From NCBI GenBank assembly GCA_029941275.1, contig JAPYQK010000001.1, positions 19,205 through 54,511 of the forward strand: a stretch of DNA of 35,307 nucleotides, given 5' to 3'. The notes below the pieces were generated by a model. That model was not told where the DNA came from. It saw nothing but the letters and a program-made list of their open reading frames with translations, and did no database searches. The stretch comes from Longimicrobiales bacterium (GTDB taxonomy: Bacteria > Gemmatimonadota > Gemmatimonadetes > Longimicrobiales > Gaopeijiaceae). Positions 1-35,307 of the stretch are shown in pieces (the stretch's first letter is position 1; the number at the start of each line of letters is the position of its first letter). The translations under genes and the position numbers were made by a program.

Positions 1-17
1 GCAACGCAGGAGGCGAT

Positions 18-911
18 GTGACCGAGAGAAAGAAAGCGACTGACTTTCCCCAGGAGATACTGGCCCTGTTCGATGGCTACGTGCACGGGTTCGTAGAGCG
101 CCGGGACTTCCTCGAAGGTGCCGCCAAGGTGATGGGGGGCGGTGCCGCTGCACTCGCGGTTCTCGACGCACTCAAACCCCAATACGCCTGGGCTCAGCAA
201 ATCGCGCCCGACGATGCGAGGATTCGCGCCGAGTACGTCGAGTACCCTTCGCCCAAAGGGTCGGGAACGATGCGAGGGTACATGGCGGTGCCGGATGGAG
301 CGACCGGCTCAAAGCCCGCCGTTTTGGTCATTCATGAGAACCGTGGTCTCAATCCCTACATCGAAGACGTGGTTCGGCGCTTCGCGGCGGCGGATTTCGT
401 GGCGCTCGGGCCCGACGCATTGACGCCGCTGGGCGGATATCCCGGCAACGACGACGATGGTCGAACGATGCAGCGTCAGCTCGACCGCGACGTGATGATG
501 GAGGATTGGGTGGCCGCCTTCGGATTCCTGAGAGATCACTCCGCTGCGTCCGGGCGAGTGGGGGCCGTGGGATTCTGCTACGGAGGGGGTGTGGTCAATG
601 CGTTGGCCGTGCGTCTTCCCAACCTGGGGGCCGGCGCACCGTTTTATGGAGCCGCTCCGTCCAGCGAGGCCGTGGCGTCCATCCGAGCCCCTCTCATGAT
701 CCACTACGCGGGTCTCGACGCGCGGATCAACGGCCGCTGGCCCGACTATCAGCGCGCGCTGGACGCCGGTGACAAACGCTACACGATGCACATGTACGAC
801 GGAGTCAACCATGGCTTCCACAACGACACGACGCCTCGCTACGACGAGGATGCGGCGCAGTTGGCTCAGGAGCGGACGATCGCCTTCTTCAACGAAAATT
901 TGCGGGGCTAA
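18..911 (+). CDS. dienelactone hydrolase family protein (carboxymethylenebutenolidase-like) with twin-arginine signal
   Basis: 297-aa ORF from GTG 18, with AGGAGG at 8-13. GFCYGGG nucleophile elbow (G-x-C-x-G-G), VLVIHENRGLN and C-terminal NHGFHND fit the DLH pattern. ERRDFLEGAA plus a hydrophobic stretch plus AWAQQ looks like a Tat signal with a long n-region. Confidence 0.85.
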   Translation: MTERKKATDFPQEILALFDGYVHGFVERRDFLEGAAKVMGGGAAALAVLDALKPQYAWAQQIAPDDARIRAEYVEYPSPKGSGTMRGYMAVPDGATGSKPAVLVIHENRGLNPYIEDVVRRFAAADFVALGPDALTPLGGYPGNDDDGRTMQRQLDRDVMMEDWVAAFGFLRDHSAASGRVGAVGFCYGGGVVNALAVRLPNLGAGAPFYGAAPSSEAVASIRAPLMIHYAGLDARINGRWPDYQRALDAGDKRYTMHMYDGVNHGFHNDTTPRYDEDAAQLAQERTIAFFNENLRG

Positions 912-941
912 AGAAGCCGATAGTTGATCGCACGGAGCCGT

Positions 942-1274
942 CTAGAGGCCTCCCCGCTTCTCGGGAACGTCCACCACCCCGCGATCGCGCATGCTGTGAA
1001 GTAAGCTCAGGATCTGGCCGAAGTGCGCGGCGAAGTGCTCGAGAATGTGATAAAGCACCCAGCGGTGGGAGAAGGTCATTCCCGGGCCACCTAAAGTTTG
1101 GTCGAGCGAAGCGTCGTCCCAGTTCTCGACCAGATCGTGCGTCGCGCTCCTGTCCCGGGCGAGGAGGTCGAAGTACCCCCCGAGGTCGCGTCCTCGGAGG
1201 TTGTCCGGATGCCCACCGTCCTCGGATAGAGGCATTCCCGCTGAACTACCGACGCCGAGATGCTCCTCCAGCAC
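942..1274 (-). CDS. DinB-family protein, apparently N-terminally short (possible relic)
   Basis: 110-aa ORF from GTG 1274. C-terminal HRWVLYHILEHFAAHFGQILSL matches the last helix of DinB/DinB_2 four-helix-bundle proteins. The frame is open only back to the stop at 1338-1340, with no ATG/GTG/TTG upstream of 1274, so the first helix appears to be missing. Confidence 0.5.
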   Translation of the reverse strand: MLEEHLGVGSSAGMPLSEDGGHPDNLRGRDLGGYFDLLARDRSATHDLVENWDDASLDQTLGGPGMTFSHRWVLYHILEHFAAHFGQILSLLHSMRDRGVVDVPEKRGGL

Positions 1275-1340
1275 GCGCTCACGGTCGTGCTCATACGAGG
1301 GACATCGACTTCCGCGTAATCCGAGGGAGGGGACGCGTCA

Positions 1341-2891
1341 TCACCAACTCAGCGCCGGGATGCGCTCGGACCGATACACCAAGTCGAATTCAACCCGGGC
1401 GAACCCGTCCGTGCTCGGGCGTTCCTGGAAGCGAATTCGAGCTTCAAACACGATTTCCGAATCTGGATGTGTGACCTCGATGACGAACGCTTGCTGTGCA
1501 GGGGTGGTCACGATCCCCGGCATGATGAGTCGGTTGCCGGTGGTTGGCATCAAATCCACATCGCCGAGTCTACCTGAATAGAATTCGGCGCCGCGTTTCT
1601 CGCCGTACTGCCACACCTGCTGGACCGTCATTCGCTCCTCATCGACCACATATTCCACCCCTCGGCTGAACAGTGGAGGTTCGTTCGAGAAGGTGCGCTC
1701 CACGCCGTTGTCGAATACGAAGATGTTCCCGTTCGGGAGGATCATCGGAGCGTGTTGTCCCCAGCTCCACCGGAAGTTCGAGACTTCTTCGACGCCCTGC
1801 TGAACGGGATCGGGAAACGGCATACCGTCTCCGTCGACCGCGGTAAGCAGAAACTCGGACGTGTTCGGCCCATTGCCGTTGATCCCTGCGGGGCCCCATC
1901 CACGGTGGGGCGCCAAGATCCAAACGAGCTCGTTGTCTCGGGAGACCTTCACCACGGCCCCCTGCTGCCGCCCCGACACGATCAAGGCATCGTCCTCCGA
2001 GTCGTACCAAATCCCGTTGTTGTGCAGCCAGTTGGTGTCGTCTCCTCGGAAGTCGCGGCGTGAGACATCCAGAACCCGACGGAGGTCCCACTCTCTTACG
2101 ATGGCGCCGGAGTTTCGGTCGAGTTCGATCACGCGGTCATTGACGGTCTCCGGCTCCGCGATCTTGCTGACCGCCACGAGCAGATTACCGTCGGGCTTCT
2201 CGATCACCTCGTGATGGTACGAGTACCCTGATATATCCCACCGCCGCAGTTCCCGGCCCAGGAGGTCGTACTCGAATACCGCCTCTCCAAAGCCGAACAG
2301 CAGATTGCCGTTCTCGAACCGCTCAATCATGTAGGCCAGGCCACCGAAGAACGAGAGGTCCATGGTCCAACGCACGTCGCCGTTCGTGTCGAAGATGAAC
2401 GGCCGACTGCGGTACGTCCCCTCTTCGCCGATGCTCTGGTAGCTGGAGAGTGTCCACCCGGGCTCCATTCGATCCAGGTCGGCAACCACAATGTCGATCT
2501 CGGGGAAAAATTCAGGAAGGGGATCGGTCGCGATGACCACGGTATCCACGGCGAAACGCTGTTCCGCGTCGGTCAAGCGAACCAACACTTGGTTCTCCGT
2601 TCCAGGGTAGAGGCCGACGACCGGAATCGAATGTTCAGAGCTCAAATCGGCGGTCCCCATTGCTGGGAGGGGGCCCAGCACCTCCCACTCCACTGAGGTC
2701 GGCACCAAAGTGCTGAAGCTCAGTTCCGCGGAAAGAGGGGTGACTCCGCTTCCGTTCAGGTCGGTGGCGATCCCATCGACCAGGAGGGCGTCGAAAGCCA
2801 CTTGCACCCTGGAGTCCTCCGCACACGCGACCGAAAAGAGGGTCATCGCGGCGGAGAGCACAGTGGCGAGGAGCACACTCGAGAGCTGCAT
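1341..2891 (-). CDS. arylsulfotransferase (ASST)-type beta-propeller protein, lipoprotein-like signal
   Basis: 516-aa ORF. Signal MQLSSVLLATVLSAAMTLFSVAC. Motifs YHHEVIEKPDGNLLV, NDRVIELDRNSGAIVREWDL, DTNWLHNNGIWYDSEDDALIVSGRQQGAVVKVS and WGQHAPMILPNGNIFVFDNG fit the ASST propeller pattern. Confidence 0.8.
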   Translation of the reverse strand: MQLSSVLLATVLSAAMTLFSVACAEDSRVQVAFDALLVDGIATDLNGSGVTPLSAELSFSTLVPTSVEWEVLGPLPAMGTADLSSEHSIPVVGLYPGTENQVLVRLTDAEQRFAVDTVVIATDPLPEFFPEIDIVVADLDRMEPGWTLSSYQSIGEEGTYRSRPFIFDTNGDVRWTMDLSFFGGLAYMIERFENGNLLFGFGEAVFEYDLLGRELRRWDISGYSYHHEVIEKPDGNLLVAVSKIAEPETVNDRVIELDRNSGAIVREWDLRRVLDVSRRDFRGDDTNWLHNNGIWYDSEDDALIVSGRQQGAVVKVSRDNELVWILAPHRGWGPAGINGNGPNTSEFLLTAVDGDGMPFPDPVQQGVEEVSNFRWSWGQHAPMILPNGNIFVFDNGVERTFSNEPPLFSRGVEYVVDEERMTVQQVWQYGEKRGAEFYSGRLGDVDLMPTTGNRLIMPGIVTTPAQQAFVIEVTHPDSEIVFEARIRFQERPSTDGFARVEFDLVYRSERIPALSW

Positions 2892-3149
2892 ACGTCCGAT
2901 CCTTCGAGTTGCGATGCCTTCGAGCTTGCAGTCCTTCCGAAGAATCTGCTGTGATGCCCGGCGGGCGAAGGTGCCGGGAGTCGTTCAGACCTACCAAGCC
3001 ATCGGCACTGGGGCAAGCGCGTTGCCCATCGTTCAAGAAACTCTCAGGTGGTTGCCTACGAAGTGATGGTCGGTCAGGTTGTCATTCGGGGCACCACGGT
3101 CATGGGTGCACTCGTGAGTTTCATGTAGACGAGATCAGGAGGGAACGAC

Positions 3150-3518
3150 GTGATGCGGAAACAATCGATCGTAATGCTTGGACTCTTGTGTGCGTTGCTT
3201 CCGGCAACGATTTCTGCCCAGACGAACGTCGCCGGCGAGTGGACCATGATGTTCAGCACCGATCAGGGAGATCTCCCTGCCACCCTGACGTTGGAGCAGG
3301 ACGGGGAGATGCTGACGGGCGAATTGATCAGCGACCAAGGCACGACCCCCTTCGAGGGAACGATCACGGGCAACATGCTCAAGTGGGAGATCGAGGTGGA
3401 CGCCGGCGGAGCGATCTTCGCGATCACGATGGAAGGAACAGTCGAGGGCGATGAGATGTCTGGAACGGCCGACTTCGGAGGTTACGGCGGCGGTGACTGG
3501 AGCGCGACAAGGCAGTAG
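3150..3518 (+). CDS. small secreted protein of unknown function (beta-rich)
   Basis: 122-aa ORF. AGGAGG at 3137-3142; start at GTG 3150 or ATG 3153. Sec signal MMRKQSIVMLGLLCALLPATISAQ. The mature part has short alternating strands (GEWTMMF, LTLEQDGEMLTGEL, FEGTITGNMLKWEIEV, MEGTVEGDEMSGT). No named family recognised. Confidence 0.7.
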   Translation: MMRKQSIVMLGLLCALLPATISAQTNVAGEWTMMFSTDQGDLPATLTLEQDGEMLTGELISDQGTTPFEGTITGNMLKWEIEVDAGGAIFAITMEGTVEGDEMSGTADFGGYGGGDWSATRQ

Positions 3519-3571
3519 TCGCCACCCTCAGCGCGTTCAGTTTCGTTTCAGGGTAGCCAGCCGAGGGACAG

Positions 3572-3616
3572 CGCACGTCACTTCGTTACGCTCGGGCGAA
3601 TCAGAGGTGACGTGCG
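3572..3616 (+). terminator. stem-loop: candidate intrinsic terminator of the 3150-3518 gene or operator upstream of the dehalogenase gene
   Basis: Arms 3572-3584 (cgcacgtcacttc) and 3604-3616 (gaggtgacgtgcg) pair over 13 bp including one G-U, with a 19-nt loop. It lies 54 nt after the stop at 3518. No clear T-tract follows. Confidence 0.35.
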
Positions 3617-3714
3617 TCCTCCTCGTACAATAGATCGTTTCGATACGCGGATCCTAGACGGTTGAAGTAGCCGCGACACCAACTCGGCACCAACCATCGA
3701 ACGGGAGCATCCCG

Positions 3715-4596
3715 ATGATTTCCGCCGAACAGCCCTACACGAAACAATACGTCGAGGTCGACGGCCACAAGATGGCCTACGTCGAGGTCGGATCCGGGGA
3801 CCCGATCGTTTTTCTGCACGGAAATCCGACGTCCTCGTACCTGTGGCGCAACGTGATCCCCCACCTCGAGAAATCGGGACGCTGTATCGCGCCCGACCTC
3901 ATCGGAATGGGCGACTCACAGAAGCTCGATGACTCCGGACCGGACCGTTACCGCTTCGTCGAACACCGACACTACCTCGACGGCCTGCTCGAGGCAGTCG
4001 GTATCGACTCGAACGTCACCTTCGTCATCCACGATTGGGGCTCAGCGCTCGGGTTCGACTGGGCCAATCGATACCGCGACGCCGTCAACGGTATCGCCTA
4101 CATGGAGGCGATCGTTCGCCCGGTCAGTTGGGCCGATTGGCCGGAGCCCGCGGTCTCGCTTTTCCAGAACTTCCGTTCACCGGCCGGTGAGAGCATGGTC
4201 CTCGAAAAGAACATCTTCGTGGAAAATGTTCTGCCCGCGAGTGTGATCCGAGAGTTGACCGAGGCCGAGAAGACGGAGTATCGCCGCCCGTTCTTGGAGG
4301 CCGGCGAGAGCCGTCGGCCCACGCTGACGTGGCCTCGCGAGATCCCGCTCGAAGGAGAACCGGCCGACGTCACGGAGATCGTCCAGAGCTACGCGGACTG
4401 GCTCTCGTCGAGCGAAATTCCGAAGCTATTCGTAAACGCCGATCCAGGTACGATCCTGATCGGTGGGCAGCGCGAGTTCTGTCGCGCTTGGCCGAACCAG
4501 ACGGAGGTCACCGTGGACGGCAGACACTTCATCCAGGAAGATTCGCCCCATGAGATCGGCGCGGCGATCGCGGAGTGGCTCGGCAAACTCGCGTGA
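3715..4596 (+). CDS. dhaA: haloalkane dehalogenase, HLD-II subfamily (DhaA/LinB/DmbA-like)
   Basis: 293-aa ORF with GGGAG about 8 nt upstream. HGNPTSSYLWRN (halide-stabilising Asn), VIHDWGSALG (nucleophile Asp-Trp), AYMEAIVRP (catalytic Glu after beta6), GRHFIQEDSP (catalytic His). It resembles DhaA along the full length, as I remember that sequence. Confidence 0.92.
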   Translation: MISAEQPYTKQYVEVDGHKMAYVEVGSGDPIVFLHGNPTSSYLWRNVIPHLEKSGRCIAPDLIGMGDSQKLDDSGPDRYRFVEHRHYLDGLLEAVGIDSNVTFVIHDWGSALGFDWANRYRDAVNGIAYMEAIVRPVSWADWPEPAVSLFQNFRSPAGESMVLEKNIFVENVLPASVIRELTEAEKTEYRRPFLEAGESRRPTLTWPREIPLEGEPADVTEIVQSYADWLSSSEIPKLFVNADPGTILIGGQREFCRAWPNQTEVTVDGRHFIQEDSPHEIGAAIAEWLGKLA

Positions 4597-4612
4597 TCGA
4601 ACCCGCGCATCC

Positions 4613-5797
4613 ATGAGCCAAGTTCTACAGGACATCCGAGTCCTCGATTTCGGCCGCTACATCGCGGGGCCCTACTGCGCGTGTCTCCTAGGCGACATGG
4701 GCGCCGACGTCATCCGGATCGAGAAGAGCGGCGGGAGCGAAGACCGCTGGGTGGTCCCGATCGCCGAGGGAGGCGAGGGCAGCCTCTTCATGCAGGTCAA
4801 CCGCAACAAGAGAAGCGTCACGCTGAACCCCCGAAGCGATGAGGGACGTGAGATCGTCCGTAAGCTTGTGGCCACGAGTGACGTCGTCGTCGCCAACCTT
4901 CCGCCCCAAACGCTCGAGTCGATGGGGCTGGATTATCCCACGCTGTGCGAGTCGAAACCTGACGTCATCCTCGCTACGATTTCAGCGTATGGCCATGGTG
5001 GTCCGTGGAGCCATCGGGTGGGATTCGATGGCGTGGCTCAGGCCATGTCCGGGGCGATGTTCATGTCCGGACCCGAGGATGAGCCCACGCGCCTGTACTA
5101 CCCTTGGGTCGACTTCACGACGGCCATGCTTACCGCGTTCGGCACCATGGCCGCGATACTCGAGCGTCAGAAGACCGGGCGCGGGCAGCAGGTGGAAGGG
5201 TCGCTCCTGGGGTCCGCGCTGACCGTGGCCAACACCACGTTGATCGAGCAGGACGTCATCCAGGCCAATCGTGTGGCAACGGGTAACCGAGCGCAGACGG
5301 CTGCACCGTCGGACTGTTATCGCACGAAGGATGGCTGGGTGCTGATGATGGTCGTCGGCCAGCCGCTCTTCGAGCGGTGGGCAACCCTCATGGGCGAGCC
5401 ACACTGGCTGGAGGATCCGCGCTTCGAGGACGATCTCGCACGTGGCGACAACAGCGGCCCGATCACCGAGCGCATGGCTCGTTGGTGTCAGGAGCGCACG
5501 ACGGAGGAGTGCCTGGCCAAGCTAGAGGCCGCGCGGCTTCCCGCAGGTCCCGTATTGTCCCCGCAGGAGGCCTTGGATCACGAGCACATCCGCGCCCTGA
5601 AGTTCATGCTGGCGGTCGACTACCCTGGCCTCAGCAAGCCGGCACCTGTCGCCGACATACCCGTGCGGCTCTCCGAGACGCCGGGCAGCGTTCGAAATCG
5701 CGCGCCCTTGCTGGGCGAGCACACCGGTGAGGTGCTCGCCGAGATCGGCTATGACGAAGAGGCGCTGGCCCGATTGCGGGGCGCAGGTGTCGTCTAA
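4613..5797 (+). CDS. family III CoA-transferase (CaiB/BaiF family)
   Basis: Start set at ATG 4613: MSQVLQDIRVLDFGRYIAGPYCACLLGDMGADVIRIEK is the canonical family N-terminus. GFDGVAQAMSG is the catalytic Asp region. The 50 codons upstream (4463-4612) overlap dhaA and are Arg/Ser-rich. Confidence 0.88.
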   Translation: MSQVLQDIRVLDFGRYIAGPYCACLLGDMGADVIRIEKSGGSEDRWVVPIAEGGEGSLFMQVNRNKRSVTLNPRSDEGREIVRKLVATSDVVVANLPPQTLESMGLDYPTLCESKPDVILATISAYGHGGPWSHRVGFDGVAQAMSGAMFMSGPEDEPTRLYYPWVDFTTAMLTAFGTMAAILERQKTGRGQQVEGSLLGSALTVANTTLIEQDVIQANRVATGNRAQTAAPSDCYRTKDGWVLMMVVGQPLFERWATLMGEPHWLEDPRFEDDLARGDNSGPITERMARWCQERTTEECLAKLEAARLPAGPVLSPQEALDHEHIRALKFMLAVDYPGLSKPAPVADIPVRLSETPGSVRNRAPLLGEHTGEVLAEIGYDEEALARLRGAGVV

Positions 5798-5952
5798 GGC
5801 GTGACGGGACGAGGTCGCCGAGACCCGACAGGACTCGCTCTCGGGAGTCGAGCCACTGGATGGCGCTGGAGTGATCTAGGACGCACGTTGTCCTGACGCG
5901 TTCAGGGACCCGCGGGTCGCCTATCCCATTTGGACGGATTCGATCGCCTCCC

Positions 5953-7659
5953 ATGAGACTCTCTGCATTAGCGGCATCGCCTGCTGTCACTTTGTTTGCC
6001 CTGTCCTTGATCGCTCCGGAAGTACAAGCCCAGTGCGACTCGTTGACCCAGGACACCGAAGTGGCCTCCGGTATCGTCTTCGACGACCTCAGCCAAGACG
6101 GACAGCACGGTTCCGGGGAGCCGGGCGTTGCCGGCGTCAGTGTCAGCAACGGCTGCGATGTCGTATTGACGAACTCAGACGGGTTTTACGAAATCGGTCT
6201 GTCACCAGGACAGATATTGTTCGTCTCTCAACCCGCCGGATATGTGGCTCCCGTCGACGAAAACAACCTCCCCCTCTTCTTTTACAGCCACTATCCCGAG
6301 GGTACGCCCACAGCGGTCGCCGGCACATCGGTCGAATGGTTATGGCCGGTCATCGAACCCACAGGTCCGCTTCCGGCGAGCATCGATTTTCCTCTACGCA
6401 GACTCAGCTCGGAGGAAGTCCGATTCACTGCACACGCTTTTGCGGATCCACAAGCTCGCAGCGAGCTCGGCGAGGACATGCTTAGAGAGGACCTGGTGAA
6501 TACCCTACTGGGCAACCCATACGGGGCCGCATTCTCGATCACGGTGGGGGACATCGTTTTTGACAATCTCGGCCTGTACGATCGTCACAAGGAAATGATG
6601 GGCTTGGTCGGGATCCCTCAGTGGAATCTTCCGGGTAATCACGACATGAACCTCGAGTCGCCTGACGCCCAGTACGCCAACGAGACGTACAAGAAACACT
6701 TCGGCCCAATCTACTATTCCTTCAACTACGGAAACGTGCACGTCGTTGCTTTGAACAACGTCGAGTACGCCGGCGCGGGGCAGCGTACCGCAAACAACGG
6801 GACGTATCGTGGCTTCATTTCAGACGACCAGATGTTCTGGCTCGAGCGAGATCTCGCGAACGTCTCCAACGACAAGCTCATCCTTATCGCGACACACATT
6901 TCGCTGATTGCTGAAGCTTCCGATGGCGATCCGTCCCATGATGCTACCGGCCCTGGCACCGACAACTTCGACCAGCTGGTTCGACTGCTGCTTCCGTACA
7001 ACAACGTGTATGGCATCGCCGGGCACGATACGAGCAACAGCTGGAAAGTGGAGATCGACCACGAGCACGGCTGGACGGGGCAACCCTGGATCGCCCACAC
7101 TCTGGCCGAAGTCCGGGGGAGTGGCTGGACGCGAGGTCCGAGAGATCTACGCGGCGTGGCGGACGCGACGATGGAGGACGGTAATCCCAACGGTTTTTAC
7201 CTGCTGAAGTTCGACGACGTAACGCTGGTGCCCGAATTCATTCCGTTTCCGTCCGGGTCCGACGCATCGCAGCGCTTGCGGATCGTGCTGGATCCGGAGC
7301 TCGAAGGCACGACTGGGAGCAGCATCAACCGGGGCGTACTGCGAAGCGACACCAAGGTGGTCGTCAATCTTTTCGACGGGGGTGAGCGCGACAGGGTGAG
7401 TCTATCGCTAGACGGTGGCCTACCCGTCCTGATGCGTTACGTCGTCCGGACCGACCCCTTCGTGGAACGAGCGTACAGACGGTTTGCCGACACGCCGGAC
7501 GCTTTTCCAAGGCCGGCAATGTCCGCACACATCTGGGAGTTCGACTTTCCGGAAAGCCCCGAGCCGGGGATTCACAGCGTGGTGGTTGAAACCGAGGATG
7601 AATTCGGGCAGCGACAACGGGGTGCTTTTTCGTTCGAGGTTACTGTGGGGGCGCCGTGA
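5953..7659 (+). CDS. secreted calcineurin-like metallophosphoesterase with N- and C-terminal beta domains
   Basis: 568-aa ORF with Sec signal ending APEVQAQ. GVAGVSVSNGCDVVLTNSDGFYEI is a CarboxypepD_reg/SdrD-B-like N-domain. GDIVFDN, NLPGNHD, ATHISL and GHDT are metallophosphatase motifs. The C-terminal beta domain fits a MetallophosN-Metallophos-MetallophosC layout. Confidence 0.85.
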   Translation: MRLSALAASPAVTLFALSLIAPEVQAQCDSLTQDTEVASGIVFDDLSQDGQHGSGEPGVAGVSVSNGCDVVLTNSDGFYEIGLSPGQILFVSQPAGYVAPVDENNLPLFFYSHYPEGTPTAVAGTSVEWLWPVIEPTGPLPASIDFPLRRLSSEEVRFTAHAFADPQARSELGEDMLREDLVNTLLGNPYGAAFSITVGDIVFDNLGLYDRHKEMMGLVGIPQWNLPGNHDMNLESPDAQYANETYKKHFGPIYYSFNYGNVHVVALNNVEYAGAGQRTANNGTYRGFISDDQMFWLERDLANVSNDKLILIATHISLIAEASDGDPSHDATGPGTDNFDQLVRLLLPYNNVYGIAGHDTSNSWKVEIDHEHGWTGQPWIAHTLAEVRGSGWTRGPRDLRGVADATMEDGNPNGFYLLKFDDVTLVPEFIPFPSGSDASQRLRIVLDPELEGTTGSSINRGVLRSDTKVVVNLFDGGERDRVSLSLDGGLPVLMRYVVRTDPFVERAYRRFADTPDAFPRPAMSAHIWEFDFPESPEPGIHSVVVETEDEFGQRQRGAFSFEVTVGAP

Positions 7660-7744
7660 ACGCCGACTCATTTTCAAGGGGACAATAAATCATCAAGTGA
7701 CAGGGTAGCGGCCCTTACGTGTCCACGATCTGGCGGGATACCGA

Positions 7745-8090
7745 TCAGGAATCGAGGGCCCGCCTCATCTTTGTGGCAAGCTCACCCATGGAAACGGGTT
7801 TGGATAGGACTTCACTGCCTTCAGGCAGTGACTGGTCAGACAGGGACGCATACCCCGACATGAACAGGCATTTTAGTTCTGGCCGTTGCTCGTGGCATCT
7901 CCCGAATATCTCGATGCCGTTCATGCCCCCCGGCAAAGTGATGTCCGAGAGCAGGAGATCGAACGGCTCAGCTTCGGGCTGTCGCTCATCCGAAGGTTAT
8001 TTTCCGGGAGCTGTCCACGAACCTCCGGACCCGACCTGACGGACGGAAGGGCCGTAAGTAGCCCAGGGTCGTCTCGATGAGGGACTTCAT
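7745..8090 (-). pseudogene. CheY-like single-domain response regulator (receiver), disrupted by about two 1-nt frameshifts
   Basis: The span is 346 nt, about 115 codons, which is receiver size. ATG 8090 overlaps the SDR stop (ATGA) and reads MKSLI. A second frame reads DDPGLLTALPSVRSGPEV. A third frame, open after the TAA at 7997-7999, reads PFDLLLSDITLPGGMNGIEIF...KCLFMSGY...LSKP, carrying the phospho-Asp, Ser/Thr and Lys positions. Confidence 0.6.
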
Positions 8091-9058
8091 CTCGCCCCGG
8101 TCAACTCCTCGCTCACCCTGCGAAGCTGGGCACGAGCGTCCACGTCGTACGCCTGGTCGTTCGCACGAGACGGCCGCAGGCCATTGAAGTAACCACCACT
8201 CCCGATATCGGTCGACGTGACCAGCTGCAGTACGGCCTCCGCACCCTCGCCGACGGTCGCGCGCGGTGTGAGCCCCGCCCTCCGCACCATCGCCGTGTCC
8301 ATGTAGGTAGCGGGGTGCAGCGCGTTCACGATCACACCGGTCCCCTCCAACTCCTCAGCCAAATCGATCGTGAACAGAATCTGAGCGAGTTTGCTCTGGG
8401 CGTAGGCACGCCCCCCGCTGAAGTTGTTCTCGATCATGACGTCGTCGAAGTCGATCGGCTGCTGGGCGCCCGACGACACGTTGACGATACGGGACGGAGC
8501 GTTCTCCACGATCAGCGGTAAGAACATCCGCGTCAGGAGGAAGTGCGAGAGGTGATTTACTTGGAAGCGGAGCTCGTGCCCATCCTTCGAGACCATCCGC
8601 TCGTCAGGTGCCCTTCCAAAGCCAGCGTTGTTGACGAGCACATCGAGCCGGTCGTAGTCACGCAGGACGGCCTCACCGAATGCCCTGACTTGGTCGAAAG
8701 ACCCGAGATCCGCCTGGTAGAAGCGGGCGTTGCCGACGCCTTCGCTCCGGATCGCCTGGACGACCTCCATCCCGCGCTCGCGGTTCCGGCCGTGTACGAT
8801 GACGAAGTAGCCCATTGCACCGAGTCTGCTCGCGACCTCACGCCCCAGTCCGCCCGTCGAGCCCGTGACGAGCGCGACCTGCTGTCCGGGTCGGGGGGTC
8901 TCCTGCGCTTCGACGGTCGGTGCGATCACAACTGTCGCCAGGAGGAGGCCACCCAAGAGCGTTGCAAATCGCCTAGTGCCTGATGAGAAGAACGTTCCTT
9001 CGTTTGTGAGAATCCCGCCGGCCCGCCACTCCAGTTCTTGGCTCTTGCTCAGGTTCAT
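8087..9058 (-). CDS. classical short-chain dehydrogenase/reductase (SDR) with N-terminal Tat-like signal or membrane anchor
   Basis: Start set at ATG 9058, with AAGGAG 8-9 nt upstream. TGSTGGLG (TGxxxGxG), NNAG and YAQSK (YxxxK) motifs. N-terminus GTRRFATLLGGLLLATVVIAPTVEAQE. The ORF-track extension 9059-9277 has no SD and an Arg-rich composition. Confidence 0.85.
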   Translation of the reverse strand: MNLSKSQELEWRAGGILTNEGTFFSSGTRRFATLLGGLLLATVVIAPTVEAQETPRPGQQVALVTGSTGGLGREVASRLGAMGYFVIVHGRNRERGMEVVQAIRSEGVGNARFYQADLGSFDQVRAFGEAVLRDYDRLDVLVNNAGFGRAPDERMVSKDGHELRFQVNHLSHFLLTRMFLPLIVENAPSRIVNVSSGAQQPIDFDDVMIENNFSGGRAYAQSKLAQILFTIDLAEELEGTGVIVNALHPATYMDTAMVRRAGLTPRATVGEGAEAVLQLVTSTDIGSGGYFNGLRPSRANDQAYDVDARAQLRRVSEELTGAR

Positions 9059-9282
9059 TTGTCGATTTCTCCTTGCGTCCCCAGTCTTGGTGGAGCTTAG
9101 GGATACGATTTTCGACCGGTTCTGTCCACGCAGGAGGCCCCCCGGGCGTGACACGCTCACCGAACAATGTGCTCTCATTCTCGTTGCCGGCTCCTCAATA
9201 TCGCTAAACCCCCACGCGACTCGCGAGCAGGGCGTCGGACGTTTCATTCGCCAGCGTGGCCGCCTCCGGCCCATCACCCCGT

Positions 9283-10023
9283 CTAAGGATACAAAGCCCT
9301 AAACGTGCCCTCATCGGCCTCGGAGAACGGCGAAGCCCGCTCAATGTCGTCCCAGTCCTGCAGTTGTTCACGAAAGCGCATAAAGTAGTCGACGAAGTCG
9401 CCCCCAAACTGGAACGAGTACATGATGTCCGCGAACGCACTCGTATGGGGAAGCCCGAACGCATGGCCTAGCTCGTGGACACATGTCAAATAAACGACCG
9501 TATCTCTGAAGAGCGGATCTAGCCTAGCTCTCTGGGCGATGTCCGGCCCGAGAGATTCGGTATCGGGGTGTACGAACACGTCGGCAGCGAGCCGCCCATT
9601 TACCACTCTCCCCCGCATCTCGCCGTAGAGACCACCACCGGCCTCCACCCAATAGACACGAATGGTCGCGGACTCTTCAGGGCCCGGCACCATGTCTACG
9701 GGGGGATTCGTCTGGCGGCCCCAAGCCTGTAGCGCCCATTCGGCCAGCGTGCGGTCTTCCGCTTTGAACCCCGATCGGGGAGAGCCCTCCGAAATGAAGT
9801 ACGTGATCGGCTGGGAACGGTCCAACCGCCAGACCTCCTGCTGCCCATTTGAAATAACGGACGGAGCGACGGCGGGAGCTGTTCCTCCGGTGGCGGCAGG
9901 ACGTGCTCGGCTGGCCACAGAAGAGGCTGGATCCGCCGCTAGAGCGGCAACTGCCGCAACACAAACGGCGAGGAGGATGCCGCCAGGAATCATCTTTGAG
10001 GAGATCGTCATGAGGGAGAACAC
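9283..10023 (-). CDS. secreted metzincin (matrixin/M10-like) zinc metalloprotease
   Basis: 246-aa ORF. VHELGHAFGLPH (HExxHxxGxxH) is followed by the Met-turn candidate ADIMYS. Signal peptide GGILLAVCVAAVAALAA. The start is ambiguous: GTG 10023, ATG 10011 or ATG 9993. Confidence 0.8.
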   Translation of the reverse strand: MFSLMTISSKMIPGGILLAVCVAAVAALAADPASSVASRARPAATGGTAPAVAPSVISNGQQEVWRLDRSQPITYFISEGSPRSGFKAEDRTLAEWALQAWGRQTNPPVDMVPGPEESATIRVYWVEAGGGLYGEMRGRVVNGRLAADVFVHPDTESLGPDIAQRARLDPLFRDTVVYLTCVHELGHAFGLPHTSAFADIMYSFQFGGDFVDYFMRFREQLQDWDDIERASPFSEADEGTFRALYP

Positions 10024-10024
10024 C

Positions 10025-11062
10025 CTAGTGGGGAGGGGGCTGCGTGTCCTCCAGCGCCTCTTCCGCCTCCGATTCGATCGAACCTAACCGGATCCCGAGC
10101 TTAGACGCGTAGTAGAGCCCGAGCAGGGTGACCGGGACGAATCCAGCTATGTGGTACCCAATCGCCAAAGAAAGCGTGGGCTCCGCAGCGACACCGAAGA
10201 CATCCTGCACGCTCACAGCCACTCCAGCCTGCAGGGTCCCGATGAATCCCGGGGCAGCTGGAATGGCCACGAACATCGAGACCGCGCATTGGGTGAAGAT
10301 CGCAGCGGTAACCCCCAAGTCGATATCGAAGGCCCTGAAGCCGACCCAGAACGAAGCGGCCATCCAGATCCAAACGGCCAGTGACCAGAGAAGCGCCTGG
10401 AGCATTGCCACCGGTCGACGTAGTAGATCCAGCCCCGACAAGAATGATTCCAGCTGCGTTGTCAGACCATCCTGAACATGACCGGGGAGTATCCGAGCGA
10501 ACCACCGGACGAAGCTCGTCACACGAGCCGGCCAACGGATGATCAAGGAAAGGGACACCAGCGCTACGACAGAAAAGATGATCGCCCCTGACACCGCATA
10601 CTCGATGGAACGGCCAAGCACTGTAGCGTCGTCGGGGAAGGCGGGCGAGAGAAGTGCCACGATTAGGAGCAGCAGCAGAGCGATGGCATCCAAGACACGC
10701 TCTAGCACGATGGTGCCGAGCGCACTGGACATTGAGACGGGGCTCATCCGGCTCAGCGCATAGGGGCGAACAATCTCGCCCAGACGAGCGGGGTACACGT
10801 TCGTCACCATAAAGCCGATGTTGAGCGACGTCCATCGTGTATAGAGGGACGTCTCAACACCAACCGGTCCCAGGAGAAGATTCCATCGGAGTGCTCGGAT
10901 CAAACCGCCCGCGGTCGAGATCGCACCGGCAGCCAGTAGCCAACCGAAGTTCGCCGAAGCCAGGCGACTCCCGATGACACCCAGGTCTTCGCCCCGGAAC
11001 GTCCACCACAGAAAGAACGCTGATACGGCCAAGCCTAGACCGATTTTCCAATCGAGTTTCAT
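10025..11062 (-). CDS. UPF0104 / lysylphosphatidylglycerol-synthase-TM-region (flippase-like) integral membrane protein
   Basis: 345-aa polytopic ORF. The N-terminus MKLDWKIGLGLAVSAFFLWWTFRGEDL...GGLIRALRWNLLL is typical of the LPG_synthase_TM family. There is no C-terminal aminoacyl-transferase domain. The stop TAG 10025-10027 sits 1 nt before the protease GTG. Confidence 0.75.
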   Translation of the reverse strand: MKLDWKIGLGLAVSAFFLWWTFRGEDLGVIGSRLASANFGWLLAAGAISTAGGLIRALRWNLLLGPVGVETSLYTRWTSLNIGFMVTNVYPARLGEIVRPYALSRMSPVSMSSALGTIVLERVLDAIALLLLLIVALLSPAFPDDATVLGRSIEYAVSGAIIFSVVALVSLSLIIRWPARVTSFVRWFARILPGHVQDGLTTQLESFLSGLDLLRRPVAMLQALLWSLAVWIWMAASFWVGFRAFDIDLGVTAAIFTQCAVSMFVAIPAAPGFIGTLQAGVAVSVQDVFGVAAEPTLSLAIGYHIAGFVPVTLLGLYYASKLGIRLGSIESEAEEALEDTQPPPH

Positions 11063-11193
11063 CCGAGCGGACTCTCCAGAAATTCTATCCGGTTTCCAAA
11101 AGGATCGACGGTGTAGAGGCGACGTGACCCAGGAAACGACTCTCGAGGAGGGACGGCTTCACTCCTTCCGAACCAGTCGGTTGTGCGAAGTAA
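11059..11193 (-). pseudogene. C-terminal relic of a glyoxalase/VOC-family gene
   Basis: Only about 45 codons lie between the Nudix stop and TGA 11059-11061. They end ...GSRRLYTVDPFGNRIEFLESPLG, the typical last strands of a VOC domain (DP-x-GN-x-IE). The stop overlaps the downstream ATG 11062 as ATGA. No start codon and no room for the first ~80 residues. Confidence 0.35.
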
Positions 11194-11194
11194 C

Positions 11195-11662
11195 CTAAGT
11201 TGATTGGACGGAGTCACCACAATCGATCGGAAACTCAGGGTACTCACCTCGGAGAATCGCTGGAAGCAGATCCCCCAGCCAACGGGGCGAGAAGAGGGCA
11301 GTCGATGCAAGAATTTCGTCCAGACTCCACCATCGATGGCCAACGACGTGCCGGTCTTGATCCATAGGGGCCGGCTCCGCACCCTCCGCGCCCGGGGCGA
11401 CAAAGAAGCGCTCGTACTGATCGATGCGTTTGCGACGCCATTCAAACATGTGGCGTCGAGTCCATACACACGGACCCAGCGCGAGGGAGAATCCTGTCTC
11501 TTCGAAGAGCTCCCTCCGTGCGGCCGCCTCAAAGCTCTCACCGCCTTCGAGACCCCCGCCCGGCGTCATCCAGAACCGTCGGTCCGTGATCGGGTCCGCC
11601 GCCTTGAGAAGAAAGAGCCGGTTTTCGTTGCTGATGACGAGCACCCGCGCGACGGATCTCAA
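11195..11662 (-). CDS. Nudix hydrolase
   Basis: 155-aa ORF. Nudix box GGGLEGGESFEAAARRELFEETG (GX5EX7REUXEEXGU). The C-terminal tail WWSLDEI...FSPRWLGDLLPAILRG is as seen in many actinobacterial-type Nudix proteins. Confidence 0.88.
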   Translation of the reverse strand: MRSVARVLVISNENRLFLLKAADPITDRRFWMTPGGGLEGGESFEAAARRELFEETGFSLALGPCVWTRRHMFEWRRKRIDQYERFFVAPGAEGAEPAPMDQDRHVVGHRWWSLDEILASTALFSPRWLGDLLPAILRGEYPEFPIDCGDSVQST

Positions 11663-11782
11663 GCCACCCAGCTCAAGACCTTTTAGTCGCCAGGCCTTCC
11701 TCGGCTCGACTTGGGGAGTCCGCAGGTTCAGGGGCTTCCCCGTTTTGCACGGCCACTGTCGGCCTCACCAACTCCAGCCGTG

Positions 11783-12561
11783 TCACGAACCCATGGCCTT
11801 CTCGACCAGAACATTGGCGCCTCTCCGATTTTTCCATCTAGCCGTCGCCATCCCCAATACGAAAAGCAGTGGTACCGAGTTTTCCGGCGTAAGATCAGCG
11901 TCTCGGGCCCCACCCGTGCGCTTCCGCACCATGAGCGTGGACAGAACTATGCTGACTTCGTAGAGGAGAATCAGGGGGCCAAAAAGAAGCAGCGTAACGG
12001 GGCCGAAATCGCCCGGACTCAAAACAGCCGCGAGGATCGTGATAACCACGAATGCATGCCGACGCTTCGCGCGGAGGAACGCCGGACTCACGAGCCCGAG
12101 TGACGTAAGGATGACCACAACCACCGGCAACTCGAATGTAATCCCAAAAGCCAAGAGTATCTGCAAGTGACCGACGAGCAGGATTGAATCACTGCAAGGA
12201 AGGGTAATCCCGTGGGCATGCAGCAAATCGCCGTAAATGTGGTCACGAGCAAAGCGGCGGCAGAGAGTTCCTCGACGCCGGCGCCGATCTCCGCTATCGT
12301 GGGCCCCGCTACCGCGAGTATCAGCACGCCTGCTGCGGCCAGCATCCCCGTTCGACGCCACATCATTGGCTGTTGAACGGGCGGTCGTCGGTTGCAGGCC
12401 GACCCGCGCGACCCGTCCCATCGCCGCCAGTCTGACTCAAGATGTACCGGCTACGGAGCAGGAGAGCGGTACGGCAATTCACGGATGAGTTGCGTGTCGA
12501 CGTACGGGTTCAGACGGCGGGGGACCGCTGAGGCCACCGTCAGGCGCCCGCCTCGAGACAT
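11783..12561 (-). pseudogene. tatC: twin-arginine translocase subunit TatC, multiply frameshifted with an in-frame stop
   Basis: The C-terminal half (frame of ORF 11783-12421) carries the TatC signatures AFGITFELPVVVVILTSLGLVSPAFLRAKRRHAFVV and LSPGDFGPVTLLLFGPLILLYEVSI. The middle TM-like segments (GMLAAAGVLILAVAGP, FTAICCMPTGLPFL) are in another frame (ORF 12088-12366). The N-terminal MSRGG...TQLIREL from ATG 12561 is split from RTALLLRS by a 1-nt shift. TAG at 12451-12453. Confidence 0.6.
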
Positions 12562-12778
12562 GCGGCCGCCGCCGCGTGCAGTGCGAACGCCGCTCCCAGA
12601 GGCGTGGCGGAAGAAAAGCCTACCATCTAAGATCAGACTTGAACCGATGAGGCCTTGCGGTCCCGCCGCCCGGGTAGACGCCCCGTAGAGCGCCCGGCCG
12701 ACGACGCATTTGGACCGCTGTACGCAGGCCTCGTAAGGACCGATCAAACGCGCGACACATTCCAAAGGGGACCGCATC

Positions 12779-14959
12779 ATGAAGACTCGGAGAGTGGGGC
12801 TGCTGGCCACCGCCACGTTGCTGACCGGTGCGGTCGCTTGGGTCACCCCACTGGCTGGTCAGGCTCCCCAGCGAGATGAGATCGCCGGCGTCGTGATGAG
12901 CGGCAGCGGGCCGGAAGAAGGGGTATGGGTCATCGCCGAGACGGACGATCTGGCCACACGCTTCGTAAAGACGGTGGTCACCGGGGACGGCGGGCGCTTC
13001 CTGATTCCAGAGCTCCCCGAAGCCAACTACAGGGTCTGGGTCCGCGGATACGGCCTCGTCGACTCGCCGAAGATCGGCGCGACACCAGGGACCGACATCG
13101 AGCTCCAGGCGACCGTTGCCGCTACCGAGGCCGAAGCCGCCCAGGTGTATCCGGCCAACTACTGGTACTCACTGATCGAGCCGCCTGATGCGAGCGAATT
13201 CCCCGGCACCGGGCCTGATGGCAACGGGATCTCCACGAACTTGCAGACGCAGGGCCAGTGGGTGGACATCCAGAAGCAGGGTTGCATGCTGTGCCACCAG
13301 CTCGGCACCCAGATCGTCCGCGAAATCGAGAACATCGACGAATTCGACTCGACGATCGCCGCCTGGGATTACCGGGTTCAGATGGGGCAGCGGGGCGGGC
13401 AGATGAGCAACGTCATGAACCGATTCGGCCGCGAACGGGGCCTTCAGATGTTCGCCGACTGGAGCGACCGGATCGCATCGGGTGCGCTTCCACCAAGGCC
13501 GCCCCGCCCCGCCGGCGTCGAGCGCAACGTCGTCACCACGATGTGGGAGTGGGGCACCGAGGTCGACTACATCCACGACGAGATCGCGTCCGACAAGCGC
13601 GACCCGACCGTGAACGCCAACGGACCGGTTTACGGCGTCAATATCTCGAACGACGAGCTCGCCATTCTCGACCCTGTGACGCACGTGGCGACCAACCTCG
13701 AGATCCCGTTGCGGGCCGACCCGGCGACCGTGCGGCCGATGATTGCGCGGTCGATGGCGGTGCCATCGCGGTTCTACGGAGACAGGCTTGTCTGGAACGA
13801 CCCGGCCAACCCGCATAACCCCATGATGGACCAAGAAGGGCGTGTCTGGATGACGTCGGGCATCCGGGGTCGGCAGAACCCCGCGTGGTGCCAGGAAGGG
13901 TCTACCAACAAGTACGCGAGCTACTACCCGATGGCGAGCAGTGGGCGGTCCGCGGTCTACTACGATCCGACGACCGAGGAGTTCGTCATGGTCGACACCT
14001 GTTTCGGCACACACCACCTGCAGTTCGCCGAGGATGATGACAACACGCTCTTTTTCAGCGGCGGCGGCCAGGTCGTCGGGTGGATCGACACCGACGTATT
14101 CGACGAAACAGGCGATGAGCAGTTCTCGCAGGGCTGGTGTCCTACCGTCATCGACACCAACGGCGACGGCAGGATCACAAAGCCATGGAACGAGCCTGGG
14201 AGTAGAGACGACGGGAACTTCGACCCGAGCCGGGACACGCGTATAGTCGCGGGCAGCTATGGCCTCGTGGCCGACCCCGAGGTGGGCACGGCGGTCTGGC
14301 TCTCCTCGGCGCAGTACCCGGGCAGGGTCGTGCGCTTGGACACCGGCGACAACCCGCCGGCGACCTGCATCACCGAAATGTATGAGGTGCCCTCAGTGCT
14401 CGACCCCAGCGTGCCCGAGGAGGACACCGGATTCGGCCCGCGCGGCATCGACATCGACCGCAACGGAGTGGTGTGGACTGCGCTGTCGGGCAGCAGCCAC
14501 TTCGCCTCGTTCGACCGTAAGAAGTGCGACGCGAACGGGCCGGAGATCCTCGACGGGCGGCACTGCGTCGAGGGATGGACGCTCTATCCGACACCGGGCC
14601 CGTCGATCCAGAACACGGATCCACCGCTGCGAGCCGACTACCATTACTACAACTGGGTGGACCAGCACAATACGCTGGGTCTGGGCAACAACATCCCCAT
14701 CGCCAACGGATCGAACTCCGATGCGTTACTGGCGCTCGACCCAGAAACGGGCGAGTGGGTCGTCCTGCGCGTGCCGTATCCGCGAGGATTCTTCAGCCGC
14801 GGGCTCGACGGTCGTATCGACGACCCGGACGGCGGGTGGAAGGGTCGCGGCGTGTGGGCGACCTACGGCGCGGCGGCCACGTGGCACATCGAGGGCGGCA
14901 GGGGAGTCAAACCTGGGATAATCAAGTTCCAGGTCCGGACTGACCCGCTGGCCAACTAG
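12779..14959 (+). CDS. secreted CarboxypepD_reg-domain + single CxxCH + beta-propeller-like protein, function unknown
   Basis: 726-aa ORF with AAGGGGA 8 nt upstream. Signal MKTRRVGLLATATLLTGAVAWVTPLAGQ. GVVMSGSG...GGRFLIPELPEANYRVWVRGYG is a CarboxypepD_reg domain. CMLCH at 13283-13297. Repeated blade-like segments follow (DQEGRVWMTS, GPRGIDIDRNGVVWTA, LLALDPETGEWVV), reminiscent of Vgb-lyase-type propellers. Confidence 0.75.
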   Translation: MKTRRVGLLATATLLTGAVAWVTPLAGQAPQRDEIAGVVMSGSGPEEGVWVIAETDDLATRFVKTVVTGDGGRFLIPELPEANYRVWVRGYGLVDSPKIGATPGTDIELQATVAATEAEAAQVYPANYWYSLIEPPDASEFPGTGPDGNGISTNLQTQGQWVDIQKQGCMLCHQLGTQIVREIENIDEFDSTIAAWDYRVQMGQRGGQMSNVMNRFGRERGLQMFADWSDRIASGALPPRPPRPAGVERNVVTTMWEWGTEVDYIHDEIASDKRDPTVNANGPVYGVNISNDELAILDPVTHVATNLEIPLRADPATVRPMIARSMAVPSRFYGDRLVWNDPANPHNPMMDQEGRVWMTSGIRGRQNPAWCQEGSTNKYASYYPMASSGRSAVYYDPTTEEFVMVDTCFGTHHLQFAEDDDNTLFFSGGGQVVGWIDTDVFDETGDEQFSQGWCPTVIDTNGDGRITKPWNEPGSRDDGNFDPSRDTRIVAGSYGLVADPEVGTAVWLSSAQYPGRVVRLDTGDNPPATCITEMYEVPSVLDPSVPEEDTGFGPRGIDIDRNGVVWTALSGSSHFASFDRKKCDANGPEILDGRHCVEGWTLYPTPGPSIQNTDPPLRADYHYYNWVDQHNTLGLGNNIPIANGSNSDALLALDPETGEWVVLRVPYPRGFFSRGLDGRIDDPDGGWKGRGVWATYGAAATWHIEGGRGVKPGIIKFQVRTDPLAN

Positions 14960-15126
14960 CGGCAACTGTTTCCAGCAACCGAAGACGCTGCCCGGTGGGA
15001 TGGCGCCCCGCAATCTTTGACGGTAGTGGGTCAGTCTCGTACCACAACCCCGCCCATCGCACATTTGACGCAACTGGCAGGAACTGGGTATTCTCCCCTA
15101 AGCCTGTCTCCGGAGGAGTAAACACG

Positions 15127-16512
15127 ATGCCCCGTCCAATCATCGAGTGGAAATCCGTCTTCGCGATCGCGCTGGCGTTTGCAGCTATCGCATTTACCGC
15201 ACCCGTCCCGCTCACCGCCCAGGAGTCCGACGCGGTGACCTTCACCAGGGATATCGCCCCGATTCTGCAGCGCAGCTGTCAGCAGTGCCATCGACCGGGT
15301 GGTGTGGCCCCCATGCCACTCGTCAGCTACGAGGACGTGGCGCCCCACGCCATGGCCATGATGCGGCGCACCAGTATTCGTGATCGCCAAGGCACGATGC
15401 CGCCGTGGTACGTCGAGAAGGACATCGGCATTCAGGAGTACAAGGACGATCCGTCGCTGAACGACGAAGAGGTCGCGGCCATCGCCGCGTGGGCTCGAAG
15501 CGGAGCGCCAGAGGGCGATCGCGCGGACATGCCGCCTGCCCTGGTCTTCGAGGAGACCGTCGGTTGGAGGCTCGGAGAGCCGGACTTGATCGTGTCGACG
15601 GAGGACATCGTCGTGGACGCCGACTCGCCGGACTGGTGGGGCTCGCTGAACAACATTCCGATCGATTTGGCGGAAGACCGGTACGTCGCCTCCATGGAGA
15701 TTCGGGAGATCAACGACGTCAAGGATAGTGGAAGACTCGACCGGGAGACCGTCGGCGGACTGTACGTCTTCCATCACATGCTCTTTAGTACGGCCTCTCG
15801 GGGCAGTCGCCCCACCACGTGGCCCGTTCATGAAGTCGGCCGCAACCCGGACATCTTCGATCCGGGCGCCGGTCAGCTCCTCGCGGCAGGTTCGGTGCTC
15901 GTTCCGAGCTCGGTGCACCTGCACTCCAACGGCCTCGACACACGTGCTCGACTGGAGGTCGGGTTCCGGTTCCATCCCGTGGGTTATGAGCCGAAGTACC
16001 GCCAAGCCCAGATGGTGATCGCAAACGGCGTCGACATCGACATCAAGCCGGAAGAAGCCAATCAGCAGCTCCACGCCTACGCGGTGCTGCAGCAGCCCAC
16101 CAAGATCGTCACGTTCGAGCCGCATTTGCACGCGCCCGGACAACGGATGTGCCTGGAGGCGATCTGGGGCTTCAACGTGGAAACGCTCGCCTGCACGGGT
16201 TATGACCACAATTGGGTGCGTGGCTACACCTTTGCCGACAACCACCAGCCACTGCTGCCCGAGGGCACGGTCCTTCACATCATCGGCTACATGGACAACA
16301 CGGGTGCGAACCGCAACATCCCCGACCCGAGAAACTGGCAAGGTTCCGGCAACCGCTCCGTGGCCAACATGTTCCTTGACCTCGGCATGAGGCTCACGCT
16401 CACCGACGAGCAGTTCGAGCAGGAAATGGCGGATCGGCGTGAGATTCTCGACCTGGGGGTGAACGATCACGTGATCGGATGTCCGCTCTGTATGGTGATA
16501 CCGGGGAATTAG
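15127..16512 (+). CDS. exported mono-haem cytochrome c domain fused to PHM/DBH-like (copper type II monooxygenase-like) domains
   Basis: Start set at ATG 15127, with GGAGGAG 8 nt upstream. Signal MPRPIIEWKSVFAIALAFAAIAFTAPVPLTAQ. RDIAPILQRSCQQCHRPGG...MPPW (CxxCH at 15277-15291). FHHMLF (15772-15780), HLH (15916-15924), RFHP, EPHLHAPG (16123-16131) and NMFLDLGM resemble the CuH/CuM ligand order of PHM. Confidence 0.7.
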   Translation: MPRPIIEWKSVFAIALAFAAIAFTAPVPLTAQESDAVTFTRDIAPILQRSCQQCHRPGGVAPMPLVSYEDVAPHAMAMMRRTSIRDRQGTMPPWYVEKDIGIQEYKDDPSLNDEEVAAIAAWARSGAPEGDRADMPPALVFEETVGWRLGEPDLIVSTEDIVVDADSPDWWGSLNNIPIDLAEDRYVASMEIREINDVKDSGRLDRETVGGLYVFHHMLFSTASRGSRPTTWPVHEVGRNPDIFDPGAGQLLAAGSVLVPSSVHLHSNGLDTRARLEVGFRFHPVGYEPKYRQAQMVIANGVDIDIKPEEANQQLHAYAVLQQPTKIVTFEPHLHAPGQRMCLEAIWGFNVETLACTGYDHNWVRGYTFADNHQPLLPEGTVLHIIGYMDNTGANRNIPDPRNWQGSGNRSVANMFLDLGMRLTLTDEQFEQEMADRREILDLGVNDHVIGCPLCMVIPGN

Positions 16513-16513
16513 G

Positions 16514-17506
16514 ATGAGGCGACATGGCTCTCGGAGACGGAATATGAGACACGGGCAAGGAACCCTGGGCGGAGTAGTGTGGGCCGGGTTGGTAGCAATG
16601 GCCGTAGTGATGCCCAGCCAGCAGGCGAGCGCCCAGCTCGCGTACCAGACAGGCCAGAACATCTCACCGGCATTCGAGGGGTGGGAGGCGAACGAGGACG
16701 GTTCGTTCAGCATGGTGTTCGGGTACATGAACCGGAACTGGCTAGAGCAGCTCGACGTTCCAGTAGGGGCGGAGAACAACATCTCGCCTGGGCCCGCGGA
16801 TCAAGGCCAGCCCACACACTTTCTTCAGCGCCGCAACCGGTACGTGTTCAAGGTCCGCGTGCCTGCGGACTTCGGCGATCAAGAGTTGGTGTGGACGCTG
16901 ACGACACAAGGAATCACGCAAGCGGCCTACGGGACCCTCAAGTTGGACTACAAACTCGACTACAACGTCATCGCCTCGGAGACAGGGGCGCTCTCCATCG
17001 GTATCAGCACCGAGGAGTCCAGAGCCAACAGGCCGCCGACTGTCTCCGTGGTCGGCGACCCGGTGCGAACGACCCAAGTCGGAGAGCAAGTCACTTTGGT
17101 GGCCCGTGTCATCGACGACGGTCTCCCAAGTGTGCGCCGCCGGCCTGCACGCCCCCCGAGCGACGAAACGCCCAGGTTGTCCGCAACCCAGTTGCGTCCG
17201 CCGTCACGGTTCACCGTCGAAAAAGTCATCGGATTGCACCTGTCGTGGTTCGTCATGCGGGGCGACAGTGACGTCATGTTCGATCCTCCGCAGATCAAGA
17301 CCTGGGAGGATACGAGGACCGGCGCCAACTCACCGTGGTCACCGCTCTTCTCCATGCCCGAGCCACCTGAGAACGGAGAGTGGACGGTGCAAGTCACCTT
17401 CGATGAGCCGGGTACTTATGTGCTCCGCGGCCGCGCGGACGATGGCGGATTGTACGGCGACACGGACGTGAGGATCACGGTGACGCCAGCCACAGCGTTC
17501 GAGTAG
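16514..17506 (+). CDS. secreted protein of unknown function, abutting the cyt c-monooxygenase-like gene
   Basis: 330-aa ORF. ATG 16514 lies 1 nt after the upstream TAG (TAGGATG). Signal GGVVWAGLVAMAVVMPSQQASAQ. The C-terminal EWTVQVTFDEPGTYVLRGRADDGGLYGDTDVRITV looks like an Ig/PKD-like beta-sandwich. No named family recognised. Confidence 0.7.
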   Translation: MRRHGSRRRNMRHGQGTLGGVVWAGLVAMAVVMPSQQASAQLAYQTGQNISPAFEGWEANEDGSFSMVFGYMNRNWLEQLDVPVGAENNISPGPADQGQPTHFLQRRNRYVFKVRVPADFGDQELVWTLTTQGITQAAYGTLKLDYKLDYNVIASETGALSIGISTEESRANRPPTVSVVGDPVRTTQVGEQVTLVARVIDDGLPSVRRRPARPPSDETPRLSATQLRPPSRFTVEKVIGLHLSWFVMRGDSDVMFDPPQIKTWEDTRTGANSPWSPLFSMPEPPENGEWTVQVTFDEPGTYVLRGRADDGGLYGDTDVRITVTPATAFE

Positions 17507-17523
17507 ATTCCTCTAGCGCTCGG

Positions 17524-17552
17524 TCCCGCGGCTCGGTTGGGGAGCCGCGGGA
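17524..17552 (+). terminator. perfect GC-rich hairpin, likely intrinsic terminator of the 15127-17506 unit
   Basis: tcccgcggctc (17524-17534) and gagccgcggga (17542-17552) form a perfect 11-bp stem with a 7-nt loop, 18 nt after the stop at 17506. Only a weak T-run (gcttt) follows. Confidence 0.6.
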
Positions 17553-17665
17553 GAGCGCCGGATCACGCTTTGAACCCCCACACGCAGGCGTAGTTTGGGC
17601 CCGAATCCCCGATTAACTACGCACCGTCGCCAACGCGTGGACCTCGACTCCAACCAGGCTGACTA

Positions 17666-18730
17666 TTGAGCAATCTCATCAAGGCAGTTCGCTGTCACCG
17701 ATACGCCGGACTCGGCAAAGATGGCAGGCCAGTCCCGACGCCGGATCCGATCAGGGATGTATTGTCGCTCGACGAAATCCCGGCGCCGGAGCTTGAAGAA
17801 GGACGCGTCCTGGTGTCCGCCAACTATGCCGGCGTCCAGTACCCCGACACACTTCAGGCGCAGGGCCTCTACCAGGAGAGACCACCCCTGCCCTACGTGC
17901 CCTGCATGGACACCACTGGAACAGTGCTCGAGGTGGGTCCGGGCGTCTCGGGATTCAACGTGGGTGACCGCGTGATCGCCTGGATGAGTACAGGCGCTTT
18001 GGCCGAAATCGTGAGCGTAGATGCGGGGGACCTCTGGAAAGCTCCAGACAACGTCCCTCTCTCGAAGTGTGCGAACATCGGTCGCAACTTCTTCGCCGCT
18101 TATCACTCTCTGAAGATCATCGGTGAAACCGGTCCGGGCGATCTCGTACTCGTCGACGGGGCTTCCGGCGGCGTCGGAATGGCGGCGATCCAGTTGGCGA
18201 AAGCCATGGGTACCGACGTCATCGCGGGTGTCAGCGTGCCGGAGAAACAGGAATTTCCGGCCTCGGTGGGCGCGGATCGTGTGCTCTGTTACGGCAGGGA
18301 CCGGGACAGTTACAAAGCGTTCAAGGGCGCGGTCAAAGAGGCCGCCGGGGAGTTGGGCCATCCGGCAGGTGTGGACGTGGTCGTCGACATGGTTCAAGGG
18401 GATCTCTTCGAGGCAGCCCTTGTCTCTACGGTACGACCGCTCGGAAGAATCTGTCTGGTCGGATTCACCGCTGGGCAGAAGCCGATTCGGCCGGGCATGG
18501 TGCTCATCAAACAGGCGGCCATCGTCGGTAGCTTGTGGGGACCCTGGGCGCGGGACAATCCCGAACGACATCGGGAGAACGTCTCCGAGATCGTCGGATT
18601 CCTGGAAAGTGGTGCGGTGGAGCCTCGCGTGGACCGTGTCTTTGCGTTCGAGGATTATCTCGAGGCCTTCGAACTGTTCGAAAACAATCAGGGCCGCGGC
18701 AACACGGTGGTCTGTATCCGCGAGGAGTAG
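17666..18730 (+). CDS. NADPH:quinone oxidoreductase-like MDR (zeta-crystallin type) protein
   Basis: 354-aa ORF from TTG 17666. [31 protein letters not shown] and [22 protein letters not shown] (AxxGxxG dinucleotide fold). No zinc-ligand Cys/His pattern. Confidence 0.85.
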
Positions 18731-18754
18731 CACGGTCACATCGGCGAACACACC

Positions 18755-19330
18755 ATGACTGACGATTTCTCGACGCTTGATTCGAAACAAATCGACTTCA
18801 TCGCAAGACAGAAAATCTTCTTCGTGGCAACGGCGGCGAGGGACGGCCACATCAATCTGTCCCCGAAGGGCCACGACACTCTTCGAGTCATCGACGATCG
18901 AACCCTGCTGTGGCTCAACTTGACCGGTAGTGCGAATGAGACGGCGGCTCACCTCATCGATTCGAACCGCCTGACCCTCATGTGGTGCTCGTTCGAAGGC
19001 CCCCCGAAGATTCTTCGAGTCTACGGAAGTGCTACCACCATCCATCCCCGAGACGAAGCCTGGCATCGGTGTGCGGAAATCATCGAACCGGTCGAAGGGG
19101 CACGGCAGTACTTCGAAGTATCCGTCGACTTGGTACACACTTCGTGCGGTTACGCCGTGCCTATCCTCGACTTCGTGGGGCCGCGGGACGTGCTCACCAA
19201 GTGGACTGAGAACATGGGAAAAGAGGGAATTCAGGAGTACTGGGGGGAGAGCAATCAGAGAAGTCTGGACGGGCTACCGACCCATGTGCTCTCGGAACAG
19301 GCCGACAACCCCTCGGCAATCCCCGAATGA
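18755..19330 (+). CDS. pyridoxamine 5'-phosphate oxidase family (FMN-binding split-barrel) protein
   Basis: 191-aa ORF. FIARQKIFFVATAARDGHINLSPKGHDTLRVIDDRTLLWLNLTGSANETAAHL and LTLMWCSFEGPPKILRVYG fit the PNPOx-like split-barrel pattern. Confidence 0.8.
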   Translation: MTDDFSTLDSKQIDFIARQKIFFVATAARDGHINLSPKGHDTLRVIDDRTLLWLNLTGSANETAAHLIDSNRLTLMWCSFEGPPKILRVYGSATTIHPRDEAWHRCAEIIEPVEGARQYFEVSVDLVHTSCGYAVPILDFVGPRDVLTKWTENMGKEGIQEYWGESNQRSLDGLPTHVLSEQADNPSAIPE

Positions 19331-19346
19331 GTGAAGCTCAGGGCCT

Positions 19347-21158
19347 CTAGCGCGTCCGCTCCCGGATCAAATCAGCGGTAAGCGCCGCAAGCGCTTCGGA
19401 AATCTCGCGACCCAGCACGAGAGAGCGCTCCAGATCCTCGATCGAAAAGCCGTCGATCGAGGCTTGACCCGTCGCGACGCGTTCGGCCCAGCGCACCGAC
19501 GCTGGATCAGAAGCCATCATGTTGAGCGTGATGTACGGCTGGTCGTGCAGCCCGTCGCTCGGCGCGTCAGGGAGTAGGCCCTTCTCCCGAAGGACGTCCC
19601 GAGATCCTTCTGGCTCCCGGTAGTACTCGGGAATGTGCATCGCTCTGGCCTCGCCCGCCCACTCGGCGTTCAGCGCCACAGCGACGTTGTTCATGCCTGC
19701 GCGGTTACCCCCCGAATCCCCGATGAAGATGATGTTCTCGAAGCCGTGCACCTCTAGACTGCGGGCGATGTCGGTCAAGAGCGCCTCGAAGGTCTCCTGG
19801 CGAAGGCTGATCGTGCCGGGACTGCGCATGTGGCCCGACCGCGGTTCAATCGTTCCTTCGGGAACCCACTTCACGATCGGAGCACAGAGCGCATTGCCCA
19901 GGTTCCGCGCGATCGCTTCGCAGTTGGCGTCGAGCACGTAGTTATGCTTGCCCATAACCAGCCAAGGACCGTTCGGCTCCAGACCGCCGGTGGCAATAAT
20001 CGCGGTGGTTTTCCCGGCGGCCAAGGCGTCGCGGATGTCCATCCACGTCATCTCCCCGAGCCACACGGTGTTGGCTTCGGGAAGCGGATTGGGCGTGTCC
20101 GAGCAGTTGTAGACGTTTTGGCGGCAGTCGCCTCCGCCCATCGTACGGGGATCTGGCGCTGGGCGTGCGGGTCGGGCCGCACCCCCTCCCCCCGCCGCAC
20201 CACCACCCGCCGCTCCTCCACCACCGCCCCCACGCTGACGGCGAGCCGGAAGCGGCACCGTGCCCCCATTTGTGATCGCCGCGCTGATCGCCTTTACAGT
20301 GTAGTCGGCCCGAAAAGCGACGAGGGCACGCGCCAACTCCAGGTTGTCTACTCGATCGACCAACGAGACGCCGTTGATCATGGCGAGGCCCGCTTCCACT
20401 CGTTCCGCCCAGCGGATCGAAACAGGGTCGTCGATGAACATGTTGAGCGAGATGACCGGGTCGTCGTGCAGATTGTCCCCATCACCCCAGACCAGTCCGT
20501 GCTCCTCCTCCATGTAGCGGCTCGCAGTGGCGTAGTCGTAGTACTCCTGAACGTGGCCCACGAGCGGAGTGCCCCCCCACCGCTCCGTGAGCTGATTCGC
20601 CACGGCCCGCTGGCCGCCTTGGTTTCCCCCGGAGTCGCCGAAGAAGATGATCTTCTCGAAACCGTGCATCTTGAAGGAGTGCGCGACATCGGTGAGCACG
20701 GCCTCGAACGTCTCCCGGCGCGCACTGATGGTGCCCGGGCTCCTCATGTGGCCGCTCGGAGGGTCGATGTTGCCTTCCGGAACGAACGGGATGATGGGCG
20801 CACACAAGGCGTTTCCGAGCTGACGGGCGATCGCGTCGCAGTTGGCGTGTAGGACGTAGTTGTGCTTACCCGCTGCCAACCAGGGACCGTTCGGCTCCAT
20901 CCCGCCGGTGGGAATGAGAACCGTGGTCTTACCGGAAGCCAGAGCGTCGCGAACGTCCATCCACGTCATTTCCTCTACCCAAACCGTGGTCGCCGTGGGC
21001 AACGGATTCGGTGTATCCGCACAGTTGTATACGTTCGCCTCACATCGCCCGCCACCCATGTCACGCGGGTCGCGATCCCGGCCCTGATGAGCGAAAACCG
21101 AGGTGCCGAGTGCGAGTGCGACTCCAGCGGTAACACTGGCGATCAAGAGGCTTTTCAT
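19347..21158 (-). CDS. secreted protein with two tandem creatininase-family-like domains joined by a Gly/Ala linker
   Basis: 603-aa ORF with Sec signal MKSLLIASVTAGVALALGTSVFAHQ. Each half carries TGG(M/L)EPNGPW, GHMRSPGTIS, HGFE-x-IIF-x-GDSGGN, resembling the creatininase pattern (EqHGpH ... pGTis ... Gf..i..vNgHGGN). Linker RRQRGGGGGGAAGGGAAGGGGAARPARP. Confidence 0.7.
   Translation of the reverse strand: MKSLLIASVTAGVALALGTSVFAHQGRDRDPRDMGGGRCEANVYNCADTPNPLPTATTVWVEEMTWMDVRDALASGKTTVLIPTGGMEPNGPWLAAGKHNYVLHANCDAIARQLGNALCAPIIPFVPEGNIDPPSGHMRSPGTISARRETFEAVLTDVAHSFKMHGFEKIIFFGDSGGNQGGQRAVANQLTERWGGTPLVGHVQEYYDYATASRYMEEEHGLVWGDGDNLHDDPVISLNMFIDDPVSIRWAERVEAGLAMINGVSLVDRVDNLELARALVAFRADYTVKAISAAITNGGTVPLPARRQRGGGGGGAAGGGAAGGGGAARPARPAPDPRTMGGGDCRQNVYNCSDTPNPLPEANTVWLGEMTWMDIRDALAAGKTTAIIATGGLEPNGPWLVMGKHNYVLDANCEAIARNLGNALCAPIVKWVPEGTIEPRSGHMRSPGTISLRQETFEALLTDIARSLEVHGFENIIFIGDSGGNRAGMNNVAVALNAEWAGEARAMHIPEYYREPEGSRDVLREKGLLPDAPSDGLHDQPYITLNMMASDPASVRWAERVATGQASIDGFSIEDLERSLVLGREISEALAALTADLIRERTR
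19350..20141. repeat. tandem intragenic duplication, unit 2 (C-terminal creatininase-like domain)
   Basis: Encodes residues ~340-603. By eye about two thirds identical to unit 1 over the first ~150 residues and more diverged afterwards. DNA similarity is visible, e.g. ggaccgttcggctcca and gtccatccacgtcat in both units. Confidence 0.8.
20178..20232. repeat. C-rich (plus strand) / G-rich (coding strand) low-complexity tract encoding the Gly/Ala linker
   Basis: ccgcaccccctccccccgccgcaccaccacccgccgctcctccaccaccgccccc. On the coding strand it has runs of 3-6 G separated by GGT/GGC-type triplets. It sits exactly at the junction of the two repeat units. Confidence 0.7.
20259..21059. repeat. tandem intragenic duplication, unit 1 (N-terminal creatininase-like domain)
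   Basis: Encodes residues ~34-300, starting DPRDMGGGRCEANVYNCADTPNPLP. Unit 2 starts 306 codons (918 nt) downstream in the gene with DPRTMGGGDCRQNVYNCSDTPNPLP. Confidence 0.8.
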
Positions 21159-21447
21159 GGTCGATCTCCGGGATCTCGGTCTCCACCGCGCCAGGCGGGA
21201 GGGCTACGAACTGATGAGTATTCAATGAGGGGGCTGAGCGGGCAATATACAGGGTGGCGGACACACACGACCGTCGCGACCAGGGGCCCGCAAACTGAAT
21301 CGCAACTCCAGGCTGGCCAAAAGGGCGAATTCGGCGCTATTCTGTTGCAAATTACGGCTATACCACAAACGTTGTTAATCAGACTCTCGCCAGCGTGTTC
21401 TGGACCACTGAATCCGTGGGGCAAGAGGTTTCGGCTGTGAGGCAAGG

Positions 21448-23973
21448 ATGAGAACATTGAGCGCCGCGCTGGCAACGTTCGGACTGTTGTTCGTGCTCGT
21501 TGGGCAGACCGCCGATGCAGGGGTCGCACAACCGGAAGTGCTGAGGTCGACCGTGTCCGTGTCGGCCACCAGCATCCTCGCCGAAGCATTAGCGGCCATC
21601 CCTGTTGAAGCACGGTCGGAGATCATTCCGAAAGCACTACCGCACGTCCCTGCCGAAGGACTCTTGGACGTCCCTGCCGAAGCACTGTCGGAAGTGATCC
21701 AGGAGTATTGCGTCTCCTGCCACAACCGTGTCCGCCTCGAGGGGAATTTGTCGTTGACGGAGTTCGATGTCGAACGGGCCCCTGAGATGGCGGAAACCGC
21801 CGAGAAGATGATCCGAAAGCTCAGGGCCGGCATGATGCCTCCGGCGGGAAGGCCGCGGCCGCCCGCCGACACCTTGATGGCGCTCGTCGAGGATCTCGAA
21901 AGACGTATCGACGAAGCGGCGGCAGGAAATCCCAATCCGGGGTCCAGAACGTTCCAACGCCTTACACGGGCCGAGTATGCTGCGGCCGTTCGTGACCTTC
22001 TGGGACTCGAAATCGACGTCGCCGCTTACCTCCCACTCGACACCAAGAGCGCCAACTTCGACAACATCGCGGACGTCCAAGCCCCGTCGGCCACGGTCAT
22101 GGAAGGGTACATGCGGGCCGCCGGCTACGTGAGCCGGATCGCCTTGGGGGACGCTGAGGCCGAGGCCCAATCGACCCGGTATCGGCTCCCGCGCACCGCG
22201 TCACAGAAGGAGCGCGTCGAAGGGGCTCCTTTTGGAACGCGTGGCGGCGTGTCCATCATCCACAACTTCCCGGCCGACGGTAAGTACGTCTTCCACATTC
22301 AGCCTTACCCGGCGGTGGAAGGCGAGGTCTTCGGGCGAACGTTCGGGACGTCGCAGATCGAGGTTTCGATCGACGGCGCGCGGGTCGCGCTCATGACGGT
22401 GGACCGGTGGATGCGTGAGTCCGAGCCCACCGGCTTGAACATGCGAACGGATTCTATCTACGTGACCGCCGGCCCCAAGCGGGTGACCGCGGCATTCGTC
22501 CGCCAGTTCGAGGGTGAAGTGGACGACTTGATCCGGCCCATCGATCACACCCTGGCCGACGGCCAGATCGGTGTCGGGTACGGCATTACATCCATCCAGC
22601 ACCTGCAGCGACTGACGGTCCTCGGACCGTATGAGGTCACGGGAGTCTCGGACACGCCGACCCGACGTCGAGTCTTCACTTGCCGTCCGACAGCACCGGA
22701 CGAGGCTCGGCCGTGTGCCGAGAGCATCATCGCCCGCTTGGGCGCTCAGGCTTACCGGAGACCCCTCGACGAGAACGACCTCAGGGGGCTCATGCAGTTC
22801 TACGATGACAGCGCTGTTGAAGATGGCTTCGAGGGCGGTGTCCGGATGGCCCTTCAGGCGACCCTAGCGAGTCCCCACTTCCTGTTCCGAATGGAGGAGC
22901 AGCCGATCGGTGCGTTCCCAGGCGAGGTGCACCGAATCAGCGACGTGGACTTGGCGTCCCGGCTTTCCTTCTTCATCTGGGGTACCCCGCCTGACCAGGA
23001 GTTGACCGAGGTGGCGGGCCGCGGGGAGCTTTCGGCCCCCGGTGAAGTCGGGCGTCAAGCACGACGGATGTTGGCCGACCCCCGGGCAGAGGAGGCTCTG
23101 GCCACGCGCTTCGGAGGACAGTGGCTTCGTCTCCAGGATCTCGAAGAACTCCACCCTGACGCGCTGACGTTCCCCTACTTCGACGACACACTAGCCGAGT
23201 CCATGCGACGTGAGACCGAACAGCTGTTTTCGTATCTCATCCGCGAGGACCGCAGTGTTCTCGAACTGTTGACGGCCGACTACACCTTCGTGAACGAGCG
23301 CCTCGCCCGGCACTACGGAATCCCAGGCGTCGTCGGAGAGGGCTTTCAAAGAGTCGTGTATCCGGACGACCGTCGGCGGGGCCTGCTGGGTCACGGCAGT
23401 ATTCTCGCTATGACGTCTCACGCCGATCGGACGTCGCCGGTGCTGCGTGGCAAGTGGGTGTTGGAAGTGCTGCTCGGTACACCGCCACCGCCGCCGCCGC
23501 CCGACGTCCCCGCGTTCGAAGAGACGGACGAAGCGAATGAGGGGCGCTCACTGACTGTGCGCGAGCGTATGGAGCAACATCGCTCGAACCCAGCTTGTAT
23601 GGCTTGCCATGTGGTCATCGATCCCATCGGGCTCGCGTTGGAAAACTTCGACGTAACGGGAGCATGGCGCATCCGGGACGAGGGGAACCTGATCGATCCA
23701 GTTGGTGAGCTGTACGACGGGACCATCTTGAGAGGCCCGTCCGATTTGAGGGCGGCGTTGTTGAGCCGTCCAGAAGTTTTCTACCGGATTTTCACGACGA
23801 ACCTCATGGCCTACGGATTGGGCCGGCGGGTGGAGTATTTCGACATGCCGACGATTCGTGCGATCACGAGAGACGCGGCAGAGAACGCATACAACTTTTC
23901 TTCGTTCGTTTTGGGGGTCGTGAATAGCCCGGCCTTCCAGACGACTCGGGTGGACGTGGTCACCCCCGCCTGA
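21448..23973 (+). CDS. DUF1592-family protein (planctomycete PSCyt3/PSD-type; DUF1587/1592/1595/1588/1585 architecture)
   Basis: 841-aa ORF with a signal peptide. VIQEYCVSCHNRVRLEGNLSL (CxxCH at 21709-21723), GTPPPPPPPDVPAFEE and NPACMACHVVIDPIGLALENFD are hallmark segments of this family. It is followed by a DUF1552 gene, as is usual. Confidence 0.85.
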   Translation: MRTLSAALATFGLLFVLVGQTADAGVAQPEVLRSTVSVSATSILAEALAAIPVEARSEIIPKALPHVPAEGLLDVPAEALSEVIQEYCVSCHNRVRLEGNLSLTEFDVERAPEMAETAEKMIRKLRAGMMPPAGRPRPPADTLMALVEDLERRIDEAAAGNPNPGSRTFQRLTRAEYAAAVRDLLGLEIDVAAYLPLDTKSANFDNIADVQAPSATVMEGYMRAAGYVSRIALGDAEAEAQSTRYRLPRTASQKERVEGAPFGTRGGVSIIHNFPADGKYVFHIQPYPAVEGEVFGRTFGTSQIEVSIDGARVALMTVDRWMRESEPTGLNMRTDSIYVTAGPKRVTAAFVRQFEGEVDDLIRPIDHTLADGQIGVGYGITSIQHLQRLTVLGPYEVTGVSDTPTRRRVFTCRPTAPDEARPCAESIIARLGAQAYRRPLDENDLRGLMQFYDDSAVEDGFEGGVRMALQATLASPHFLFRMEEQPIGAFPGEVHRISDVDLASRLSFFIWGTPPDQELTEVAGRGELSAPGEVGRQARRMLADPRAEEALATRFGGQWLRLQDLEELHPDALTFPYFDDTLAESMRRETEQLFSYLIREDRSVLELLTADYTFVNERLARHYGIPGVVGEGFQRVVYPDDRRRGLLGHGSILAMTSHADRTSPVLRGKWVLEVLLGTPPPPPPPDVPAFEETDEANEGRSLTVRERMEQHRSNPACMACHVVIDPIGLALENFDVTGAWRIRDEGNLIDPVGELYDGTILRGPSDLRAALLSRPEVFYRIFTTNLMAYGLGRRVEYFDMPTIRAITRDAAENAYNFSSFVLGVVNSPAFQTTRVDVVTPA

Positions 23974-23998
23974 ACCAGCAACCTCGAGGTCGAAAACG

Positions 23999-25384
23999 AT
24001 GAAGTTCATCACAGGAAAACACATCTCCCGGCGGACCGCGCTTCGCGGCATGGGCGCTTCTCTCGGCCTTCCGCTTCTCGATGCCATGATTCCGGCAGGA
24101 CGTTTGTGGGCGTCGACGCCCACAGCGGCTGATGTGGACGCCACCCGCTTGGTATGTATAGAGCAGGTCCACGGAGCAGCCGGGTGTAACGACCTGGGAG
24201 CCTCGATGAACCTCTGGTCGCCCAAAGCCACCGGGAGTGACTTCGACCTGTCGCCTACGAGCTTGAAATCGTTGGAGCCCTTCCGTGACTATCTGACCAT
24301 CATCAGTGACACGGACTCGCGTATGGCTGACGCCTTCTCCCCTGAGGAGATCGGCGGAGACCACTTCCGGACCGCCGCGGTGTTCCTCACGCAGGCGCAT
24401 CCGAAGCAGACGGAAGGGTCGGACGTTTTCGTGGGCACGTCGTTCGACCAGATCTTCGTAAAGCACCTCAGCAACGGCACGCCGATTCCGTCTGTGCAGC
24501 TGTCCATCGAGAACGTGGATCAGGCGGGTGGCTGTGCCTACGGCTATGCATGCGCCTACACGGACACGATTAGTTGGGCCTCTCCGAGCGAGCCGCTCCC
24601 GATGGTCCGCGATCCCCGCGCTGTTTTCGAGATGTTGTTTGGTGCCGGGGGTACTCCTGAGCAGCGCGCGAAGCGGCGGCAGGCCGATCGCAGCATCCTA
24701 GACTGGATGCTGGAGGAGATTTCCGCACTGCAGCGGACCCTGGGGCCGGCCGATCGTCACCGCCTCGACCAGTACACCTCGAACATCCGTGAGCTGGAGG
24801 AGCGCATCCGGCGGATCGAAGAGCAGAACGCGAGTGGTGAAGAAAGGGAGATCCCTGAGGCACCGGTGGGCGTTCCGGACGACTTTGCCGAGCATATGGA
24901 GTTGATGTTCGACCTCCAGGTTCTGGCTTTCATGTCGGACACCACCCGCGTGTTCTCGTTGAAGATGGGTCGGGACGCGTCCCCGAGAGTGTTCGCGGAG
25001 AGCGGCGTCACCACGCCATTCCACTCTTCGTCGCACCACGGCGGCCGCGAGAGTCGCGTGCTCGACTTCGCAGCGATCAACTCCTATCACGTCGGAATGC
25101 TGCCCTACTTCCTGGAGAAGTTGAAGAACACGATGGAGGGCGATTCGAACCTGCTGGACAAGACTATGATCGTGTATGGATCCGCCATGGCGGACAGCAA
25201 CCTGCACAACCACATCCGGTGCCCGCTATTCCTGGTGGGTGGCGCTAACGGCAAACTCGCCGGCGGCCAGCACGTCCGGGCTCCCATGGGTACACCCATG
25301 GCGAACGTCATGCTCGACATGCTGCACAAGCTCGATGTGGATATCGATTCGTTCGGTAACAGCACCGGCACATTCACCATCTGA
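23999..25384 (+). CDS. DUF1552 domain protein with twin-arginine signal
   Basis: 461-aa ORF. MKFITGKHISRRTALRGMGASLGLPLLDAM is the canonical DUF1552 Tat N-terminus. FHSSSHHGG motif. GAGG 9 nt upstream; 25 nt after the DUF1592 stop. Confidence 0.85.
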   Translation: MKFITGKHISRRTALRGMGASLGLPLLDAMIPAGRLWASTPTAADVDATRLVCIEQVHGAAGCNDLGASMNLWSPKATGSDFDLSPTSLKSLEPFRDYLTIISDTDSRMADAFSPEEIGGDHFRTAAVFLTQAHPKQTEGSDVFVGTSFDQIFVKHLSNGTPIPSVQLSIENVDQAGGCAYGYACAYTDTISWASPSEPLPMVRDPRAVFEMLFGAGGTPEQRAKRRQADRSILDWMLEEISALQRTLGPADRHRLDQYTSNIRELEERIRRIEEQNASGEEREIPEAPVGVPDDFAEHMELMFDLQVLAFMSDTTRVFSLKMGRDASPRVFAESGVTTPFHSSSHHGGRESRVLDFAAINSYHVGMLPYFLEKLKNTMEGDSNLLDKTMIVYGSAMADSNLHNHIRCPLFLVGGANGKLAGGQHVRAPMGTPMANVMLDMLHKLDVDIDSFGNSTGTFTI

Positions 25385-25394
25385 GGAGCGCGAC

Positions 25395-27170
25395 ATGTCG
25401 GTAGCAACAAGAGAGACCGGACTTCGGAAGGTGTCGATCGCGATGCTCGCCCTTTTGGTGCTCGCCGGGGCCACCCCAGCTGAGTCACCCGTCGCTGACG
25501 CGGCCCAACGAGGGGACCTCGAAGCAGTCCGCGCGCTGCTTCAACAAGGAGCGGATCCTAATGCCGCCCAAGCTGATGGCCTCACCGGGCTACACTGGGC
25601 GGCCCTGAATGGCGGCGATGGGATCGCCGAGATTCTGCTTTACGCCGGTGCGGCGGCGAGTCCAGTCACGCGAGTGGGTGGTTATACCCCGCTACACCTA
25701 GCCAGTCAAAGCGGACACGGTGCAGTCGTGCTTACACTGCTGGAGGGCGGAGCTAACGCCGACAAGTACACCACCACCGGCGTCACAGCCCTGCACTTCG
25801 CCGCCCAGTCCGACGCGGCCGATGCCATCCGTGCGCTGGTCGAGCACGGTGCGGACGTCAACGCGCGCGACGCCTTCTCGAATAGAACGCCACTGATGTT
25901 CGCGTCGCATCGTGGTGCCCTTGAGGCGACGCGTGCGCTGGTTTTCGCCGATGCGGATCTCACCGCCACCACCAACGTGAAGGACTACGTCGAGATCGTG
26001 GCCGCAAACACAGCCGAGCAAGCGCAGAGGGCCAGGATCATCGCAGCGGCCGAAGAGCCCGACCCGGATGCAGAACCCCAGAGGCCCCGCACGCCACGGC
26101 TACCGTGCCTCGAGGAGGACGGCCCGAAGATCATGTCCTCCACCGAGCAGATCGGAACACAAGGTGGTTTCGCCGCCCTGCATTTCGCCGCACGGGAAGG
26201 GCACATCGAAGCGGCTCGCCTCCTGGTGGAATCCGGAGCCGATATCGATCAAGTCACGGAAGGCGATAAATCGACCGCCCTCCTGGTTGCGGTGATCAAC
26301 GGCAATTACGACTTGGCGCGCGAACTCCTCGACGCCGACGCCGATCCCAACATGCTCAGTGACGACGGGGCGGGCCCGCTGTTCGCCACCCTCAACATCG
26401 AGTGGTCGCTGCGAACCTGGTATCCACAACCCCAGGCTTTTCGCCAGCAGGAGACCTCGTACTTACAACTGATGCAGTTGCTGCTCGACGCTGGAGCGGA
26501 CGTGAACGCCCGCGCCTCGTCGCATATCTGGTACTCGGCGTACAACGCCGGTCGGATGGGTGTGGACTTCACCGGGGCGACGCCGTTCTGGCGGGCCGCC
26601 TACGCCGCTGACGTCGCCGCCATGCGGTTGCTCGTGGCCAACGGCGCCGATCCCGACATCTGGACGCAGAATTTGGTGTGTAACCGTGAGCCCGTCGATC
26701 CGGACGTGCCAGACAACCCAGAGAACGATGAGCCGGACCCGGCGGATCCTTCTGGTCTGGAAGCTGTCCCGCACGGGGCACCGGCGGTCCACGCACTTCA
26801 CGCGGCTACAGGAGTGGGCTTCGGTACTTCCCGCGTCGCGCAGACGCACCGGCACGTGCCCGACGGTTGGCTACCCGCCGTGAAGTACCTGATCGAGGAG
26901 ATTGGCGTCGATCCGAACTTGCGTGACAAGGACGGCTTGACGGCCCTCCACAACGCTGCCGCGAGGGGTGACAACGAAACGATTCTCTACTTGGTGGAGC
27001 AAGGCGCGGACGTGACCTTGATCGGCCGCCGGGGCCAGACCGTGGCCGACTTGGCGAACAGCCCCGAACAAAGGGCCCAGCCACATCCAGAGACCATCGC
27101 GCTTCTGGAAAAGTTGGGCTCGGAGAATAGTCACAAGTGCCGGTCTTGCGGCGTGGGAGCGCCCGATTAA
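25395..27170 (+). CDS. exported ankyrin-repeat protein
   Basis: Start set at ATG 25395; GAGGAG at 25383-25388 overlaps the DUF1552 stop. Signal KVSIAMLALLVLAGATPAES. Multiple ANK units (GLTGLHWAALNG, YTPLHLASQSGH, VTALHFAAQS, FAALHFAAREGH, GLTALHNAAARGD) each followed by LL..GAD.N. C-terminal HKCRSCG. Confidence 0.85.
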   Translation: MSVATRETGLRKVSIAMLALLVLAGATPAESPVADAAQRGDLEAVRALLQQGADPNAAQADGLTGLHWAALNGGDGIAEILLYAGAAASPVTRVGGYTPLHLASQSGHGAVVLTLLEGGANADKYTTTGVTALHFAAQSDAADAIRALVEHGADVNARDAFSNRTPLMFASHRGALEATRALVFADADLTATTNVKDYVEIVAANTAEQAQRARIIAAAEEPDPDAEPQRPRTPRLPCLEEDGPKIMSSTEQIGTQGGFAALHFAAREGHIEAARLLVESGADIDQVTEGDKSTALLVAVINGNYDLARELLDADADPNMLSDDGAGPLFATLNIEWSLRTWYPQPQAFRQQETSYLQLMQLLLDAGADVNARASSHIWYSAYNAGRMGVDFTGATPFWRAAYAADVAAMRLLVANGADPDIWTQNLVCNREPVDPDVPDNPENDEPDPADPSGLEAVPHGAPAVHALHAATGVGFGTSRVAQTHRHVPDGWLPAVKYLIEEIGVDPNLRDKDGLTALHNAAARGDNETILYLVEQGADVTLIGRRGQTVADLANSPEQRAQPHPETIALLEKLGSENSHKCRSCGVGAPD

Positions 27171-27180
27171 GAACGCATCG

Positions 27181-27720
27181 GTGGGATCGAGGAGTTTGTG
27201 GGCACTCGCGGCCCTCGCGTCGATTTCGGTCAGCACTGACGCCGCGGCTCAGGACCGAATCTGGAATCGCTACTCACTCGAAGACCTCGGCGGTGTGTTC
27301 GTGCGCGCCGAGGCGGACGATCCCTGCGAGAGCGTTGGAGTTACACGCCGGGACGTTCAGGTGAACGCCGAGGAGTTACTCGCCGAATCCGAGGTCGAGT
27401 TGCTCACCGAGGGCGAAATGCTCCGGAACCCTGCCCTCCCGGAGCTTCGGATCACGTTGCTATGTGTCTTGGGCGAAGAGGGTGCGTCCGGATCGGTCGC
27501 CTACTCGGTTTCGCTGAGGGTGCAGCAGGCGGCCCAGATGACCCGAGATACGCAAATCTCCTTACCGGAAGCCGTCACTTGGTGGTCGACGGCCGTGGGA
27601 GTCGCGGAAGCCGGAGCGGTCGAAGACGCACTGGACGAAGATTTGCGAACCAAGATTGAGGAGTTCGCCACGGCCTACCTAGAGGCCAACGCCGAGGAAG
27701 AGGAGTCCGGGGCGAACTAG
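27181..27720 (+). CDS. small secreted acidic protein, function unknown
   Basis: 179-aa ORF from GTG 27181, 10 nt after the ankyrin stop. Signal MGSRSLWALAALASISVSTDAAAQD. Glu-rich C-terminus. No family recognised. Confidence 0.6.
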   Translation: MGSRSLWALAALASISVSTDAAAQDRIWNRYSLEDLGGVFVRAEADDPCESVGVTRRDVQVNAEELLAESEVELLTEGEMLRNPALPELRITLLCVLGEEGASGSVAYSVSLRVQQAAQMTRDTQISLPEAVTWWSTAVGVAEAGAVEDALDEDLRTKIEEFATAYLEANAEEEESGAN

Positions 27721-27817
27721 AGCTCCACGTATCTCCAGGCGGCTGCGGCCCGAGTCACTCGCCCCACCAACACCAAGCCCTGGCCGGTCACGCCCTGCTC
27801 TTGGCCAGACCGCGTAC

Positions 27818-28804
27818 CTACCGCCCCGCCGCCGCACGACCGATGAGAATCGTTTCGTCGGCCCCTGATCCTTGCATCAGAAGCGCCAAGAAACCCTCCT
27901 GAACCCGTGCCTCGATGTCCCGCGCGTTAGCCGTGATCATGTCGGCGACGCCTATACGCTTTGCGTGGGACAGTACCTCCTGGTTTCCCGCCTCCGCCGC
28001 TTCTCGATCGCCCCCCAGCGCACCGGTGAGGCTCCCGATGCCGCACGCCAGGATGCTGTAACCGGGCGTATCAGCGATCTCAGCGACCGCAGCCAACGCA
28101 CCTGGATCCTCGATCATGATCATCGCGAGAATCTCGCCCGTCGGATTCGAAGGTGACCACACGTCCGCGCCGGCATCCGAGAAGAAACTCACGGCTGCTC
28201 GAGCCTCCTCCGCGTTCCGGACATGGGGCAGAACCACCCCGTCGGCTCCCGCCGCGAGGATCTCCCCTATGCGAGTCCGTGTGACGGCTTCCCCGTCGCG
28301 CTCGATGGGGGGGATACGCACAAGGAGCGTCTTTCGGCTCACCGCGCTCGGGCTCCGTAACCCTTCCGCGATGGCCTGGACCGCCTCGACGTTGTAGCCG
28401 CCCTCCAAATTCAGGAAGAGGAAGTCGTAGAGCGGGTTCTGGGCCAGCCGCTCGCCTCCCTCCCTGGTATAGACGGGCGCCGGCCGCTCCCCACCACGTC
28501 GCTGTTCCGCGGTGGGCGGACGTTCGTTGGGTACGAAGATGCCGAAGGCCGCAGTCCCGTCTGCCCACAAATCGATGAGCACGTTCTCGTGGGCGACCGC
28601 CACCAGCTCAGCTGCTGAGCCGCCCACGGATGCATCACCCGTAGGTCCACCACCACGCGCGTTGCCGCCCTCATTACCGGGATTCTCTGCCTGGCACCCT
28701 GCGAGACTCAGAACGGCTACTGCCGTGACGCCCACCGAAAGCCTTCGCCGGGTCACCGCGAGGGTACCCTTGAAGCGGTGCGTTCTTGTTTTCACGGTTG
28801 GCAT
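27818..28804 (-). CDS. HpcH/HpaI aldolase/citrate-lyase-family-like TIM-barrel protein with lipoprotein signal
   Basis: Start at ATG 28804 (alternative TTG 28852). TRRRLSVGVTAVAVLSLAGCQ has an RR n-region plus a LAGC lipobox. LVRIPP, ILAAGADGVVLPHVRNAEEARAAVSFF and MIMIEDPGALAAVAEIADTPGYSILACGIGSL follow the HpcH/HpaI segment order. Confidence 0.6.
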   Translation of the reverse strand: MPTVKTRTHRFKGTLAVTRRRLSVGVTAVAVLSLAGCQAENPGNEGGNARGGGPTGDASVGGSAAELVAVAHENVLIDLWADGTAAFGIFVPNERPPTAEQRRGGERPAPVYTREGGERLAQNPLYDFLFLNLEGGYNVEAVQAIAEGLRSPSAVSRKTLLVRIPPIERDGEAVTRTRIGEILAAGADGVVLPHVRNAEEARAAVSFFSDAGADVWSPSNPTGEILAMIMIEDPGALAAVAEIADTPGYSILACGIGSLTGALGGDREAAEAGNQEVLSHAKRIGVADMITANARDIEARVQEGFLALLMQGSGADETILIGRAAAGR

Positions 28805-29021
28805 CACCTTTGGACTTAGAAATGAACGCAACCCGTTCTTCCGAACCGGCAAAACGTGCGGAGGCGATTCAGGCTCGTCAAGCCAACTCGCGAAGCGCTC
28901 ATGGCTCTGTCTTGCACGACTACTCGCGAAGCCTTCTCGACCCCTCGCCGTCCGGCAAGCTCAACCCTAACTTGATCGGCTCATTTTCTGCTGATCCGAT
29001 CTGCTGCAAGGGGGTATCCCA

Positions 29022-31823
29022 ATGACTGCCCGCATCCTCCGATCTTTCTCCTTTGTGGCGCTCTGCTCCGCCCTCGGGGCGGCATCGATCATCGCTCAGG
29101 ATTTACCAACCCTCGGTGAGGACGATTACGACCAGTGGGAGCGCCTCGGCGCGGCCGTGCCTTCGCCCGACGGGCTCTGGTTGGCCGTATCGGTCCGACG
29201 CGTGAGCGACGAAAACGAGCTCCGGATCCATCAGACGGACTCTGATTCGGTCGTCGTCGTTTCATACGGGACTCGGCCGTCGTTCAGCGCTGACGGTACG
29301 TGGCTCGCATATACCATCGGGGTGTCCGAGGACGAGCGCGAAGCGGCCGAAGAAGGCGACGGAGGTGTCCACAACTCGCTTGGCTTGCTGAATCTGCGTA
29401 CCGGCGAGCCGGAAGAGATCGAGGATGTAGCGGCGTTCCTCTTTTCGGACGACGGAGAGTACTTGTCCCTCACTCGTTACAAACCCGAAGACAAGGAAAG
29501 CGACGGCGTCGACGTGATCGTGCGAACGATGGCGACTGGATCGATCATGAGCTTCGGCAACGTCTCCGGGACTGCGTGGCAGGATGAGGGCGATCTGCTC
29601 GCTCTCACCATCGACGCGGATGGTCAGGTCGGAAACGGCGTGTCGCTGTTCGATCCCGGCACGGGTCTGCTTCGTTCTCTCGATGCGGAAGCCGCGACCT
29701 ACCGGAGCCTCTCCTGGAGAGACGAGTCCGCGGATCTGGTCGTCTTAAAGACCTTCGAGGACGCAGCCTACCTGGACACCGCGCACGTCGCACTGGCTTG
29801 GCGTGACTTGGACGACGACCAGCCCGAAACCTATACGCTCGATCCTCGAAGCCAGACGACCTTCCCACAGTCCATGCGCGCCGTGGAATTCCGCAGACTC
29901 TCCTGGTCCGATGACGGTGCGACTGTGTTCCTGGGCATCCAGGAGCGCAGACCGGATCCGGATGCGGTTGTCGAGGACCCTGCGAACGACGACGCGGACT
30001 CTGAAGCCGACTCCGACTCCGACGCCGACGACGAGGACGAAGAGGAAAGGGCGGGCGTCGAGATCTGGCACTCCCTGGATTTGGATCCCGTCCCCCAACA
30101 GCGTGTCCGGGAGCAGCAGCTCCGACGGGAGAACTTCGTCTCGGCGTGGCATCTCGACGAGGATCGCTTCGTCCAACTCGGGGACGATCTCACCGAATTG
30201 ACTTCGACCGTCGAGGGCGGCGAGTGGCTCGTCGGCCGCGACCAGAGCCCCTATGACCAGGAAGCCATGTTCCGCCAGCAGTTCTTCGACCTCTACGCGA
30301 TCGACGTGCAGACGGGCGCCAAGACGATGATCGAAGACCGACTCACCATGCAGATGGGCGGGAGCGCCGACGGCCGTTATGTGGTCTGGTTCGAGGGTGA
30401 GGACTACTTCAGCTACGACCTCGACTCGGGTGAGAAGCGCAACATCACCGAGAACGTGCCCACGCAGTTCGTGAACCTCGACGTGACACCGACGCGCGAA
30501 CAGATGCCTACGTTCGGGATCGCCGGCTATCTCGAGAACGACCAGGCGATTCTGCTCAACGACCGGTGGGACGTTTGGGAGGTGGAACTGGACGGGGACG
30601 GGCATCAACGGCTGACATACGGAGCCGAGGACGAAGTCCGCTACCGCGTCACCGACCTCGAGCCGGACGAGCCGGCTTACGACCCGGGCCAGCCCCTGTA
30701 CTACACGACGTACGGGGAATGGACGAAGCAGGCGGGGTACTCGCGTGCCCGCCTAGGCGACGCACCAGAGGCACTCATCTGGGACGACAAATCCTACGGT
30801 GGCTTCGCCGGGAGACTCCAGAAGGCTGAGGACGAAGACGTTTTCGTCTTCCGAGAGGAGCGCTTCGATGATTCACCCGACTACTTCGTGGCTGGCGCCG
30901 ACCTGCAGAATCCCCGACAGGTGACTTCTACGAACCCGTTTCAGGACGACTACGCCTGGGGCCGATCGGAACTCATCGACTACGAGAACGAATGGGGGCG
31001 CAAGCTTCAAGGCGCACTCTTTTATCCCGCCGATTACGAGCCGGGCCGCCAGTACCCCATGATCGTCTATCACTACGAGTTGACGTCGCAGTCGCTCCAT
31101 CAATACCAAGTGCCCGATCCCACGCAGTACTACAACCCCCAGATTTGGAGCCACGAGGGGTACTTCGTGCTGAGACCGGATATCGTCTATAGGGACCGGC
31201 GTCCTGGGCAATCGAACGTTGAGACGATCCGCCCGGCGGTCGCGGCAACCGTCGCCACCGGCATGATCGACGAGGATAACATCGGTCTGATCGGCCATTC
31301 ATGGGGCGGGTATCAGACGACGTTCTTCGTCACACAAGACGATCTCTTTACGACCGCCGTCGCCGGGGCTCCGCTCACGAACTTGATGAGCATGTACCTC
31401 TCGTTCTATTGGAACAGCGGAGGCACGGACGCACGTATTTTCGAGATCAGCCAAGGCCGGATGCAGGTCCCCTGGTGGGAGGACTACGCATCGTACGAAG
31501 CCAACTCGCCGCTCCACAACATCCAGAACATGAACACGCCGCTCCTGATGATGTTCGGTACCAACGACGGAGCGGTCGAATACAACCAGGGTGTCGAGTT
31601 CTATAACGCCGCACGTCGACTCGGAAAGCAGATGGTGATGCTCTCGTACGACGGGGAGAACCACGGCCTGGCCAGGGAACCCAATCAGCTCGACTATCAC
31701 AATCGTATCCTGCAGTGGTTCGCCCACTACCTGAAAGGCGAACCAGCCCCGGATTGGATCACCAAGGGTGTCCCCTATCTGGAGCAGAAAGACGGACCGA
31801 AAGCACGCAAGGCGGTCAGTTGA
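29022..31823 (+). CDS. secreted S9 (prolyl oligopeptidase family) serine peptidase with N-terminal propeller
   Basis: 933-aa ORF with signal MTARILRSFSFVALCSALGAASIIAQD. GHSWGGYQ (GxSxGG nucleophile), FGTNDGAV (Asp) and GENHGL (His) in the C-terminal alpha/beta-hydrolase domain. Acidic insert DDADSEADSDSDADDEDEEE in the propeller part. Confidence 0.88.
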   Translation: MTARILRSFSFVALCSALGAASIIAQDLPTLGEDDYDQWERLGAAVPSPDGLWLAVSVRRVSDENELRIHQTDSDSVVVVSYGTRPSFSADGTWLAYTIGVSEDEREAAEEGDGGVHNSLGLLNLRTGEPEEIEDVAAFLFSDDGEYLSLTRYKPEDKESDGVDVIVRTMATGSIMSFGNVSGTAWQDEGDLLALTIDADGQVGNGVSLFDPGTGLLRSLDAEAATYRSLSWRDESADLVVLKTFEDAAYLDTAHVALAWRDLDDDQPETYTLDPRSQTTFPQSMRAVEFRRLSWSDDGATVFLGIQERRPDPDAVVEDPANDDADSEADSDSDADDEDEEERAGVEIWHSLDLDPVPQQRVREQQLRRENFVSAWHLDEDRFVQLGDDLTELTSTVEGGEWLVGRDQSPYDQEAMFRQQFFDLYAIDVQTGAKTMIEDRLTMQMGGSADGRYVVWFEGEDYFSYDLDSGEKRNITENVPTQFVNLDVTPTREQMPTFGIAGYLENDQAILLNDRWDVWEVELDGDGHQRLTYGAEDEVRYRVTDLEPDEPAYDPGQPLYYTTYGEWTKQAGYSRARLGDAPEALIWDDKSYGGFAGRLQKAEDEDVFVFREERFDDSPDYFVAGADLQNPRQVTSTNPFQDDYAWGRSELIDYENEWGRKLQGALFYPADYEPGRQYPMIVYHYELTSQSLHQYQVPDPTQYYNPQIWSHEGYFVLRPDIVYRDRRPGQSNVETIRPAVAATVATGMIDEDNIGLIGHSWGGYQTTFFVTQDDLFTTAVAGAPLTNLMSMYLSFYWNSGGTDARIFEISQGRMQVPWWEDYASYEANSPLHNIQNMNTPLLMMFGTNDGAVEYNQGVEFYNAARRLGKQMVMLSYDGENHGLAREPNQLDYHNRILQWFAHYLKGEPAPDWITKGVPYLEQKDGPKARKAVS

Positions 31824-32192
31824 TCGATGCGAAAGGGCACCCGGGCTGGTGATCAGCAGGACGGAGTCCCGCTGCATGACGGCCGCTACGCGAAGCCCCC
31901 GGGCACGACGTTCTCTGCCCGAGGGCAGGCCATCATAAACAGTCCAGTCCGGGTGCCACTCGTAGTCAGTGGGTACCACGGTCCACTGACAGTGGGCCGA
32001 GTACCCGAGTCGAACCACATCAGGGATCTCGTAGCCAAGTGAATCGCTGTACGACGCGGGCAGTTCGGTCTGTAGGCGGTAACACCCAAATAGACTAGGG
32101 TTAGGAGTGACTGGGGGCAGCCCGCATCCGCCAAGAATGGCCACGACCGAAAGAACCCTCGCGAGGCGTCTCGGCCCCTGGAACTGGGCTGT
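31824..32192 (-). pseudogene. lipoprotein-like ORF lacking a usable start and running antisense into the peptidase gene (probable relic)
   Basis: The frame opens after TGA 32193-32195 and reads TAQFQGPRRLARVLSVVAILGGCGLPPVTPNPSLFGCYRLQ..., a lipoprotein signal with an LGGC lipobox. The first ATG/GTG/TTG is GTG 32144, inside the h-region. No stop occurs until 31299, i.e. 525 nt antisense to the S9 gene. Confidence 0.25.
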
Positions 32193-32272
32193 TCAGCCCA
32201 GACATACACTGGGATTTGATTCCACATTCTGCCTCATGGTCTAGTGTGCTATCATCTGCGTCGTGGACCCAC

Positions 32273-33733
32273 TCAGGCCAAGACGCCCCGCACCACCTCC
32301 CCAGCAACATCGGTCAGTCGGAAATCCCGGCCTTGGAATTGGTATGTGAGCTTGGTGTGGTCGACGCCGAGCAAGTGAAGAACAGTCGCGTGTAAGTCGT
32401 GTACGTGCACGGGGTTACGAACAATGTTGTACGAAAAGTCGTCAGTCTCTCCGTAGGACATACCGGGCTGCACCCCACCGCCGGCCATCCAGATCGTGAA
32501 GCAACGCGGATGGTGGTCGCGTCCGTAGACCTCTTCGGTGAACCGGCCTTGGCAGTAGACGCTCCGCCCGAACTCACCACCCCACACAACCAGCGTGTCG
32601 TCGAGTAGACCCCGCTCCTTCAAGTCCGTGACCAGCGCGGCCTGAGGCTGGTCGACGTCGCGAGCCTGGTTGCGGATGCCGCTCGGGAGCCGGGTGTGTT
32701 GGTCCCACCCCCTGTGGAAGAGCTGTATGAAACGCACGTCCCGCTCGGCCAGCCGGCGGGCAAGCAGGCAGTTTCGGGCAAAGGATCCAGGCCTTCTGGA
32801 ATCCGGACCGTACCGCTCGAACGTACTATCCGGCTCGTCCGACAAATCGGTCAGCTCTGGCACCGAAGTCTGCATACGGTAGGCCATTTCGTACTGGGCG
32901 ATGCGCGTGCTCGTCTCGGGATCTCCGAAATCGTCACGGGTCTGCTGGTTGAGCGTCGCCAAGTCGTCCAGGAAGCGGCGGCGTGTGTTCTCGTCTACGC
33001 CGGGAGGGTTCGACAAGAAAAGCACTGGGTCGCCGGTCGGGAGGAACTTCACACCCTGATGTTCGGTCGGGAGGAATCCGCTGCCCCACAGCCGGTCGTA
33101 AAGCGGCTGCCCGCCGTTACCCGAGCCGATGGAGACCATCGCGACGAAAGTCGGCAGATCTTGGTTCATACTGCCGAGCCCGTACGAGAGCCACGCGCCG
33201 ATGCTGGGCCGTCCCGCGAGCTGCGCGCCAGTCTGGAAAAACGTGATGCCCGGGTCGTGGTTGATAGCCTCCGTGTGCATCGACTTGATGAAGCAGAGGT
33301 CGTCGGCGATGGCCGCGGTGTAGGGCATCAACTCGCTGATCCACGCCTGCGATTGGCCGTACTGGCTGAATTCGTAGACCGACGGGACAATGGGCAGGTT
33401 CTGCTGGGCCGCCGTCATAGTGGTCAGGCGCTGATCACCGCGCACCGATGGAGGTAAGTCGGTCCCGGACAACCGGGCGAGGCTCGGCTTGTAGTCGAAC
33501 AATTCGTGCTGGGATGGCGCACCCGACTGGAACAGATAAATGACGCGTTTGGCTTTTGGGGCGAAGTGAGGAAGACCGGGAAGGCCGGGAGCCTCCTGCG
33601 GCCTCGCCAGCGCCTGGGCACCGAGATCCTCGTTGAACAACGTGGCCAGCGCAGCCACACCCACACCTGTGCTGGCCATCTCGAGAAAATGCCGGCGAGT
33701 GAGAAGCCACTCGTAGTCGAGAATTGGATCCAT
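32273..33733 (-). CDS. DUF1501 domain protein (sulfatase/alkaline-phosphatase-superfamily-like) with twin-arginine signal
   Basis: 486-aa ORF with AAGGGA 8 nt upstream. [33 protein letters not shown] is the canonical DUF1501 Tat N-terminus. C-terminal GGEFGR...DHHP and [13 protein letters not shown] segments. Confidence 0.88.
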
Positions 33734-33822
33734 CGTTTCAATCCCTTGTGGTTCGGCGCCCTTGATTCAGTCCGTCGGAATCAAAGGCCCTCGATCGAGT
33801 CTCTCTGACGAGTCCTTTGTGA

Positions 33823-35307
33823 TCAGTCCCGAGTAATCGTCGCGTCCAGGTTCAAGATCAGGCTTGCCACCATTTGATACGAGGCGAGCTCGGCGATATC
33901 CAACGCTTCGTTGCGATGCGACTCCCCGACACTCACGAGGGCCAGCGCCGCCGCCCGATCGGCCTGATACCGATCGAAATGTCCGCGGAAGGCCTCCGCG
34001 AGGACCGATCGTGTTTCGGGTGCCGGTTCATGCGCGGTCGCCAACCGGTACATGTAGGAAACACTCTCGTCGACGGTCGTGCCTTCCGACATCGCCCGTT
34101 CCGCCAACGCGCGCGCCGCTTCGGCGTACGTGACGTCGTTCATCAAATTCAGCGCCTGAAGCGGCGTATTGGTTCTGGTCGGGCTCAGTATGTGGACTTC
34201 GCGTGTCGACGAGTCGAAGGTCACCATGGCGGGCGGCCCACGCGTTCGTTTCCAAAAGGTGTACAGGCTCCTGCGGTACAGATCCTCGCCCTCGGACTGG
34301 CGGTAGACCTGGCCCCGTTCCACGATGTCGTCCCAAAGCCCGTCCGGCTGGTACGGACCCACCGAAGGACCGCCCAGACGCTCGGAGAGCAAGCCAGACA
34401 CTGCCAGGGCCTGGTCGCGGATCATCTGCGCGGGCAAACGTACTCGGGTTCCCCGTGCCAGTAGCCGATTCTCGGGGTCCCTCTCGAGCAGCTCCGGGGT
34501 GACCGCTGACGACTGACGATACGTGGCGCTGGTCACGATCGTGCGCTGCATCTCTTTGATGTCCCAGCCGGAGTCGATAAACGTGGTCGCCAGCCAGTCG
34601 AGCAGCTCCGGATGGCTGGGAAACTCGCCCTGTGCCCCGAAGTTGTCGGCAGACTTCACCAAGCCGGCCCCGAAGTACATCTGCCAAAAACGATTGACCG
34701 TGACGCGCGCGGGGAGCGGGTTCGCCGGATCCATAAGCCAGCGAGCGAAGGAGAGGCGGTTCTTCTCCTGGTCTTCCGGGAGCGGCGGCAGCACCGATGG
34801 CACATCCGGCGTTACCGGTTCGCCGGGGTTGTCGTATGCGCCTCGGATGAGCCGGAACGCATCACGCCTCGGCTCCAGCTCCTCCATGACCATGACTGTC
34901 GGGAAACTCTTCCAGAGCTCGTCACGTTGCCTTTCAAGCTCTTTGACTTCGCGGAAAGCACGCTGGATATCGGAGGGGGCGTACTGATTGAGGAAGCTCA
35001 GGCGGAGCTTATTGGCCTGCGCCGAGGTCCTCTGCCCGGCAGTAAGCGCCGCGATCTCACTGATGGATTCCGTCGTCGCCACCACCGCCGCTTCTGCAGG
35101 CGTGAGGACAGCACCGTAAATACGAACATCGTCGATGTTACCCTCGAAGTTCGGCTTCGAAGAACCGCTGGCCCCGATACGGAGCGGCTGGCGCGTTGGA
35201 AGCCGATTTCCGACGAGATCGAGCAAGCTAGTGTGCTCCCACGGGAGGCCGTCCACATAGAAGTGCATGCCGCCCGGTGCCATCGACCCGTCATAGCTCA
35301 CGAGCAC
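33823..35307 (-). CDS. DUF1553/PSD1-domain protein with LamG-like domain (5' end outside window)
   Basis: Open to the window edge (494 codons seen). NFEGNIDDVRIYGAVLTPAEAA is the end of a LamG/concanavalin-like domain. NRFWQMYFGAGLVKSADNFGAQGEFPSHPELLDWLA and TSATYRQSS are DUF1553 (PSD1) hallmarks. It is followed by DUF1501, the usual partner. Confidence 0.85.
   Translation of the reverse strand: MLVSYDGSMAPGGMHFYVDGLPWEHTSLLDLVGNRLPTRQPLRIGASGSSKPNFEGNIDDVRIYGAVLTPAEAAVVATTESISEIAALTAGQRTSAQANKLRLSFLNQYAPSDIQRAFREVKELERQRDELWKSFPTVMVMEELEPRRDAFRLIRGAYDNPGEPVTPDVPSVLPPLPEDQEKNRLSFARWLMDPANPLPARVTVNRFWQMYFGAGLVKSADNFGAQGEFPSHPELLDWLATTFIDSGWDIKEMQRTIVTSATYRQSSAVTPELLERDPENRLLARGTRVRLPAQMIRDQALAVSGLLSERLGGPSVGPYQPDGLWDDIVERGQVYRQSEGEDLYRRSLYTFWKRTRGPPAMVTFDSSTREVHILSPTRTNTPLQALNLMNDVTYAEAARALAERAMSEGTTVDESVSYMYRLATAHEPAPETRSVLAEAFRGHFDRYQADRAAALALVSVGESHRNEALDIAELASYQMVASLILNLDATITRD

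Follow-up and report, generated by a model that had tools for sequence, protein, structure and literature searches.

A conserved bacterial gene pair encoding a putative haem c-fused, PHM/DBH-like copper monooxygenase and an exported partner protein

The window analysed here, by which we mean the whole stretch of 35,307 nt from a Longimicrobiales bacterium, contains three consecutive ORFs on the same strand, designated g1, g2, and g3, which were confirmed as delineated in the initial annotation and are listed with their domains and associated nucleic-acid elements in Table 1. The signal peptides of all three were judged by eye. The length of g2 is counted from an ATG; a longer alternative ORF beginning with a GTG at 14995 would add 44 residues, for which no counterpart was found in homologues. 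For g3, public gene calls place the start at a second ATG (16544) with a GGAG 8–11 nt upstream, and the earlier statement that g3 begins 1 nt past the g2 stop holds for ATG 16514 but not for the publicly called start. Public annotation describes g2 as a 'mono/diheme cytochrome c family protein' and no more, and g3 as 'hypothetical'.

Table 1. Features of the locus, in window coordinates, with the basis of each assignment
Feature	Coordinates	Strand	Basis
g1, 726 aa, exported; CarboxypepD_reg-like domain at the N-terminus, single CxxCH	12779..14959	+	ORF, Pfam, homologues
Promoter-like element TTGACG-N18-TATTCT in the g1–g2 gap	15065..15094	+	Consensus scan; alignment A5
Shine–Dalgarno sequence GGAGGAG, 8 nt before the g2 ATG	15112..15118	+	Sequence; conserved columns in A5
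g2, signal peptide, haem c, and PHM/DBH-like two-domain copper monooxygenase, 461 aa	15127..16512	+	ORF, homologues, AF2 model, Foldseek, ligand columns
g2 haem c domain, ~aa 35–130; CxxCH at 15277–15291; axial Met M91 in MPPW	15229..15516	+	Pfam, conservation
g2 PHM-like N-domain, ~aa 150–300; CuH-type ligands H216, H217, H264	15574..16026	+	Invariant in A1, A3
g2 PHM-like C-domain, ~aa 305–445; CuM-type ligands H333, H335, M415	16039..16461	+	A1, A3 conservation
g3, exported partner, 330 aa (320 aa from ATG 16544), two beta-sandwich domains	16514..17506	+	ORF, A2, AF2 model
Perfect 11-bp stem with 7-nt loop, 18 nt past the g3 stop	17524..17552	+	Inverted repeat 17524–17534 / 17542–17552

The first gene, g1, belongs to a family of at least 8000 members. 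The CxxCH motif noted in it earlier was confirmed (C169/C172/H173) and is invariant in 17 homologues. The CarboxypepD_reg domain (PF13620) proposed for it scored 20.8 bits in g1 itself, under the Pfam cut-off of 32.3, but was matched in all 17 aligned homologues (best E-value 3e-9). A propeller had also been proposed for g1; residues 120–726 had no Pfam or PDB sequence match. The initial annotation had combined g1, g2, and g3 into one periplasmic oxidative module, in which the g1 and g2 haems would form an electron path and g1 would bind the substrate, and had made this proposal dependent on synteny in other genomes. The genes are adjacent and on the same strand, the g1 haem motif is invariant, and in the lineage of loci L001 and L013 the pair has a g1 relative of 49% identity 2.4 kb away, on the opposite strand. 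However, the g1–g2–g3 order is repeated only in the closest relative (L092), where the g1–g2 gap measures 477 bp rather than 167 bp, and a g1 relative occurs within 10 kb of g2 in one of 80 representative genomes. Homologues of g1 at 72–90% identity are found in other contexts, with neither g2 nor g3 nearby, and in Acidobacteriota the genes downstream of these homologues encode a TonB-dependent receptor and MoxR/DUF58/VWA proteins. Judged by gene neighbourhood, the three-gene module appears to be largely refuted already, and we consider it very unlikely. The adjacency is local synteny within one lineage, and g1, a conserved haem c protein in its own right, neighbours the g2–g3 pair without belonging to it.

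In contrast to g1, g3 is found directly downstream of g2 and co-oriented with it in 65 of 73 informative loci, and loci with the pair come from at least three phyla (Gemmatimonadota, Acidobacteriota, and Gammaproteobacteria). The pair is tandemly duplicated in one locus (L004), and in another (L081) a paralogous g3-like/g2-like pair at 27% identity shows the same partnership. Gene order thus supports the assignment of g2 and g3 to a highly conserved two-gene module, and with it the earlier proposal that g3 is a secreted partner of g2; the suggestion of a redox unit located outside the cytoplasm and lacking characterised homologues likewise finds support for this pair. Relatives of g2 comprise at least 5860 close sequences and 6920 clusters at E ≤ 1e-10, the family is matched in at least 573 stretches of species-representative genomes, and identity between phyla is at least 60%. 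At least 7814 homologues of g3 were identified, all unnamed; Pfam, NCBIfam, and PDB sequence searches with g3 gave no match, and alignment A2 contains no conserved Cys, His, or Met. The Ig-like character previously ascribed to g3 is kept as an Ig/PKD-like beta-sandwich character, but it derives from an AF2 model of low confidence (pLDDT 55.7), for which the structural matches are generic tandem-Ig/PKD domains.

The promoter-like element in the gap between g1 and g2 has TTGAC and GTATTCT boxes that are kept upstream of g2 in seven Gemmatimonadota loci with differing upstream genes, and conservation does not extend into the more distal upstream sequence (alignment A5). The Shine–Dalgarno sequence is preceded by a CGTCTCC motif that is conserved in the same alignment. 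Downstream of g3, the hairpin is the window's only perfect stem-loop of at least 11 bp with a real loop, and it extends to ~17 bp with a bulge. It had been described as closing the unit; the perfect repeat was found as described, but no T-run follows, the intrinsic terminator scan does not call it, and it is not conserved in relatives L092, L006, and L093. The hairpin is likely a transcript 3′-end structure. Homologues of g2–g3 are expressed in the sea: one contig from a marine metatranscriptome runs across the boundary between g2 and g3 in the L002 homologue, and pieces of both genes occur in four marine RNA runs, these data being assembled contigs of a homologue in which DNA carry-over is possible. 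The window itself was matched by one exact 181-nt RNA contig only. Of the two gene junctions at which the initial annotation had proposed to look for transcripts, the g2/g3 junction is the one spanned in a homologue. In the 167-bp gap, g2 has a conserved promoter-like element of its own, which also counts against a common module with g1.

The N-terminal part of g2 has the features of a class I c-type cytochrome, namely a CxxCH, a distal Met, and an N-terminal signal-like sequence. The CxxCH recorded earlier was verified (C51/C54/H55), and these residues, together with M91, are invariant down to 33% identity in the superfamily alignment A3. The Pfam model Cytochrome_CBB3 scores 23.1 bits in g2, under its cut-off of 27, and is matched in 38 of 38 family members; weak profile matches were obtained to the haem domain of hydrazine synthase alpha and to 4rlr.

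Searches of Pfam, NCBIfam, and PDB sequences returned nothing covering the copper part of g2. Profile searches of the PDB matched the haem domain alone, with no PHM or DBH at the sequence level, and the Pfam models Cu2_monooxygen and Cu2_monoox_C had no match in g2 or 38 close homologues even at E ≤ 10. Distant relatives gave sub-threshold Cu2 matches at the expected positions (E 0.0015–0.04), Cu2_monooxygen in P0390 at the same place as the g2 N-domain and Cu2_monoox_C in P0421, P0455, and the L004 paralogue. When the g2 AF2 model, which is of moderate confidence (pLDDT 67.8), was compared with the PDB using Foldseek, the top 31 matches were all PHM or DBH (human), with E-values of 2e-7 to 5e-5, a probability of 1.0, and a target TM of ~0.45–0.55. 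All six positions of the HH...H...HxH...M ligand set are invariant among 38 close homologues (alignment A1). Across the superfamily (A3; 20 representatives, 33–64% identity), H216, H217, H264, and H333 are without exception, H335 and M415 are retained in at least 90% of sequences, and the remaining histidines of g2 vary. The same pattern is retained in three diverged subfamilies from related loci, and the CuM motifs of paralogues read FQPHGH...DEM and HAHLRG...DDM. In PHM, the ligand sets are H107/H108/H172 for CuH and H242/H244/M314 for CuM (PMC12164859); because Foldseek gives no residue alignment, their equivalence with those of g2 is based on motif order and conservation. Fold, ligand pattern, and haem motif together support the original reading of g2 as a cytochrome c–PHM-like fusion. 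If the PHM-like region were instead a non-catalytic binding module of the PHM/PNGase F beta-sandwich type, with the conserved His and Met residues structural, the lack of a Pfam catalytic-domain match and the PNGase-type and lectin-like jelly rolls among the weaker Foldseek matches (ranks 37 and 47) would be accommodated. The positions that persist down to 33% identity are precisely the six ligands of PHM, however, other histidines being variable, and a role in binding alone is unlikely for a region fused to a redox haem domain; we regard this explanation as very improbable. In the superfamily member P0455 (1251 aa), AhpC-TSA, Thioredoxin_8, and two cytochrome c motifs accompany the PHM-like region, which places g2 in a broader superfamily of bacterial PHM-like proteins that carry fused redox donors.

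Most likely, g2 is a hydroxylase of the periplasm that uses O2 and draws its electrons from its own haem c. The exported protein, once loaded with haem and copper, would carry one covalent c-type haem (C51-x-x-C54-H55, with Met91 as the sixth ligand) directly before the two-domain PHM/DBH-type monooxygenase, and its copper sites would be separate, with the His3 CuH site in the first beta-sandwich and the His2Met CuM site in the second. Electrons from the periplasmic respiratory pool would enter at the haem c domain, which would stand in for ascorbate, and would pass from there to CuH and on to CuM, where O2 would be activated and a C–H bond of the substrate then hydroxylated. g3, which is free of cofactor ligands and as conserved as g2, may serve as an obligatory subunit, forming or gating the substrate site in a complex with g2. 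That g2 and g3 are a self-contained, co-transcribed two-gene unit for a periplasmic haem-fed copper enzyme system operating by this mechanism is, in our estimate, slightly favoured.

The substrate of g2 is not inferable from that of PHM, because the PHM substrate-carboxylate residues R240, N316, and Y318 have no counterpart in g2 (E331 and F416–D418, by approximate motif anchoring). This mismatch would also suit a small-molecule reductase or oxidase, in which electrons would run from haem c through both coppers to nitrite or another oxyanion at CuM rather than serve C–H hydroxylation. Copper nitrite reductases that carry a fused cytochrome c domain would offer a parallel, and a fused c-type haem as the point of electron entry is typical of periplasmic reductases. 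PHM, moreover, binds nitrite and azide at copper, and 3mib, 3mlk, 3mih, and 3mll are among the g2 fold matches. Against a reductase, the pairing of a His3 with a His2Met site is the signature of the O2-activating PHM/DBH/TBM family (PMC12164859; PMC2988203), and no denitrification or other respiratory genes recur among the neighbouring genes of the loci; we consider a reductase fairly unlikely. Other neighbours raise the idea of a bacterial amidation-type pathway for peptides or N-acyl-glycines (PHM, then PAL), in which the pair would be the hydroxylase half and would act on the C-terminal residues of periplasmic peptides. A secreted NHL propeller is encoded within 10 kb of g2 in eight loci from ~5 lineages; in L007 it immediately precedes g2, and in L081 it is flanked by two PHM-like systems. 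In the PDB it matches the catalytic core of rat PAL (3fvz) best, with an E-value of 2e-28 at full length; for the N-terminal half the E-value is 3.7e-19, compared with 9e-10 for the next NHL protein. PF00144 serine hydrolases (D-peptidase/beta-lactamase family) are adjacent or near in ~15 loci. Yet the PAL-like gene is absent from the 35-kb window and from most loci, the PAL-like protein has a His aligned with the position of the catalytic Tyr654 of PAL, the three PHM substrate residues are unmatched in g2, and both NHL propellers and PF00144 proteins occur commonly in these genomes. An amidation pathway is therefore distinctly unlikely in our view, and the haem-fed hydroxylase remains the preferred reading.

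In animals, PHM, DBH, and TBM are the textbook enzymes for making neuropeptides and catecholamines, and no characterised prokaryotic member was found in the literature searches made. Because the family is very large, unusually conserved, and seen in marine metatranscriptomes, g2–g3 proteins probably carry out an oxidation that is common but has gone unrecognised in Gemmatimonadota, Acidobacteriota, and Pseudohongiella of the sea and of sediments. The route of electrons to CuM is still debated (PMC12164859), and a bacterial enzyme to which haem c is covalently fused would lend itself naturally to studies of ascorbate-free long-range electron delivery to CuH and CuM. A broader proposal, which we offer as tentative and on balance doubtful, is that g2–g3 represents a large cross-phylum class of PHM/DBH-type periplasmic copper monooxygenases, expressed in the ocean, wired to the respiratory chain via a built-in cytochrome c in place of ascorbate, and in need of a dedicated non-cofactor subunit. 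The substrate could then be an abundant dissolved organic compound or a peptide terminus, and in lineages that also encode a PAL-like lyase the class would be a prokaryotic counterpart, possibly the ancestor, of animal peptide amidation.

Among known systems, the bifunctional animal PAM joins PHM and PAL in one protein, whereas the bacterial lineages with a PAL-like propeller beside the cytochrome c–PHM-like gene encode the two separately. The uncharacterised Pfam architectures in which Cu2_monoox_C is fused to AhpC/TSA or thioredoxin, for which no function was found in searches, have a fused redox donor in common with g2, the donor in g2 being haem c only, with g3 as an additional partner. 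Three-domain NirK copper nitrite reductases are periplasmic and use their own c-type haem as a built-in donor, with inter-metal electron transfer. Their likeness to g2 would be one of architecture by analogy only, as a copper enzyme with a built-in haem c donor, since NirK has a cupredoxin fold with type 1 and type 2 copper and reduces nitrite, whereas g2 has a predicted PHM fold and a proposed role in O2 activation. The closest comparison is with PHM, DBH, and TBM themselves, the copper type II ascorbate-dependent monooxygenases (PF01082 and PF03712). These have no detectable sequence similarity to g2 in Pfam or PDB sequence searches, and PHM differs from it at the peptide-carboxylate binding residues. 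They share with g2 two consecutive beta-sandwich domains, as modelled, an extracytoplasmic location, and the succession His-His...His, then His-x-His...Met, in the same order and with similar spacing. The bacterial protein is further set apart by an obligatorily linked, separate partner gene, g3, by an extra C-terminal CxxC (C452/C455) in its subfamily, and by an N-terminal c-type haem domain, which is missing from the eukaryotic enzymes (DBH has a DOMON domain instead); the eukaryotic enzymes depend on ascorbate, which is not expected in the bacterial periplasm.

The initial annotation had joined three genes in one candidate periplasmic oxidative module: g1 (an exported CarboxypepD_reg-like haem c protein), g2 (signal peptide, haem c and PHM/DBH-like region) and g3 (a secreted partner). 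All three open reading frames (ORFs) were found and are co-oriented on the forward strand (table). The window has a G+C content of ~62%, hydrothermal-vent metagenomes contain nearly its whole sequence, and the closest homologues come from Gemmatimonadota. A GTG at 14995 was rejected as the start of g2 because the resulting 44-residue extension is missing in all homologues and the ATG at 15127 is preceded by a strong Shine-Dalgarno sequence (GGAGGAG). Two starts are possible for g3, ATG 16514 and ATG 16544, the latter being that of public gene calls and having a GGAG upstream. An antisense ORF (15031-16782, 583 aa) was discarded as a gene, as its apparent conservation mirrors that of g2.

Coordinates of the three genes in the window and of NHL propeller genes in related loci
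Feature	Locus	Position	Strand	ORF length
g1	window	12779-14959	+	726 aa
g2	window	15127-16512	+	461 aa
g3	window	16514-17506	+	330 aa
NHL propeller	L007	621-1631		
NHL propeller	L051	14730-15803		
NHL propeller	L081	8000-8995	-	
NHL propeller	L055	1039-2103		

Gene neighborhoods were compared after scanning genomes, one per species, which gave at least 573 matching stretches. The best 80, all at least 60% identical to g2, were analyzed; they come from Gemmatimonadota, Acidobacteriota (Vicinamibacteria), Gammaproteobacteria (Pseudohongiella and other Pseudomonadales) and one Chryseolinea. A relative of g1 is present in 1 of these 80 loci, whereas g3 lies directly downstream of g2 and on the same strand in 65 of the 73 loci with downstream room; the proposed synteny of all three families was thus not borne out, while g3 stands as the partner of g2. 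In the remaining loci, a g3 relative is located elsewhere in the locus (five) or is not found within 10 kb (three). The order g1-g2-g3 is kept solely in the closest relative, L092 (g2 86% identical), with a 477-bp gap. The g1 family comprises at least 8000 sequences under the public name 'carboxypeptidase regulatory-like domain-containing protein', and homologues at 72–90% identity occur in other contexts, such as adjoining an esterase. In the Acidobacteriota loci L088-L091, the g1 homologue (8001-10181, 72–73% identical) has a gene for a CarboxypepD_reg-type TonB-dependent receptor (10248-12625) directly downstream, and a MoxR/DUF58/VWA gene set also follows, suggesting that the functional context of g1 itself is outer-membrane uptake rather than the g2-g3 pair.

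On one 4.66-Mb Gemmatimonadota contig, g2-g3 is tandemly duplicated (L004, 5514-7867 and 8001-10354; g2 copies 72% and 76% identical), and a third cytochrome c-PHM-like paralogue, 32% identical, is encoded at 111-1595 (-). A second system in L081 has the reversed gene order, with a g3-like gene (9494-10516) directly upstream of a g2-like gene (10714-12081). Both of its proteins are 27% identical to g3 and g2 (pairwise E 1e-21 for the g3-like protein, which ends in a CCW motif not present in g3), indicating that the partnership is older than the divergence of the subfamilies. Clustering of the neighbors in the 80 loci revealed no further gene accompanying the pair across phyla. The next commonest neighbors (pnp, infB, truB, rbfA, nusA, rimP and a mutase) were set aside as housekeeping synteny inside Pseudohongiella, and a PQQ dehydrogenase found in 10 loci from three phyla was not counted as a partner given its varying distance and orientation.

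The gap between g1 and g2 contains the sequence TTGACG-N18-TATTCT (15065-15094). TTGAC and GTATTCT boxes are conserved before g2 in seven Gemmatimonadota loci with differing upstream genes, as are a CGTCTCC motif and an AAGGAG ribosome-binding site; in these loci, conservation does not extend further upstream. CGTCTCC directly precedes AAGGAG/GGAGGAG in the window (15104-15119) and in the aligned loci L092, L006, L093, L004 and L007. Together with the ribosome-binding site it forms an inverted motif, CTCC-N0-3-GGAG, with arms too close for a hairpin; this motif could be bound by a regulator or act as an element of the 5' UTR. A terminator after g1 was rejected, as the gap forms no more stable a structure than shuffled sequence does (z = +1.8). 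At the other end, the 11-bp hairpin thought to close the unit is present as a perfect inverted repeat (17524-17534/17542-17552) with a 7-nt loop; it is the sole such stem-loop in the window, and the stem lengthens to ~17 bp with a bulge. However, no T-run follows it and no counterpart was found in three relatives.

Matching RNA was found for the homologous genes of the TARA locus L002, with exact or near-exact contigs for g2 and g3 in four marine metatranscriptomes. One contig (9342-9645) spans the g2/g3 junction, and the upstream gene is not covered by any contig. These contigs are supportive of co-transcription of g2 and g3, not proof of it, as DNA carry-over is possible. RNA matching the window consists of a single exact 181-nt contig (15136-15316) from one oligo-dT marine run and many diverged fragments; this contig is not decisive for the g1-g2 gap.

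The g2 family includes at least 5860 sequences at E ≤ 0.001, the best 120 of which are all at least 64% identical. A g2 profile searched against 1.84 billion cluster representatives matched 13,172 clusters at E ≤ 0.001, 6920 at E ≤ 1e-10 and 902 at E ≤ 1e-30. Pfam gave only a weak Cytochrome_CBB3 match for g2 (E 1e-4, under the cut-off), NCBIfam has no family for g1, g2 or g3, and PDB searches with single sequences and profiles of the three found nothing past the haem motif, so the link to PHM is one of fold and ligand pattern only. An AlphaFold2 model of g2 built from 38 sequences (pLDDT 67.8, pTM 0.68; moderate confidence) starts with a helical domain, after which come two beta-sandwich domains. 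When this model was compared with the PDB using Foldseek, the best 31 matches, with probability 1.0 and E 2e-7 to 5e-5, were all either peptidylglycine alpha-hydroxylating monooxygenase (PHM) or human dopamine beta-hydroxylase (DBH). Sub-threshold matches at the expected positions were obtained in superfamily proteins, to Cu2_monooxygen in the N-domain of a distant relative (P0390) and to Cu2_monoox_C in P0421, P0455 and the L004 paralogue.

In PHM, the CuH site is formed by H107, H108 and H172 and the CuM site by H242, H244 and M314 (PMC12164859). The putative copper ligands of g2 (H216-H217, H264, H333-x-H335 and M415) follow the order of those in PHM and fall in the corresponding domains, and all six are invariant among close homologues. 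Among 20 superfamily representatives at 33–64% identity, invariant side chains that could bind a cofactor are limited to C51, C54, H55, M91, H216, H217, H264 and H333; at least 90% of the representatives retain H335 and M415, and H235, H266, H316, H361 and H384 are not conserved. M91 is part of an MPPW motif, after which comes an amphipathic helix with a terminal W; this segment resembles that around the axial Met in small c-type cytochromes of bacteria. The ligand pattern is shared by three diverged paralogue types from related loci, with motifs such as VVHHAN...HMFPGG...FQPHGH...DEM and ATHHIV...LHYQ...HAHLRG...DDM. Based on fold and ligand conservation, g2 is read as a signal peptide, a mono-haem cytochrome c and a predicted PHM/DBH-type monooxygenase with two separate copper sites; the fusion claimed initially therefore holds at the level of fold and ligands but not as a match to a curated family. 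PHM holds the peptide carboxylate with R240, N316 and Y318 (PMC12164859), and no counterparts of these residues were found in g2 at motif-anchored positions. A C-terminal CxxC (C452-P-L-C455, window 16480-16491) is invariant in the close g2 family and missing in more distant superfamily members, which terminate earlier; it may form a redox disulfide or serve in Cu(I) handling.

The g3 family (at least 7814 sequences, every one publicly named 'hypothetical protein') matches that of g2 in size and conservation. In its alignment, a signal peptide precedes ~120 conserved residues, and a variable linker of low complexity then leads to a C-terminal domain that is conserved; the alignment contains no conserved Cys, His or Met. 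An AlphaFold2 model shows two beta-sandwiches at poor confidence (pLDDT 55.7), which precludes assigning a specific fold; Foldseek returned generic tandem Ig/PKD-like matches only, and a Pfam scan of all g3 homologues gave only weak, uninformative matches to DUF6538 and PKD.

Related loci offer leads on the substrate. A secreted NHL propeller is encoded near the pair in 8 loci from ~5 lineages (raw count; examples in the table). In the PDB it best matches the catalytic core of PAL from rat PAM (3fvz, E 2e-28), with the Zn-ligand 'PHG' conserved and the catalytic Tyr aligned to His. In animals, PHM and PAL together make up the amidating enzyme, each forming one half. PF00144 serine hydrolases adjoin or lie near the pair in ~15 loci (raw count), and some loci encode a periplasmic HpcH-type aldolase, an L-serine dehydratase or D-serine-dehydratase-like proteins. 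These neighbors hint at peptide or amino-acid substrates. The window has no PAL-like propeller gene, and none of these gene types flanks its pair; its sole HpcH/HpaI-type ORF (27818-28852) is ~11 kb away and 24% identical to the related-locus protein.

Several other genes in the window were noted. Two 'Planctomycete-type' gene pairs are located at 21448-25384 (+) and 32273-35307 (-), one encoding a PSD3/PSD5/PSD4/PSCyt3/PSD2 cytochrome-like protein and a DUF1552 (HXXSHH) protein and the other a DUF1501 protein and a PSD1 (DUF1553)/Laminin_G_3 protein; the PSD/PSCyt3-DUF1552 type also occurs downstream of g2-g3 in L092. An exported 603-aa protein (19347-21158, -) has two creatininase-like halves separated by a Gly/Ala-rich linker, each starting with a similar Cys motif (MGGG.C..NVYNC.DTPNPLP). 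The ORF at 11783-12421 (-) matches TatC only in residues 86–143, which align with the last quarter of the profile (positions 146–203 of 208). Since the rest does not look like TatC, tatC may be truncated or frameshifted here, or the ORF may have been read in the wrong frame or from the wrong start. Ankyrin repeats make up nearly all of a 664-aa protein (25176-27170, +), an uncommon composition among free-living bacteria. Because its ORF and the end of the DUF1552 gene share ~200 nt, translation probably begins further downstream.

Alongside the observed domain order, ligands, conserved pairing and expression, we infer a mechanism in which the haem c domain, fused directly to the CuH domain, would take electrons from periplasmic carriers, replacing ascorbate. 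Electrons would then move from CuH to CuM, where O2 would be activated for C-H hydroxylation. Being constrained like g2 yet devoid of cofactor ligands, g3 would serve as a structural or substrate-defining subunit. One superfamily protein (P0455, 1251 aa) combines AhpC/TSA, a cytochrome c motif, a thioredoxin-like domain and a second cytochrome c-PHM-like unit, suggesting that fused redox donors recur within the bacterial branch and that thiol-based donors exist beside haem-based ones. No paper on bacterial PHM-like enzymes with a fused cytochrome c turned up in a search of the literature open without journal subscription. Among known enzymes, the g2-g3 system comes closest to the animal copper monooxygenases PHM, DBH and TBM, with which it shares the two beta-sandwich domains and, as predicted from sequence, the His3 and His2Met copper sites. 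In contrast to these eukaryotic enzymes, the g2-g3 system is bacterial, lacks detectable sequence similarity to them and fails to match the curated model, carries a fused haem c domain that they do not have, and has a putatively obligatory partner gene, g3, for which they have no equivalent.

Follow-up and report, generated by a model that had tools for sequence, protein, structure and literature searches.

The window, the whole 35,307-nt stretch of DNA analysed here, supplies the coordinates used throughout, and protein residue numbers refer to the 461-aa product of the gene under study (Table 1). The reading frame of this gene runs from an ATG at 15127 to a TAG at 16510–16512, with the length that the earlier note described, and in the alignment its homologues share the same start Met. 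A weak sigma-70-like site can also be read at 15065–15094 and is a mere consensus match. At the N-terminus, where pLDDT is low in the AF2 model, there are an n-region with R3 and K9, a hydrophobic stretch (residues 10–29) and a cleavage-type site at A31–Q32, two residues that are conserved among homologues. These features are consistent with export of the 461-aa protein via a putative Sec signal. The protein has six Cys in total: two in the haem motif, C342 and C356 in the second copper domain, and C452 and C455 in the C-terminal CPLC. Each of C342 and C356 is kept in 25/36 sequences, and in the model the two sit on adjacent strands (E338–347 and E350–358). The CPLC pair is confined to one subclade and occurs in just 16–17 of the 36 sequences, which places it outside the core mechanism.

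Table 1. Features at the locus, with positions in the 35,307-nt window
Feature	Positions	Strand	Basis or remark
Upstream exported 726-aa protein with one CMLCH haem motif	12779..14959	+	loosely associated
Shine-Dalgarno GGAGGAG, 8 nt 5' of the start codon	15112..15118	+	read from sequence
CDS, haem c / PHM-DBH-like two-copper fusion protein	15127..16512	+	461 aa
Putative signal peptide (residues 1–31), cleavage-type site LTA/QES	15127..15219	+	sequence features
Mono-haem class-I-type cytochrome c domain (residues ~36–135)	15232..15531	+	motifs, profile match, model
CuH-type beta-sandwich domain (residues ~145–290)	15559..15996	+	hhalign, conservation, Foldseek
Candidate CuH ligands H216, H217	15772–15777	+	paired with PHM H107/H108
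Candidate CuH ligand H264	15916–15918	+	paired with PHM H172
CuM-type beta-sandwich domain (residues ~291–425)	15997..16401	+	hhalign, conservation
Candidate CuM ligands H333, H335	16123–16131	+	paired with PHM H242/H244
Probable disulfide C342–C356, in CuM-type domain	16150–16152, 16192–16194	+	conservation, model
Candidate CuM ligand M415 (NMF)	16369–16371	+	paired with PHM M314
C-terminal helix (residues 427–440) and tail with CPLC (16480–16491)	16402..16509	+	model, conservation
Partner, exported ~320–330-aa two-domain beta-rich protein of no known family	16514..17506	+	adjacency, fusions

The partner gene follows the stop codon after a gap of 1 nt; a public gene call uses an alternative partner start, an ATG at 16544. 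For the 726-aa haem protein encoded upstream, no match was obtained among families or in the PDB, and it occurs near the cassette in just 4 of 85 loci; it was rejected as a core component and probably lies outside the core system. The second 461-aa reading frame of the window (23999–25384) was considered as a paralogue and rejected, being an unrelated DUF1552 protein.

Haem c domain and predicted two-copper core

Conservation was counted over 36 sequences of 28–88% identity. The mono-haem module proposed in the earlier note, a CQQCH motif with a downstream MPPW, is present where it had been placed: C51, C54 and H55 are encoded at 15277–15291 and the MPPW opens with M91 at 15397–15399. All four residues are invariant (36/36), as is the run M91-P92-P93, and distal ligation by this Met is predicted. 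The AF2 model gives the cytochrome domain a three-helix core. Cytochrome_CBB3 (PF13442) scores 23.1 bits on the window protein against a GA of 27; it matches 35 of the 36 relatives at E<=1 (best 4.1e-9) and exceeds its GA in P0168 (34.1 bits) and P0188 (37.1 bits). Every full-length relative retains the haem module.

The region that follows resembles the copper core of PHM and DBH in fold, a claim that had been set out beforehand as open to refutation. An AF2 model built from the 36-sequence alignment, which reaches down to 28% identity, has a pLDDT of 84.5 and a pTM of 0.81. In the PDB, Foldseek matches it first to 31 structures, every one of them DBH (4zel) or PHM, at a probability of 1.00, E-values of 4.8e-9 to 2.9e-6 and 300–375 aligned columns, and the first unrelated match comes after this set at E 1.8e-4. 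An earlier AF2 model from a shallow alignment (21 sequences, >=63% identity) reached a pLDDT of only 57, yet its top 21 matches were PHM. The PNGase F-like branch of the PHM/PNGase F superfamily was rejected as a home for the protein; its sole match is 7zgn_A (E 8.2e-4, TM 0.21–0.23), much weaker than those to PHM and DBH, and the Cu ligand sets are present in the window protein.

Profile alignment with hhalign leads to the same superfamily. The family aligns with rat PHM at E 7e-5 over 235 columns and a divergent subgroup does so at E 1.2e-5 with 81% probability over 249 columns, the probabilities being moderate overall (63–81%); the PHM sequence used was checked and is 100% identical to 4e4z_A. 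All six PHM copper ligands are exactly paired with family-conserved His or Met residues. This pairing agrees with the pattern expected of CuH, an HH pair with a third His ~50–65 residues on, and with that expected of CuM, an HxH pair with a Met ~70–80 residues on. H216, H217, H264 and H333 are conserved in 36/36 sequences, H335 in 35/36 and M415 in 34/36. The six His and Met residues that had been named as candidate copper ligands thus withstand comparison with PHM, and the sequence comparisons indicate that the His/Met pattern is not a product of chance. The longer list from which they came is to be trimmed: H266 (30/36), H283 of RFHP (20/36), M421 of LGM (9/36) and the CPLC fall outside the ligand set. 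The motif residues had been located correctly, with HHM (H216, H217, M218) at 15772–15780 and the upstream HLH (H264, H266) at 15916–15924; only the F of FHHM falls outside the range that had been given for that motif, 3 nt before it, a trivial offset.

These results bear directly on the plainest reading of the gene, in which an ordinary cytochrome c has a beta-rich extension of unrelated origin and the His/Met pattern arose by coincidence. The public annotation, "cytochrome c", speaks for it, as does the lack of any Pfam copper-domain match for the window protein. Against it stand a Foldseek probability of 1.00 to PHM/DBH across both domains, the exact hhalign pairing of six ligands conserved in 34–36 of 36 sequences and the fact that relatives reach the Cu2_monoox_C threshold. 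We regard this reading as effectively refuted by the pairing, the Foldseek matches and the ligand conservation, and give it next to no credence.

Profile detection, family and partner gene

The profile search proposed in the earlier note failed for the window protein: neither Cu2_monooxygen (PF01082) nor Cu2_monoox_C (PF03712) matches it or its 20 closest relatives at E<=1, and NCBIfam likewise leaves its copper domains undetected. Single-sequence searches of Pfam, NCBIfam and the PDB (phmmer) returned just a sub-threshold cytochrome c match and spurious matches to ankyrin designs. Family HMMs searched against PDB sequences did not reach PHM and found haem-motif neighbours only (hydrazine synthase alpha, PccH). 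HMM-versus-sequence searches are therefore blind to the PHM relationship. Among relatives with search E-values of 1e-43 to 1e-61, P0181 (23.6 bits) and P0266 (23.0 bits) reach the Cu2_monoox_C GA of 23, P0196 has sub-threshold matches to both Cu2 domains, and the best Cu2_monooxygen score is 17 bits against a GA of 30. Because hmmscan works at or near threshold solely in such distant relatives, the homology is remote, and membership is to be understood at the level of the superfamily and not of the Pfam family.

The family comprises 11,386 clusters at 50% identity and occurs in at least 573 species genomes from four phyla, with identity of at least 60% retained across phyla. Its carriers are soil and marine bacteria of the Gemmatimonadota, Acidobacteriota, Pseudohongiella-type Gammaproteobacteria and Bacteroidota. 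Public names of family members are only "cytochrome c" or "hypothetical protein", and a literature search, with most subscription papers outside its scope, found no description of a bacterial PHM-like or haem c fusion protein; both agree with the earlier suggestion that no bacterial protein of this architecture has been characterised. Two multidomain relatives share the haem–copper module with the window protein at 27–30% identity over ~400 residues, with a sub-threshold Pfam match to Cu2_monoox_C in this module. P0188 combines an AhpC-TSA/thioredoxin-like domain with cytochrome c and Cu2_monoox_C, and P0168 is an EF-hand-containing tandem form. In both, the module occurs twice in tandem alongside thiol-redox or Ca-binding domains; the window protein is the minimal form, with one module and its partner encoded separately. 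The peroxiredoxin (AhpC-TSA) domain of the one tandem relative is compatible with O2/H2O2 chemistry.

The partner, the natural fusions and the very large family size are new here. Across 83 loci gathered with a closer alignment of enzyme homologues, the partner is the next gene downstream, in the same orientation, in 74, spread over four phyla. Enzyme and partner are also fused naturally (P0146, P0147, P0152 and P0156) in three different domain orders, in one of which the enzyme is inserted between the two partner domains; one fusion is a single gene within a 4.09-Mb contig. The partner family numbers 7,814 proteins or more, with no significant match in Pfam, NCBIfam or the PDB, where only weak PKD, YtkA and Ig-like signals appear. 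It is conserved over its full length, its C-termini are variable and there is no conserved C-terminal Gly. An apparent internal homology between partner and target in hhalign was rejected, since the match lies in alignment columns contributed by fusion proteins. The partner is probably a subunit without evident cofactor that binds or presents the substrate or acts as a scaffold. Neighbourhood clustering of the 83 loci, partner aside, recovers lineage synteny only: infB-truB-pnp, a fused MeaB/methylmalonyl-CoA-mutase-type gene and, in Gammaproteobacteria, an EamA transporter. As lineage synteny alone remains beyond the partner, the neighbours give no clue to substrate or pathway, and the examined loci show no linked genes for denitrification or respiration.

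Proposed function and rival readings

We lean towards reading the protein as a periplasmic prokaryotic noncoupled two-copper monooxygenase of the PHM/DBH/TBM type, in which a fused c-type cytochrome replaces ascorbate and which acts in a complex with its partner. Reaction type and direction of electron flow are proposed by analogy. After Sec export, haem would be attached at C51-x-x-C54-H55, and M91 would be its distal ligand; the motifs are in place and the chemistry is predicted from them. The haem may then take one electron at a time from the respiratory chain or from the pool of periplasmic cytochrome c and pass it to CuH (H216, H217, H264), from where it would cross the interdomain cleft to CuM (H333, H335, M415). 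The fold and both ligand sets are observed, and electron transfer between them is what they suggest. As family chemistry would have it, CuM could activate O2 and hydroxylate a C–H bond of a substrate other than peptidyl-glycine, with the enzyme working in complex with the putatively co-transcribed ~330-aa beta-sandwich partner. Ascorbate is presumably not the reductant, as dependence on it is not expected where haem c is fused. Evenly balanced, in our judgement, is the broader proposal that the gene represents, in its simplest form, a very widespread and overlooked two-component periplasmic system of haem c–Cu2 monooxygenase and orphan beta-sandwich subunit, the first prokaryotic ascorbate-independent branch of PHM/DBH and a hydroxylase, fed by respiratory cytochrome c, of an environmentally common substrate.

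The same fold and metal sites could instead serve a haem c-fed copper oxidase or reductase of a small inorganic molecule, turning O2 into H2O2 or H2O, or acting on nitrite or the like. Three-domain NirK is built in this way, with haem c joined to a copper enzyme, the CuM of PHM binds nitrite, azide and CO in crystals (according to the titles of 3mib, 3mll and 3mlj), no organic-substrate pathway genes are linked at the loci and one relative carries a peroxiredoxin fusion. However, a His2Met CuM facing a His3 CuH across a cleft is, to our knowledge, a monooxygenase in every characterised case, and linked denitrification or respiratory genes are lacking; the cofactor-less beta-sandwich partner and the fusions suggest a macromolecular or organic ligand. 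We hold an inorganic substrate to be unlikely, if worth keeping in mind. A role in protein or peptide modification, with the partner or a peptide presented by it as substrate and not as subunit, appears improbable. PHM does act on peptides, and the partner is exported as well as co-encoded, but its full-length conservation, variable C-termini and lack of a conserved terminal Gly do not suit a substrate of this kind, and the enzyme is without the peptidyl-Gly anchors of PHM. Stable fusions in three orders, including the one with the enzyme between partner domains, better fit a subunit.

It is very improbable that the protein is a non-catalytic redox or copper-handling protein (an electron carrier, copper buffer or chaperone) on a PHM-like scaffold. 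For it speak the conserved metal ligands of a protein whose catalysis is a prediction, and the CPLC of one subclade could bind Cu(I). Half of the family is without CPLC, however, and known copper chaperones have quite different folds. Strict retention of the haem and of both full ligand sets over four phyla and 28–88% identity is what catalytic sites typically show.

For PHM, DBH and TBM there is continuing debate over the way in which electrons reach CuH and then pass through ~11 A of solvent to CuM. If the monooxygenase reading is true, a bacterial form with a covalently tethered, spectroscopically visible haem c would offer a natural, expressible model of this electron transfer, well suited to the purpose because reduction and oxidation of the haem can be followed optically. 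The breadth of the family, which takes in >11,000 clusters and 573 or more species genomes, would then imply unrecognised periplasmic oxygenation in abundant soil and ocean heterotrophs. The partner would add a second uncharacterised fold and function, and correct annotation would re-label thousands of database entries.

Comparison with known systems

PHM, DBH and TBM are familiar from textbooks as ascorbate-dependent enzymes of eukaryotes, and the DBH/PHM fold is otherwise known from animals, where it serves in the synthesis of noradrenaline and of amidated peptide hormones. The window protein is like PHM (1PHM/1OPM/1SDW) in its two beta-sandwich domains (Foldseek probability 1.00, TM <=0.59 normalised to PHM) and in having the CuH His3 and CuM His2Met sets in the same order. 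Ligand contexts are also similar, with VHHM in PHM against FHHM here, HTH..G against HLH..G and DEM against ANM. It differs from PHM in being bacterial and, by its predicted signal, periplasmic, in its N-terminal c-type cytochrome and its partner protein, and in sequence, with identity of ~10–14%. At the positions of R240, N316 and Y318, the peptidyl-glycine carboxylate and backbone anchors of PHM (1OPM), the window protein has E331, L417 and L419; its family has E/Q in 31/36 sequences at the first, mainly hydrophobic residues at the second and L/W in 26/36 at the third, and the core disulfide framework of PHM (10 Cys, five disulfides) is not conserved. With anchors and framework both absent, the protein was rejected as a PHM orthologue, that is, as a peptide-amidating enzyme, and because the peptidyl-glycine-binding residues are not conserved, its substrate is expected to be unlike that of PHM.

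DBH (4ZEL), representing DBH/TBM, is the best single Foldseek match (E 4.8e-9, 375 aligned columns) and likewise has an extra N-terminal domain before the copper core and a C-terminal helical segment after it. The extra domain of DBH is a DOMON beta-sandwich, whereas that of the window protein is a haem c domain, and DBH is a eukaryotic, ascorbate-dependent, glycosylated and disulfide-linked oligomer. Haem donors to LPMOs, which include the cytochrome domain of cellobiose dehydrogenase, CYBDOM proteins and bacterial cytochrome c modules, offer a parallel in that a haem protein supplies electrons one by one to the mononuclear copper site of an oxygenase outside the cytoplasm; in contrast to the window protein, these are separate polypeptides, mostly with b-type haem, that serve a histidine-brace copper fold. 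Three-domain copper nitrite reductases (e.g., Ralstonia pickettii NirK) are periplasmic copper enzymes with a tethered mono-haem cytochrome c. Their copper fold is unrelated (a cupredoxin trimer with T1/T2 Cu) and their reaction is another, but haem c is tethered to a copper enzyme in both NirK and the window protein, and the physiological electron donor would therefore be built in.

Fold and copper ligands

An earlier note had described the target as a haem c domain fused to a copper monooxygenase resembling peptidylglycine alpha-hydroxylating monooxygenase (PHM) and dopamine beta-hydroxylase (DBH), and structural comparison bears out this fold. Human DBH and rat PHM structures occupy the top 31 Foldseek places against the PDB, all with probability 1.00, when the target is modelled from a deeper alignment (pLDDT 84.5, pTM 0.81). 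Human DBH 4zel aligns over 375 columns (E 4.8e-9) and rat PHM over 300-350 columns (E 6e-9 to 3e-6), with TM values <=0.59 normalised to PHM; a modest global TM is expected in a two-domain hinge protein. The first match beyond DBH/PHM is an unrelated tandem carbohydrate-binding module (E 1.8e-4, TM ~0.2), and PNGase F, from the superfamily's other branch, reaches only E 8e-4. Even a poor model from a shallow alignment (pLDDT 57) has rat PHM as its top 21 PDB matches.

Profile comparison used the rat PHM core (312/312 residues identical to 4e4z_A; numbering offset +44). The enzyme family profile aligns with it over 235 columns (hhalign, E 7e-5) and the most divergent 14-member subgroup over 249 columns (probability 81%, E 1.2e-5); probabilities are moderate overall (63-81%). 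Ligands are paired exactly in both alignments, as anticipated in the earlier note: at CuH, PHM H107, H108, M109 and H172 fall on target H216, H217, M218 and H264, and at CuM, H242, H244 and M314 fall on H333, H335 and M415. Local contexts are alike (VHHML and FHHML; RVHTHHLG and EPHLHAPG; SSDEMCN and SVANMFL, PHM first). A script check recovered every motif where the note had placed it, with one trivial offset: FHHM is present, although nucleotides 15772-15780 encode HHM and F lies one codon 5'.

The target itself has no copper-domain match in Pfam, where its only signal is a sub-threshold Cytochrome_CBB3 match (23.1 bits; gathering score 27), and no match in NCBIfam. The Pfam comparison proposed earlier therefore fails for the target, although it succeeds for its distant relatives P0181 and P0266, which reach the Cu2_monoox_C gathering score. 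Among 36 diverse members, Cu2_monoox_C is detected in eight and Cu2_monooxygen in five (E<=1). PDB sequence searches (phmmer, family HMM) reach no further than the haem-motif regions of hydrazine synthase alpha and PccH. Neither curated library (Pfam, NCBIfam) has a model for the target; in other databases, the fold may already carry an automatic signature at superfamily level. Ligand pairing and the Pfam bridge through relatives identify the target, on sequence grounds, as a remote homologue, related at the level of the superfamily, that keeps both predicted copper sites. Homology to PHM/DBH is nearly certain, and the two predicted copper sites are very likely.

Haem domain and family conservation

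Homologue alignments begin at the 15127 Met, not at the upstream GTG at 14995, and the N-terminus resembles a Sec signal, with R3/K9 followed by a hydrophobic segment and the conserved A31-Q32. The window has 62% G+C, and the closest relatives are encoded in metagenome-assembled genomes of Gemmatimonadota/Acidobacteriota. CxxCH and the distal-Met MPP(W) are invariant in the enzyme family, and the modelled haem domain has a three-helix class-I core (helices 39-50, 68-83, 113-124). Of 36 relatives, 35 match Cytochrome_CBB3 at E<=1, and two exceed its gathering score. The predicted haem is integral to the enzyme and is no occasional add-on because every full-length relative keeps the module.

In an alignment of 36 sequences (28-88% identity), C51, C54, H55, M91-P92-P93, H216, H217, H264 and H333 are present in all members, H335 in 35, M415 in 34, H266 in 30, C342 and C356 in 25 each, H283 in 20 and M421 in nine. 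C342 and C356 lie on adjacent strands and form a probable disulfide. The C-terminal CPLC pair (C452, C455; 16-17/36) is invariant in close relatives (>=63% identity), is missing from roughly half of the family at large and sits in a low-confidence model tail; a part in thiol redox chemistry or Cu(I) handling is possible.

A word-indexed search returned >5,860 relatives of the target, and an exhaustive search of 50%-identity representatives collected 11,386 clusters (E<=1e-3), of which 5,251 pass E<=1e-10 and 462 pass E<=1e-30. At least 573 GTDB species genomes carry a close orthologue (>=60% identity), and they belong to four phyla: Gemmatimonadota (Longimicrobiales, Palauibacter), Acidobacteriota (Vicinamibacteria), Gammaproteobacteria (Pseudohongiella/Pseudomonadales) and Bacteroidota (Chryseolinea). 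The searches thus show a very large family, and the alignment shows a constrained one.

Partner gene and neighbourhood

A homologue of the partner, a ~330-aa exported protein, lies directly 3' of the enzyme gene on the same strand at 74 of 83 non-redundant loci; five loci have it at another place within 7 kb, three lack it, and one contig is too short to tell. No other gene is consistently linked to this two-gene cassette among the 83 loci. In Gammaproteobacteria, the cassette is simply 3' of the housekeeping infB-truB-pnp cluster, a placement seen in Pseudohongiella-like members (L029, L033, L041-L047, L051, L067-L069, L074-L077, L083-L085). The enzyme gene has no partner within 7 kb in L033, L048 and L059, and the partner is ~1-6 kb upstream in L046, L054, L071 and L076, which suggests paralogues or rearrangements.

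The partner has no match in Pfam, NCBIfam or the PDB, with weak PKD/Ig-like signals only in its C-terminal half, and has no conserved Cys/His motif. The partner family matches the enzyme family in size, and those of its members that carry a name are all called 'hypothetical protein'. Natural fusions occur in three domain orders: enzyme-partner (P0147, P0156), partner-enzyme (P0152, L087:545-2590) and partner N-domain-haem-Cu core-partner C-domain (P0146, L086:5001-7094). P0146 is encoded by one gene on a 4.09-Mb contig, and no separate partner gene adjoins it. Because these fusions follow the Rosetta-stone pattern, they argue that enzyme and partner are one functional unit. In L086, the gene immediately upstream of the fusion encodes a PQQ-type beta-propeller protein. 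Two other relatives, P0168 (1064 aa) and P0188 (1251 aa), each carry the whole haem c and two-copper module twice in tandem within a single polypeptide. P0168 also has EF-hand Ca-binding motifs, and P0188 has AhpC-TSA peroxiredoxin and thioredoxin-like domains, the former of which could hint at H2O2 as by-product or co-substrate.

Features of the window and their positions
Feature	Position	Strand	Remarks
Target ORF, 461 codons	15127-16512	+	Intact; read from sequence
Ribosome-binding site GGAGGAG	8 nt 5' of target ATG	+	Read from sequence
CPLC motif	16480-16491		C452-P-L-C455
Partner ORF	16514-17506	+	First base 1 nt past target stop; public gene call starts at M11 (nt 16544)
212-aa ORF	11783-12421	-	Matches TatC C-terminal part only (profile positions 146-203 of 208)
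726-aa exported protein	12779-14959	+	Adjoins target upstream; sub-threshold CarboxypepD_reg-like N-terminal domain; single CMLCH haem c motif
PSCyt/PSD multidomain protein	21448-23973	+	DUF1592, DUF1588, DUF1585, DUF1595, DUF1587; cytochrome c-like N-terminus
DUF1552 (HXXSHH) protein	23999-25384	+
664-aa protein	25176-27170	+	Mostly ankyrin repeats (unusual in bacteria)
DUF1501 protein	32273-33733	-

The 726-aa protein has no above-threshold match in Pfam, NCBIfam or the PDB, and a 51%-identical homologue is near the cassette, on the opposite strand, in only 4/85 loci (L001-L003, L013). The PSCyt/PSD and DUF1552 genes form a Planctomycete-type pair, and the window encodes three or more distinct exported proteins with haem c motifs. 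The ankyrin ORF as listed overlaps the DUF1552 gene by ~200 nt, so its true start is probably later. The 212-aa ORF could encode a TatC that is truncated or divergent; alternatively, its start may be miscalled.

Proposed chemistry and comparison with known enzymes

The analysis shows an N-terminus of export type, the motifs of a haem c domain, a PHM/DBH fold, both conserved copper-ligand sets in full (His3 at CuH, His2Met at CuM) and an obligate partner. By PHM/DBH/TBM family chemistry, each copper would take one electron, O2 would bind at CuM and a C-H bond would be hydroxylated. Architecture and analogy suggest that the tethered haem c would replace ascorbate as the one-electron entry to CuH and would be reduced by the periplasmic cytochrome pool. 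Such an entry role for the haem is likely, and genuine substrate hydroxylation is slightly favoured; the statement as a whole, a haem c-fed two-copper monooxygenase with a partner, is reasonably probable. For the partner, a role in substrate binding or presentation, or as a scaffold, is probable.

Other readings of the same architecture carry less weight. An oxidase or reductase acting on a small molecule is unlikely, an enzyme that modifies its own partner protein is still less so, and a non-catalytic carrier of copper or electrons is improbable. Public names for the protein ('cytochrome c', 'mono/diheme cytochrome c family protein', 'hypothetical protein') are matched by a fourth reading, just a cytochrome c, which is effectively refuted. 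A peptide-amidating PHM orthologue is ruled out because neither the anchor residues nor the disulfide framework of PHM is kept: R240, N316 and Y318, the peptidyl-glycine anchors of PHM (structure 1OPM), align with target E331, L417 and L419 (E/Q, hydrophobic and L/W across the family), and the disulfide framework is missing. The substrate is thus predicted to differ from that of PHM.

Literature searches, mostly outside subscription journals, turned up nothing on bacterial proteins that join haem c to a PHM-like core, in keeping with the earlier view that none of this architecture had been characterised. For the haem c-fed monooxygenase favoured here, analogues of haem-fed copper are cytochrome c-fused NirK and the haem-domain donors to LPMOs. 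The catalytic scaffold is already known from PHM and DBH; the proposed electron-input module, the putative partner subunit and the domain of life are new.
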